Positions 1 through 54,750 of a stretch of DNA of 54,750 nucleotides are shown in pieces. Location: the IMG/VR virus record IMGVR_UViG_3300022562_001966, positions 1-54,750 of that record; one strand, written 5' to 3'. A model generated the notes under the pieces. It ran no database searches and was not told the origin of the DNA. It was given only the letters and a program-made list of their open reading frames with translations. Both the position numbers and the translations under genes were made by a program. Numbering within the stretch: the stretch's first letter is position 1; each line of letters begins with the position of its first letter. Origin of the DNA: a virus (lineage: Duplodnaviria > Caudoviricetes).

Positions 1-13
1 ATTAATTTGAGGA

Positions 14-316
14 TTATTCCATCCCTTCGAAAATTGCGGATTGGTGATTGAGTGCCAATTCATACACTTCCAGCATCATTTTTCGGCAAGCTTGAAAAAT
101 CAGTAAATCTTGAATATACCCATATTCAACAAATAGGTTATATTCAAATCGCTTGTAAACATTCTCCATTGTCGTTGCTGTATTTTTTCCATCCCTGCCA
201 TTAATTCGCTTTAAACCTCTAACTTCATCGCTATAGCCTTCAATATCTTTTGATTCAATGAATTTTTCGATCTTTTCAGGAACCAATATGCATTTTTCCA
301 TTACGCGAATGATCAT
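14..316 (-). CDS. Hypothetical phage protein, paralog family A
   Basis: 100 aa; IRVMEKCILVP...GLKRINGRDG...ALNHQSAIF pattern shared with neighbours. Confidence 0.75.
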   Translation of the reverse strand: MIIRVMEKCILVPEKIEKFIESKDIEGYSDEVRGLKRINGRDGKNTATTMENVYKRFEYNLFVEYGYIQDLLIFQACRKMMLEVYELALNHQSAIFEGME

Positions 317-416
317 AATTTATTCTCCAATAAAAGTATTAAATTCCTTTTCGCTGTTTTAAGCATTAGCCATTTTTCTACTTCTACTGCAAAACAAATC
401 ATCCAAACTTGCTGGA

Positions 417-848
417 TTAACTGTAATCTACCCCGCAAACATCGCCATAACCGCTGATATCAAAGCCATCAATATCTACTGTTTCCAAATCAAGGAATTC
501 CAAACGCTGATTTACAGCATTAAGATAATCTTCTGTATCTATTTCTTCATCTTCAATTAATTCCCATCGCTCATTTGGATAAGAAACAGCATAAGGGTAA
601 ATAGTTTCAAGAAACAATATGGAAGTGATGTATCTTGTATCTGTATACCCCGTTTCATCTTCACATTGTTTTTTCATCCAGTTGTAAATCGTTTCAATAT
701 AACTTGAAGATTTTATTCCTGTGCGATTATGAAATCCTTCCAAAATATGTCGGCATTTCCTCTCCATTTGATCGCATCTTGCACTCAATAATTCATTTAA
801 ATCATCTGGCACCAAGAAATGATGATCAGCTATTTTTAATATGCTCAT
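417..848 (-). CDS. Hypothetical phage protein, paralog family A with acidic tail
   Basis: 143 aa; LKIADHHFLVP...FHNRTG...AVSYPNERW. Confidence 0.8.
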   Translation of the reverse strand: MSILKIADHHFLVPDDLNELLSARCDQMERKCRHILEGFHNRTGIKSSSYIETIYNWMKKQCEDETGYTDTRYITSILFLETIYPYAVSYPNERWELIEDEEIDTEDYLNAVNQRLEFLDLETVDIDGFDISGYGDVCGVDYS

Positions 849-1590
849 TTTTTGTCTCCTTATCTATGACAATTACCTCCCATTTAACTTCAGGATTCTG
901 ACTAATCATATCTTGTAATTCATTCATAAATCCAAGAAACATCACAAAAGCATTTTCACCGAATTCATTGATCATTGCGTCTTTGTAATTAATTAATTCG
1001 AGTCGCAATGGTGAAATAAAATCAATTAACGATTCCGCTCCGGTTAAGCCATTCAATTCCGAAAAATCAAATCCAAATCGGCATCGCTGCATCCATGCTG
1101 GATATGGTTCTGACAATCTATATTCATCATTATCATAACCCATAAAAACAGTGCATCGATCAATCATTGGTTCTAATTGAATCAAAGTTTCATTTCCATA
1201 ACTTCCACAAACCGCACTGATTATGTGTAGAAATTCTATGCTGTCAGTTAAGTGCTGTTCAGTATAGATATCGTTTTCAGAAAGAAATTTTTCATATTGA
1301 TTTTTTGTATTTTTAATTATGAATTCCACTAAATCATCAAAATCCTTTGCCCCCATTCCATCATAGAATGACAAATTTGCCGGAGCATTGCTGAACCTGA
1401 ATAAAAGCCAGATTTCTTTTGGTAAATGGAATTGATAGTCAAGCAATTCCAACATATAGTAATCATTAACAACAGATGAAAGTCTTAAACGTTTTTTTCT
1501 GCCTTTTGATACTGCATCTTGGTCAATGACTCTGAATTCATATTCTTCATTATTCATTATTTTCTGTCTCATTTGTTGATTGAGTTTCAC
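826..1590 (-). CDS. Hypothetical phage protein, two tandem family A domains
   Basis: 254 aa; two copies of the motif (LELLDYQFHLP...YDGMGA...CGSYGNE and LNGLTGAES...SQNPEVKW). Confidence 0.8.
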   Translation of the reverse strand: MKLNQQMRQKIMNNEEYEFRVIDQDAVSKGRKKRLRLSSVVNDYYMLELLDYQFHLPKEIWLLFRFSNAPANLSFYDGMGAKDFDDLVEFIIKNTKNQYEKFLSENDIYTEQHLTDSIEFLHIISAVCGSYGNETLIQLEPMIDRCTVFMGYDNDEYRLSEPYPAWMQRCRFGFDFSELNGLTGAESLIDFISPLRLELINYKDAMINEFGENAFVMFLGFMNELQDMISQNPEVKWEVIVIDKETKNEHIKNS

Positions 1591-2008
1591 TATCGATTTT
1601 CAATTCATATTTGATCAATAATTTCTTATAAGCAATTTCATGCATATCAATTGAATGCTTATAGACTTCCACACTTTTTTTACTTTGCTCTACTTCTTCA
1701 GTCAATTGTCTTATTTTTTTACGCAAACTTTTAATTATTTTGTCTTTTGGCGTTAGGTCAATCTTCTCTTTTTTTCTATTCTTTTTGTAATTCTTGCCGC
1801 TAATCTGGTTGATTCGATCAACGTATTCACTGTGATAGTTGTAAATTAATACCCTGTTTATCTTGGCCTCTTTTGCCACATTCGAAATATTTATCTGGCT
1901 ATCTTTTGGTATTACAATTGGTCGATTATAAATCAACCTCTGCAATGCCAATTCAATGATTTCTTTTTGGTATGCTCTGATTGATCGGATTGGAGCTTGG
2001 ACTTCCAT
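1550..2008 (-). CDS. Tn554 TnpC-like / TetR-like HTH plus coiled-coil protein
   Basis: INISNVAKEAKINRVLIYNYHSEYVDRI HTH followed by a C-terminal coiled coil. Confidence 0.65.
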   Translation of the reverse strand: MEVQAPIRSIRAYQKEIIELALQRLIYNRPIVIPKDSQINISNVAKEAKINRVLIYNYHSEYVDRINQISGKNYKKNRKKEKIDLTPKDKIIKSLRKKIRQLTEEVEQSKKSVEVYKHSIDMHEIAYKKLLIKYELKIDSETQSTNETENNE

Positions 2009-2409
2009 TACTTTTTACCTCCATTTTTATCAGCCAATGAATTGAGTAATTTGAATAATTCTGAATTGTGATGGCGTAAATTTGGATAGTAATGCTTTAA
2101 ATACGTTGTTTTCGTTATCAGCCATTTTCTGTTTTTGTTCTGTCTGGCCAATAGATACAATTCTCCCAAACGAAAAAAACAAATCCAGCTATCCATTACA
2201 TCATTGCAATTCGACTGGTTGGAAGGCGCTCGATTGAGAATGGCTTTAAATAATTTAATGATGATGGGCAAAGATTGCGCCCCTGTTTGTTCTTTGATTA
2301 ATTCAATGCCTAAATCATTGCCAGCAGCCAATTCAAATATCCGGCGTTCACTTTCCTCAATACGTATGTATTTTTCTCCGATACAAGCGATTAATTGATG
2401 GCCTTTCAT
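2008..2409 (-). CDS. Hypothetical phage protein, paralog family A
   Basis: 133 aa; GIELIKEQTGAQS...LARQNKNRKW; TAATG coupling to the next gene. Confidence 0.8.
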   Translation of the reverse strand: MKGHQLIACIGEKYIRIEESERRIFELAAGNDLGIELIKEQTGAQSLPIIIKLFKAILNRAPSNQSNCNDVMDSWICFFRLGELYLLARQNKNRKWLITKTTYLKHYYPNLRHHNSELFKLLNSLADKNGGKK

Positions 2410-2458
2410 GGTTTGATCCTTTGCTTTTGTTCTGAGTTTCTTTTTCCTCGTTTATTAA

Positions 2459-2770
2459 TTAGTCACTGTATTGCATAGCGGCTAAAAAAAGCTTGTGAAC
2501 GGTTTTTAACGCATTTTTATAAATCACTTCTGACTGTTTTTTGCTCTTGCAGAAATCCGCATATAGATCGATGATTTCTGTTTTTCTTTCAATCAATGTT
2601 TGATGCAATCCGAATAAAAAATCGGCTTTTAAGTAATCGTTTGGAAGGGAATTTAAATGGTCAAAACCATCGTGATGGTAGATTTTTGCGATTGAATTCA
2701 TTTCTTTTGGAATGATTATAATTTGATCATGAAGCTTTATTTGAATTTGATTATTATTTGTCATGGTCAT
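2459..2770 (-). CDS. Hypothetical phage protein, paralog family A
   Basis: 103 aa; IKLHDQIIIIP...GFDHLNSLP...AAMQY. Confidence 0.75.
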   Translation of the reverse strand: MTMTNNNQIQIKLHDQIIIIPKEMNSIAKIYHHDGFDHLNSLPNDYLKADFLFGLHQTLIERKTEIIDLYADFCKSKKQSEVIYKNALKTVHKLFLAAMQYSD

Positions 2771-2786
2771 TCATCCTGTTTATTAA

Positions 2787-3125
2787 TTATTCTAATTTCC
2801 CTGTTACTTCAATTTCATCAAATGTATCCATATCCAGCCAGACGCTATCTTGATGCTTTAAACAGCATTCCGATATGTGCTTTAATAATTCGATGGCTTT
2901 TGAGGCGCTTCCCGCATTGTGATCAAGTTCTAGTTCTCGGTGGAAAGCTGAATTCGTTTGGATGGATTTCAGCATTCTATTGACTTGATAAAAGGCAATG
3001 GCCCCTGTCATGCCAGCAATGTATTTAATGCCTTTTCCGGTATAGATGGCGTAGAAATGGGGATTGAGATTGCGATTGAAATTGATCAATTCATCTTCAA
3101 TTTTGATGCTGCATTGCATTGCCAA
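2787..3125 (-). CDS. Hypothetical phage protein, paralog family A (most canonical copy)
   Basis: 112 aa; IKIEDELINF...GIKYIAGMTG...CLKHQDSVW. Confidence 0.8.
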   Translation of the reverse strand: MAMQCSIKIEDELINFNRNLNPHFYAIYTGKGIKYIAGMTGAIAFYQVNRMLKSIQTNSAFHRELELDHNAGSASKAIELLKHISECCLKHQDSVWLDMDTFDEIEVTGKLE

Positions 3126-3230
3126 ATATCCTTATTTTGGCGAAATGGAATATTTCTAATTGTTATTGTAACGACAATTGTAATTTTTGCTTGTATTATT
3201 TTAGGTTATTTTTTAACCTGCCTTAAAAGC

Positions 3231-3254
3231 AAAAGAGCGCAAAATGCGCTCTTA
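3231..3254 (-). terminator. Probable intrinsic terminator
   Basis: Stem AAGAGCGCA/TGCGCTCTT followed on the minus strand by TTGCTTTT, just after the 3260..3583 ORF. Confidence 0.5.
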
Positions 3255-3259
3255 AAGAT

Positions 3260-3583
3260 TTATGGCCAGAACGGATTCAGCATCCATTCTGTTATCGCTT
3301 CAATGTATTTCTTATCCAGAAAGCTTACGGCCTGTACCAAATCAAACTCATTGTCATTTGAATGAGACCAGACCATCAAAGCAAATTGAAGTAAAATAAT
3401 TTGGCCGGTTGAAGCGGTTGCAAAATAGTCATCCACTCTTTGAATGTCATATTCTGGCGAAAATTTATCAAAATTAAACAGCCTGTGAATATGGATGCCT
3501 TTTTCAGCCAGCCAATCAAAATAATGCCGTTGCTCTGCTGTCATGTCGCATTTGATATCAAAATCCTGATCCCATATTTTCAT
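3260..3583 (-). CDS. Hypothetical phage protein
   Basis: 107 aa ORF with RBS (AAAGGGG), co-oriented with neighbours. Confidence 0.75.
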   Translation of the reverse strand: MKIWDQDFDIKCDMTAEQRHYFDWLAEKGIHIHRLFNFDKFSPEYDIQRVDDYFATASTGQIILLQFALMVWSHSNDNEFDLVQAVSFLDKKYIEAITEWMLNPFWP

Positions 3584-3606
3584 AATATTTACCCCTTTCT
3601 TTTTGG

Positions 3607-4002
3607 TTAATTAACAGGCAATGGCCCTATAATACTGGTTGCCATACTTTCAATTTGCTCTTGCGCTGTTCGGCCATCTTCTGACACGAAATGCAATTCT
3701 GTAATCCGGCAAACGCACGCTCGATTGCGGCAACTGTATTGCAGAGCAAATTCATTATTGCCATTCAGGAACGGAAAATTGAATGACATATATGCCTTTC
3801 GATTTTCCGTAATCAAAGTAACTTTCTCTGCTATATCTGTTGATACCAGAACATCATCAATTACCGGAACTCGATTACGATCAATTTGATCAATGGGCAT
3901 AAAACCTGTTACTGGCGATAATACAACGCGCCCAAATCGGTTCTGGTAAACGAATGGCTGATTGGTTTCTGGTATTGACCAGTCGTAATTTCGAGTAGCC
4001 AT
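3607..4002 (-). CDS. Hypothetical phage protein
   Basis: 131 aa ORF with RBS (AAGGA). Confidence 0.75.
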   Translation of the reverse strand: MATRNYDWSIPETNQPFVYQNRFGRVVLSPVTGFMPIDQIDRNRVPVIDDVLVSTDIAEKVTLITENRKAYMSFNFPFLNGNNEFALQYSCRNRACVCRITELHFVSEDGRTAQEQIESMATSIIGPLPVN

Positions 4003-4048
4003 GATCCTTATTCCTGTAATTAAGTGAGGTGGGGCTTTCGCCCCTTCC

Positions 4049-4285
4049 TTATAAATATCGATAAATTCCGTCTTTTACACAAATGACAGTCGGTTCATAA
4101 ATCGCCTTTAGCATGTTCTTTTTTGATCGACTGATTTTCATTTTTTGACAATTAACCGGAGTGCCATCGACTGTGAACCCACCGGCAAGCTTGATTGAAT
4201 TTCCTGAATCTGGGGCATTCAGCACTTCTCCAACCACTTCACCATACATATTCAACATTGCTGCTCGACCTTGATTGCTTGGCAT
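4049..4285 (-). CDS. Hypothetical phage protein
   Basis: 78 aa; strong RBS GAGAGGA directly downstream of a consensus promoter. Confidence 0.7.
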   Translation of the reverse strand: MPSNQGRAAMLNMYGEVVGEVLNAPDSGNSIKLAGGFTVDGTPVNCQKMKISRSKKNMLKAIYEPTVICVKDGIYRYL

Positions 4286-4323
4286 TTTGTTTCCTCTCTC
4301 ATTCGCTGCTTTGTATAGTTATA

Positions 4324-4351
4324 ATTATAGTCAATTTGCGCTAATTGTCAA
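4324..4351 (-). promoter_or_regulatory. sigma70 promoter with spacer operator
   Basis: Minus strand TTGACA-N16-TATAAT; CAATTAGCGCAAATTG at 4332-4347. Confidence 0.8.
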
Positions 4352-4365
4352 AGAGAAATTATGAA

Positions 4366-4806
4366 TCAATAGAAAATATTCTCTGGAAACGAAAGCAATC
4401 TAACAAATGATACTTTTTTGATTTCAGTAATCCGCTTTCTTTTTACAAGTTCACAAACGACTTTATGAACTTGCTTTGCTTGCTCAATGTTTGTTGTTCG
4501 ATAACATTGCCTTTGATCAACCCCCCGCCAAATACCGCATCGCTTTGTAAATATCATTGTTTCAAAAATAATCACATCATTGTGCTTATCACGACCATGC
4601 TCAACTGACAGTAACACTGTTGAAATTCGGCATCCGTTGACATAATTTTCAGCCAACTGATTATTCCATTTTGGATATTCCCTTTTGTAATTAAGATAAT
4701 CAATAAAATTAAATGCTTTTATTTCACCGCTTTCATCAAATGTAAAAAACAGTCGATCATCCATTAGTGATGATTCCTTCAATATTTTAATTTTTTCGGC
4801 AAACAA
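4366..4806 (-). CDS. Conserved phage hypothetical protein
   Basis: ISTVLLSVEHG...IFETMIF motif typical of a common small phage family. Confidence 0.7.
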   Translation of the reverse strand: MFAEKIKILKESSLMDDRLFFTFDESGEIKAFNFIDYLNYKREYPKWNNQLAENYVNGCRISTVLLSVEHGRDKHNDVIIFETMIFTKRCGIWRGVDQRQCYRTTNIEQAKQVHKVVCELVKRKRITEIKKVSFVRLLSFPENIFY

Positions 4807-5144
4807 TCCATTTTCTTATTTGCAGATTCAAATATGGCTAAATACTTTTTTGGCACTTTCATATCATTATCAAATTCAGCATCACCAAAATAAGCATGGC
4901 CACGATCAATTAAGCCGTTAGATTCCGAACCGATATCCTTTACTAACACCAATCGTGCAAATACAGGAATTCCAACTTCACTGACTACGGTTCGTTTTGG
5001 CGGCCAAACTTCTGATACTTTTTCCGAGTGTTCATAATCGATAATATCTTGATATTGATCGTCATAACACCACTCACATTTCCATTCGTAACAAGACTTG
5101 ACGCGAATGGAATCTTTAAATTCTTTTGTATTGTATATGCTCAT
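4779..5144 (-). CDS. Hypothetical phage protein
   Basis: 121 aa; TAATG coupling with the upstream gene. Confidence 0.7.
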   Translation of the reverse strand: MSIYNTKEFKDSIRVKSCYEWKCEWCYDDQYQDIIDYEHSEKVSEVWPPKRTVVSEVGIPVFARLVLVKDIGSESNGLIDRGHAYFGDAEFDNDMKVPKKYLAIFESANKKMDCLPKKLKY

Positions 5145-5368
5145 TACCCTTGCGCCTTCTCATATTCTTTAACCAGCTTTTCAGCGTATTTTTTAATCCG
5201 CTCTTTGTATTCAGGTTCATCTGGCACCCAAACACCATAACGCTTCAAACCTTGTTCTTCTCGTCTTGCTTTAAACGCGGTAATCGCTCGTCTGTCTCTT
5301 GCGCGTTTCATTTCCAATTGTTTTGGTGTCAATTCGTCCACTGTGGGAACATATCGCTCGTATGCCAT
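5144..5368 (-). CDS. DUF3018 / MazE-like ribbon-helix-helix protein
   Basis: FKARREEQGLKRYGVWVPD motif. Confidence 0.55.
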   Translation of the reverse strand: MAYERYVPTVDELTPKQLEMKRARDRRAITAFKARREEQGLKRYGVWVPDEPEYKERIKKYAEKLVKEYEKAQG

Positions 5369-5439
5369 TTTGAAGTCTCTCTTTATTTGTTGATGAATTG
5401 TTTATTCAACACTCACTCTAACAGAGTAGGCAATGAGTG

Positions 5440-6546
5440 CTAATCTGTCAAATGATTTAATGTTTCAGGGTTGATATCCTGATTCACACTGGTATCACGA
5501 ACAAACACAATGCGACTGCCAATCGGTTTGTTTTTATGCTCGCCTTTGTAATAGCGTTCATTTATAAGCTGCCGAAAAAACCATCGGCGATAATGCGCTT
5601 TCCGATCACTGTCACTAACCAAATGTTTGCCAACTGTCTGTTTTTGCCATTTGCCGTGATTTAATGGCTCTATGTGTTTTGGCTCTTTTGATTCGGGATA
5701 ACCGCTCTCAATTGCGCCGGGAAAACTTGAGCAATATACCCCCAACATCACAACAAGTCGTGAAATGATGAATTGCAGATGCGAATCTGTTTCTGTTTCT
5801 TTAGACAAATGATCGTATTCGAATTTATTGAATTTACCCAATATTTTTACGTACTCATCATAATTCTGAGATTTCAGCACAGGCAACAATTCACTTTCAG
5901 GAATACAAATTCGTAAAAGTGGCGATACAAGATTGCCGGATTCAACTTTATCCGTGAAATAATTTATTGCTAGGGTTTTATCATTTGCATAATCCCCGCC
6001 GCGATTCATTTTGACTTTGCCAAGTCCTGCTAATTCTGCAAAATTCAGCATGACTTTTTCACGCTCATCTGGCGACATGTAAGAGACCAGCAAACCTTTT
6101 ACTTCTATACCATCGATCGAAAATCCTTTTGGCATCGCCAATATGAATATATCATGCGGCATTTTGAAATGTTCAAGAGTGCTGAAATCGCATTTCGCTT
6201 CATAAAGTGATTTCAGTAATTCAGAACTGGCTGGGAAAATAACATTCCGATCAGAATGGTTGATCCATTGATTTTCCTCCATTAACACAACGGTATCCAT
6301 CGATGGCAATAAATCTTTAACAACATTTGATTTATACAAATAAGTCATTGCCTCTTTATATGCGGCCTTACCTTTTTTCTTGGATTTTTTATTGATGCCT
6401 CGCGTCTTTCGAATGGTTTTTTCCATCGTATCGATAAGCAAAGAATAATAATCGTATTTCATAATAGTTTGATCCTGATTTTGTTTATCGCCTATTCCCT
6501 CAATCAAGAGGGAATAGGGAATGGAATTTGTTGCGTAAACTTTCAA
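5440..6546 (-). CDS. Conserved phage hypothetical protein
   Basis: 368 aa; basic C-terminal HYRRWFFRQL...IVFVRDTSVN motif. Confidence 0.8.
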   Translation of the reverse strand: MKVYATNSIPYSLLIEGIGDKQNQDQTIMKYDYYSLLIDTMEKTIRKTRGINKKSKKKGKAAYKEAMTYLYKSNVVKDLLPSMDTVVLMEENQWINHSDRNVIFPASSELLKSLYEAKCDFSTLEHFKMPHDIFILAMPKGFSIDGIEVKGLLVSYMSPDEREKVMLNFAELAGLGKVKMNRGGDYANDKTLAINYFTDKVESGNLVSPLLRICIPESELLPVLKSQNYDEYVKILGKFNKFEYDHLSKETETDSHLQFIISRLVVMLGVYCSSFPGAIESGYPESKEPKHIEPLNHGKWQKQTVGKHLVSDSDRKAHYRRWFFRQLINERYYKGEHKNKPIGSRIVFVRDTSVNQDINPETLNHLTD

Positions 6547-6823
6547 CCATTTTTATTTGTTGCTCGCCAGATTCGTCAAGTAGGGATTGCAAAAATTCCC
6601 TGACAGGCAAATTATAATCGCCATCAACTTCAAATTGAGTCATTAAAACATTGTCGCAATTGACCACCAAGACTGGCTTAAAAAGTCCAGTAAAACCCAT
6701 TTTAAATTCAAGGTTGAATTCTTCACCATTCTTTTCAATTTTTGCAAAATAATGGCGAATATTTTCACCGCGATTAATGTCTTTCAAGTTTTTAACTTTC
6801 ATATATTCTGGCAATTCGATCAT
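6500..6823 (-). CDS. Hypothetical phage protein (start refined to MIELPEY)
   Basis: ATG at 6823 with GAG-rich leader downstream of the promoter at 6861-6889. Confidence 0.65.
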   Translation of the reverse strand: MIELPEYMKVKNLKDINRGENIRHYFAKIEKNGEEFNLEFKMGFTGLFKPVLVVNCDNVLMTQFEVDGDYNLPVREFLQSLLDESGEQQIKMVESLRNKFHSLFPLD

Positions 6824-6860
6824 GGTATTTCTCACTCTTGGTTGTTTTTCACACAATTGA

Positions 6861-6889
6861 AGTATATGCGCTTTGCGCTAATTGTGCAA
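6861..6889 (-). promoter_or_regulatory. sigma70 promoter with spacer operator
   Basis: Minus strand TTGCAC-N17-TATACT; spacer carries CAATTAGCGCAAAGCG. Confidence 0.7.
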
Positions 6890-6974
6890 GAGGATACGCA
6901 AGAAATATTTAACTAACTGACTTTGTGGTTTGGAAAGGAATCAGGGGCCATGAAAACCCCTGTAATCGTTATTC

Positions 6975-7268
6975 TTATTTTCTCATGCGCTTATCGGCTT
7001 TAGGATAAAACGGCGCTGGATCGGCAATGCCATCCCATTGGGCTAGAAAATCAACGGCCTCTTGGTGCGTTCCGAAACAAATACGGCCATTATTCACAAA
7101 GTCTCGATCAAGATCACAGAAAACGCCGACTGTGTATATCATTCGATGTATGCCGTAAAATTTACCATCAATTATGCGTATATGACGATATCCGGCGTGA
7201 AAAAGATGCAGAAATAATGCAAATTCTTCTGGACTAAAATCCTCAGCTTGAGAATCAATAAATTGCAT
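6975..7268 (-). CDS. Conserved phage hypothetical protein
   Basis: 97 aa; MIYTVGVFCDLD...RICF...WDGIADP pattern. Confidence 0.7.
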   Translation of the reverse strand: MQFIDSQAEDFSPEEFALFLHLFHAGYRHIRIIDGKFYGIHRMIYTVGVFCDLDRDFVNNGRICFGTHQEAVDFLAQWDGIADPAPFYPKADKRMRK

Positions 7269-7288
7269 ATTAATTGCTCTGGGAATGA

Positions 7289-8308
7289 TTAATGAATAAT
7301 TGGATTCATTTCGGTTTCAGCATCTTGTGATTTTATGGCTCTCTCATAAAGTGTATAGATAATGGTTTCTGTTAAAAATGCAATTGTGCATTTTTCAATA
7401 AATACATCTTTATCTACATTCATTATCTCTGCTAATTCTAATGCAGCATTAATATCATTTTCTTTTATCACATTATGTAGTTTTTCTTTATCATCTTTTG
7501 ACCATGTTTTTATAGTCTTTGTGAAATATGACACCATTCGATTATAGAAAATGGATAATTTATACATGCCAATTGAAAATAACAAAGCTTCTGTATAACC
7601 TGAATTTCTTAATGAAACGCATTTTTTAATACTGTATTCAAGCCGATAATCAAATTCCATTGAGTTAGCCTGTTCTAAATAACCATCCCTTTCAGATTCA
7701 CTCAGACTGATATAGGCGCACTCACCATGATCTTCTATTGATGGGCATTCTTTTGAGAGAAAATATTTATATCCTTCTTTATAATTTTTGTTATCAATGA
7801 AAGTTGCTAAGTCTGGATGCTCTGATTTCAATCTGCCAAGCAACAAATCTTCAACTTCAATCATCTGATTATTGTATAGATTGATATAATTGACAATCTG
7901 AATTAAGAACTGATAACCAAGTTGCAACTTCTTATTTAATACATAATCATTTTCACTATTCTCTAAAATATCTGACAATACATTTATGCTTGGCTCATTA
8001 ATATTTGAATCATTTCTCAGATTCATATCCTCAACAACAAGATCAGCAATTGAATCCCTTGCTTGCCATACCAGAATTTGTTTCTCGAATACTCGATTCA
8101 GTGAAATAAGATCATAAATACATTGCTTGATACCAACGGAATGATTCACTTGCATAAACAGCATAAATCCAGCAATTGGACGACTGATTTTCATATCCTT
8201 TATTCTGTTGTCTATAAATTCTTTTTCACCATCAAGAAATAATTTCGGAATGAGTAATTCTGTATTTTCATTATTCATTTTCTGATCCTTTTTGATAAGT
8301 TTCTGCAA
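7289..8308 (-). CDS. Helical hypothetical protein, paralog family B
   Basis: 339 aa; LLFSIGMYKL motif; likely true start MNNEN. Confidence 0.8.
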   Translation of the reverse strand: MQKLIKKDQKMNNENTELLIPKLFLDGEKEFIDNRIKDMKISRPIAGFMLFMQVNHSVGIKQCIYDLISLNRVFEKQILVWQARDSIADLVVEDMNLRNDSNINEPSINVLSDILENSENDYVLNKKLQLGYQFLIQIVNYINLYNNQMIEVEDLLLGRLKSEHPDLATFIDNKNYKEGYKYFLSKECPSIEDHGECAYISLSESERDGYLEQANSMEFDYRLEYSIKKCVSLRNSGYTEALLFSIGMYKLSIFYNRMVSYFTKTIKTWSKDDKEKLHNVIKENDINAALELAEIMNVDKDVFIEKCTIAFLTETIIYTLYERAIKSQDAETEMNPIIH

Positions 8309-9143
8309 TTAATTTGTGTTGATTGATTCCTGTAACGTTCAAAATGGCAACCATCAAAAACCATCTTTTCACTTCTCTCTCAATTTGCGCTATTTCTGCT
8401 TGGCTTACATTTGATGTATCTATTACATCTTCATTACAATTGCAGAATCTTTCAAATAGCGGCGGATTGATTTCACCAAAGTAATAAAATCCCAATGCGT
8501 TCGCTACGCCCATTGCGAATTCAGCATTATCCAATATCATGCTTTTCTGAAATGCTTTTGCTTGATGCAATTTAAATTTAGTAGAAAATATTTCATGAAC
8601 CTTTTCGTGATATATATTTTCATTAATCAGCGTCAATTTATTCAGATAGCCATCTGGTTTATATTCAAATCCTCCCATTTTCCAGCGATTGTTATATGCC
8701 CATATTCTTGCTTCCTCTTGACCAAAAGTGTATGCGTCACGAAATTCAGAATTGCTTGCTTTAATTTGATTAATGAATCTGATTAATGTTTTTTTATCAA
8801 GGATAAATCGATCTAAAGCAATTTGATAAGAATCATTGGCTTTTAATGCCTCATAAAATCTTGCTTGTATTTTTCTGCCTTCATCGTCTTTAGGAATCTC
8901 TCCCGCTCTGGAAATAATTACAATAGCCTCTTTAAAGCTTTTCCCACCTGTGATTTCTTCTGATAATTTCTCTAATGTCAGGTTGTTTTCTATCCATCTA
9001 TCCCCTGCCTTTGGCATATTTAATGCCCACAAAACTCCGGCCATGTAATAATATTTGCGGGATAAAAATCCATACGCAAAAGCAGGAACCGCTTTTTCAG
9101 GCAATAATGGCAAGTCAAATTCTGTATCTATATCAATGGTCAT
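8271..9143 (-). CDS. Helical hypothetical protein, paralog family B
   Basis: 290 aa; GVLWALNM and FKLHQAKA...GVANALGF motifs. Confidence 0.8.
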   Translation of the reverse strand: MTIDIDTEFDLPLLPEKAVPAFAYGFLSRKYYYMAGVLWALNMPKAGDRWIENNLTLEKLSEEITGGKSFKEAIVIISRAGEIPKDDEGRKIQARFYEALKANDSYQIALDRFILDKKTLIRFINQIKASNSEFRDAYTFGQEEARIWAYNNRWKMGGFEYKPDGYLNKLTLINENIYHEKVHEIFSTKFKLHQAKAFQKSMILDNAEFAMGVANALGFYYFGEINPPLFERFCNCNEDVIDTSNVSQAEIAQIEREVKRWFLMVAILNVTGINQHKLIAETYQKGSENE

Positions 9144-10176
9144 TTCTTTGCCCTCTATTATCTTCTCGATTTTTCACCATCATTGAGAATTCCGCTGCAT
9201 TTAAAGGTTCAATCACTTGATCATCAATGTAATCCTTGGATACTTGTGAAAGGAAATGGAATATGACAGAAAACCGATTTATAAAAATAACGCAATGAAT
9301 ATATTTATTCTCAATCCCAAAGTCTTCAAGTTTTAAATTATCAATAACTTTGTTTGACGATGATAGCCTTTTAATTTCATTAAACTCTTCATCGGATAAT
9401 CTGGCTTTCAAATTTGCATATTTTTTTGCAATTGCTTCAATTGCAGCAATTAAAGGCAGATATAAAAACCTAAGACCAATTGCGCTGCAAAAACCAATAT
9501 TAAACGGACTAACATTATGCAGAGGATTTTTTAACAACCCGCTTGCTTTCGCTTGATCCAGTTCAAATTCTTTGATAAAAGCAAGAGCCTTTGAATTGTA
9601 ATTTTCGCCCAATAATATATTCATTTTCAAAACCAATTCGCCATCAAAAGCATGGTCGCATTCATAATAATCTTCATCTTTCCCTGAATCTAAATCTTTT
9701 AATATCTTTTGCCTGAAATTCATGGCACTGAATGATGCCAATTCAACCCAATTCTCTCTTGATTTACATATTCTTTCCATAAATACATTGAAGCCTTCTG
9801 AGAACAAACATAAAGCAAACACGCATTTATCAGCCAGTTCGCAATTGTCTTTGATCCACTCAATTTCATCTGATTGCTCCAAGCTTGCAATGGATTTTAT
9901 TAATTTGGCTAATTCTTTGTCATCAATTTGCGGATTTGCTTTTCTTGCTGTTTTTTTAATCTCACTCTCTGCAACCAAGTACCCATCTGTTAAAGATTTC
10001 AGACCTATGGAATACAGCACGCCTTTTAAAAAATCACTTTCATCTGTCGTAATTCCAATGGCAATGGCTCTTATTAAATAATCATTAAGCGTTATTGTTT
10101 GTATCCTCATTAGTTGTAATGATGCAACGCCATCATCATAAATGTGAAATAATTTCTTTTTGTCAGATTCATTCAT
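9133..10176 (-). CDS. Helical hypothetical protein, paralog family B
   Basis: 347 aa; GVLYSIGL and FELDQAKA...GFCSAIGL motifs. Confidence 0.8.
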   Translation of the reverse strand: MNESDKKKLFHIYDDGVASLQLMRIQTITLNDYLIRAIAIGITTDESDFLKGVLYSIGLKSLTDGYLVAESEIKKTARKANPQIDDKELAKLIKSIASLEQSDEIEWIKDNCELADKCVFALCLFSEGFNVFMERICKSRENWVELASFSAMNFRQKILKDLDSGKDEDYYECDHAFDGELVLKMNILLGENYNSKALAFIKEFELDQAKASGLLKNPLHNVSPFNIGFCSAIGLRFLYLPLIAAIEAIAKKYANLKARLSDEEFNEIKRLSSSNKVIDNLKLEDFGIENKYIHCVIFINRFSVIFHFLSQVSKDYIDDQVIEPLNAAEFSMMVKNREDNRGQRNDH

Positions 10177-10191
10177 TATCTAATACCTATG

Positions 10192-10488
10192 CTATCTGTT
10201 AGTTGATTTTCTATTTAACATCACTTGCCATAATAAACTGACAATAAATACTATTTGGTAGAATGCGATTTCACATGCAATCTCATTTATGAATTTCCAG
10301 AATTCATGCTGCAAATCTGAAGTAATCACAGCAACAAATAACAAAATGGCCAAATCTCTTTTAATTGGCCGAAAACAAAATGACAAAATATCAGGTTCTT
10401 TCCAAGCCCTTAAATTGAAAAACACACAGGCAAGACCAACAATCAAAATACCAAACCAGTGAAAATCAAATATCCAAAACTCAATCAT
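10192..10488 (-). CDS. Small membrane protein
   Basis: 98 aa with about three hydrophobic segments. Confidence 0.6.
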   Translation of the reverse strand: MIEFWIFDFHWFGILIVGLACVFFNLRAWKEPDILSFCFRPIKRDLAILLFVAVITSDLQHEFWKFINEIACEIAFYQIVFIVSLLWQVMLNRKSTNR

Positions 10489-10496
10489 GGCTTAAT

Positions 10497-10889
10497 CTAA
10501 AATTTCATTTTTATAGTTAACGGATGTTCATCACTGGGCCTGACCTCAATGTATATTCTGCCATTGGCAAGAATGATTAAATGATCAACCATAAATGGAT
10601 CATTCGTCCATTGCTTCCCATCGGCATTAAAACAAAGATCATCAATAGAATTGCATTCCCCTCTTCTCGCCTTTAAATTAACTTGCAGCATTAATTGCAA
10701 GACAAGGGGCCACACTTCATCTAGTCGTTGTTTCTTTAATGCGCTATTTTCAATGCAATATTCCAGCAAAGTGACAACATTAAATTCATTTAGAATCAAT
10801 ATTTCTGATTCATTGAATTCCAATTTCGAATAATCAATCATTGTATTCGCCTTTGTTGTCAACAAATTTGTGAAATCCATTATTTTCAA
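10497..10889 (-). CDS. Hypothetical phage protein
   Basis: ORF in the co-oriented run; likely start MIDYSK overlapping the upstream stop. Confidence 0.65.
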   Translation of the reverse strand: MKIMDFTNLLTTKANTMIDYSKLEFNESEILILNEFNVVTLLEYCIENSALKKQRLDEVWPLVLQLMLQVNLKARRGECNSIDDLCFNADGKQWTNDPFMVDHLIILANGRIYIEVRPSDEHPLTIKMKF

Positions 10890-11133
10890 TCATTGATTTT
10901 GCTGAGGATAAAACTTCACCTATTATTTGTGGGTTACAATTGCTTAATACTGATAAAACTTGATCGTAATTATCTGGATCAAATGTGACCAATATCTGGC
11001 CAACATGAATATCTTTTTTCTGCAAACTTTCATCAAGTTTAATGAATTGCTTTTTTAATACTTTTTCATATCGTTTGAATTCTGCATCGACTGTAAAATC
11101 ATTGGCATTAGTGAAATCCGGTTTTCCTTTCAT
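10834..11133 (-). CDS. Hypothetical protein, paralog pair C
   Basis: GQILVTFDP...SVLSNCNP motif; ATGA-type overlap with the AP2 gene. Confidence 0.7.
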   Translation of the reverse strand: MKGKPDFTNANDFTVDAEFKRYEKVLKKQFIKLDESLQKKDIHVGQILVTFDPDNYDQVLSVLSNCNPQIIGEVLSSAKSMIENNGFHKFVDNKGEYND

Positions 11134-11756
11134 AATTTAACCTTTATTTTAATTTGCTTACGTCCAGTAAAAATATGGTTCAACGCCGATACAGGGATAT
11201 CCCACCCTTCCACATTCATCTGCTTCAGTAAAATTTTAAAGCGATTCGGTTTTGGCATTTTAATTAATAAATCGTCTAGATGTTGTTCGCCTAACTCGTG
11301 GTGATTAAGCCAAAACAAAACAGCTTCACGCCATGCTTGTTCGTAACCATAATAGCTAATTGAAAATAACTTATCTGATTTACCATGCCCTCGACTGACA
11401 CAAAATCCTACTCGATAATATTCATATCCCTTGTACCTCTCTTTTCTATCAACTGCAATTTTCATCATAATGCCTGATATGCCTGTTGTTCCTTCTTCTC
11501 TGGCATGAGGCGAATGATCAGCAATCAATTTTGCGGCCTTTTTAGCTTCAACTTGTTGCGCTTTTAATTGCTTATCTATTGAAATAGCTTTATTTATGAA
11601 TTTGTTTTGCTGAGTCAGTGATATGAATTCATTTATATTCTTGCTTTTCCTGAATGAAAAATACTTTTGATACAATTTCCCTGCAATCGATCTGGCTACT
11701 CTTACACCGATAAAATTCGCAGGATGATCGCCATCGTTGTAAATATATACGGCCAT
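11130..11756 (-). CDS. AP2-domain DNA-binding protein
   Basis: TTGISGI...KLFSISYYGYEQAWREAV; a second AP2-like unit at the N-terminus (GVRV...QKYFSF). Confidence 0.65.
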   Translation of the reverse strand: MAVYIYNDGDHPANFIGVRVARSIAGKLYQKYFSFRKSKNINEFISLTQQNKFINKAISIDKQLKAQQVEAKKAAKLIADHSPHAREEGTTGISGIMMKIAVDRKERYKGYEYYRVGFCVSRGHGKSDKLFSISYYGYEQAWREAVLFWLNHHELGEQHLDDLLIKMPKPNRFKILLKQMNVEGWDIPVSALNHIFTGRKQIKIKVKL

Positions 11757-11797
11757 GCTTTAACCCCATCAAACCAATTAATATTCATCTGCATCGA

Positions 11798-12085
11798 TTA
11801 ATTAATCTTGACCTCTTCATGATATGGTTGAATTTTATACTTAGGTCTTTTCAATTGCGTTAATAATCCTTCCAGTGTTTTTATTGCCTGATCTCTGGAA
11901 AGATTAGAAATGTATGAAAATTGCTTGTCTCCATCAACATAAGGGAAAGTTGCCAGCAAAAAACCAATCCTCTCTTGGCCGGTTTCTTTCTTTAATAAAT
12001 CATGTATTGATCCCCCCAGAGGTTCTATTAATTTACTCAATACAATTTCCAATTCATGTTGATTCAAATCTTTTGTATTCGACAT
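11798..12085 (-). CDS. Hypothetical protein, paralog pair C
   Basis: GFLLATFPY...SYISNLSR motif. Confidence 0.75.
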   Translation of the reverse strand: MSNTKDLNQHELEIVLSKLIEPLGGSIHDLLKKETGQERIGFLLATFPYVDGDKQFSYISNLSRDQAIKTLEGLLTQLKRPKYKIQPYHEEVKIN

Positions 12086-12096
12086 TATCTCACCTC

Positions 12097-12471
12097 TTAA
12101 ACCATGAAATTTGGCGGCCTCTGGCAGAAATCATTAGTTCCAAATTTCCGCCATAAATGCAAAGTATAGGGATGGTTATTTACATAATCCGATTTAGGTG
12201 GATGAAATTGAATCACCAAATCATCATCATCCCAAAACTGCTCTTTAATAAATTGCATTTCATCCCAAGTCGGTGTTCGATTTAATAACGTTGATGTGCT
12301 GACATGCTCCCATCCAAAACCATCTGAAGCGATGCAAATTAAATGAATGGTGCGGCCTGATTTTCTCAATCTATATGGAATACGAAACATGCCATTATTA
12401 CCATAAGATTCATGACTGCTGTAAGCACCGGCTTTTTTCAGCCGGTATTTTTCTTTTACTCTAAATGCCAT
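12097..12471 (-). CDS. Conserved phage protein (DUF7694-like)
   Basis: GWEHVS...RTPTWDEM...QFHPPKSDYVNNHPYTLHLW. Confidence 0.75.
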   Translation of the reverse strand: MAFRVKEKYRLKKAGAYSSHESYGNNGMFRIPYRLRKSGRTIHLICIASDGFGWEHVSTSTLLNRTPTWDEMQFIKEQFWDDDDLVIQFHPPKSDYVNNHPYTLHLWRKFGTNDFCQRPPNFMV

Positions 12472-12472
12472 T

Positions 12473-13135
12473 TTATTCAGTATCCTTTTTTTCTTCTTTT
12501 TTTACTCTGTATTTTTCAATGAATTTGTCCATATTTTCAATTACCAAAAAGCTGCCATTTTCCTGTATCTGATATTTCAAATCTGGATATTTTTTCAGGA
12601 TTAATGTAATCAAATAACTTCCAGCCAGACAATATCTGGTAAAAATAGTTAACCACCGCTTTACTTCCATGCACAATTCATGTGCTTTTTGCAATTCTTC
12701 AAGATGATCAATAAAATCAGTATCGAAAAAATTTTTCGAGGTTAATTGCTCTTCACTCATTTTATAATAAGGATGGTTTTGTAATTCTTTATTCTTACGA
12801 ATAACTTTGGATCGAAAATACATAAAACCAGAAACAAATTCTTCTAAACCAATTCCAAATAATTTGTTTTGCAAATCGCCAAATCTATCCATTTCCATTT
12901 GCTCAAGTAAATACTGGCATTCCGGCTTGTTATCGAAATATTGAATTGCTACTTCTATTTTATCCAGCATTTCCATAAAAAATGGATCTATTTGAATATC
13001 AGAGATAAATTCCCTCGTTAAAACTTCTCTATCAACAAATGAATCTTTTATCGTTTCTTTCATGTTATTTAATATTTTTTGTGCTGTTTCTTTGCTTTTC
13101 ATAATTATTCTCCTATCGCAAAACCAATCCTGCAT
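12473..13135 (-). CDS. Helical hypothetical protein, probable single-domain family B member
   Basis: LFGIGLEEFVSGF resembles LYSIGLKSLTDGY of 9133..10176; likely start MKSKETA at 13102. Confidence 0.7.
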   Translation of the reverse strand: MQDWFCDRRIIMKSKETAQKILNNMKETIKDSFVDREVLTREFISDIQIDPFFMEMLDKIEVAIQYFDNKPECQYLLEQMEMDRFGDLQNKLFGIGLEEFVSGFMYFRSKVIRKNKELQNHPYYKMSEEQLTSKNFFDTDFIDHLEELQKAHELCMEVKRWLTIFTRYCLAGSYLITLILKKYPDLKYQIQENGSFLVIENMDKFIEKYRVKKEEKKDTE

Positions 13136-13379
13136 TGATCAATAATAACCGCCATTCTGCATAACCGATTACAGAACCGGCTTTAACGCAATCACCAATA
13201 GATTGCTCTGTCCATCGTTGCACAGTTCGAATTGAGCAACCTGTGATTCTGGAAACATCTTCATTTGACCATCCCGCCCAATCTAGCAACCACAACACCT
13301 GATCTGTTCTTGGTGGCAACCAATCCTCCCCTCTTGCCATGCTTGGCCATATTAATTCTGTAATTTCTTTTTTGTTCAT
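13113..13379 (-). CDS. KorC-like HTH transcriptional repressor
   Basis: WLPP...LLDWAGWS...TGCSIRTVQRW...IGYAEWRLLLINAG follows the IncP KorC pattern (P..EV..L..AG...RT.RRW...IPYAAW.LL..AG). Confidence 0.65.
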   Translation of the reverse strand: MNKKEITELIWPSMARGEDWLPPRTDQVLWLLDWAGWSNEDVSRITGCSIRTVQRWTEQSIGDCVKAGSVIGYAEWRLLLINAGLVLR

Positions 13380-13401
13380 ATTTCATCCTTCCTTGATTGA
13401 G

Positions 13402-13887
13402 TTAAGAAACAATCCTCTGAAAAGTTGAATTAATAAAGTGCAATTTCACAATCCGCTCAAATGTATCAATTTTGACCGAATGGCTATAGGAATTATTTAG
13501 CTGCCTGATTATGGGGACAATGTATTTCAAACCATGTAAAACCAACTCTGCTTCTTTGCCTGAATCTCTCAATCTGGCCATCTTAATCTGGTTATTTTTA
13601 AATGATGAATTATTAAGAATGCTCATTTGATTCTGGTTAAAATAAATACTCAAAGCTTCGATATACGTTAATGGCGTCGTTATATCTGCCGGAATAATTC
13701 GTATAAACCACCCCATTTGAAATTTACCCTCTGTCACTTTTATTCTGCATAATTCAAATAGAAAAAACCGTTGATTGAATATTTTCACAAGATTGATCAT
13801 TCTGGTTGTATGATCAATTCTGGATTCAAAATGAAAGCTTAAATTTGATTGAAATATAGGATTGTAAGTCAACTTATTGAACCTCAA
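13402..13887 (-). CDS. Hypothetical protein, possible paralog set D
   Basis: 161 aa, AT-rich, overlapping stop/start chain. Confidence 0.65.
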   Translation of the reverse strand: MRFNKLTYNPIFQSNLSFHFESRIDHTTRMINLVKIFNQRFFLFELCRIKVTEGKFQMGWFIRIIPADITTPLTYIEALSIYFNQNQMSILNNSSFKNNQIKMARLRDSGKEAELVLHGLKYIVPIIRQLNNSYSHSVKIDTFERIVKLHFINSTFQRIVS

Positions 13888-14314
13888 TCATGAAAGGCTC
13901 ATCCTCTTCATTTCTGTAGATGGATAATTGTTGAGCAAAAGGTAATTTATCTTTGAGAATTTGGATCAGTAAATTTGAGCGTATGCCATGCTTATGTTCA
14001 TTTAGATCAACCAATATCAACATATAAATATGCTGGATAAAAAAATTCTCTAATCCAGCTAAGTTGTCCTTCATAAACATGAGAGTTAGATAATTAAGTT
14101 GGCAATCTTCAATAATCTTAACGGATTGTTTTTTTCTTAAAGGATTTTTCATATCCGTAAATGCCCATTCTCCAATGCTTGTACTGTATTTAAAATGAGC
14201 AAAATTATAATGTATAAGTTGAATTTTAAATTCATCAATCAACCCATTCACATTCTCTTTAACATCGACATTGATATTCAGCTTAAAATCATCCATTGAA
14301 ATTGTCCTATGCAA
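13874..14314 (-). CDS. Hypothetical protein, possible paralog set D
   Basis: 146 aa, overlapping chain. Confidence 0.65.
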   Translation of the reverse strand: MHRTISMDDFKLNINVDVKENVNGLIDEFKIQLIHYNFAHFKYSTSIGEWAFTDMKNPLRKKQSVKIIEDCQLNYLTLMFMKDNLAGLENFFIQHIYMLILVDLNEHKHGIRSNLLIQILKDKLPFAQQLSIYRNEEDEPFMIEVQ

Positions 14315-14777
14315 TGAGTTTTTTACCTTTTGAATCTTTGTAACCCCTGATTATTATTTTTGTATAATCAAGAATCTCATCTTTATTGAATTCAATTGAA
14401 GTTATGAAATACGCAATATTTCTAGCAATATTTAAAGCATCAATTTCTCTATGGAATCGGTTTTTGCCAAATAGATTATAAATAAAAATGAATACCTCAA
14501 ATTCCTTGAATTCCCTGTGCGAATACAATCTGACCTTTAAATTAGGAACAAACCAAGACCTGTTTCTAACGAATGCCATCCAATAGTTTTCGCCAGTTAC
14601 ATTTAACCTGATAAACAAGATTTGAACACTGCCATCTGACACCAAAATATGGGTTACTCTTTTATTGGCCTCTTCTACTGAAAAGTAGATTTGAGTATTA
14701 ACTATATTTTCTGGCGAATTTCTGATCTCAACATCTTGCGTCTTTACCAGAGACAATCGTATAGATTTATTTTTCAT
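14307..14777 (-). CDS. Hypothetical protein, possible paralog set D
   Basis: 156 aa, overlapping chain. Confidence 0.65.
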   Translation of the reverse strand: MKNKSIRLSLVKTQDVEIRNSPENIVNTQIYFSVEEANKRVTHILVSDGSVQILFIRLNVTGENYWMAFVRNRSWFVPNLKVRLYSHREFKEFEVFIFIYNLFGKNRFHREIDALNIARNIAYFITSIEFNKDEILDYTKIIIRGYKDSKGKKLIA

Positions 14778-14789
14778 TGTGATTCATCT

Positions 14790-16373
14790 TCATCCATGAA
14801 CAACATTCATATATTTGCCATTACGCTTCACGGTTATTTCAATCCCATCACCAAGCGATACAAAACGACCAGTTTGGATTAATGCCTGATCAACACTGGT
14901 TGGAATTATTTTTGCCTCCGAATCAATAAAGCGTTTCCACCAATGGACGACATGCATTCTTGCTCTTGGATTTTCGATTGCTATCCATTCTTTTGCGATT
15001 TCTTTCAAGCCTCGAAAATAAGTTACCTGCAAAGTGGTTTGCTTTCTCTGCCATTTCTTTAAATGCAATTCAGTTACCCTTTCTTTCTTTGGCTGACTTT
15101 TAAAGCTTAATAATTCCGCTGTATCCGCCTTTGGCATGTGTTTTGGAGTGCTTTCGAATTCAAATTCATAACCGCACGCGCATTCTCTGATTGATGGATG
15201 CTGCATGGCTTTGCAGATTGGGCAACGCTTCTCTGGGCAATTATCGGAGTTTTCGCCATTTGATTTCTTTCGTTTGGGCGCTTCAATCGTATCAATCGGG
15301 CCATGCTCTGCTGTATTGCCACCAAAATCCAATACAAGGCAATTCTCCTTGCCCTCGAATAATCGCATTCCTCTGCCAAGAATCTGCATCCATAAACAAC
15401 TGGACATTGTTTTACGCAATACAGCAATTAAATCCAGATTCGGGATATCCACCCCTGTTGTCAAAACATCACAATTGGTCAAAAAATCCAACTGGCCTGA
15501 CTTTATTGCATTAAGATAATTTTGCCTTTCAGCTTTTGAGGTTTTGCCTGTTATAGTTTCAACTCTGAATTTCATCTGCCTGAGACATTCAGCGACTTTA
15601 AATGCGTGTTCGATGCCGGAACAAAAAATTAGCCCTGCATTCCGACCGTTAAAATGATCAGCAATCTCATTACATGCCGATTTCAGTAATCCATCCTCGC
15701 TGAATATTTTCTGCATGACAGACTTGTTATAATCCCAGCCTGATTTATCCAAAGAATCAGTATTAAATAGGGTTTCAGTCGGCTTAGGAATCAATGGAGC
15801 AAGAAATCCCCGCTCAATCAACGTGCGAATTTTAATTTCGTAACAGATATCGGTGAACAATGAGCCTTCATCGATCAAATGGCCGGAATCCAAGCGCCAA
15901 GGCGTAGCAGAAAAGCCGATCACTTTTAATCTGGGATTGATGTTCAGCATGGCATCAATCAATTTATGATACATGCCAATGCCTTTAGGATTGAGTAAGT
16001 GGCATTCATCGATCAGGATTAAGTCCCTTTTCCCTAAAATATCTGGTTGCCTGAAAACCGTTTGTACACTGCAAAACAGAATGTTGTTATCGGTATCCCG
16101 TCTGTTAAGTGAAGCTGCATTAATCCCTGCATTCGCTTCAGGCCACACGCTGATTAATTTGTCGTGGTTTTGCTCAACCAGTTCTTTAACATGCGTGACA
16201 ATCAAAATACGCTGGTTGCAATATTGCTGCAACACTTTTTCGGCAAACAATGCAATGATTATGGATTTCCCCGCACCTGTGGGCGCTATGACAATCGGGT
16301 TGCCTGTTCTGTGAGCAAAATATTTGTAAATTGAATTTACAGCATCAAGTTGATAATCTCTGGCCTGAATCAA
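14790..16373 (-). CDS. SF2 DEAD/DEAH-box helicase with zinc ribbon (RadD/YejH-like)
   Basis: Walker A APTGAGKS, DECH, SAT, motif VI QILGRGMR, CPIC...CACG. Confidence 0.93.
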   Translation of the reverse strand: MIQARDYQLDAVNSIYKYFAHRTGNPIVIAPTGAGKSIIIALFAEKVLQQYCNQRILIVTHVKELVEQNHDKLISVWPEANAGINAASLNRRDTDNNILFCSVQTVFRQPDILGKRDLILIDECHLLNPKGIGMYHKLIDAMLNINPRLKVIGFSATPWRLDSGHLIDEGSLFTDICYEIKIRTLIERGFLAPLIPKPTETLFNTDSLDKSGWDYNKSVMQKIFSEDGLLKSACNEIADHFNGRNAGLIFCSGIEHAFKVAECLRQMKFRVETITGKTSKAERQNYLNAIKSGQLDFLTNCDVLTTGVDIPNLDLIAVLRKTMSSCLWMQILGRGMRLFEGKENCLVLDFGGNTAEHGPIDTIEAPKRKKSNGENSDNCPEKRCPICKAMQHPSIRECACGYEFEFESTPKHMPKADTAELLSFKSQPKKERVTELHLKKWQRKQTTLQVTYFRGLKEIAKEWIAIENPRARMHVVHWWKRFIDSEAKIIPTSVDQALIQTGRFVSLGDGIEITVKRNGKYMNVVHG

Positions 16374-16442
16374 AGCGACATTCCTTGTCTCAGTGTGATT
16401 CAGTAAAAATAGGTGAATTGGCGTGAATTGTCAGATTTAACT

Positions 16443-16643
16443 TTATTCGAAATCTTCTAAATATATTGCTCGTCTGCAAATATCGCTTTTAACGATCAAA
16501 ACATAACCGATTGAATATGGATCAGAATTACATTGTTGGAAATGGTCAATTGCTTCCTTTTTACTTAATGTTCTGCCTTGATATTTACCTTCTCCCCTGC
16601 CATCAACTGAACTCCCGCCAAATAACAGATACCAGTTCTCCAT
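16443..16643 (-). CDS. Small conserved phage protein
   Basis: 66 aa; strong G-rich RBS; GGSSVDGRG motif. Confidence 0.7.
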   Translation of the reverse strand: MENWYLLFGGSSVDGRGEGKYQGRTLSKKEAIDHFQQCNSDPYSIGYVLIVKSDICRRAIYLEDFE

Positions 16644-16657
16644 CTTACCCCCCCCTT

Positions 16658-16936
16658 CTATTGAATAAAATTTGCAATTAATTTTTCGGCTTTCTTTGTG
16701 CGTTTTAAAGCTTGCGTGAAATGTCGTTTGTGTTGCCCCTTAGTTTTGACGATAACAACTTTGATTAAACCATCGTTTTCATTAACCCAAACCTGAATCA
16801 TTCTTCTGCTGACATTCAGATTTTCAATCAAATCGCAGATTAGAACTGGTTTAGAACATGCCAATAAAATTGCAAGCCTTTGCATTGTAATTTTATTCTC
16901 AATCAATCTTTTTACATCCAGTTCCGTCACAATCAT
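16658..16936 (-). CDS. Putative winged-HTH protein
   Basis: DLIENLNVSRRMIQVWV helix-turn-helix-like segment. Confidence 0.5.
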   Translation of the reverse strand: MIVTELDVKRLIENKITMQRLAILLACSKPVLICDLIENLNVSRRMIQVWVNENDGLIKVVIVKTKGQHKRHFTQALKRTKKAEKLIANFIQ

Positions 16937-17004
16937 ATTTTAAATTTCCCTATTCAGCCTTAATTAAATTAACCCTATAAAACCCTTCAAACCCTACTAG
17001 CCGG

Positions 17005-17193
17005 TTACTTACCGGCTAGTTCCGCATCATGTGCGGCTGTTGAGTGAGTGTGGCCAGCCCAACAATGGCCACACTTTGAGTTGTACCCGCTGGGGTACAT
17101 TTTGTGGATGGGGCTTGTATCGCCCCCATCCTTGCGCCAAACGCGGTAGGTTTGGCCATCGGAACCTGTGTATTTTTCGGCTTGGATTGTCAT
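17005..17193 (-). CDS. Small Cys/His-containing protein
   Basis: 62 aa; RBS GAGG; CGHCWAGHTH. Confidence 0.6.
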   Translation of the reverse strand: MTIQAEKYTGSDGQTYRVWRKDGGDTSPIHKMYPSGYNSKCGHCWAGHTHSTAAHDAELAGK

Positions 17194-17206
17194 GATTGGT
17201 TGCCTC

Positions 17207-17407
17207 TTAAAAAATGGTTTTGATTCCGGCTTGATGTAACTGGTTCTTTATGTGTTCTGGCAAATCAAAAACACCATCATAATCAACAACCGCTCTCGAT
17301 TCCAAATCAATGATTATAATTCCACCATAGCTGAGATCCTCGTGATACCATTCAGCTTTTGTTTGTCGCAATTGAATCGTTTCGCTACTCTTTGCAGATA
17401 ATTTCAT
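17207..17407 (-). CDS. Small hypothetical protein (start refined to MKLSAK)
   Basis: RBS GAGGTG before ATG at 17407; the longer called start runs through the promoter. Confidence 0.65.
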   Translation of the reverse strand: MKLSAKSSETIQLRQTKAEWYHEDLSYGGIIIIDLESRAVVDYDGVFDLPEHIKNQLHQAGIKTIF

Positions 17408-17438
17408 TTTGCACCTCGCATGTGATTTGATAAACTTA

Positions 17439-17466
17439 ATAATACTACAATTAGAGCTAATTGCAA
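17439..17466 (-). promoter_or_regulatory. sigma70 promoter with palindromic operator
   Basis: TTGCAA-N16-TATTAT; CAATTAG-CT-CTAATTG at 17448-17463. Confidence 0.7.
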
Positions 17467-17475
17467 GTGATTTTC

Positions 17476-18375
17476 TCAATTTAATTTTGATGGTCGCTTA
17501 CCAAAAGCGAAATAGGCATCGCCCTCTTTTGGCTCCAAAGTGGCTTTGAAAGCGATATGAAGCTTTTTGGCGCTGGATAATTCCAGAACCCCGTCATCAT
17601 CGCGAACCATTGATTCTTTCAAGCCTTTAGGTGCTGATACCCATACCTTAAAACCGCGCTTATCAATGAACAGAATTTTAAGCGTATTCACAAAACGGCC
17701 ATATCCGTCGTGCGCTGCGTGCCATTTTGCTGCCAAAACATACCCATCTAAGCTTATTCGTCCTGTGGTTGCTGGCTGTTTATTCGCTTCCAGAGACTTA
17801 ACAAATGAATCCCAATCATTCCGATCATTAATTTTGGCTTGAACTTTAATAACGGCGCTGGCTTGTTTTTCAGTCAACTCTTCACCGCCAAATGCCTTTT
17901 GACGAATGTCATTCATGAAATCCATATCCCCTTCATACTGACCCAATGCGGCCATTGCTTCAGGATATCGGCGCTCATTGATGGCTTTCACTTCATCCTT
18001 ACGCGCATCTTTTGCGGCCTGTTCTGCCACCTGTTTTTCCATGCGCTTTGCCTCTGCTCTGGCTTGCGCTTTTTCTCTGTTGATGTTCAATTTTTCCAGC
18101 TTTTCCGCTGAATACAGCTTGCATGGACGATAACCCATAAAGCCACTGCCACCACATTTATAACAAGTGTATCCAGTGAAAATCCACTTATCAGCACCAC
18201 CTGCACCACCGCACCGTGAACACGGAATAGCGAGTTGAATGCTGGCCTCATTGTCGTTTTTTACAACAAAAGGCTTGGCAAAATATGGGATATTGCGAGT
18301 GATCATCATTTTGCTATCCATTTTCATGCCACTTCGCAGAAACCAGTCTTTCTTTGCAGTAGATGAATTTTCCAT
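17476..18375 (-). CDS. DnaJ-type zinc-finger protein with possible OB-fold C-terminus (start refined to MENSST)
   Basis: CSRCGGAG...CYKCGGSG; RBS GAGGG before ATG at 18375. Confidence 0.75.
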   Translation of the reverse strand: MENSSTAKKDWFLRSGMKMDSKMMITRNIPYFAKPFVVKNDNEASIQLAIPCSRCGGAGGADKWIFTGYTCYKCGGSGFMGYRPCKLYSAEKLEKLNINREKAQARAEAKRMEKQVAEQAAKDARKDEVKAINERRYPEAMAALGQYEGDMDFMNDIRQKAFGGEELTEKQASAVIKVQAKINDRNDWDSFVKSLEANKQPATTGRISLDGYVLAAKWHAAHDGYGRFVNTLKILFIDKRGFKVWVSAPKGLKESMVRDDDGVLELSSAKKLHIAFKATLEPKEGDAYFAFGKRPSKLN

Positions 18376-18406
18376 GATTTTGCCCTCGCTATTTGTGTAT
18401 AAATTA

Positions 18407-18435
18407 ATCTTAGGATCAATTAGAGCTAATTGCAA
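18407..18435 (-). promoter_or_regulatory. sigma70 promoter with palindromic operator
   Basis: TTGCAA-N17-TAAGAT; CAATTAG-CT-CTAATTG at 18417-18432; 20 bp identical to the 17448 site. Confidence 0.75.
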
Positions 18436-18552
18436 GCAGCAGAAGTTAAAATAACTGACTATTTTTCATGCTGACTAAAATCTAATCCAATTAGGCGATA
18501 TCCTTAATTGACTTCGGCAAACCATCTATAATTAAGCGATGGCCCGAATGTC

Positions 18553-18999
18553 ATGGATGGACAAAAAATGAGCATGATCACTAGAACAAAAGAACGGATT
18601 AAAAAAGACGAGGGATTGCGTCTGCGAATTTATAAATGCAGTCAGGGGAAACTCACGATTGGTTATGGATTTAATCTGAGTGACAACCCGATCACGACAC
18701 ACGTTGCTGAAATGCTCTTTAACGATCAGTTTAACAAAAACCTGATCCCGACCATGCAATTTGCCGGAGACACTTGGAATGTGCTTTCTGAAGTTCGACA
18801 GGGGGTATTGCTGAACATGTGCTACCAACTGGGCGCTGAAAAATTGTTCGGCTTTAAGCAAATGAGATCGGCATTGATGGAACTTGAATATGACAAGGCC
18901 GCTGACGAAATGATTGATAGCCTGTGGTATCAGCAAACCCCAAAAAGGGCTGGCAGATTAGCGGCTGAAATGCGACTGGGATTTGAGGCAAAAGAGTGA
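18553..18999 (+). CDS. Endolysin, T4-like lysozyme (GH24)
   Basis: IKKDEGLRLRIYKCSQGKLTIGYGFNL catalytic motif; AADEMIDSLWYQQTPKRA. Confidence 0.92.
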   Translation: MDGQKMSMITRTKERIKKDEGLRLRIYKCSQGKLTIGYGFNLSDNPITTHVAEMLFNDQFNKNLIPTMQFAGDTWNVLSEVRQGVLLNMCYQLGAEKLFGFKQMRSALMELEYDKAADEMIDSLWYQQTPKRAGRLAAEMRLGFEAKE

Positions 19000-19100
19000 A
19001 AAAGGACTATAGAAAGAAGCTATCAAGAAACGATGAGATTGTACTTTTTTTAATCGGCTTAATTGCGATTTTTGGGATTGCGCTGATTACGATTTTTTGA
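18996..19100 (+). CDS. 34-aa single-TM peptide, not in the ORF track
   Basis: GTGA overlap with the endolysin stop; MKKDYRKKLSRNDEIVLFLIGLIAIFGIALITIF. Confidence 0.5.
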   Translation: MKKDYRKKLSRNDEIVLFLIGLIAIFGIALITIF

Positions 19101-19156
19101 ATAATTTCTCAAAACCCCTGCTTGACTTAAATTCAATCGATTCCATTGCTAATTAA

Positions 19157-19418
19157 TCTGGGGAAACTAGCCTTGACTTTTCCCCCAGATTTTCCCAGAC
19201 TTACCTACAGGCCGCATAACTCGGGGGGATTTGGCGGAGAGGGAGATTTCCACACCCCATTGATTTGCGCCTATAGTGTCACCATCTAGCTTAAAATGCA
19301 CTCTTTTTTTTAGTTTGGTGTCATTTAAAGGATTGCTTTATGATACTTTATAAAGCTAATTGATGCTTTATGAGGCTTTTAAAAGCATTATAGATATTTT
19401 CCCCAAATTTTCCCCAAA
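19157..19418. other. attP: attP site; core TGGCGGAGAGGGAG (19232-19245) equals the reverse complement of a tRNA-Ser 3' end
   Basis: Minus strand CTCCCTCTCCGCCA; arm-type TTTTCCCCA(G/A)A repeats at 19157-19199 and 19397-19418; adjacent integrase. Confidence 0.8.
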
Positions 19419-19427
19419 GGTTAAATT

Positions 19428-20789
19428 ATGGCTCAAAAATTAAAATGGAAAGTTGATTCACAAAGTCAAATTAACAAAACCCTCGCCCAATTCATTCAAA
19501 TGGAGCTAACTATCGGCAATGGATTGTATTTAAAAACTAACAGTACAGGATCAGGAAATTGGATTTTCAAAAAGACGATCAAAGGGAAAAAAGTAAGAGA
19601 AAATTTTGGCAAAGCCGAAGATATCCCTTTGCAATTGGCCAAAAAATCAACAGAAACTCTGATAAAAAAAATTAAGTCTTTAACTGAAAATGATAGTGAA
19701 GTTGTATTAGGAAATCACAAAATTCGCTCGACAACATATTTCGATGTATATCGTGAATACATCGAAATGAAGTCTAATGAATGGAAGGTTAGAGAAGGCA
19801 AAAAAAAATCTAAAAGTTTAATAAGATGGGAAGGCATTCACAGAGATTACATATTACCAAAAATTGGCAATATGAATCCGCAAAACCTAACTCAAGATGA
19901 TTTCCTTGAAATACTAAAGCCTCTATGGGAAACAAAAAACGAAACGGCAATCAAAACGAAGCAATGCCTGAAGCAAGTTTTAACGTATGCAAAAGCAAAA
20001 AAAATCATTGACATTGATTTACAGATTTTAACTGATCGGGAATATTCGCTAATATTATTAGGAGAAAAAAAGGAACCAGAAAGCTTTGCATCCCTGCATT
20101 TTAGTGAAGTCAACGATTTCTGGATTGCCACAAATAAAAATGAACTTTCATTTAGTAATCTTGCTTTACAGTTTTTAATTCTGACTGGTTTTAGAACAAT
20201 GGAAGTCGCGCAAATGAAATGGAAATGGTTGAGAACCAGAATTATTGATCATGACACAAATGAAGAAGCAACATTTATAGAACTACCGAAACACATATCA
20301 AAAACAGAAGAGTCTTATCTCGTTCCCTGTACATCAGAAATCAAAAAAATTTTGCAACAAGCTATTTGTTTGAGAAAAAAACACAAAAAGCTAAAGCAAA
20401 ATAGTGAATATATTTTTCTCTCGCCATATTCAAACAATCTTGGTAGACAAGAATTTCTTTCTGAAAATGCCATTTTACTTCGAATCAATAAAATGCATAA
20501 AAATAAACTTAAACTCGATAATGTTGGCTGGATAGATCAATATCAGGAAAGGAAAATAACTGGTCATGGTTTTCGCTCAACTTTCAGGACTTTTGGTGGG
20601 GAAAAAACCAACTATGATGAACGATTTTTAGAAGCATGTATAAATCACAGTAAAGATGGAATTTCTAGCGTATATGATCGTGGTAATATGCTTGTTCAAA
20701 AAGTCGATCTGTTTAAAAAATGGACAGAATACGTGACAAAAAAAACTGTAAATACCGACTCGTTTGAGATTAAAGATTTAACGCCATAA
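19428..20789 (+). CDS. int: Tyrosine integrase, P4-like
   Basis: Arm-binding N-terminus (GLYLK...WIF); TGFR, HGFRSTF, INH and VYDR catalytic residues. Confidence 0.95.
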   Translation: MAQKLKWKVDSQSQINKTLAQFIQMELTIGNGLYLKTNSTGSGNWIFKKTIKGKKVRENFGKAEDIPLQLAKKSTETLIKKIKSLTENDSEVVLGNHKIRSTTYFDVYREYIEMKSNEWKVREGKKKSKSLIRWEGIHRDYILPKIGNMNPQNLTQDDFLEILKPLWETKNETAIKTKQCLKQVLTYAKAKKIIDIDLQILTDREYSLILLGEKKEPESFASLHFSEVNDFWIATNKNELSFSNLALQFLILTGFRTMEVAQMKWKWLRTRIIDHDTNEEATFIELPKHISKTEESYLVPCTSEIKKILQQAICLRKKHKKLKQNSEYIFLSPYSNNLGRQEFLSENAILLRINKMHKNKLKLDNVGWIDQYQERKITGHGFRSTFRTFGGEKTNYDERFLEACINHSKDGISSVYDRGNMLVQKVDLFKKWTEYVTKKTVNTDSFEIKDLTP

Positions 20790-20819
20790 TGTCGCTTTGA
20801 AAAATAGCTCATAGTGGCC

Positions 20820-20859
20820 TTAAATGACACTACACAAAGCTTTATGTAGTGTCATTTAA
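20820..20859. promoter_or_regulatory. 15-bp perfect inverted repeat upstream of the excisionase
   Basis: TTAAATGACACTACA-N10-TGTAGTGTCATTTAA. Confidence 0.6.
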
Positions 20860-20876
20860 CAACAAAAGGTTAAATC

Positions 20877-21068
20877 ATGTTTCAAGATCAAGATTTTATC
20901 CGCCGTGTTGACCTCGCCGCTGAATGGAAAGTTTCTTTAGCCACTATTGATAGGTGGTCAAGAATCGACCCATTATTCCCGCGTAAAATTAAGATAAATA
21001 GCCGTGTGGTAGGCTATCGAAAATCACTAGCCGAAGCTTGGCGCAAAAATAAATTCAAATCAAACTGA
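20877..21068 (+). CDS. alpA: AlpA-family excisionase / regulator
   Basis: VSLATIDRW...FPRKIKINSRVVGY; directly after int. Confidence 0.88.
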   Translation: MFQDQDFIRRVDLAAEWKVSLATIDRWSRIDPLFPRKIKINSRVVGYRKSLAEAWRKNKFKSN

Positions 21069-21125
21069 TAGATGAATCGCTGCAATGTTGCCAAGAGCTA
21101 TCTTTACACTATAAGATAGCTCTAA

Positions 21126-21755
21126 ATGATAACTACATATCGCTTGGCAATGACTATGGAAATGAAAAGCTCAAAATATAAGCACCCTGATTTTGCACCT
21201 AAATCTATATCCAAAATCACCTTCATCATCTTATCCCATCTTCAAAACACAAATAGCTCAACTTTGAATGAATTCAAAGAGCATAAAGAAGTTCAAAAAT
21301 TAGCCGATTCTTATATTCTATCTAAGACCCTGTCTAACATGCATCAACAAGGCTATTTAATGAAGCAAAATGGTGGCGCTTATAGAAGAAATCCCAATTT
21401 CACATTAGATAAAAGAGGCAAAATAGTCATTGAATCAGTAAATACCGGAATGACCTCTGTTGTTGAAGGCAAGATAAAACCAAAATCCAAAACATTAGCG
21501 AGCAAATCAAAATCCACCGCCAAAAAAAAGAAATCTAAATCCCTGCAAAAACCCCCCTCTTCTGATCTTCAAATCTCCAAACAAGAACAAACCGCTGAAC
21601 TTGATCCAGAACAAATACAACTCGAAATGTATCTTTCAGAAGATGCGAGAGCCTTTGTAAATAATGCTCAAATTATGATCCAAGAAAATTCAGCATACCG
21701 AAAAGCCTTAATCGATATTCACGGCTTGATAGGACGACTATTGAATTTAAAATAA
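21126..21755 (+). CDS. Putative winged-helix DNA-binding protein with Lys/Ser-rich linker
   Basis: ILSKTLSNMHQQGYLMKQNGGAY wing-like segment; basic linker. Confidence 0.55.
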   Translation: MITTYRLAMTMEMKSSKYKHPDFAPKSISKITFIILSHLQNTNSSTLNEFKEHKEVQKLADSYILSKTLSNMHQQGYLMKQNGGAYRRNPNFTLDKRGKIVIESVNTGMTSVVEGKIKPKSKTLASKSKSTAKKKKSKSLQKPPSSDLQISKQEQTAELDPEQIQLEMYLSEDARAFVNNAQIMIQENSAYRKALIDIHGLIGRLLNLK

Positions 21756-21797
21756 ATATTTAGCAGTAGAAGTCAAACCACTCAACATTAAGGACAA

Positions 21798-22142
21798 TTG
21801 ATCATGACTGAGAAAGTAACCCCACTCAAAAAGAAACTTCTATCTGGCAAAAAAGCACTTGGAAATTCGAAATATGGCTTTCGAGAGGTATGTTCAGACT
21901 TACTTAATCAAGCCGGTAAAAAACATATCAAGGCGATAGAAAAAGGTACGTTTTTAAGCCGAAGCACAATCGAAAGAATGATGGAATTGAATGATTGTGA
22001 ATCGGGACAACCGTATAGGCCAAATGCTGATACCTGTGAACGGATAATGCGCTATTTCAATTTCGAAGCTTCATTTAATCAACTTTCAAACATTAAGCCA
22101 CAATATAGAAATCAGGCAAAAAATCCAGAATTAATTGATTAG
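21798..22142 (+). CDS. Putative XRE-like HTH protein
   Basis: IEKGTFLSRSTIERM...PNADTCERIMRYF. Confidence 0.55.
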   Translation: MIMTEKVTPLKKKLLSGKKALGNSKYGFREVCSDLLNQAGKKHIKAIEKGTFLSRSTIERMMELNDCESGQPYRPNADTCERIMRYFNFEASFNQLSNIKPQYRNQAKNPELID

Positions 22143-22618
22143 CTTATAAGGGATTTTGGCGCATATTCAACCAATGTATGATCAAGGCCAGATAATTCTT
22201 GATCAATTATTTCACTGATAATGCGCCAATCCCCGCCCCCTAATCCTGCCCCTATTTTTGGATAAGCGAATCGAAAATTTGGCCCAAAAAAATGACTGTT
22301 TCTGATTTTATTCATTACCTGCTGAATGGCTGAATATTCAACATTGATTTTGCCAGACCCAAAATGATATTGCGTATAAGCATTGACCACAAAAAACTGA
22401 TCATTATTCAAGCCGCAAAGTGCAATTGAAAAATCACCCAGCTTTCTCCAATCACCTCGAATCGTCCTTGCGTCCACTGCTTTAATTTCTGGGAAAGCTT
22501 TACTCAATTGCTTGGCAATTCCAGCGCCCATTGTGTTGAAGCAATTACAACCATGAATGACTACATCAAAATTACCTTGCTTGGCAAGATTGATTAAGCT
22601 GCCTTTAATGACTTTCAT
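22139..22618 (-). CDS. Macrodomain protein (ADP-ribose binding/hydrolase)
   Basis: IHGCNCFNTMGAGIA, NAYTQY, PKIGAGLGGGDW. Confidence 0.92.
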   Translation of the reverse strand: MKVIKGSLINLAKQGNFDVVIHGCNCFNTMGAGIAKQLSKAFPEIKAVDARTIRGDWRKLGDFSIALCGLNNDQFFVVNAYTQYHFGSGKINVEYSAIQQVMNKIRNSHFFGPNFRFAYPKIGAGLGGGDWRIISEIIDQELSGLDHTLVEYAPKSLIS

Positions 22619-22627
22619 TGATCACCT

Positions 22628-22978
22628 TCAATATTGTTGTTTTTTTGAAAACCCCTGACTGATCATTTGTTCGGCAAAATCATCACCATTTGGCAAGGTA
22701 ATGACTGCCGAAAAACGACCATAAATTTGTGGGCGCTTTTTTGATTTAATCACTAAATGAAACTTATTATCAGGGAACAAAAGTAATTTCTCAGCATATT
22801 TTAACGCATCCAATCCATGCTGTTTTTCAGCTTCATTTTTTGGTTTGAATATTTCCGGCGTATCCAAATCATCAACTCTGAAAACTTGAGTTGTGCTGAT
22901 ACCAAAACCCAAATCCAATGTCGCCTCAAATGTATCGCCATCAATGATTCGATCAACTCTGGCTTTGTATAAATACAT
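22628..22978 (-). CDS. Thermonuclease (SNase-like)
   Basis: VDRIIDGDTFEATLDLGF...DTPE...YGR. Confidence 0.88.
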   Translation of the reverse strand: MYLYKARVDRIIDGDTFEATLDLGFGISTTQVFRVDDLDTPEIFKPKNEAEKQHGLDALKYAEKLLLFPDNKFHLVIKSKKRPQIYGRFSAVITLPNGDDFAEQMISQGFSKKQQY

Positions 22979-22989
22979 AAAGCCCCCGA

Positions 22990-23439
22990 TTATCGCTTTC
23001 CAGTGATGGAGTTTGTTTCTACGCCATGAAATTTATCATAAGATCGCATACCAGCCACACCGAGCAATGAAGCGACAATGAACATCAATTCTCCAACATC
23101 CAATGGGTTTGGCATCGGTTCAGTGTATCTGAGAAAATACGCCACCCAGACTGCTACTTGATGCACAATGCCAGTAAAGCCAAGTGAAATTGCGCCCATC
23201 CAGATAATAGCTGGCCTTGCACCGGCAACAAATAAATCTTTATGTTGCGCCTGAACTTTGTTCACATCGATTTGAGCAAGCATTAATTGCACCTGAAGAT
23301 TCAATGCTTGCAAATCGCCAGATTGCTTTAACTCTTCTAATTTTGCCAATTGCTGTAAACGGGAATCGGCATCTGGCCAGATTTTTTCAATGGCCGATTT
23401 GCCGATTTCGAATATTGCTGTGATGGGATCAATAGCCAT
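22990..23439 (-). CDS. Holin, 3TM (GTA holin-like)
   Basis: QIDVNKVQAQH..LFVAGARPAIIW...LLGVAGMRSYDK. Confidence 0.85.
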   Translation of the reverse strand: MAIDPITAIFEIGKSAIEKIWPDADSRLQQLAKLEELKQSGDLQALNLQVQLMLAQIDVNKVQAQHKDLFVAGARPAIIWMGAISLGFTGIVHQVAVWVAYFLRYTEPMPNPLDVGELMFIVASLLGVAGMRSYDKFHGVETNSITGKR

Positions 23440-23526
23440 AAAGGGGCATTCCTTTGCTGTAATTCAGCCATCCTTGACTGAATGAGGATTTAACAACGTA
23501 CCCTCAAATTATAGCGGCTGATTTGT

Positions 23527-24012
23527 TTATGGCTGGATTTTATTCAATTGACCTGCTTCGAGAATGGGCAATCCAGCTTCAGTAGGAATATAAATTCTTT
23601 CACCTGCCTGACTCTGTATATTTTTTATCCAAAGATAACGCAGGTATTCTGAATTACCTTTCAATGATTGTCCAATGATTTGATTGGCCTCTGCCGTTGC
23701 TTTTGCCCTTAATATATCCACCTGATTTTCAGCTTCGGCCTCAATCACCATTGCACTACCCTTTGCCTGAGCCAATGTGATTCTAGCCTCTGCTGTCATT
23801 AACGCGGCCTCTTCTTTGGCTCTGGCATCTTCAATTTGTATTTTCTTTGACCATTCCGCTTCTTTCAACATGGCCTTACCGCGCATTTCTTTTGCATACT
23901 GATTATATATTGGGTACAAATACATCAACAAGCCAATAAACAAAAAACACAAGATGCTACCTGCCAAAAATCCCATCCAAGAATTATCATTGTTGCGATT
24001 GTTTCTGTTCAT
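23527..24012 (-). CDS. Membrane-anchored SPFH/band-7-related coiled-coil protein
   Basis: N-terminal TM; YLRYLWI...IYIPTEAGLPILEAG. Confidence 0.7.
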   Translation of the reverse strand: MNRNNRNNDNSWMGFLAGSILCFLFIGLLMYLYPIYNQYAKEMRGKAMLKEAEWSKKIQIEDARAKEEAALMTAEARITLAQAKGSAMVIEAEAENQVDILRAKATAEANQIIGQSLKGNSEYLRYLWIKNIQSQAGERIYIPTEAGLPILEAGQLNKIQP

Positions 24013-24247
24013 TATTCATCCTTTTTCGCTCGTAATAAGTTAACAGCGTATCAATGATTGCATCCAATTCATCCAGAGTCGGATTAAAATGCGTATCATT
24101 GATTGCAAAGGATAGCTTGTTTTTGGCGCGGTAATGTTGAATCTGAAAATTAGTATGAGGGGTTTTGATTTCTAGAAGCTTCAAATAATTGGAAGGCGTT
24201 AAGCGTTCACCCATATCAATCATCATCCTCCTTTTGGATTTTGTCAT
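23987..24247 (-). CDS. Hypothetical protein
   Basis: 86 aa in the overlapping late chain. Confidence 0.55.
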   Translation of the reverse strand: MTKSKRRMMIDMGERLTPSNYLKLLEIKTPHTNFQIQHYRAKNKLSFAINDTHFNPTLDELDAIIDTLLTYYERKRMNNEQKQSQQ

Positions 24248-24608
24248 ATAAAATGGTTTGCCGATTAACCAAATAATCGTATTTATGATAAAAATCCTGT
24301 CTGATTTCAGAAAGACGAAAATTCAAATCCTTCTTTAATTCATCGCGCATCATATAGACCTCGGATTTGTGAATGTAATTTTTTTCTAACTCAGAAATTC
24401 TAGATTCAAGTTTATCCCTATCTCTATCCAAACGCCTTATCCACTGTTCGGCATCACCTGATTTCATCGCTTTTGATTCCAAGCCTCGAACATCTTTTTG
24501 CAAAGACTCACGATCAGAATCGATTCTGGCTATCCATCGCTGAGCAAAAAACATGAGAGTTGTGACAATGCCGAAAAATAACCAAGGGAAAAATTCTTTG
24601 TATTCCAT
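24216..24608 (-). CDS. N-terminal TM plus coiled-coil protein (lysis accessory candidate)
   Basis: TM WLFFGIVTTLMFFA; internal repeat RWIARIDSDRE / QWIRRLDRDRD. Confidence 0.65.
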   Translation of the reverse strand: MEYKEFFPWLFFGIVTTLMFFAQRWIARIDSDRESLQKDVRGLESKAMKSGDAEQWIRRLDRDRDKLESRISELEKNYIHKSEVYMMRDELKKDLNFRLSEIRQDFYHKYDYLVNRQTILYDKIQKEDDD

Positions 24609-25460
24609 TTATGATCGAGTCCAACGCTCAACAAAAGGCGTACTAGGAGTTGAAAACAGTACAATTAAATCATTAGCTGCTGACTCATACGCAATAAAAG
24701 GGCCGGATTGTGACCCCCTAGCCATTTGAAATAATTTACTCTGATACAAAAACGTATAAGTAGAGAAGTTAAAAGCAGAACCTAAGCTTACTTCATATAT
24801 ATAATTCCAGTCTCGATCATTATCAAAACCTGCCAAAAATAAAGTTAAACCATCTGGAGTCATATCAAAATCTGAAGCGAAAAAATTCGCTGTATTTGGC
24901 ATAGTTAAAACATAATGGTTAAATGGAGAAGAAATAGTTGTATCAACACGATAAGGGGTTGATACATTATAAACATCAATTTCAATAGTATTAAAAAATG
25001 TTAGCCTAAGACAAACAAGTTTTGTTCCATTATTAAAGAACTTCCCTGTTTTTACTGATCCCGAAGGGGCAAAATAATATCCTAAATCCTCAGATACAAC
25101 CCACGAATAAGTCCAAAAAAAATTATTTGTTAAATCAAAAGTCATGGCATTATTGTTAGACTGACTTACCCAAAGTCCAGAAGGATTATCTAAGATAATA
25201 TCAATCCCGCCTGAGCCAGAAAAATTTGATAACACAACTTGTTGCGGCGAACCTGAAGTTGGCAAATTACAAGTTGCATGATGGCTACCATACGGGCTAC
25301 CAACTACTCTGATAAAATGTGCAGCCGTTCCCTTTCTAGCCAAACCTCTGAGATTATAACTTGAATTAAAATAATTATGAGTCTGATAAATCAGATTACT
25401 AGGCAGAAGCGATAAATCAACCCCTGCCTGACTAGCAACTATGCCCGGAATAATGGCCAT
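24609..25460 (-). CDS. Putative receptor-binding tip protein (beta-propeller-like)
   Basis: MAIIPGIVASQ N-terminal peptide; FNNGTKL and MTPDGLTLFLAG blade-like motifs; follows the fibre. Confidence 0.55.
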   Translation of the reverse strand: MAIIPGIVASQAGVDLSLLPSNLIYQTHNYFNSSYNLRGLARKGTAAHFIRVVGSPYGSHHATCNLPTSGSPQQVVLSNFSGSGGIDIILDNPSGLWVSQSNNNAMTFDLTNNFFWTYSWVVSEDLGYYFAPSGSVKTGKFFNNGTKLVCLRLTFFNTIEIDVYNVSTPYRVDTTISSPFNHYVLTMPNTANFFASDFDMTPDGLTLFLAGFDNDRDWNYIYEVSLGSAFNFSTYTFLYQSKLFQMARGSQSGPFIAYESAANDLIVLFSTPSTPFVERWTRS

Positions 25461-25684
25461 TACGCGGGTTCATTCTCTTTTTCAGATTTTTTCGCTTGTT
25501 CTGCTTTCATGGCCAACCTTTGATCATCCATTTGCTTTTGAATTTCCTGTGCTTGTTGATTGACCTGTGACGCTAAATCATCAATTAATTCTCGAACTTC
25601 AGAATGCGGCCTTGTATCCAATAATTGCAGAATATATCTGGCTGTATTCAACGTCATTTTCAGTGAAAAATTTTTATCTTCCAT
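25460..25684 (-). CDS. Small fibre-associated protein (possible chaperone)
   Basis: 74 aa; ILQLLDTRPHSEVRELIDDL; directly after the fibre gene. Confidence 0.65.
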   Translation of the reverse strand: MEDKNFSLKMTLNTARYILQLLDTRPHSEVRELIDDLASQVNQQAQEIQKQMDDQRLAMKAEQAKKSEKENEPA

Positions 25685-25709
25685 TTTACATTCCTTCGCT
25701 GTTTATTTA

Positions 25710-28700
25710 TTAAGCTGCTTCTAACCCACCAAACAATACCCATTCTGTTGATGCTCGTTTCCAAGCGGTTACAACTGCCCATTGTTCAGAGGTTTTTGTG
25801 GTAAAGGCACTGGCTTTGTTTAATGTGCCTGTATTTAATGCAATCGTAATCTGACCTGCACCGGATTGCATGATGTTAATTGTAGCTCCAACTGCGTGAT
25901 TTGCATTGGTTATTGTATAGGTTATTGCACCGGCATTGGCAATATCAACCATTGAGCATTCATCTGCTGCGACGGATGATCTGGTTGTTGTAGTTGTTGC
26001 GGATTGGGTTGTTTTGCTCGTTACTTGGCCTGTTGCTTTAATTGAACCAATGGTTTCAATATCGCCATTACCTTTGACCATAACTAAAACTGTGGTTGCA
26101 TTGAGTATGGCCAAGATATTTTCAGTAGCGTCTAAATTTTGTCCAAGACCAGTGCCTTTATAAGCGGTAATATTAATGCATCCCCAACCTGATCCTGTGG
26201 TTGGCGTCTGTCTGTAACCTTGTATTTGCAAACCAGAATTAGTTGATCCATAACCTTTTAAAACCAATCCCCCAGTTGGAGAGGATCTAAAATCACCATA
26301 AGTATTTACTCCCCCAGTTGTTGAAAATGGATTAGTAAAGCCTGTTCTTTTTAACGCGAACAACACCCCTGTTGAACCGCCAAAAAGATTTAATCCATTA
26401 TCGATTACATCTGGACTCGCATCATTACCGGAAATTATTTTTCCGGTAAAATACAAATCATCAAGGGCAGTTATGCTATTGCTTTGAGCATCCAGAGACC
26501 CCCCCAATTGCGGCGTAGTATCTTCAACAACATTGGCTAATCCACCGCCGCCTGCACCAAGCGTAATTATATCTGTGACGCTGTTTGCAGTGCGCTTAAT
26601 CAGAATGTCGCCATCATTTCCCGTACCTGTACCGTCGCTCATCCATAACACGTACTCGCCTTCAACTGGGTTGGCTGGATCAGCAGAAAGCTCTTTGCCT
26701 GAAAGTGCCCCTGCATGACGTGTTGCATTGTTAATTGCAATTCCAGATCGGGAAACAAGATGGCTCAATGTATGTAGCTCGCCACCACCTGTGAGATTCA
26801 ATAAGTGGGTAGTAAAATTACTTATCGTAAAAACGACTGAATCGCTATTTAATGGTTGAAGTCCACCTGATAACAGTGAGCACCCAATAGAGACAGTAGC
26901 GTTTCCTGAAAATAGAGCATTGCTTTGTGAGCCTGAATAGCCATTTAGATTCAGGGCTTTTGCGGAAGTAGTTGTGCCATTACCTTGTATAATCGCACCA
27001 TTGGGGTTGCTTCTAATGCTCAGAAATTGTTCGGAGCCTATGTCGCTTGAATCGTATCCTGACTGATAACCCTGAAACCCTCTATACGTACATAAAAAAC
27101 CATTTCCTGTCATCCGTAGCAAAGTAGCGCCGTTATTTGCAACTGTAAATACATTGTCTGTAGTTGGAATTGCAGTCGAACCGCCTATTCCATCTGATAA
27201 TGCCGCATTAAGATGAATCGCACCTGAATTAAAACCAGTTTGAGAAGTTCCTGCTAAACCGGATAGATTTATGCCGGTAATTGACTGACTGAACCCGGAT
27301 AAATTAAATCCTCCAAGAGACGGATCGAGTTTTGAAGTGGTGCCATAGGCTTTTGCTGGTGCCAGACTGGTGAACGGCTGATTAAGTGAGTCATTTAGCC
27401 AATATTGCGATATGCCATTCAGCGTTCCGGTATTAATCTGAATACTACCAACGTCTGCTCCAGTGATTGGCACTTTTCCTCCAGTAATGAGGCCGCTTGC
27501 TAGCTGTATACGTCCTTGGCCATCAAAGGCTGTTATATTTTTTGAATACGACTTAAAAATCAAACAGTATTGATCATCTTCAAAACTGCCAAACGTGCCA
27601 CTGGAATAACTTGTAGCACCCAAACTAATTGGGGCGCTTATTGATAACGAAGAAAGGTCAGCAATTTGAACCGGAGTATCTGCACCTGCACTAACCCCCA
27701 TCGAACCTGTTTTCCCAACTGCCCCTGAAAAATTTAATAAAATACCGCTTGGTGATTTCAAGATCTTTAAAAAAGTAGTTGTATCAACGCCATCAATCGT
27801 TGTTGAATTTGCATCCGTTATTGCAAAAAACACATTGCCCGTTGCGCCAACCGACTTATTAATAATGATTCCACCGGGCAGCATATTGTGCAAAGTTGGC
27901 TGACTGTAATTCGTGATGATCGAGGCCTCTGCCGTACTGCGAAACTTCTCTACCCCATTCACTCGCGCAATGATATCACCATCAACAATCGGAATATCAA
28001 CACTTGATGTGCCATTAACAATCGAATTGGGAGATCCAGTTCCAGCAATCAAAGCATCAACTTGGCTTTGCGTATAACCCGTATCCGTTGTTAATACGTC
28101 AAAGCCCTGCGATATCAACCCAGATACAAAATTGCCCAAATCACCAAATATAGTGCCAGCAACACTTAAACTACCATTTACGTTGACCCCACCGTGAAAG
28201 AAGGCAACGCTATCTGGATAAGCATCAGTAAACTCAGCAAACAATGTGCCGTTGTGGTTTATTTGTATGTCGCCATTCACTGACGGAATAACAACGCTCG
28301 ATGTGCCATTCACAATTTCATTTGGCAACCCTGCTCCGGCTATTAATGAATTCACTTGTGATTGGGTATAATAACGTGCATCACCTCGCGCATTATTCAA
28401 ATACTGCGTGTGCGGATCACCAATGGTTAAATTCGAAAGCGTGTTATGATCAATGCCAGTTACCAATGAATTCACTTGCGATTGGGTATAATAACGCGCA
28501 TCACCTCTTGCATTATTCAAATACTGAGTATGAGGATCACCAATGGTTAAATTCGAAAGCGTATTGTGATCAATACCCGTCAATAATCCATCAATCTGTG
28601 ATTTGGTATAATATCGAATATCGCCTCTTGTGTTATTCAAATACTGCGTGTGCGGATCACCAACGGTTAAATTCGAAAGATTGTTGTGATCGATTGCCGC

Positions 28701-30605
28701 CATTTGGGAATCAATCTGAGTTTTTGTGTAATATCGAATATCACCTCTAGCATCATTATGATATTGAGCATGATCATCATCGCCCAATCCTGTCATCTGG
28801 CCATGATCGGTAACTATGGCATCCCACTCTGCCGGATAAAAAGTTCCATCGCCAGTCGTTTGTTGATTGGCTTTGTACAATATTCCGTCATCTGGATTTA
28901 CGGCAACAACATTCGCATCATATTGCAAACTGTGATTCATTAAAGGCACGCCTGAAGGTGCGGCCACTTCCCATTGCGATATATCAAACGCACCGGCTGT
29001 GACTGCTTCTTTGGCTTGCCAAATCAAACCATCGCGTCTGACAAAATCATCCTGTGCGTAATTTGATAAGGTGCTGAAATACGGAATAGATAATAATTTT
29101 GTTGGCAAATCTGCTGCATCCAAGCCCCATAATTGGAAATCGGCTCGATTAATACCAATACCACCTTTTATTAATTCGCTGGCAGATGGCGAGGTTCCGG
29201 CTGAATCAGAATAAATTAAACTGAATAAATTATCCGGCGTTCCAAATTGACCACCCTGTAAAGTCACATTTTTAATTGATGATAGGGTACGATCACCGCC
29301 ATCAATAATTGTCTTTGCAGTAGTGTTGCTTGCAATTAATTCAAACTGATCACCTAAGACTTGCTGGCCATTGGTAAATATATATGATCCTGTGCCAATG
29401 CCATTGCTGTAATGCCATGTAAAGCCATCGCTGGCAACAACATCACCGGCATCACCGCTTGTACCAGCAATTGGTGGCCCCCAAGAACCATGAAAATTCC
29501 CAGTAATATCCAGAATGTAATAATCTCCGGCATTGTGGGATGGCGCTGTTGTTGTAGGATCAATAAAACCTTTAAAATTTGGCGTGCCAGAAAGTGAAAT
29601 CAAACTGGCATCAATTTTACCAGCAATGGTTGTTCTTACCAGTTTACCCCCATCCGGCGCTCCCGTACTGACAACCACACTGGTTAATGCTGTATCCAAT
29701 TGTTGTTTCGGAACGGCATGAAGCGGATTGATCGCATTGCCTGAAAGCGTTAAAAGACCTGTTAACGTTCCACCACTGATATTCAATTTTTGCGGATCAT
29801 GCCAATTATCAACATAACCTTTAGTTGCTGCATGAAGGTTATTTACCGGATTTCCACTTAACGTGATTGGGCCTGTGAATGTATCACCGGCTTTATTTGC
29901 TTTCAGCGCCAAACCAGCATCCGTATATTGCTTGGTTGCCGCTTCCAATGGATTTGCTGGATCACCATTTAATACCAATGGCCCTGTCATAGTTCCGCCA
30001 CTCAAAGGCAAACTATTTGCACTGGAATTTTGATTGAAATAATCCAAAGTCACTGGATGATTTGGCAGAGTTGGTGGCCCTGCCAATTCCAATGGGCCTG
30101 TTAAAACGCCACCGGCCAATGGGAGATAACCAGACAAATCCACTTGCGAAGGTATTAAGCCCCATTCTGTACCATCAAATACCAATGTATCGCCCGACAT
30201 AACCGGCTCATTGGCCACTGGCAAACCAAAAGAAGTGTGAACAGTACCATTGGTGTTATTGATGTAATAATCACCAACCGAAGGCGCTAAAGGGGCAACT
30301 GTGGTTGTTGCATCAATGACACCCTGATAATTCTGACCACTGCCGCCGCCTCCACCAAATGAAATGGTGCTGTTATTAATATCGATCACATAAAGCAAAA
30401 CATCATCTGAGCCATCAAAATATTTAACTTCATGAATTCCGGCTGTACTGGTATCCACCCATATCATTCCGGCAATGGCATACGATGGCCTTGCCGACCC
30501 TGAATGACTCGACATTTGCGCTGGAATCCATTGATTAAGCCGATTGGCTAAATCTGTACCAGTATGCAACGCTGGATTAAGAGGCTGATATTCAAATTGG
30601 CTCAT
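25710..30605 (-). CDS. Long tail fibre
   Basis: N-terminal SSHSGSARPSYAIAGMIWVD; GGTMTGPL/AATKQY repeats; DPHTQY repeats; Gly/Ser/Thr-rich. Confidence 0.9.
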   Translation of the reverse strand: MSQFEYQPLNPALHTGTDLANRLNQWIPAQMSSHSGSARPSYAIAGMIWVDTSTAGIHEVKYFDGSDDVLLYVIDINNSTISFGGGGGSGQNYQGVIDATTTVAPLAPSVGDYYINNTNGTVHTSFGLPVANEPVMSGDTLVFDGTEWGLIPSQVDLSGYLPLAGGVLTGPLELAGPPTLPNHPVTLDYFNQNSSANSLPLSGGTMTGPLVLNGDPANPLEAATKQYTDAGLALKANKAGDTFTGPITLSGNPVNNLHAATKGYVDNWHDPQKLNISGGTLTGLLTLSGNAINPLHAVPKQQLDTALTSVVVSTGAPDGGKLVRTTIAGKIDASLISLSGTPNFKGFIDPTTTAPSHNAGDYYILDITGNFHGSWGPPIAGTSGDAGDVVASDGFTWHYSNGIGTGSYIFTNGQQVLGDQFELIASNTTAKTIIDGGDRTLSSIKNVTLQGGQFGTPDNLFSLIYSDSAGTSPSASELIKGGIGINRADFQLWGLDAADLPTKLLSIPYFSTLSNYAQDDFVRRDGLIWQAKEAVTAGAFDISQWEVAAPSGVPLMNHSLQYDANVVAVNPDDGILYKANQQTTGDGTFYPAEWDAIVTDHGQMTGLGDDDHAQYHNDARGDIRYYTKTQIDSQMAAIDHNNLSNLTVGDPHTQYLNNTRGDIRYYTKSQIDGLLTGIDHNTLSNLTIGDPHTQYLNNARGDARYYTQSQVNSLVTGIDHNTLSNLTIGDPHTQYLNNARGDARYYTQSQVNSLIAGAGLPNEIVNGTSSVVIPSVNGDIQINHNGTLFAEFTDAYPDSVAFFHGGVNVNGSLSVAGTIFGDLGNFVSGLISQGFDVLTTDTGYTQSQVDALIAGTGSPNSIVNGTSSVDIPIVDGDIIARVNGVEKFRSTAEASIITNYSQPTLHNMLPGGIIINKSVGATGNVFFAITDANSTTIDGVDTTTFLKILKSPSGILLNFSGAVGKTGSMGVSAGADTPVQIADLSSLSISAPISLGATSYSSGTFGSFEDDQYCLIFKSYSKNITAFDGQGRIQLASGLITGGKVPITGADVGSIQINTGTLNGISQYWLNDSLNQPFTSLAPAKAYGTTSKLDPSLGGFNLSGFSQSITGINLSGLAGTSQTGFNSGAIHLNAALSDGIGGSTAIPTTDNVFTVANNGATLLRMTGNGFLCTYRGFQGYQSGYDSSDIGSEQFLSIRSNPNGAIIQGNGTTTSAKALNLNGYSGSQSNALFSGNATVSIGCSLLSGGLQPLNSDSVVFTISNFTTHLLNLTGGGELHTLSHLVSRSGIAINNATRHAGALSGKELSADPANPVEGEYVLWMSDGTGTGNDGDILIKRTANSVTDIITLGAGGGGLANVVEDTTPQLGGSLDAQSNSITALDDLYFTGKIISGNDASPDVIDNGLNLFGGSTGVLFALKRTGFTNPFSTTGGVNTYGDFRSSPTGGLVLKGYGSTNSGLQIQGYRQTPTTGSGWGCINITAYKGTGLGQNLDATENILAILNATTVLVMVKGNGDIETIGSIKATGQVTSKTTQSATTTTTRSSVAADECSMVDIANAGAITYTITNANHAVGATINIMQSGAGQITIALNTGTLNKASAFTTKTSEQWAVVTAWKRASTEWVLFGGLEAA
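28340..28810 (-). repeat. Four tandem 120-bp (40-aa) repeats in the fibre
   Basis: DHNTLSNLTIGDPHTQYLNNARGDARYYTQSQV units; DNA period of 120 bp visible at 28381/28501/28621/28741. Confidence 0.9.
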
Positions 30606-30623
30606 TTCGCAAATCCTTTTGCG

Positions 30624-33600
30624 TTAAAATTCCTTGCCATATCCGTATGCTGTCCAGTCAATCTCACCTGAAATTGGCTGGCCATCGGCGTTAAAAACAG
30701 TAACGTCAAATCCATATTTCGTTACTGCTGATCGATTAAAATAGTCACCTGCATTGGCATTTTGCAGCGAAATGGAAACGGTTGGCGGCTTTGTGAATGC
30801 GGTAGCAAAATTAATTGTGGTTGCTTGTGCATCTATGGCCACATCATTTCCTGATTCAGTTCGCTCTACCCAATCTGCCAACACTAAAGCCTGAAATACA
30901 GATGGACGATAATTGATCTCTTTTGTATCAAGACGAATCGCAAACTCAATATCCGTTGCCGTTACATCGGCTACTATCAGTTTAGTCCAACTATTGCTTT
31001 CGATTGGAAAACTGCCATCGGTATATCGATAGTAAATTTGGGCATCAACAAAATTAAGTCCTTTACCAGTCAGAGAAGGTTGTAACGGGACAGCTACTTG
31101 CAACGGGATAAACCAAGGATCGCCTAAATCTTCATCAGAGGCTAAAACCGCTGTTTGTATATCCGCACTCAAACGAACCTTGCTTGGCATGGAAAAATGA
31201 ATTCCCTTCAATACCGGATCAGGGTAATACCAGCCAACTTCCTGACCTGCTACCAATTCCAAATACCCCATATCCTGAACTGTATTGTCATGGACGCCAT
31301 TTGCAAATGGATCAAACTGTATAACATCAAATAGATCAACGCCGCTGATATCTTCAATTTGTGCCTTTGTTACTGCTGCATTGGTGCTGTAATTATTTGA
31401 AGCATCCACTGCTTTTATAAAATACAATCCTGTTCTCAATGGCACTGTAATACTGTTTGAATCAGGGGCAATATAATCAATCAATCGGCTGGAAGTTTGC
31501 CATGTTCCGCTTTCCATGCTGCTGTGTCGGATTTCATAATGATGAACTTCTGACAAATCATCTGGCAAAGTCCAGAACAAATAAATCGATTCAGATTGTG
31601 CATTTGAATTCAGCATTTCAATATCAGGTGGTGGGGTTGTATCCTGATTTATTGTGTATAAAGTATATCCTGCCTGACTGATCCCAACCCTTTCAACAAC
31701 GGCAACCACTGAATAATTCAAGATTAAAGCTTGATCCAATCGTGAGATATTTACATCATCCAGTTGTAACTTTGTCTCTGTCGTTGTGCCCAAATTCGTC
31801 ACACCAAAATCACCATCATTACGATAAACACGATAGTAATTTGGAAATCCATTATCAGGTGGCAACCAACTTAACGTTAACTTGGAAATCTTCTGGCCAT
31901 TCTCAATAACAACATTTTCGATAACATGAACATTTAATGGCGCTCCAATTGAATAATTATTCTCAATGCCAATTCTAGGCACCCTCTCTGGTATTGGCCC
32001 ATAAATGGCATCATCAACTTCCAATCTCTGTTCAACCAATCTTAGAGTTGCAGAAAAATCAGAACCCGCTGTAATTTCCTCGACAATGAATGGCGCTTTA
32101 ACTTGTTCTGTTACGCCATATTCCAAGATATCCCCAATGATTAAGGAATCCGCTTCGCCAGAAGGTAATTCAAGTTGATTGGATGAAATTTGCGTTACAG
32201 GAATTATTTGCTGTGATCGCCTCATTCGAATGGTATCCGCTGCCTGATACTCTACATCTGGATCAGCGCCAAAATCAGCAAATTGAAAATTCTGATTGGG
32301 GAAATTCGCGGTATAACGTGCAATGCCTCTTGTTACTCTGACTTCATCAACATACCCATTGAATGAAGAATTATCCCATCCATTTCTGCCAATCAGTGTT
32401 CCAGCATTAGCAAATGGGGATTTAGAGAAATCAATATCAACCATGCCTGTATAAACAGATTCTTTTCTACCATTGACAAACAAGCGTAAAATATCACCAC
32501 TTCTGGTCAAAGCAACGTGATACCATTGATTCGCCTCTATGATCGTTTCTGATAAAAGTAACGCATAATCATCTGCCAAATCATACCCAGAAAAAGCGAT
32601 TCGATTTCTTTTATACGGGGTTGTTGCATAAGCACCATATAAAATAATTTGTCTCGATCCCGATACAAATGAAGCATTATTGTAATTGGAAAATAAAGGC
32701 TGATTATTAGCCGACCTGTCTGAACAATTCATCCAGAACTCAATTGTAAAATCGATATCTTGGCCAAAATTGAAATGACTGTTTTTCTCTATTTGCAAAT
32801 AACGAATCGCAGGTGATGGACGCAAATTACAAGACTGACCAAATTTTGATTGCGCTGAATCAATGCGTGCATTTTGTGCGATTACTGATTTTCCGTAGCT
32901 GGATGAATCAATGAAATTTGTACTTTGATTTACTCCATCGCAATGCAGCAAAAGAACCACATTTTGCCAATAAGGATCACCCAAACCTGCCGATTGGATT
33001 TGTTCATCAAGGGTTATAACATCACCTTGAATATCAGCAATACGACAAGGCACGCCCCCAATTCGAATTGTATCATTTGCAACCAGAACAACATCACCTC
33101 TAGTTGCCACCAAATTTTCAATATCCAATCCACATTCAATCCGCTCTCTCTGTAATTTTGCGGTAGCCAAATAATACCGACCCAAACGATAGGCTTGTTG
33201 ATATCGAGTTGTTCCGGCTAAATTAAGATTCTCAAAAACAGTTGCATTTGAAAAATCATAACCATCGTTATAAACAACCACTTCGGTTGGTTCATAATTA
33301 TACGCTTCATCTTGAATGCTGATTTTCAAACCGTGTGGTGGACGAACATAAGAAACCGTTGTTGTGAAATTCCGGCAATTTTTCGGAGTGATTAATTGAA
33401 CAGGTGGGGTATCCAAAGTATCTCTGACAATACTGTATTTGCCATCCGTTCTTGATGGTGCTGCTCTGCCTGTACTGCAAACCGTCTGCAAAACTTGCTT
33501 AACCGTAGTTTCACCATCGATGATTAAATTACATTGGAATTGTGCAACGCCATCATCATTTGGTGCTGATTGATCACAATAATCTGCCCAAGCTTTGATG

Positions 33601-35441
33601 GCTGGCAAATCCATTAACCTGTCTCGATCAGCCAATGACACAGGAAACTTAGTTGCTGACCCCATTAATACATCACAATAAATCCAAGCCGGATTATTAC
33701 TTACTTGCAACGTCCAATTCGAGCCATCCCATACTTCAACCTGACTTTCTGCAACGCAACTTAACGTGTCAATAACGCCGCTGATTTCATCTGTAGCCTT
33801 AACTTTTAATTCCAATACCGTATGCGCGGTTTCCGGTTCAAAAACAATCGGGGTTGAATAAAGGCTATTTAAATAAATCCAGTTAAATTCATTAAAATAG
33901 TATTTCTTTGGATTTGGTGAGAGCCTTGTAATTCTAATATCATATTCTGCTGCAACATCAAAATCGACATTAAGACTTGTTTCAAATGGCTCAGTTTTTC
34001 TACCCTGAAAAACGGATTCTTGGGCAGTTTGATACACTGTCCAAAAAAGCAATCGATTAACGAACAATGGTGCATCAGAAGGCAATATTCCAAAATTTGT
34101 TGGCTGACCTGTAGTATCATCAAAAGGCCATTCCCAAGGGCCACTGCCTTTTCTACGACTGGCCTTGATTCTGGCTGGCAAAGGATGATCAAACGTCATG
34201 ACATAATCTGCCTTGCTTCCATTCACCGTTCTATTGGTTACTGTTACTAAAGGTAATAAATCATGTATTTTTAATCTTTGGCCAATGCTGAAATGGTATG
34301 AATACCATGAAGATGTACTGATATCATCATTGATAAATTCAATCTCTGTTCGACCAACTTCCAACCCAAGGTATTCATAACCATCTGCTTCAACCCAATG
34401 ATCCCAATCATTATGGTTTAGAATTTTACCTATCTCAAAATTGGCAGAACTTCTATATAACGCCTTTGTGACTAATGGAACCCAAATCCCTGCCACACCA
34501 TTCACTATTTCTCTTACTTCCAGTTTTACTTTAACAATGGCACTTCCATACGTACCATACGTTTCATTAATATAGTAAAAGCCTTGAGGAAAACTTAAAT
34601 CAATAACCGCTCTTTTTGTGTTTTTTGCGGTTCTGCGAATGACTCCGGCCTGATCAACTTTTGCCCCAACTTGCTGAACATCCCTTGATTCATCAAATAA
34701 TACCAACTGATTACTCGATGTGTAATTTTCATGAATTCTGTATTCTCTGTCTTCTGGCTTTGTGAAAACTTCTCGCAAAGGCGTTTCACCAATTTTTATA
34801 GTTTCTTCATCAATTTTTAATGGCCCATAACCAAAGTCAAACAACATGGTCAAATACTGTTGATCTTGGCCATAAATGTTTGTGAAATTGGTTGTAAATG
34901 GCGGCGCTGGCAATTTAGGAAAAACACGCATTTTCCCATATAATCTTTGCACACTGCCCAATGGAACAAGTTCATTATTCTGGCTGGTAAATTTGAAAAA
35001 TGGGCTTGTTCTGCTTTGATTGGAAGGCTGAACAGGGGGTTTTATTAAACCGCTCTGGATGGCATTGATTACCAAACCACCTGCAACCATAACTATGGCT
35101 CTGGCATAAACGTTGCCAATACCTGCTGTAAACACACTCAAACCAATTGAGGCAATCAGACCCAATGCGGATTTCCCATCATCACCACCGGCTGGCAAAA
35201 CATACAACAAAATATGATCATTATTTGATGGAATCAAATTCTGCCATTGGATTTCATCTTCACCATTTTTTTTAACCCGTACAAATTCAATTAAATGTTG
35301 TGGCAAAAATCGATTGGCAAATTCCAATAAAGTTTCACCGGCATGTAATCTTGTTTCAATGGTTTTGCCATTCAGCCAACCATTTCGGGCAATGATATTC
35401 GCGCCATTTGATTCAATTGGTTTTATTTGATTCATTATCAT
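30624..35441 (-). CDS. Tail tip / host-specificity protein (gpI-gpJ-like fusion) with inserted LamG and FN3-like domains
   Basis: N-terminal gpI-like segment (LYVLPAGG), YGKMRVFP, SNNPAW; LamG motif WYHVALTRSG...GYVDEVRVTRG. Confidence 0.9.
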   Translation of the reverse strand: MIMNQIKPIESNGANIIARNGWLNGKTIETRLHAGETLLEFANRFLPQHLIEFVRVKKNGEDEIQWQNLIPSNNDHILLYVLPAGGDDGKSALGLIASIGLSVFTAGIGNVYARAIVMVAGGLVINAIQSGLIKPPVQPSNQSRTSPFFKFTSQNNELVPLGSVQRLYGKMRVFPKLPAPPFTTNFTNIYGQDQQYLTMLFDFGYGPLKIDEETIKIGETPLREVFTKPEDREYRIHENYTSSNQLVLFDESRDVQQVGAKVDQAGVIRRTAKNTKRAVIDLSFPQGFYYINETYGTYGSAIVKVKLEVREIVNGVAGIWVPLVTKALYRSSANFEIGKILNHNDWDHWVEADGYEYLGLEVGRTEIEFINDDISTSSWYSYHFSIGQRLKIHDLLPLVTVTNRTVNGSKADYVMTFDHPLPARIKASRRKGSGPWEWPFDDTTGQPTNFGILPSDAPLFVNRLLFWTVYQTAQESVFQGRKTEPFETSLNVDFDVAAEYDIRITRLSPNPKKYYFNEFNWIYLNSLYSTPIVFEPETAHTVLELKVKATDEISGVIDTLSCVAESQVEVWDGSNWTLQVSNNPAWIYCDVLMGSATKFPVSLADRDRLMDLPAIKAWADYCDQSAPNDDGVAQFQCNLIIDGETTVKQVLQTVCSTGRAAPSRTDGKYSIVRDTLDTPPVQLITPKNCRNFTTTVSYVRPPHGLKISIQDEAYNYEPTEVVVYNDGYDFSNATVFENLNLAGTTRYQQAYRLGRYYLATAKLQRERIECGLDIENLVATRGDVVLVANDTIRIGGVPCRIADIQGDVITLDEQIQSAGLGDPYWQNVVLLLHCDGVNQSTNFIDSSSYGKSVIAQNARIDSAQSKFGQSCNLRPSPAIRYLQIEKNSHFNFGQDIDFTIEFWMNCSDRSANNQPLFSNYNNASFVSGSRQIILYGAYATTPYKRNRIAFSGYDLADDYALLLSETIIEANQWYHVALTRSGDILRLFVNGRKESVYTGMVDIDFSKSPFANAGTLIGRNGWDNSSFNGYVDEVRVTRGIARYTANFPNQNFQFADFGADPDVEYQAADTIRMRRSQQIIPVTQISSNQLELPSGEADSLIIGDILEYGVTEQVKAPFIVEEITAGSDFSATLRLVEQRLEVDDAIYGPIPERVPRIGIENNYSIGAPLNVHVIENVVIENGQKISKLTLSWLPPDNGFPNYYRVYRNDGDFGVTNLGTTTETKLQLDDVNISRLDQALILNYSVVAVVERVGISQAGYTLYTINQDTTPPPDIEMLNSNAQSESIYLFWTLPDDLSEVHHYEIRHSSMESGTWQTSSRLIDYIAPDSNSITVPLRTGLYFIKAVDASNNYSTNAAVTKAQIEDISGVDLFDVIQFDPFANGVHDNTVQDMGYLELVAGQEVGWYYPDPVLKGIHFSMPSKVRLSADIQTAVLASDEDLGDPWFIPLQVAVPLQPSLTGKGLNFVDAQIYYRYTDGSFPIESNSWTKLIVADVTATDIEFAIRLDTKEINYRPSVFQALVLADWVERTESGNDVAIDAQATTINFATAFTKPPTVSISLQNANAGDYFNRSAVTKYGFDVTVFNADGQPISGEIDWTAYGYGKEF

Positions 35442-35844
35442 TCCATCGATAAAAACCCAACACTCGTTTATTCCATTGGATATTGTTTATATTTTCAACA
35501 CATGAATTCCGGCCTTTCAAAGTATGAAGCATTAAATTATCGCCAATCATAATGCCACAATGCATCGGGTATCCCGCTATGCGTAACATAACCATATCAC
35601 CCACTTTTACATCAACTGGATCAACTGTTATCCATTTCTGCAAATGCGTCATAAACATTGGTTCAATGTTTTCTTTAGTACCTGAAAACGCAATGACAGG
35701 TGGTTGAATTTGAAATACTTCCAACATCACTTTTTCAACCAATTCCCAACAATGCAAACCAACTTTATCCACGTCAGGTGTGCGATAAGGAATGCCAATG
35801 TATTTAGAAAAGTCTAGGCGCTTGCGCTGGATCATAACGTTCAC
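35413..35844 (-). CDS. NlpC/P60 tail protein (gpK-like)
   Basis: YIGIPY...GLHCWELV...HCGIMIG...MLH. Confidence 0.9.
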   Translation of the reverse strand: MNVMIQRKRLDFSKYIGIPYRTPDVDKVGLHCWELVEKVMLEVFQIQPPVIAFSGTKENIEPMFMTHLQKWITVDPVDVKVGDMVMLRIAGYPMHCGIMIGDNLMLHTLKGRNSCVENINNIQWNKRVLGFYRWNDNESNKTN

Positions 35845-36277
35845 CGATGGCAGGAAATTTCTGATTCCAAATATCTGTCAGTATCAAAGTCGCTCGAATC
35901 GTAAATTCATCAATGGTGATTAATTGAGTTTCTAGATAATTCAATTCCAACTCAATAACGTCTGGCTGAGAATAAAGGGCCAATTTAATTTCAAATTGAA
36001 TCGGATTTCTTGCCGTCCTTATCCCATCAATTAACATACGATCAACGTTATCAATTGCCAATTGAACTTGTTCAACGGATTCCAAAGAATCGCTTGGCAA
36101 AATCACATCAAAAGCATAAGGTTTAAATTCAACACCATTGCTCATTATTGGGTGATCACTACCGGCCACTACATGATAAATTGCACCATCAATATTAATT
36201 GTTAAAAGCACCAACCATATTTCCGCTGTGACTCGCTGCAATAAACTGGTTGTCGCATTTCCGCTTAACGTTCTCAT
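35804..36277 (-). CDS. Minor tail protein (DUF1833 / gpL position)
   Basis: PYAFDVILP...QLAIDNVDR...YDPAQAPRLF. Confidence 0.8.
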   Translation of the reverse strand: MRTLSGNATTSLLQRVTAEIWLVLLTINIDGAIYHVVAGSDHPIMSNGVEFKPYAFDVILPSDSLESVEQVQLAIDNVDRMLIDGIRTARNPIQFEIKLALYSQPDVIELELNYLETQLITIDEFTIRATLILTDIWNQKFPAIGERYDPAQAPRLF

Positions 36278-38250
36278 AAGTTGACCCTTGCATTCATTAA
36301 AAAGTCACTGATCAAAATATCATTACAGATATCGCCTGATTCAAATTCTATGAAATCAACATCAATGGCTGCACCAGATATGCCCGATACTGTATTTAAC
36401 AAAGTATTCGAATCCAAATTATAAACATAAAACGTCCATTCATTATTGACTGAATCAAACTCACTAACAATTCCGTACCATACATTTAATGAAATTGTGA
36501 CTCCAAGATTTTGCTGAAATATCGCAGGTGGCCCTGCAATTGGAAATTGATCAACGGCCAAAGTTCCAGTGTTTGGATTTATAGAAAACAGAATTAAATT
36601 TGAATCTGAATCAATTATCGTAATTCTGTTATTCAAAATCTGCGTATCAGTTAAGCATTTGAACTTGAATGAACAGGTTAATAAGTCGCCCATTTCTGTT
36701 ATTGCTTTTGAAAGCGTTTCATGGAAACCTGTATTCGAACCTATTATTTGCAAAGCAGAACCATAGTTATCATTAACTACTGAAAATAATGATGGTGATG
36801 ATTCTGTATAAGAACTGATATTAGTGAATGTTTCAGCCAATACATTAAAAGGTGCAACCTTGATTTCAGAAAACCGAATCTCGTCACTAACGGTTGCATC
36901 ATTTAGGTTATGAAATAATATTTGCTCAACTTGATAAACAAATTCATTCACTAACTCATCATTACCCAATTGCACTTGTGTTTGAGCATCTAAAAGTTCG
37001 ACAAACCAAGTTACACCATCAAAATACGCTTCTAATTCATACCAGATATTATCGGCCAATGAGGGATAAGCAATATTCAATAAATCAAAATCTATTCCCA
37101 CTCCCCTATTCAGCCAGATATTAAAATTATCCGAAGCGCCAACCAGATTTACCAATGTTTCGCCATCGCCAGTATTTGAAATAAACTTGAATTTAAACCC
37201 GACATAATGAATCAAACCTATATTCTGAACATTTCTGCTTGCTGTGACTGAATTATTTGATTCGATATTCATGGCTTTACCATAAGTATCCGTCACAAGG
37301 GAAATTTCGCTTGGCTGATCGATTGTATAAGGTATCAAATCATTGAATGGCTCATCCAATATTAACTCTGGATCAATCGGAATAGGCGCATTAACAACAT
37401 AGCCATCTGTAATTATGCCATTCGATCCATCAAGAATTCTTAAAGTGATATCCTGATATGGGAGCATGGAACCTGACCATTCAACTTCCCCTTGCTCGCT
37501 GACTGTAATCGTATTTCCATTAGAATCAGTATTGGGATAAATATACTGATCACCATCATTGGCAATCGGGGCATTGCCAGAAAATGAATTAACCGTGACA
37601 TAGGAAAATCCAATTTCTGGAATCAAGACAGGGGTAATGAACTGAACACCACCTGATTGCAGAACCATTGATTGGCCCATTTTTGTTGCTGCATTTTGTG
37701 GGTAAACAAAATCAAACTGTGTAGTCAGTGAATTGATAATATTGTGATTAGATTGTGTCACTGAATTTAATCGGCTATCGACACTTTGATAAGCACCATT
37801 TTGCCAACTTACTACAATGTTTGATGCATCCAAGCGAATTGGATTGCCATTATTTACAGCGTTAATCACTGGGGATGCTGGCTGAGAATTAAATTGCATT
37901 TGCCACTGGCAACTGACACGAAATGCAGCAACTTTGTTATGCCCCATTATCATTTCAATTTTAGGACTCTGAACAAAACGATATCGATTTATTTCTTTGG
38001 TAATTGGATGGCGATACTCGAATTCATTTATTCCTTGCAAGCAATCCGTTTCAAAGAATTCCATAAACAATGCATACAGTTTTGCATCCAAAGTCCATGA
38101 CAAATTAACGGTTCTCATTTCCAGAGTTGATCGTCTTCTGACTTTAGGTGGCCCAACATCAACATTTGTTATCAGAGTATTTGGTTCATCCTGCTCTGAC
38201 CATGTTTGAGAGCAATCCGGCAACCCTGCCTTCCACTGAACCAATGCCAT
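36274..38250 (-). CDS. Distal tail protein (gpM/Dit-like) with a C-terminal extension of about 540 aa
   Basis: N-terminal W.AGLP...DVGPPKVRRR...F.EFF...G...F.Y.HP...YRF; follows the TMP; two repeated beta-sandwich-like domains. Confidence 0.8.
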   Translation of the reverse strand: MALVQWKAGLPDCSQTWSEQDEPNTLITNVDVGPPKVRRRSTLEMRTVNLSWTLDAKLYALFMEFFETDCLQGINEFEYRHPITKEINRYRFVQSPKIEMIMGHNKVAAFRVSCQWQMQFNSQPASPVINAVNNGNPIRLDASNIVVSWQNGAYQSVDSRLNSVTQSNHNIINSLTTQFDFVYPQNAATKMGQSMVLQSGGVQFITPVLIPEIGFSYVTVNSFSGNAPIANDGDQYIYPNTDSNGNTITVSEQGEVEWSGSMLPYQDITLRILDGSNGIITDGYVVNAPIPIDPELILDEPFNDLIPYTIDQPSEISLVTDTYGKAMNIESNNSVTASRNVQNIGLIHYVGFKFKFISNTGDGETLVNLVGASDNFNIWLNRGVGIDFDLLNIAYPSLADNIWYELEAYFDGVTWFVELLDAQTQVQLGNDELVNEFVYQVEQILFHNLNDATVSDEIRFSEIKVAPFNVLAETFTNISSYTESSPSLFSVVNDNYGSALQIIGSNTGFHETLSKAITEMGDLLTCSFKFKCLTDTQILNNRITIIDSDSNLILFSINPNTGTLAVDQFPIAGPPAIFQQNLGVTISLNVWYGIVSEFDSVNNEWTFYVYNLDSNTLLNTVSGISGAAIDVDFIEFESGDICNDILISDFLMNARVNL

Positions 38251-38252
38251 TA

Positions 38253-40766
38253 TTATGTTCCTCTTCTCTGAATTCCGTATTGGCCGCTAAGGGTATTATC
38301 GAATCGGCCTCTTGCAATGGCACTTTCGATTGTACTTTCAATCATTACATCAACTGTTCTGCCATCACTGCTTCTACGCTGAGTTGTGGTTGTTTCATTT
38401 CCACTGTTGTTGATAATATTGACAGCAACATTATCAGCAATACTACTTGATGCAGAACTCGTATACGCATTTGTTAATGGCACACTACTCTCAACATTTC
38501 CGCCAAATAATTTACCCCCCAAAGATTTCAGGTAATCAAACCCCTGAGTGATAAATGATGCACTTCCAGTATCACCGCTTGATGAAGCATTATTTGGATC
38601 AGTAATTAATCCAATATCACTGAAGAGTTTTCGGAATTGCTGAGATACGAATAATCTTGCTGTATCTTCAAGAATTGAATTTATCATATCCCTGAAACTG
38701 GCTTTGCCTGTTTTCGCAAACTCAATAAAAGCATCCGTCATGTGTCCAACCGCTTTTTCTGAAACGTCATTCAGGATTTTTTGCATTTCAGTTAATTCTT
38801 TTTTCATATCTTTAGCAGATATACCAAACGCCTTTTGCAAAGCGATAACCTGTTTTTCAGTCAATCCATACAAATCAGCCATTTCTTTTATTTTTTGATT
38901 AATTTCATCTTGCTCTTGTCCCTGCTCAATGATCTCAACCATTTTTATCTTTAACTGATCAGCCAAAGGTGCAGCATCACCCAAATACTTAACTAATGCT
39001 GCATATTCTTCAAACGTCCCTGTTGATCGAACATCATCCAGTTTGGATAATGCCTTTTGCGTTTTTTCGGAATCTTCTGAAAGCTTGTAAAATATCTTTT
39101 GAACATCATCCAGTGATTCTTTGTATTCCTTTAATTTGCGTTCATCAAAAGCTTTTTGAATGGATTTTTCCGCACGCTCAAATGCTTTAGGATCAATATC
39201 AAAATCGATCTTTCCATCTGTTTTTAATTTCTGTAGTGTGGATTGCAGTTCTCTTAAATCCTTTAATTCTCGCTTTCTTTCCTCTTCAGCAGTTTCATTG
39301 GATTCAACCAGCTTTTGATAACTTGACGTTGAATCTTTGATCAGTTTGTTTATCTCTTTGTTTTCTTCTTTAATCCTCAACAACTTTTCAAGCTGCTGCT
39401 CATCCAACCCAAGTTTTAAATAATTCTGTTTAAGATACTCATCATAAGACTGATTTAATAAATCCTGTTGAATCAATTTTTTTGCATCTGCATCTGCCTC
39501 TTCAACGGCCAAAACGCTAAGCAATTTTTCTTGGCCAATGCGTCCTTGCAAAGCCAATTCTCTAGTTTGCGTTAATTTCTCTTGCAAATGCTGTTGTTGC
39601 TGAGTTGCTTCATTTATTTCATTTAATCTGCTTCTTAATTCCTTAAATTTAGGATTAGCTTTATCTAAACTTCCAGCTAGAAATTCTGCATTTGTTTGAA
39701 CATCAATATCATTAATAATATCCAATAAAGCTTGCGCTTCTTTTCCACTTATTTTTAAACCTAAAACCAATTCACTAATCCCAGCATCACGGCCAAAAAG
39801 ACCGCCAAGAATAGTTTGATATTCTTTAGCAAGGGAGTTTGCCTCACCTTTTACCAAGCTGGTTAATGCTTTTACTTTTCCCTCACTGGCTTTGATGGCA
39901 TTTTCTAAGGAATTTGCAGTGATATCTTCTGAAATTCTATTTTGAATATCATCTACTTCTTTCAGTTGATCTATATAGGACGATAAATCAATTTTATCGA
40001 AAGTTTCACCGATGCCTACCAATGCATCATCAAGCTCTTTGGTGCTTCTTTTTAATCCAGCAGTTGGCGATATTGATTTCTGCAATTCATCAATGTATTT
40101 TCCAGCAAAGATACCAACTGCCGTTGCTGCCAAACCTGCTACTGCACCAATGGCACCAAAGGCACCTAATACCTGTGGAACTTGTTGGGTGAATGCAACG
40201 GATGCTCTTGTTCCATTTTGGATAGAAACACCAAAGTCAGTGACTTGGTAAGCGGTATTTTGTGCTAACTGACGAAATCTGGCTAACCCTTTTCCTGATT
40301 GCTCAACCGCTGCGCCTGTTCCAAGTTGCTTTGCTTGTAATTTTTCAAGTTCATTCGAATACAAATTAATGATTGAAGCATTGTCTTTTGCATTAAGCTT
40401 CAGTTTCTTTAATTCATTATTTAAGAAAGCAACTCTTGTTGGAATTTCCCGCAACTCTTGTTCGGCTCTGGCCAGTGAGTTTTTCCACTGATCCATCGAA
40501 GTCTGATTTTCTTTTGCGGTTCTTGATGCAGTCTGTAATGGGCCATTTAATTGTCGTGTGGCCTGTGTTAATTTTTTTACTTCCTTTTCAACTTCTTCAA
40601 TACCTTGACCACCATTTTCACCAACCTCTTTTAATGATTGGTGAATGTTCTTTGCTTGATCAGTTAATTCTTTCGAGGCTTGTGCAAAACCATTTAAAGC
40701 CGTTCGAACGGATTCATCCATTTCGGCTTTAATCAGCAATATATATTCTTCAGTATTATCTGGCAT
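38253..40766 (-). CDS. Tail tape measure protein
   Basis: QNTAYQVTDFGVSIQNG...AFTQQVPQ and lambda-type DAFIEFAKTGKASFRDMINSILED; helical, 837 aa. Confidence 0.93.
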   Translation of the reverse strand: MPDNTEEYILLIKAEMDESVRTALNGFAQASKELTDQAKNIHQSLKEVGENGGQGIEEVEKEVKKLTQATRQLNGPLQTASRTAKENQTSMDQWKNSLARAEQELREIPTRVAFLNNELKKLKLNAKDNASIINLYSNELEKLQAKQLGTGAAVEQSGKGLARFRQLAQNTAYQVTDFGVSIQNGTRASVAFTQQVPQVLGAFGAIGAVAGLAATAVGIFAGKYIDELQKSISPTAGLKRSTKELDDALVGIGETFDKIDLSSYIDQLKEVDDIQNRISEDITANSLENAIKASEGKVKALTSLVKGEANSLAKEYQTILGGLFGRDAGISELVLGLKISGKEAQALLDIINDIDVQTNAEFLAGSLDKANPKFKELRSRLNEINEATQQQQHLQEKLTQTRELALQGRIGQEKLLSVLAVEEADADAKKLIQQDLLNQSYDEYLKQNYLKLGLDEQQLEKLLRIKEENKEINKLIKDSTSSYQKLVESNETAEEERKRELKDLRELQSTLQKLKTDGKIDFDIDPKAFERAEKSIQKAFDERKLKEYKESLDDVQKIFYKLSEDSEKTQKALSKLDDVRSTGTFEEYAALVKYLGDAAPLADQLKIKMVEIIEQGQEQDEINQKIKEMADLYGLTEKQVIALQKAFGISAKDMKKELTEMQKILNDVSEKAVGHMTDAFIEFAKTGKASFRDMINSILEDTARLFVSQQFRKLFSDIGLITDPNNASSSGDTGSASFITQGFDYLKSLGGKLFGGNVESSVPLTNAYTSSASSSIADNVAVNIINNSGNETTTTQRRSSDGRTVDVMIESTIESAIARGRFDNTLSGQYGIQRRGT

Positions 40767-41547
40767 TTCTTACCGCCCCTCGTCTGACATTCAGGAACTT
40801 AATCTTAATTGCCCAAGCACCCAAATACTGAAGCTTGCCCCAATTCGCTCGCCCCTCTTCTGTTCTCAATGGTGGCTGACCAATTTTTTCCAATACAGCC
40901 TTTGACCTGAAAGCCTTAACCTGAATTGCACTGGAAAATTTTCCTTTAATTCCCAGTTTTTTCTTAATTCGCCTTGATGCCAATCCAAAATAACCTCCAC
41001 CATGATCCTTTAAATTGGCATCCTTTAATGGCTTTTTAATTCGCAGAGAACCTTTCACTTTGCCTTTGGTATTGAGGTATTGTTGCCAAGGATCAGCAGA
41101 TGTGATCACGATATAATCACCAAAAGAAAAATCATTAATCGTATTGACTCCGGTAATATCACGCAAAGCTGGTTTACTTAAATCATCGCTTCCAAGAAAA
41201 ACCTTTACCGATTTGGGAACACCTTCCCGAATAGAACCCCAATTGGCGGCTCTTTTCTCTGCTGTTGTCGCAAAAATATTTGCGAATTCCTTAATGGCCA
41301 TCTTTATAGCCGCTTCAACCCAAACAACTCTGACTTCTTTTCTTGCACTGTTAATATCAACAACGCTATCAGCCAATCTGTTATCAACTGATATTGTGTA
41401 AGGCTCACCCTCACGCTCTTTAATCTTGGCCGTAACTATGGATTTTGCTTTATCACGAAAATAGGGCAAAGCTTCATTATCAATCAATGCTTTTAATTGA
41501 TCGTGTAATGATTTTGCTGGCCCTTTTATTTCCGCTTCAAATATCAT
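40756..41547 (-). CDS. Putative tail completion / neck protein (HK97 gp10-like, relocated)
   Basis: Basic 263-aa protein between the chaperones and the TMP; positional inference. Confidence 0.4.
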   Translation of the reverse strand: MIFEAEIKGPAKSLHDQLKALIDNEALPYFRDKAKSIVTAKIKEREGEPYTISVDNRLADSVVDINSARKEVRVVWVEAAIKMAIKEFANIFATTAEKRAANWGSIREGVPKSVKVFLGSDDLSKPALRDITGVNTINDFSFGDYIVITSADPWQQYLNTKGKVKGSLRIKKPLKDANLKDHGGGYFGLASRRIKKKLGIKGKFSSAIQVKAFRSKAVLEKIGQPPLRTEEGRANWGKLQYLGAWAIKIKFLNVRRGAVRNAR

Positions 41548-41759
41548 TTATTAAACAACCCGCTCAATTGCTCTGGCGTAAATTCCGTTACATCAATTGC
41601 TTTAGGTTTGTTTTTATTTTGATAGTATCTAAGCCAGCCTAAAAACTCTTTTAACGGCATTTCTTCAAGAATCTTATAAACTGGCATTCGAAGTTGTTCA
41701 GCTAAAATATAGAGCGTTTCATCCCAATCAGTCTTGATCTTCACTTGAAATAAAACCAT
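41544..41759 (-). CDS. Tail assembly chaperone, gpT-like part
   Basis: LAEQLRMPVYKILEEMPLKEFLGWLRYY motif; overlaps the gpG-like ORF. Confidence 0.75.
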   Translation of the reverse strand: MVLFQVKIKTDWDETLYILAEQLRMPVYKILEEMPLKEFLGWLRYYQNKNKPKAIDVTEFTPEQLSGLFNK

Positions 41760-41976
41760 TTAAGCGAAAAGCCGTTTGAGTAATTTGTTTCATTAACGGC
41801 ATCAATGATCGGAAATCAGTACCACCAATAGGCTGATTGTTTTTTGTGACGCATTTCATAATGATTTCTTTCTGCAACACTTCGGCGCTTTCATTATTGG
41901 CCACATTAAGCAAATCCAAACCTTGTTCTACTGTTAAAGCATGAACTTCAAATTCACCAACTTTTTCAAATTTCAT
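41728..41976 (-). CDS. Tail assembly chaperone gpG-like (start refined to MKFEKV)
   Basis: RBS AAAGGA before ATG at 41976; follows the tail tube gene. Confidence 0.7.
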   Translation of the reverse strand: MKFEKVGEFEVHALTVEQGLDLLNVANNESAEVLQKEIIMKCVTKNNQPIGGTDFRSLMPLMKQITQTAFRLNGFISSEDQD

Positions 41977-42071
41977 TTCACAATTCCTTTTCGTTAGGGT
42001 GGTGGGCAGAACGAAGGTTGGAAGTGACCTTTGGCGCATTGCTGCTAACCACTACCCACCATAAACTTCCA

Positions 42072-42743
42072 TTAAGGGTTAACGTACCTGATTTGTGTGT
42101 TTTGATTCATGGTTGCTGTCCAAGCAATACCGCCTTCCAACGGCGCTTGCCAGCTTACGGAACCGACTGTAACTATCCCCACCAAGTAGCCATAATCTTG
42201 AGGGAATCGCACCTTGAATACCCGATTGGCACCATCCATTTCTGCTGCCAATACTTCCTGATAGCCAGAATCATTCGGATCGACATAGCCGCCAATGGTG
42301 ATATTCCCCAATTGAGGATTGCCGCCAACGCTACTTGCGGTATCACAAAAGGTTGCCGTTGAAATGGATTGAGTTGTTGATTCGCCGATATCTAATTGAC
42401 TCAGACAAAGACTGACAAAATCAGCAGAGCCATAAAGAGTTGCCGTAATGCTTCCACCAACTGCACCTGTTGAAGACGATAAATCAATTCCAGCCAAACT
42501 AAACTGACTGGCAGTTGGCGTCACATCAGAACCAACAAGAAAAGATTTTCCGTTTAACTCTTCAAAACCAGTATTGGAACCGAAAACTACAACGTCACCA
42601 ACATTTGGCGCTGCACCCAAAGGTGTTGTTAAATCAATAACAGGGGGATTTGCGGCAGATATCGCTGAAATATCCAAGGCATCACCGCTTGCACTTCCAT
42701 TTAATAATTCAATGACAATGCCTTTCGTTGAAATAGCTGTCAT
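42072..42743 (-). CDS. Major tail tube protein
   Basis: ISAISAANPPVI insertion domain; G...LGNITIGGY.DP.D.GY; typical position. Confidence 0.85.
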   Translation of the reverse strand: MTAISTKGIVIELLNGSASGDALDISAISAANPPVIDLTTPLGAAPNVGDVVVFGSNTGFEELNGKSFLVGSDVTPTASQFSLAGIDLSSSTGAVGGSITATLYGSADFVSLCLSQLDIGESTTQSISTATFCDTASSVGGNPQLGNITIGGYVDPNDSGYQEVLAAEMDGANRVFKVRFPQDYGYLVGIVTVGSVSWQAPLEGGIAWTATMNQNTQIRYVNP

Positions 42744-42819
42744 AATGGCCTCCTTGCCTTATAACAATATTGATGGCGGCATTATCAAAGCTTAACTCGT
42801 TGCCACCAACGCGAGTTAA

Positions 42820-43206
42820 TTACGCATTGTGCTGACACTCATATTCAATTAAAAATGTCACACCGTAATAATTTTCATCCGTGAAATCTTCTGCTGTATT
42901 GGACTCAATCAGATTAACTACTCCGGTTAAATCTAATCTGCTCATTAATAACTCGATCTCTGATTCGGCCAATGATAATACCGCTGCATCGCCAAGACCG
43001 ACTGGCCCAAAATAATAAACCTGAAACGAACCTGACTCTTCTCGATCACCACAATAATTTAACTTCTGGTTACTGGAAAAACCCCATTCCACTGTACACC
43101 AATAATCATCATTTGGAGCCTGTTCCAAATTCACTGTGTCGTAAAATGGCACTGTTCCCAATGCCAACCAATCACGAATTGTTTGTCTCAATATCAGGCT
43201 TGCCAT
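42820..43206 (-). CDS. Tail terminator-like protein
   Basis: 128 aa, acidic, immediately before the tail tube gene. Confidence 0.6.
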   Translation of the reverse strand: MASLILRQTIRDWLALGTVPFYDTVNLEQAPNDDYWCTVEWGFSSNQKLNYCGDREESGSFQVYYFGPVGLGDAAVLSLAESEIELLMSRLDLTGVVNLIESNTAEDFTDENYYGVTFLIEYECQHNA

Positions 43207-43378
43207 AAGTCCTTTCTGATTCGGTTATTGCGTCTTGCAATGTTTTCCAATTGGTTACTTTTTGCCCATCAAATAAGGCAAAAACAATTCCGCCTTTGCA
43301 TGGCTTGAACAACTTAATAATGCGATGGCCATTTTCATTTCGCCAACTGCAATGACTCGTCTGAACAAATCCGCTCAT
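43172..43378 (-). CDS. Small hypothetical protein
   Basis: 68 aa; ATGA overlap with the upstream gene. Confidence 0.5.
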   Translation of the reverse strand: MSGFVQTSHCSWRNENGHRIIKLFKPCKGGIVFALFDGQKVTNWKTLQDAITESERTYGKPDIETNNS

Positions 43379-43707
43379 TTCCCTTTACAGTAGCAAGTAT
43401 AGCTAACTACAGAACCATCAACCCTAGATCGATGAATGATTACCAAATCAATAATGAATTTGACGCCTTGTAAGTCCAACACTGAATCAAACTTTTCTGG
43501 CTTGATTGGCAAATCATCGGCATCAAATTGTAGGCTGACACCATTAATTCCATAAGCATTAACAATCTGATCATTTTCACGCTTTGTACTTTGAAAAATA
43601 ACCTTATCAACAACCGCTGTTTGTTGTGGCGCTTTTGCTTGTGTCCATGTCATCTGTTGACCAAGATGTTTTTTCAACTCGACAAATTCAGATTTTATTA
43701 ACACCAA
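43375..43707 (-). CDS. Head closure / head-tail joining protein
   Basis: 110 aa beta-rich protein after the connector. Confidence 0.6.
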   Translation of the reverse strand: MVLIKSEFVELKKHLGQQMTWTQAKAPQQTAVVDKVIFQSTKRENDQIVNAYGINGVSLQFDADDLPIKPEKFDSVLDLQGVKFIIDLVIIHRSRVDGSVVSYTCYCKGK

Positions 43708-44300
43708 ATTCTCCGATAATCATTCAAAATGCCAATTACATTCATCGGCAATCCAGTCGCAATATCAATATCACCACCACTACTAGAACTGCTGTTCACA
43801 TCAAATTCCACTCTGGCACCATCGCTGGATATGGCCTTTACACCACTTGAGGTTGTTCCATCATTTACATAAGTGAATTGGCTCCACACCTGATCAAATA
43901 TCATATACATGGCCATTTTTAATCCGCCAACCAAAGGATCAGTCATGGTATACGTAATTGAACATTCATGACTCCGAAAAGGCGTATCACACATCATAAG
44001 GCCATTCACTTTCAACAAATGATAATTCGGAACAGTTTCATCAGAACCAGCCACGATATTATCTATTGAAACGGTTGGATACCCTTTCAAAGAAATCGTC
44101 ATTGTATTGATATGGGTGAATTCTTCAGTTTCTTGTCCGGTTTCTGAATACAAAATTCGATTCAGATAATTTTCCATCCAAGCGATTGTCATTGCATAGG
44201 CTTGATTAATTTCATCATCCTTTGCAACATCAAGACCATTCAAGCCAATTCGAATTCTTAACGCCATTAAAGTATCGGAATCTGGAATTGCCGTTGTCAT
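43698..44300 (-). CDS. Head-tail connector / adaptor (gp6/gp15-like)
   Basis: D.EI...AWMENYLNR...GLPMNVIGILNDYRR. Confidence 0.75.
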   Translation of the reverse strand: MTTAIPDSDTLMALRIRIGLNGLDVAKDDEINQAYAMTIAWMENYLNRILYSETGQETEEFTHINTMTISLKGYPTVSIDNIVAGSDETVPNYHLLKVNGLMMCDTPFRSHECSITYTMTDPLVGGLKMAMYMIFDQVWSQFTYVNDGTTSSGVKAISSDGARVEFDVNSSSSSGGDIDIATGLPMNVIGILNDYRRIWC

Positions 44301-46645
44301 TATTCAGCCTCCAAAAGCGGAATCCAATGCGGTGAAGACATGACACCTTTAATGGGAACTTTTGCGGCCAAATATAGGGATTTCCCATTTTTAACAACAT
44401 CACCCTTGCCATACGCTTTGTTTTCACTCCAAACACCCCTGAACCACTTCATTTCAATGGCATCATCATCAGGTGGTTCAGGGGGTTTGGCCAACTGCTT
44501 CACAGACTGAAGCATCTTGTTTTCCACTTCGAATACATGGCCATCTGACATGACAAAAACCAATGCTTCATCTTCACATTGAATTTCGACTAAAGTTGCA
44601 GCATCCTTGCCGCATTCGCCATCCTTGCCATCTTTTCCATCAACACCATTTTTCCCTCGCTGGACAATCATCTGGGCCTTACCATTAATACACATAAAGG
44701 TACTGCCACCATCGATGTAAAAATCCCCTTCCAGCAAGTCTTCTGGACTTTTCGGCTTATGTTTAATCCACCTAAGACCAGAATTACCAACCCGTTCCCA
44801 ATCCTCAGAAACGCTTGGCACACCATTGGTATTCTTTAGGGCTTTAAAACACTGACCAATATTGGCTTGTACCTCTTCACCTTTAAGGTAAATTTCGCCT
44901 TTGACATATTGTTTTGTGTCAAACCCTAAGCCAGCAATACCATTCTTGCCATCTTTACCATCCTTTGGTTTTGGCAAGGATTCCAAATACGATTTCACCA
45001 TTTCTTCAACGGCTATCATCGACTTGGTATAAAATTCATGACTTTGTTTTTCTATGTTCTCTATAATTTCATGTTCAATCTTTTTTTTGACAGTGTTCAA
45101 ATATGAATCAATATATTTCGTGAAATGCTCATTGAGTCGTAAATCATCGACTAATTTTTCAACGTCAATTTCAATTTCTAAATTAGCATTGTCCTTTATT
45201 TTAGTTTCCAAGGCTTTTATTAAATTAGAATATGCATCTAGCTTTTCTTTAACTTCAACTTTGGCAACTTCTATTTCAGTTTGAATATCAACCCTGATTT
45301 GATTCTCAAATACCTCAGATATTTGCTTGCTGATTCCAGAAACGTATCTTGAAAAATCGTTACTTTTGATACATTCTTTGAGTACATTTTCTGGCTTAAA
45401 TTTATAAGCCAATTGATTCAATCCACTTTGCCAATTTCGATCAACAGAATCAATCGACCAACTTAAATGGTCAATCTTCTCTTGAAATTTCTTTGTCATA
45501 CTTTCTTCTGAAGAAATTTCAACGGATTTCAGTTTTTTATCAAAGGATGATTTTAAATCAGATTCAATTTTTCTTATCTGGATTTTTAAGTCTTGTTTGC
45601 AAACCCTATCTTTAAGATCGTTATTGATACCCAAAACTGAATCTTTGATGGTCTTTTCAATTGCCTCTTTTTCGCTCAAAAAGGCATCAAAGTTTTTATT
45701 CCATGCCTCTTCAAATCGAAATGTGAATATTGCAATCACAGAATCAACAAATTCTTTCGATTCAAGGAATTTCAAAACATCGAATTCATTATCAGTTTCA
45801 GAAAGCAATTTAATCTGCTGTCTTAATTCAAAGCAGTCTTTTTCAAATGATTGCTTTAACTCATTCTGAAAATCAGAAATAACCTGAACCCTTTCATCAA
45901 TTCTCTGATCAAAGCAAGATTGAAATTCAGGGATTTCTTTAATCTGGAAAAACATATCGCTTGGATCAGGTTTGATTTCCCTGACCTCTGTTAATTGTTT
46001 TGCCAGAAATTCCAAATATTCTTCTATTTTCTTGAAACTCACATCAAACGATTTTTCAAAACCATTGAGTTGGCTTTCGAAATCGGATTTAATTTCATCT
46101 AAACAGGCAAATCTGCCTTTGACTGATTCAATTTTTTCATTGATTAAATTTAACTCATCCGTATTGGATGCTTTATTCGATTGAATAGAAGATTCAAGGT
46201 CTTTTAATGAGCAATTTAACTGTTCGAAATCGACTACTATTGAATCAATTCCTTTCTTCAATTCATTCGCTACGCTGATTTCTTCAACTAAATCGCAAAC
46301 ACTCTTTTCAATTTGCTCAATCGCCTGAATATGCGGTTGCATCAATTCCTTATTTTGTTTTTCACAAAAATCCAGAAATTGGGTATCTTTTATTTCAAAT
46401 TTTCCATCAATATCTGAAATAGTCTTGATTAAACTTTGTTCAAATGAGTTTTCTATATCAACCAATTTTTCAGCAACCAAACTTAATTGCTGTTTAAGAC
46501 CATCAACATCTACTCTGAATTCAGTATCACGAATGTTTAGATTTTGATCTATTTCTAATCGCAATTCGGCCATTTTGGTTTTTAATGCTGATCCAAATTC
46601 ACCGGCAACACTTTTAATAATCGCAATCTGGTTCTCTTTGCTCAT
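44300..46645 (-). CDS. Long coiled-coil protein with collagen-like GKDG repeats and carbohydrate-binding-like modules
   Basis: About 550 aa coiled coil; PKDGKDGKNG and GVDGKDGKDG; WFRGVWSENKAYGKGDVV. Confidence 0.75.
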   Translation of the reverse strand: MSKENQIAIIKSVAGEFGSALKTKMAELRLEIDQNLNIRDTEFRVDVDGLKQQLSLVAEKLVDIENSFEQSLIKTISDIDGKFEIKDTQFLDFCEKQNKELMQPHIQAIEQIEKSVCDLVEEISVANELKKGIDSIVVDFEQLNCSLKDLESSIQSNKASNTDELNLINEKIESVKGRFACLDEIKSDFESQLNGFEKSFDVSFKKIEEYLEFLAKQLTEVREIKPDPSDMFFQIKEIPEFQSCFDQRIDERVQVISDFQNELKQSFEKDCFELRQQIKLLSETDNEFDVLKFLESKEFVDSVIAIFTFRFEEAWNKNFDAFLSEKEAIEKTIKDSVLGINNDLKDRVCKQDLKIQIRKIESDLKSSFDKKLKSVEISSEESMTKKFQEKIDHLSWSIDSVDRNWQSGLNQLAYKFKPENVLKECIKSNDFSRYVSGISKQISEVFENQIRVDIQTEIEVAKVEVKEKLDAYSNLIKALETKIKDNANLEIEIDVEKLVDDLRLNEHFTKYIDSYLNTVKKKIEHEIIENIEKQSHEFYTKSMIAVEEMVKSYLESLPKPKDGKDGKNGIAGLGFDTKQYVKGEIYLKGEEVQANIGQCFKALKNTNGVPSVSEDWERVGNSGLRWIKHKPKSPEDLLEGDFYIDGGSTFMCINGKAQMIVQRGKNGVDGKDGKDGECGKDAATLVEIQCEDEALVFVMSDGHVFEVENKMLQSVKQLAKPPEPPDDDAIEMKWFRGVWSENKAYGKGDVVKNGKSLYLAAKVPIKGVMSSPHWIPLLEAE

Positions 46646-48171
46646 TTCTCTGCCTTTTTGGAATCAGTATCAGCCATTGCTTTTGCTATCGCATCACGAA
46701 CAATTAAATCAACATATTCCGCATCCAGATTATCATCCGGTAAATCCACTGGTTTATTTAATATTTCTTGGATGCTTTTTAAAGTTGACTCTAAACGATT
46801 AAATTTTTCGTCATTATCATTTTCTTGATCATCATCGGATTCATCATCTTTCACATCTTCATCCTCTGATTGATCTTCTGATTCATCATTTGAGGCAGGT
46901 TCATTATTCAACTCATTCGCATTTAACTCTTGCAACAATGAAACACTGGTCATCTGTCTTTGTAGGAAAATATCATCACCACCTTCAACTGGGGATAGCC
47001 CTTCTTTCCTTCTCACTTCATTTGGACTCATAACACCATTTTGAATGGCTCTGCCATAACTTTGCATCCTTTCCGCTAAATCGGTTCTCAGCAATGCAGT
47101 CGTATCCATTTCAATACGGCGCTGAATGCTGTTATAGCCAAACAGACGATCCAAACCACGTTCATACCGCTCAATTAATCCACCCAATGACACGCTCATC
47201 CAATGGGAAATTAATTGCTCAATATTGGATAAATTCGCATTTTCTAATTGCCCCAATAATGGTGGTGGAACACCCACCGCTCTGGCAATTTCCTCATTGC
47301 TCATTTTTATGGTTTCAATAACTTGAGCATCTTGTGAATTCAACGCCATCGGATTCCATTTCAAACCACCGGCCAATATCGGAATTCCACCCGCTCTCAT
47401 CGCTGCCGATTGCTCATCAAATGCGGTTCTGAGTTGTCGCATTTGTTCAGGGGATAACAGTTCATCCGTGACCAGCACGCCACTTGGACGCCTGAAGTTT
47501 TTGAAGAAAGCAATTTGTGATCGACTTAAAGCAGAAAATATACTGGCTGAAATTCCGGCGGCATTGAATGGGGAATCACCAAGTAAAGGATTCTTATTTG
47601 ATACCTTCCATTTGAATATAAATACATCACGCATTGGAATCATCATTGTCGCATCTGACAATTTTGTCATGACTCCATCCTGATTAAGCATCACAAATGG
47701 CTCTTTACTCTCTTGATCGATATAAAGATTCCAAGTCGATGGCGTTAAAACATGCATCTGATCAATTTCAAATCGGGTATTTCTGAACCCGACAATACAA
47801 GCCATACCATGTGTGACCACATACTGAAAAACACGCGCATTAAAATCAGAACCCGTTTCATAAGGATTTGGGTTAGAAAGCACTCTTGCCGCAACACTGT
47901 TCAATCTTTCAGTGACGTTTCGATCTTTATCGAATTCCAAAACTTGCGGCCTTAATTGCGCTCCGGCACTACTGTGCAAATGGATTGCTCCGGCAATCGC
48001 CGGAATATGTTCCATTAAATATGGGGATAATGAGAGGTTACGTTGCCAACCATCTTCTAGCGGATCAAGTTCGAATACGCCGCCTAATTCGCCAAATCCA
48101 TGAAATGGGCCTAACCACTGACCTTCCGTTGAACCGCCAAACCATGATTTAACTTTTGTTAGCAGACCCAT
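46642..48171 (-). CDS. Portal protein, HK97 family
   Basis: FFKNFRRPSGVL, IARAVGVPPPLLG, GVMSPNEVRRKEGLSPVEGGD. Confidence 0.95.
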   Translation of the reverse strand: MGLLTKVKSWFGGSTEGQWLGPFHGFGELGGVFELDPLEDGWQRNLSLSPYLMEHIPAIAGAIHLHSSAGAQLRPQVLEFDKDRNVTERLNSVAARVLSNPNPYETGSDFNARVFQYVVTHGMACIVGFRNTRFEIDQMHVLTPSTWNLYIDQESKEPFVMLNQDGVMTKLSDATMMIPMRDVFIFKWKVSNKNPLLGDSPFNAAGISASIFSALSRSQIAFFKNFRRPSGVLVTDELLSPEQMRQLRTAFDEQSAAMRAGGIPILAGGLKWNPMALNSQDAQVIETIKMSNEEIARAVGVPPPLLGQLENANLSNIEQLISHWMSVSLGGLIERYERGLDRLFGYNSIQRRIEMDTTALLRTDLAERMQSYGRAIQNGVMSPNEVRRKEGLSPVEGGDDIFLQRQMTSVSLLQELNANELNNEPASNDESEDQSEDEDVKDDESDDDQENDNDEKFNRLESTLKSIQEILNKPVDLPDDNLDAEYVDLIVRDAIAKAMADTDSKKAEK

Positions 48172-48184
48172 TTTATTTTGCGCC

Positions 48185-48283
48185 TTAAACGAAATTAGAA
48201 ATAAGAATAGCTGATAAAACAGATAAGAAAGGCAAAATGAAAACTAAAAACATAATAAATAGAGTCATTTTAAAAATATCCAT
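48185..48283 (-). CDS. 32-aa hydrophobic peptide
   Basis: MDIFKMTLFIMFLVFILPFLSVLSAILISNFV; non-overlapping part of the called 86-aa ORF. Confidence 0.35.
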   Translation of the reverse strand: MDIFKMTLFIMFLVFILPFLSVLSAILISNFV

Positions 48284-48287
48284 GACA

Positions 48288-48668
48288 CTATTCTGAATCT
48301 CTATTCTTTTGGCCTTTGCCGCCAGAATTTCCATTACCATTCCCTCCATTATTTTCAGGGGTGTCCTTATCCTTATCCTTGTCCTTATCTTTTTCTTTTC
48401 CATGCCCTTCGCCACGTCCATTTCCGTTGTTTTCATTTTCGACAACTTTGGATGGCTTTCTGGATCGCGTTCTTGGCTTGTGATTCGGATGAACTTTTGG
48501 TTCCATCACTTTGGTTTCATACGAAACACCGTTCTCAACGATTTCTTCATAAAATCGGTTATGATGCTTTCTTGCCTTGCCTTGTTTCACTAAATTCTCA
48601 CACTCTTCAATCGTTGACTGAGTTGCTCGTCTGCCATTGCGAGTATATTTTATAAGCACTGCCTTCAT
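48288..48668 (-). CDS. Small head-associated protein with low-complexity tail
   Basis: RBS GGGGAG; YETKVM motif; NG and KD repeats. Confidence 0.7.
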   Translation of the reverse strand: MKAVLIKYTRNGRRATQSTIEECENLVKQGKARKHHNRFYEEIVENGVSYETKVMEPKVHPNHKPRTRSRKPSKVVENENNGNGRGEGHGKEKDKDKDKDKDTPENNGGNGNGNSGGKGQKNRDSE

Positions 48669-48685
48669 CGTATAATTCTCCCCTT

Positions 48686-48710
48686 AAAAAAGGGGCCGTT
48701 AAGCCCCTTT
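48686..48710 (-). terminator. Intrinsic terminator after the major capsid gene
   Basis: AAAGGGGC-TTAACG-GCCCCTTTTTT. Confidence 0.8.
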
Positions 48711-48723
48711 CTGCCAACTTGAA

Positions 48724-50160
48724 TTACCAAGTCAACCCTGTGTAATGCACAACCGCATTAGGTTGCATAAAGCCCCAACTGCAAGGTTTAACGGCTTTGA
48801 TACCAACTGAATGCGTTTGAAACAGTGAACGGCCAACTGCACCCACTTGCGCCAATCCAGCGCCGGGGCCGGAAATCGGAATACCCGCATTGCGAGGTAC
48901 TTGCCCTGCTGTTCCCAGTTCGCCTGTACCATCATCTGCCTGAGTTGGCGCTACACCATCAGCATTAGCTTCGATTACTGAGGCGTAATCGTTCACGTCG
49001 AACTCGGTAGCGTCAAATGCAGTCGCAAGTTGCGCGGCATCAACCATGAAGGCAGTATGTTCTGGAATATTGAGTGATGAAACTACTTCAAGATTCATCA
49101 AACGACCATTTGATAATTCTTGGCGGAACAAAAATTCACCCAATGCAGTTTGCATAAATCCAACACTGGTTTGATCATTGACGTTAATGCACAACACTGG
49201 CCGTTGACCCAAACCATTGCCTGTCAATGCTGCCATACCAGCTTTGATATCCGCTACAACCGCATCAATACCACCACCCGCTGTACCTGCCAATGGAGTT
49301 GACCCATTACCAATACCGGCTGGACGAATACCAGCAACCATTGCGCTTGAATCTAAAAACGCAGTATCCAATTCAACTGACATATCATCCAGAATGGCTT
49401 GGCGAATCACGCCTTGAATTGCCGGGGTTGCACGTTGCGCCAATTCCTTGCTGAAAGTAGAAATAACTTTCATGGAATATCGCCCCAGAACTTCAGAGGT
49501 AATCCCCAACCTTCCAACTGGAATTACACCACCCTCGCCAACAAATGCACCGCCCATATTCGCGCCTGTTCCTAAACGCGGCATTCTGCGAGGAATTCGA
49601 ACAGTATTAAAACCACCAAAATTCAACACCAAGCCTCGACTGGCCAACGCCGCTGCAACGCTTAAAGGCGTCAACAGATTGATAAAGCCTTGTGTATCCT
49701 CTTCAACCAGTTCACTTGCAAACTCGGTATCAAAAGTAGTTCCCAATGCCACGCCGGTTTTCAAATGCATGACATGTTCCAGAGCCTTGTTTTTAGAAAA
49801 CCGCTCAACACGAACTTGCTCTGGGGTTTTCTTCTGACAATGCGCGATAAAATGACAAATAGCTTCTTTCAGCCACAAGTCTTCACGATCTTCTTTTTTG
49901 CCAAAAGCGCCCGTATTAATCATCGGGGAACCGGCCACTTGTTGTGCGGCGGCTCGCTCTGCCAAGGCTTTTTCGGCTTTCTGCAAGGTATCAACATGTT
50001 TGGTTTCTTTCTCAACTTGAACCGTCATGGCGTCAACCTGTTCCAGAACCGTGTCATCGTCTGGGGTTTCCTCCAATGCTTTTGTCAGTTCAAGCAAAGC
50101 ATCCTTGCTGGCAACCAGTTTGTCTTGCGCCTCTTTAATGCGCTCACTCAACGTTTTCAT
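48724..50160 (-). CDS. Major capsid protein, HK97 fold with N-terminal delta/scaffold domain
   Basis: Coiled-coil N-terminus; AFVGEGGVIPV, RPAGI, SLFQTHSVGIK. Confidence 0.95.
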   Translation of the reverse strand: MKTLSERIKEAQDKLVASKDALLELTKALEETPDDDTVLEQVDAMTVQVEKETKHVDTLQKAEKALAERAAAQQVAGSPMINTGAFGKKEDREDLWLKEAICHFIAHCQKKTPEQVRVERFSKNKALEHVMHLKTGVALGTTFDTEFASELVEEDTQGFINLLTPLSVAAALASRGLVLNFGGFNTVRIPRRMPRLGTGANMGGAFVGEGGVIPVGRLGITSEVLGRYSMKVISTFSKELAQRATPAIQGVIRQAILDDMSVELDTAFLDSSAMVAGIRPAGIGNGSTPLAGTAGGGIDAVVADIKAGMAALTGNGLGQRPVLCINVNDQTSVGFMQTALGEFLFRQELSNGRLMNLEVVSSLNIPEHTAFMVDAAQLATAFDATEFDVNDYASVIEANADGVAPTQADDGTGELGTAGQVPRNAGIPISGPGAGLAQVGAVGRSLFQTHSVGIKAVKPCSWGFMQPNAVVHYTGLTW

Positions 50161-50729
50161 TACTGAAAATCCCTTTTCAATATTCGCTTTGCTGCGATAA
50201 TGGCTTGTGCGGCTCGCTTCCTGCGAACCTCTTTGGTTAAATCGCCTGACTCGGCAATGGTTGGATTAATATCACTGGACTGGATATCAATTCCGAAACT
50301 TTTTGCAATTTGCATCGCTTCTGGATGGCATGGCACGCTGACAACGCTACATTCCATCAATTCCAATTGATCAAAATGTATACCGCCCTCTTCATTCAAA
50401 TCACCTGAACCCGTAAAACCAATACTGGCACCTAACGGCACACCATCTGCAATTAACTGCTTTACCATCTGTCCAAGATTGGTTGATGCAACTTTTAAAT
50501 CCCCAATCAACTGCCCTGATTTCACACGCAAGTTATCCCAAAAGCCAATGGGTTGATCACTCTTGTGTTGCCATAGACAGATTAATTTTTTGGAGAGATT
50601 AGGGGCATACGCTCTTGGATCAATCGTATCCATTACCCGATCAGGGGTAATCGAACTCATGACAAAAACAGCATCGTAATCAGGGTTGTCTGATTTTGTG
50701 ATTTTTACGGGGAGAAATTTTTTCTTCAC
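50160..50729 (-). CDS. HK97-type prohead protease
   Basis: LWQH..DQPIG, GASIGF, ELMECSVVSVPCHPEA; TAATG coupling to the MCP. Confidence 0.93.
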   Translation of the reverse strand: MKKKFLPVKITKSDNPDYDAVFVMSSITPDRVMDTIDPRAYAPNLSKKLICLWQHKSDQPIGFWDNLRVKSGQLIGDLKVASTNLGQMVKQLIADGVPLGASIGFTGSGDLNEEGGIHFDQLELMECSVVSVPCHPEAMQIAKSFGIDIQSSDINPTIAESGDLTKEVRRKRAAQAIIAAKRILKRDFQ

Positions 50730-50931
50730 AGTGATTCCTCAATTTTAAAGAATCACCGTTCGCGGCTTTATCCCGTTCGGATTTCAGAAGTTGTCGCTCT
50801 CGTTTTCCCAAGCGTTTACGTGACATTTTTCATTCCATAAAAAATAGCTCACGTCAAAAATAATACAACATATTGTATTTTTGTAAAGCCATGCAACACT
50901 TATCTAGTCATTCACAAAACGGGAAAGGAAA

Positions 50932-51540
50932 ATGAAACCCAAAAATGATACTTCATGTAGCAACAAGTTATATCATGATACAACAGTTAGCATCATAATT
51001 TCGCTCTGCATGATCATCCTATTGAGCGTAACAATGGTGGTTTTCGCCGCTGAACCTGAACCAAGAACCCCAGAAGATTTAAAACAACTTGAAAAATACG
51101 TTGAACCAGAAATTATCGATGGGGATTATTCAACAAAACTCAGAGTCACATGGAAAGCCCCAACCGCTTTTGTTGATGGAACAGATATGCATCCAGACCA
51201 GATCAAAGGCTACAATCTATTTGTTAAAAAGGACGATGAAGAAAAAAAATATTTAGGCTGGTTCAATTTCGATTACAAAATGAATCCGCCATTAGAATAC
51301 GACTTCAGAGTTACGGATGCCGGGAAATATTGCGTTTCAATGACAACCAACACTTTTGAGCATGGTGGAAGCAATGAATCAGAAACCAGTTGTGTTGATT
51401 ACGATGATGAAGCGCCATTCATTCCACGCGAACCTGCGATTCCACTTGAAATCAAAATCAAAATTCTTGCCCCAAGTGAATTTGAAGTTCAGATTGAATC
51501 CGAAACCATGCCGATTGATAAACCGGGCCAGCAACCCTGA
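50932..51540 (+). CDS. Secreted / membrane-anchored FN3-like protein (moron)
   Basis: Hydrophobic signal ending VFA; LRVTWKAP...GYNLF...YCVSMTT...SNES. Confidence 0.7.
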   Translation: MKPKNDTSCSNKLYHDTTVSIIISLCMIILLSVTMVVFAAEPEPRTPEDLKQLEKYVEPEIIDGDYSTKLRVTWKAPTAFVDGTDMHPDQIKGYNLFVKKDDEEKKYLGWFNFDYKMNPPLEYDFRVTDAGKYCVSMTTNTFEHGGSNESETSCVDYDDEAPFIPREPAIPLEIKIKILAPSEFEVQIESETMPIDKPGQQP

Positions 51541-51567
51541 ACATTTGGCATTAAATCATAATCATAA

Positions 51568-51596
51568 AAAAAGCCTAGCGATTTGCTAGGCTTTTT
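51568..51596. terminator. Bidirectional intrinsic terminator
   Basis: AAAAAGCCTAGC-GATTT-GCTAGGCTTTTT between convergent genes. Confidence 0.9.
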
Positions 51597-51613
51597 ATTG
51601 ATCAGAATAAATA

Positions 51614-52432
51614 TCAATCAATTTCCCCGTAAATTTGAAAGTCTGAGATTGGATCGATATACGCAAACTCTGCATTAACAATATTGCCCTCTGCATCGAT
51701 ATCAAAACCAACATAACCAACTGGCAACGTAGTCACAACATGATCACCAACCACATTGTAATACAAAGTCTCAAACCCAACATGAGCATAACCTTGTCGC
51801 AAACTGACTTGATGATTGACCACATTTGCCACTTCGCCATCATTGTAGAACAAAGTATCCAAACACTGAAAAAATGGTGATAAAGACTGATTGCTGGAAA
51901 CAATTTCATCAAGATAATTCACTCCGGCAATTTCACCGACTTGGCAAGCCTGAAACCCACCCGCCAAGACATAATCATCTTGATTGCCATCGCCCAATGT
52001 CGCTACCGCAAAAATTGGGATCACATGGCTTGAATATTCATATTGATAATCAGTGTAAGTGATTCCACCATATTCATATTCAACCAGTGTTCTTTCTGAC
52101 AACACAACTTCAATTGCCATCGACATAACATTTGTCATGACGCCATTAATTTCAACCATGTTATTGGCTTTGACAATATATGCACCATCAACCGTTTTAT
52201 CCGCACCCCAGATAACCGAACCATTTTGAATGCTGGTTACAGCCAATCTCAATCTGAATGATTCATCCCGGCTCATAAATGCACTGGTATTGACTTGCTC
52301 AACAACCGGCACCGACGTTTCAGGATTCGACTTAGTTTGAGGTGGGGTATTGTTTGTACCTGCCGTACCACCACCGCAAGCCATCATCACACTTGCCAGA
52401 ATTCCAATCACACCCACTTTCAACATTTTCAT
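51614..52432 (-). CDS. Lipoprotein (moron)
   Basis: Signal peptide with lipobox VMMA-C followed by a GGG linker. Confidence 0.75.
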   Translation of the reverse strand: MKMLKVGVIGILASVMMACGGGTAGTNNTPPQTKSNPETSVPVVEQVNTSAFMSRDESFRLRLAVTSIQNGSVIWGADKTVDGAYIVKANNMVEINGVMTNVMSMAIEVVLSERTLVEYEYGGITYTDYQYEYSSHVIPIFAVATLGDGNQDDYVLAGGFQACQVGEIAGVNYLDEIVSSNQSLSPFFQCLDTLFYNDGEVANVVNHQVSLRQGYAHVGFETLYYNVVGDHVVTTLPVGYVGFDIDAEGNIVNAEFAYIDPISDFQIYGEID

Positions 52433-52459
52433 GATAACTGCTCCAATATCACTTTTAAC

Positions 52460-52678
52460 TTATTCGTGTGGCAAAGTCTGTCCACAGGAAGGACAAACAC
52501 CCATTGCATCGGCTTTCATTTTCCTGAGTTGCCGCGAAATACTTTGATGCGAAACTGAAAACAGCCTTCCCGCTTCATTTATCGATGTATTTGGCTCTTT
52601 TTCCAAATACTGAATAGCCCTTTCCGTTTTACTGATTTGCTTCGCTTCCAATTTCGCTATCAATTTTTTGTTGATCAT
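52460..52678 (-). CDS. Small HTH plus zinc-ribbon protein
   Basis: SINEAGRLFSVSHQSISRQL and CPSCGQ. Confidence 0.7.
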   Translation of the reverse strand: MINKKLIAKLEAKQISKTERAIQYLEKEPNTSINEAGRLFSVSHQSISRQLRKMKADAMGVCPSCGQTLPHE

Positions 52679-53193
52679 TATTTTCTCACTTTTAAATTGT
52701 CATTTACTGATTGAGCAAACCCAACAATATACGTTGCCGGAATATCAACCAATACTTTACTGCTTCCATTAAATTGCAATTGCAACCCTGTCTTAGAATA
52801 CTTTTTAATCTGCCAAGGCATAATTCGAATCTTCACCCAATCCAACCCTCTGCAACCGGCTGAACCACACGCGAGATAATAATCTTGGTGGTAAACATTG
52901 AATTCTGAACCCTCTGCATCCAGAGCATAATCGAAATCAGCAAAATACGTTGAATTCGACAATATATACAGTTCATACATTAACCAGCCATCTTTGTCGG
53001 CAATCGCTGTTAATTGGTATTGTGGCCCTCTGCCAGAAATATAAGGCGCTTCAAAGCTTTGCGTTTGATGAAAAGCATCATAACTGTATTTTGAACCATT
53101 TTTGACGCTTTCCAGTTTATGAGGATTCACGCAACCTGTAACCGCAACAATACTGAAAGCCACTAACAAAACTGGTTTAATCACTGATTTCAT
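52678..53193 (-). CDS. Lipoprotein (moron)
   Basis: Lipobox VTG-C; C-terminal IPATYIVGF. Confidence 0.8.
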   Translation of the reverse strand: MKSVIKPVLLVAFSIVAVTGCVNPHKLESVKNGSKYSYDAFHQTQSFEAPYISGRGPQYQLTAIADKDGWLMYELYILSNSTYFADFDYALDAEGSEFNVYHQDYYLACGSAGCRGLDWVKIRIMPWQIKKYSKTGLQLQFNGSSKVLVDIPATYIVGFAQSVNDNLKVRK

Positions 53194-53259
53194 TGTTAAT
53201 TTCCCAATAAAAGGCCAAATTGCTTGTGAAAGTCAATATGGCCAATATCTCATGATTAA

Positions 53260-53289
53260 ATAGTAGATCATTTCTTGCAACGTTGCAAG
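53260..53289 (-). promoter_or_regulatory. Moron promoter overlapped by a perfect 16-bp palindrome
   Basis: TTGCAA-N17-TACTAT; CTTGCAACGTTGCAAG at 53274-53289. Confidence 0.6.
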
Positions 53290-53313
53290 TGTTATTGTGC
53301 AAATTGTGAACTA

Positions 53314-54750
53314 TTACCCAATCAACGCCCTTGGATCAAACGCCGGTTCAAGCTTGGCAATTAAGGGATAAACGGCCATTAACATCGCAACCAAACCATC
53401 AATCTTTTGAGTCGATTTTGATTTATCTAACTTGCGTGACCCTGCTGGATCGCGCACAACAATGGCATGTGATGCGCCCAAGTTCAAAATTGGATGATTG
53501 CCGGTTTTGAACTTGGCTTTCAATAATTCCGTTTCCATCGCTTCAACACGAGGCGACATTGATTGATAGCCTTGACCAACTTCTGACCATTTTGCGGATA
53601 GAGCAAATTCCTTTCTCATCGCCGCTGCTTTAAATTCGGATATTCGCCATCGATCAAATTCTATACTGTTAACTTCGATGCCAGCCAATTGCAACTGGAT
53701 ACGCAAAAACTCAGCCACCCAATCGTAATCAACCGTAACACCTGCTGGACTATTTAAAACACCCATTTCCACCCAGCTTGTATATGGCACCTTATCACGA
53801 CGTTCTCTATCTTTAATTCCGGTTTGTGGCGAAAATGCATAAGGATAAACGTGAATAAATCCATCATCATCTTGCGCTGCAATTACTGCAACAGTTAAAT
53901 CATTTTTCTGTGACAAATCCAAACCGATATGAACGCCTTTTTCTTTGAACACCTTCCAGTCTGGCTTGTCGCAATTTTCCTTCCAAACAGTGGGCGCTAG
54001 CCATAAACATTCACGGCTAACTCTGCGATTAAAAATCAGGTTCAAAACACCATTTTGTTTTTCTGGTATCCTTTTCGCCTGTTCAATTTGATTTTTCAAA
54101 TCCTTCATTGATCGATAACCACCATACAACGATGGATTGGCCGCATACCAATTTTTTTCATCATCCAAATCATTATTTTTTGCCGCATACAAATGGCAAA
54201 TGGTATTTGTAGGCTGATCCCGAATGGCGGAATCAATTTCCAAACTTAGAAATGCTGCATCCGAAGGCGCTTGTGTTGAAATGATAAATGATCGGGAATC
54301 TTCATACGTTCCCAGTGAAGAAAACAACATATCCAGAAATTCATCTTGAGGCGAATCAATCTGGCCAGCTTCATCCAATACCAAAACATAAATTGCCTGA
54401 CCATGACCTGATTTTGCATCACGGCTTAAACTCTGATACTCAACATTTTTATTTAAGCCGATAATCAATTTTTTGGATGGAACAACTCGATAAAGCCCGC
54501 TTAAATCTGGCGACATTTCCAGAATCAAAGACATTAATCGATAAATTAAGCTGGCCTGTTCCCTTGTCATTGCCTTGCGCTACTGGCCCAACCAAAAAAG
54601 CTAAGCAGATTACGGCCATGACTAACGTTTTCCCCCCTCGCCTCCCCATCGATAATATCGCTTTGTCGATATGCTCTGGACTATCAAACGCGGCCAAAAT
54701 AAATGCCTGTTGAAAAATATCCAACTCTAAAGGCTCACCTATTTTTTTGC
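53314..54750 (-). pseudogene. terL: Terminase large subunit, split by a frameshift near 54574; 5' end beyond the window
   Basis: Walker A MGRRGGKT in one frame (open to the window edge); Walker B LVLDEAG, GLDLS and KIDGLVA in another frame. Confidence 0.8.

Follow-up and report, generated by a model that had tools for sequence, protein, structure and literature searches.

A tandem array of seven diverged copies of one small, apparently new protein domain in an uncultured temperate phage

Six minus-strand genes at positions 14-3125 of the window (the whole stretch of DNA analysed, ie positions 1 to 54,750 of the Caudoviricetes record IMGVR_UViG_3300022562_001966) encode seven domains of about 100 residues which, as judged by comparison of sequence profiles, are homologous. 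The array is one tightly packed, co-oriented cassette in the order G-F-E-D-C-B-A and occupies the distal end of the block of early/replication genes. The phage is uncultured, siphovirus-like and temperate, with an integrase at 19428-20789. The domain appears to be new, with no relative of the family found in Pfam, PHROGs, NCBIfam, PADLOC or the PDB and no member outside two phages. The features are listed below, all on the minus strand.

Gene A, 14..316, minus: 100 aa, single-domain member, identified as an open reading frame, by HMM and hhalign, and by its orthologue P0007.
Gene B, 417..848, minus: 143 aa, the family domain (residues 1-~100) followed by an acidic C-terminal tail.
Gene C, 826..1590, minus: two family domains; P0001, from ATG 1557, has 243 aa, and the form from GTG 1590 has 254 aa.
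C1, N-terminal family domain of C, 1174..1461, minus: P0001 residues 33-128.
C2, C-terminal copy in C, 829..1164, minus: confidently modelled at P0001 residues ~164-232 (window ~862-1068).
Gene D, 1550..2008, minus: 152 aa, pI 9.5, outside the family.
Gene E, 2008..2409, minus: 133 aa, the family domain with a C-terminal extension of ~30 residues.
Gene F, 2459..2770, minus: 103 aa, probable member; the P0011 form starts at ATG 2764 (101 aa).
Gene G, 2787..3125, minus: family member; the P0004 form starts at ATG 3119 (110 aa).
Intergenic region upstream of G, 3120..3232, minus: AT-rich, possible promoter/operator of the array.
Terminator-like hairpin, 3233..3253, minus: immediately beyond the stop codon of gene H, which lies upstream; matches the consensus.

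The gene ends in the array abut or overlap, and a Shine-Dalgarno-like motif precedes each gene. The open reading frames recognised in the sequence-only reading hold, all of them on the minus strand, with likely starts shifted by a few codons. That reading had also seen no similarity between the copies at the DNA level, and only short repeats of at most 27 nt were found. An all-against-all BLASTP comparison of window ORFs of at least 70 aa gave no further paralogue pairs. The net charges of A, B, C, E, F and G are -3, -18, -16, +8, 0 and -4, respectively, ie A, B, C and G are acidic and F is neutral. The contig ends 13 bases past gene A, and most neighbouring genes are orphans. In the one DNA sequencing run that matched, which may be the source sample, the Logan contig starts at window position 21 and gives no leftward extension; two other runs had matches of at most 51 bases, and no RNA run was listed for the array. 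The phage is known from a sediment metagenome only.

Pairwise BLASTP between the copies was not significant, the best pair being B-C (E = 0.028 in a 13-protein database). Leave-one-out HMMs, with orthologues included, were scored against 2000 shuffles and 294 six-frame decoy ORFs for each member. None of the shuffles reached the scores of B (23.7 bits), G (21.2 bits), A (20.5 bits) or C1 (10.6 bits). The window copy of E was weak (3.3 bits, reached by 106/2000 shuffles), and its orthologue P0006 scored 12.3 bits, higher than all shuffles and decoys. F gave 8.1 bits (20/2000 shuffles) and C2 6.0 bits (10/2000 shuffles), each with 0/294 decoys. When a second decoy set of 1302 natural and reversed chunks was used, no decoy reached A, B, C1, G, F or the E orthologue, three reached C2 and 21 reached the window copy of E.

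Comparison of profile with profile gave the same family. Leave-one-out hhalign of each domain against the rest returned P=2.3e-8 over 88 columns for A, 1.5e-7 for B, 2.5e-4 over 69 columns for G, 1.2e-3 over 92 columns for E, 4.2e-3 over 86 columns for C1 and 7.6e-3 over 24 columns for F, and C2 matched the core profile at columns 34-99 (62 columns, P=9.4e-4). Every domain was thus below 0.01, and seven neighbouring proteins compared with three profiles (21 controls) all gave P>=0.10. Between single members the clearest pairs were A-B (1.2e-5), B-C1 (6.8e-4) and B-E (1.1e-3), all collinear and full-length, with a minimum of 0.017 among 70 control pairs; gene B is the hub of these similarities. 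The proposal of six paralogues with seven domains, made from the letters alone, is therefore borne out by the leave-one-out HMMs and by the HHalign check suggested with it, F and C2 being partial matches only: that of F is confined to the N-terminal hairpin and first helix, and that of C2 to the central and C-terminal parts.

It could be argued that there is no family of seven, and that only A, B and C1, with E and G, are related while F and C2 resemble them by chance. F is aligned over just 24 columns and C2 lacks the hairpin, both HMM scores are near that of the best decoy (7.3 bits), and with a profile built without orthologues neither is significant (reached by 336/1000 shuffles for F and 261/1000 for C2). 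However, the second decoy set and the hhalign controls given above speak for both, their alignments are collinear at homologous positions, both are part of the array and share its strand and the size of its members, and the predicted helix pattern of C2 mirrors that of C1. A smaller family is, on balance, quite improbable.

The predicted structures suggest a lineage-specific alpha/beta domain that opens with a beta-hairpin at its N-terminus and continues with one helix. A variable loop comes next, holding a short helix and a conserved glycine, and after it a pair of long helices and the closing beta-strand, in which a conserved Trp/Phe lies. The AF2 model of B (pLDDT 75, pTM 0.70) has E2-6, E9-13, H15-28, H35-38, H44-66, H71-89, E94-99 and H105-120, and that of C1 (pLDDT 80-96) has the same order. 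Judged by element order, the two share one topology (hairpin, three main helices, closing strand), although they are not fully independent because their alignments, shallow at 9 and 10 rows, have most rows in common. In C2 the helix pattern parallels that of C1 at pLDDT 51-76. A three-part signature of hairpin, central motif and C-terminal part had been ascribed to every copy; in C2 the centre and C-terminus were recovered by hhalign, and the proposed hairpin was modelled as disordered (P0001 residues 131-163 below pLDDT 50). The linker between the domains of C was likewise disordered, with a pTM of 0.46 for the whole protein. The ESM Atlas gave no usable match, and its own model of B was poor (pLDDT 0.46). 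A homodimer prediction for the B domain scored 0.58, with one control at 0.41, and speaks neither for nor against a dimer. The idea of one scaffold is upheld by the single sequence family and by the topology common to B and C1.

Across the seven paralogue groups, conservation is confined to hydrophobic columns, glycine and a single acidic position in the hairpin turn. Since the conserved positions are those of a hydrophobic core or glycines, and conserved polar residues are absent, the alignment suggests a non-enzymatic scaffold whose surfaces have diverged. A host-interaction or anti-defence role is consistent with these absent polar residues and with the architecture of the locus, the two features that bear on it.

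No known family accounted for the domain, and no fold match was clear. In Pfam-A the six array proteins matched only UL73_N, Phage_Repressor_c, DPPIV_N and DUF5315 at E<=1 (E 0.16-0.27), with no SUKH or Imm family among them. In PHROGs no member reached a family at E<=0.001, and each of the 13 families listed in the per-member scan was matched by just one of ten members. No array member matched a known immunity, defence or anti-defence family, and no toxin or defence gene was recognisable nearby (Pfam toxins: 0 among the 29 proteins from 14 to 14777). The best match of the family in the PDB by sequence had E=0.092, and Foldseek against the PDB found nothing at E<=0.001. In VIA-align, E. coli YfbM (PDB 1ryl) aligned with the models of B (Z 5.8, rmsd 3.5, 95 aligned) and C1 (Z 6.0, rmsd 3.2, 97 aligned), both below the noise level of Z 7-8. 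The corresponding DUF1877 HMM (PF08974, 22-bit cut-off) found no match at E<=10 in a six-frame scan of the whole window and did match the control genomes, hhalign of the family profile (A8) with YfbM gave P=0.39, and nothing on the function of YfbM/DUF1877 was found in the literature. In BFVD the top two Foldseek matches were the same for B and C1, namely A0A7S5V0R4 and A0A5J6TVR0 (Arthrobacter phage Lymara), with TM 0.49-0.59 over 113-130 columns, E 0.006-0.04 and 7-15% identity.

The copies are, on the evidence of sequence identity, old duplicates retained as separate genes, and for four of them a second phage has a one-to-one orthologue. Among 1.84 billion representatives, the family profile recovered only the window's own proteins, the orthologues of A (P0007, 60% identical), B (P0010, 43%) and G (P0008, 59%), and one spurious repeat protein. 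The latter, P0009 (567 aa, eight near-identical LRR-like repeats, 62.8 bits over eight stretches), was a false positive inflated by its repeats and was left out of the alignments. The orthologue of E (P0006, 56% identical, net charge -8 compared to +8 for E) was found in a separate search. For F no orthologue was found, and for C the sole match among 195 candidates was C itself. The four orthologues are known from Logan only, and because each occurs on two contigs, the longest of 21,069 bases, P0006, P0007, P0008 and P0010 probably lie together on a single 21-kb contig. Identity to B is 15-24% among the paralogues, whereas the orthologues are 43-60% identical, and the duplications are therefore older than the split of the two phages. 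This fits the strongly diversified, old expansion that had been proposed, and an orthologue identity of 43-60% is by itself no sign of fast diversification. The statement in the sequence-only reading that a phage usually has a single gene of this kind is contradicted by the same exhaustive profile search; with members known in just two phages, the family is no widespread weapon. The array was not found in isolate phages (blastn and tblastn), in viral contigs (queries C, a 368-aa neighbour and P0006), in genome contigs (queries A3 and A6) or in metagenome contigs (queries A3 and A5). A helicase search gave one distant viral contig (L002, 40% identity), whose 28-kb record, 44% complete, held no family match.

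Gene D, the start of which overlaps the stop of E (ATGA), is not matched by the family profiles. It has a weak, IS3-OrfA-like NCBIfam match to the N-terminus of IS3 transposases (E=5e-4, 19.4 bits compared to a cut-off of 160), no Pfam HTH match and a best PDB match by sequence of E=0.59; from its sequence we infer two halves, the N-terminal one basic and HTH-like and the other resembling a coiled coil. Upstream of G, the hairpin at 3233-3253 has a 9-bp stem with five G-C pairs and a T-rich tail. The region at 3120-3232 contains two copies of TTACAAT (3177-3183 and 3165-3171) and the palindrome ACAATTGT (3174-3181), and is a possible promoter/operator of the array by its sequence features; a promoter scan of it found no sigma-70-like site.

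The reading we prefer, to which we give not quite an even chance, is that the cassette encodes binders on one diverged scaffold, each directed at a different target, with D as their regulator. Each paralogue would be a stoichiometric binder, blocking or sequestering a different protein in phage-host or inter-element conflict; C would be a bivalent, fused form; and D, with a match far below the family cut-off (19.4 against 160 bits), may be the DNA-binding regulator of the cassette. The whole would then correspond, on the phage side, to a homogeneous polyimmunity or anti-defence locus. A bolder version, which we hold to be rather unlikely, is a phage 'poly-inhibitor' locus of its own, built from at least seven copies of a previously undescribed fold, each of which, one bivalent fusion included, disarms a different host defence effector or toxin, and transcribed as a separate unit under D.

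Other roles can be imagined for such a set of genes. The paralogues might be subunits of one hetero-oligomeric assembly, for example a structural or replication-accessory complex of the early phase. This is improbable, even though the genes adjoin one another in one orientation, with some overlaps, the two-domain C suggests that family domains can act side by side, one contig probably holds all four of the orthologues found, and the passage of PMC3113570 on tandem SUKH paralogues raises the same option. For C and F no orthologue was found in the related phage, and this speaks against an obligate complex of fixed stoichiometry; net charge varies widely among the members, even between E and its own orthologue; and the linker of C is modelled as disordered, with the pTM of 0.46 noted for the whole protein.

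We see equally little prospect for lysogenic conversion, in which the cassette would neutralise the toxins of competitors (effectors of contact-dependent inhibition, type VI secretion or bacteriocins) for the benefit of the lysogen, and would not counter anti-phage defence. The phage is temperate, the upstream terminator-like hairpin suggests that the cassette is a moron-like unit with its own transcription, and the architecture is that of the homogeneous polyimmunity loci and polyimmunity proteins described in section 39 of PMC3482391. However, no member matches a SUKH or Imm family in Pfam, no promoter-like site was found in the intergenic region upstream, no toxin gene is linked, and the known families are widespread in bacteria, compared to no bacterial member here among 1.84 billion representatives.

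That the domains are themselves DNA-binding regulators, the central motif (hydrophobic-x-x-G-x-T-G-x-x-S, then a helix) being a helix-turn-helix with a different operator for each paralogue, is very improbable: the motif is HTH-like on inspection, AF2 models this stretch as a short helix, then a loop holding the conserved Gly, then a long helix, and a MarR-family chain is among the weak PDB sequence matches (E=0.57), but no member has an HTH family in Pfam at E<=1, acidic members make up four of the six proteins and a fifth is neutral, the 23-residue helix that follows the glycine is packed into the bundle in the AF2 prediction, and in two fold searches no HTH protein stood out, PadR-like and CARF-HTH chains (Z 4.5-4.6) lying among generic helical matches.

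Returning to the preferred reading of a cassette of binders with different targets, its consequences depend on how the copies act. If they are inhibitors with different targets, they would provide, in one step, a new scaffold for binding and several new pairs of interacting phage and host proteins; otherwise the array still stands as a clear case of genes duplicated long ago and kept in the accessory region of a phage. Practical value is limited, the phage being uncultured and the family very narrow.

Of the known systems and proteins with which the array can be compared, the two BFVD proteins are alike in fold search, and are uncharacterised phage proteins without annotation. YfbM/DUF1877 is the best or joint-best structural match over the whole domain, from the hairpin through the last strand, with Z below noise; it differs in the lack of any HMM match in the window and in the hhalign result (P=0.39), and has itself no known function. 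Also comparable are the acr-aca loci, ie anti-CRISPR or anti-defence operons with an HTH regulator, and the anti-defence gene clusters of phages; acr loci usually combine unrelated proteins. The array resembles these systems in its small orphan proteins, its place in the accessory region of a temperate phage and the small DNA-binding-like gene (D) inside the operon. It differs in that paralogues account for six of its seven genes, that it matches no known anti-defence family and that the HTH assignment of D is weak.

The closest analogy is with the homogeneous polyimmunity loci of bacterial polymorphic-toxin systems (SUKH, Imm6, Imm11 and others) described in Zhang et al. 2011 (PMC3113570) and 2012 (PMC3482391), where tandem arrays of distantly related paralogous immunity genes occur together with multi-domain 'polyimmunity proteins'. 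The array and those loci both consist of tandem, co-oriented, diverged paralogues of one small non-enzymatic domain, probably in one polycistronic unit, with one member that fuses two domains and with conservation that is mostly hydrophobic. Unlike those loci, the array lies in the early region of a phage and not on a bacterial chromosome, has no linked toxin that could be seen, and shows no SUKH/Imm match, no bacterial members and no clear fold match in the PDB. According to PMC3113570, prokaryotic genomes seldom contain arrays built from diverged paralogues of a single small non-enzymatic domain. Where they are understood, such arrays mark molecular arms races. Should the 'poly-inhibitor' version prove true, the array would be the viral mirror image of the bacterial polyimmunity loci.

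The array consists of seven minus-strand genes, A to G; H is the next gene upstream of G.

A, 14-316, minus strand, ORF
B, 417-848, minus strand, ORF
C, 826-1590, minus strand, ORF carrying two family domains (C1, N-terminal; C2, C-terminal); the public form, P0001, has a slightly later ATG and 243 aa
D, 1550-2008, minus strand, ORF of 152 aa, pI 9.5
E, 2008-2409, minus strand, ORF
F, 2459-2770, minus strand, ORF; the public form, P0011, has a slightly later ATG and 101 aa
G, 2787-3125, minus strand, ORF; the public form, P0004, has a slightly later ATG and 110 aa

A Shine-Dalgarno-like motif is present for every array gene, and several gene ends overlap, B and C by 23 nt and D and E via a common ATGA. 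A 15-nt repeat (14/15 identical) at 2450-2464 and 2778-2792 spans the F and G stop codons in equal register, at offset 9 of each copy. It may be a duplication trace or a shared 3' signal and, being AT-rich, could also be due to chance.

The sequence-only reading had proposed that the seven domains in A, B, C, E, F and G are diverged paralogues with no similarity at the DNA level, and indeed no repetition was found beyond short AT-rich matches. Pairwise BLASTP among the array proteins was non-significant, the best pair being B-C (E = 0.028, 13-protein database). With a first leave-one-out HMM, built from the window's seven domains only, the real score was reached by 2 shuffles in 1000 for A, none for B or G and 6 for E, and, for the weaker domains, by 48 for C1, 261 for C2 and 336 for F. 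In a second leave-one-out HMM orthologues were added, and 2000 shuffles and 294 six-frame decoy ORFs were scored.

Leave-one-out tests of each domain: second HMM (score; shuffles reaching it), then hhalign against a profile of the rest
A: 20.5 bits (window), 26.7 (orthologue); 0/2000; P = 2.3e-8, 88 columns
B: 23.7 bits (window), 40.9 (orthologue); 0/2000; P = 1.5e-7, 95 columns
C1: 10.6 bits; 0/2000; P = 4.2e-3, 86 columns
C2: 6.0 bits; 10/2000; P = 9.4e-4, 62 columns (34-99)
E: 3.3 bits (window), 12.3 (orthologue); 106/2000 (window copy); P = 1.2e-3, 92 columns
F: 8.1 bits; 20/2000; P = 7.6e-3, 24 columns, hairpin and first helix only
G: 21.2 bits (window), 12.2 (orthologue); 0/2000; P = 2.5e-4, 69 columns

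No decoy ORF reached the real score for A, B, C1, G, F or C2, and six did so for the window copy of E, the orthologue of which outscored all shuffles and decoys. As a harder null, 1302 natural and reversed chunks were taken from the window, an E. coli region and L002 (a distant viral contig); 21 of them reached the score of the window's E and 3 that of C2, and none reached the score of A, B, C1, G, F or the E orthologue. In pairwise hhalign, A-B (P = 1.2e-5, 89 columns), B-C1 (6.8e-4, 88) and B-E (1.1e-3, 65) aligned collinearly over their full length; C2-E gave 0.014, C2-F 0.022, and the other 16 of 21 family pairs at least 0.072. The lowest P among 70 control pairs was 0.017, matching chance expectation, and seven neighbouring proteins compared with three leave-one-out profiles (21 comparisons) gave P of at least 0.10 throughout. 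The homology of the array domains is close to certain, and the array of diverged paralogues is real; each domain aligned significantly with the profile of the rest, and the predicted structures did not prove unrelated. Five domains (A, B, C1, E and G) are solid. F and C2 are probably members detectable only in part, the rival explanation being that the true family is smaller, with five members. D, left outside the family by the first reading, was a non-member in the family profile comparisons too.

Queried with the seven-domain alignment, a word-indexed search yielded one outside protein, P0006, among 790 candidates. An exhaustive HMMER search with a six-row profile against 1.84 billion representatives gave seven proteins at E <= 0.001: B, C and E of the window itself, the new P0007, P0008 and P0010, and P0009. 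The last, a protein of 567 aa with eight near-identical LRR-like repeats of ~63 residues, reached 62.8 bits via eight weak stretches, and was excluded from the family set as a repeat-inflated false positive. The others are full-length 1:1 orthologues, P0007 of A (60% identity), P0010 of B (43%), P0006 of E (56%) and P0008 of G (59%); searches for orthologues of C and F found none. All four are Logan-only, on two contigs each, the longest of 21,069 b, from which we infer that they most probably lie together on a single related phage contig. As far as the databases searched show, the family is new and limited to two phages. Paralogues have drifted down to 15-24% identity (to B) while four of them keep recognisable orthologues, so the copies are old and individually maintained.

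For B, AlphaFold2 was given a family alignment of 9 rows and returned mean pLDDT 75 and pTM 0.70. The model has a beta-hairpin (residues 2-6, 9-13), a first helix (15-28), a variable low-confidence loop with a short helix (35-38), two long helices (44-66, 71-89), a closing strand bearing the conserved Trp (94-99) and a tail helix. For C, with 10 rows all MAFFT-aligned to the N-half, C1 (33-128) was modelled at pLDDT 80-96 with the elements in the same order as in B, as judged on DSSP strings alone, and C2 (about 164-232) reached pLDDT 51-76 and repeats the helix-helix-helix-strand pattern. The N-terminal hairpin claimed for every copy was not recovered in C2, where the proposed segment, 131-163, fell below pLDDT 50. 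Foldseek found no PDB match at E <= 0.001; against BFVD one pair of uncharacterised phage proteins headed both lists (E 0.006-0.04, TM 0.49-0.59). VIA-align against 48,161 PDB representatives gave none with Z >= 8, and the sole whole-domain match in both models, YfbM (1ryl_B; Z 5.8 and 6.0 over 95 and 97 residues), was below the stated noise level. The DUF1877 HMM had no match in the window, and the family profile aligned with YfbM at P = 0.39. Since no match stood out, the predicted fold has no established relative in these searches; its novelty is not claimed.

The window is an entire IMG/VR virus record, linear, 54,750 b, and 64% complete by CheckV estimate. A single block of minus-strand genes spans 14-18435, with the array at its distal (left) end, downstream of the replication genes.

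5144-5368, minus strand, sub-threshold MazE-like match (E = 0.0018)
12097-12471, minus strand, DUF7694 protein (E = 1.3e-27)
13113-13379, minus strand, small sigma-70 region 4/HTH_23 protein
14790-16373, helicase (PHROG match)
19428-20789, plus strand, integrase (PHROG match)

Together with PHROG matches to tape-measure, portal and major head proteins, the helicase and integrase indicate a temperate, siphovirus-like phage; no isolate phage has a portal protein reaching 30% identity to its own. Pfam and PHROG gave no family for most early-region proteins, and between the array and the helicase (3260-14777, minus strand) nearly all are orphans, the first three listed being the exceptions. The tail region contains two very large ORFs side by side, 25710-30605 and 30624-35441 (minus strand; 1631 and 1605 aa). 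The stop of gene A is 13 b from the record end. In the one run with this DNA, which may be the same sample, an independent Logan contig starts at position 21, very close to the start of the IMG/VR record. The left end may be where the genome really terminates, or both assemblies may break there.

Directly 3' of the H stop, the coding strand carries a terminator-like hairpin (3253-3233, minus strand); the spacer that follows, upstream of G (3120-3232), is AT-rich and contains the palindrome ACAATTGT and a pair of TTACAAT copies spaced 12 nt apart. Because of the hairpin and this repeat-bearing spacer, the cassette may be its own transcription unit; the repeats and palindrome suggest a candidate operator, and no sigma-70-like promoter was detected in the spacer. 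D, which lies within the array, is basic, its N-terminal half HTH-like and its C-terminal half coiled-coil-like. It weakly matches the HTH/leucine-zipper N-terminus of IS3-family transposases (19.4 bits where the cut-off is 160; E = 5e-4) and on that account may be the cassette's DNA-binding regulator.

The columns that stay conserved between the seven paralogue groups hold hydrophobic residues or glycine, apart from a single acidic hairpin-turn position, and no conserved polar constellation suggestive of catalysis was seen among them. Charge varies widely (net -18 in B, -16 in C, +8 in E and -8 in its orthologue), and the stretch most variable in length is the loop that joins the first helix to the conserved glycine. 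This pattern, with the retention of the copies, fits a binding scaffold with diversified surfaces. We infer that the paralogues may act as non-enzymatic binders or inhibitors in phage-host or inter-element conflict; taken whole, this explanation is tentative, lying a little nearer to doubtful than to probable. Rival explanations for the same diverse, separately kept copies are that they form one hetero-complex, that they are immunity proteins protecting the lysogen, or that they are DNA-binding regulators.

Among described architectures, the closest comes from bacterial toxin systems, which have homogeneous polyimmunity loci and polyimmunity proteins with several domains (PMC3482391 section 39, PMC3113570). 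None of the polyimmunity families of those systems matches the array proteins in a Pfam scan, and no toxin linkage is seen at the phage array. In architecture, with diverged copies of one small scaffold in tandem, the array is of a known kind; it is the carrier that is unusual.
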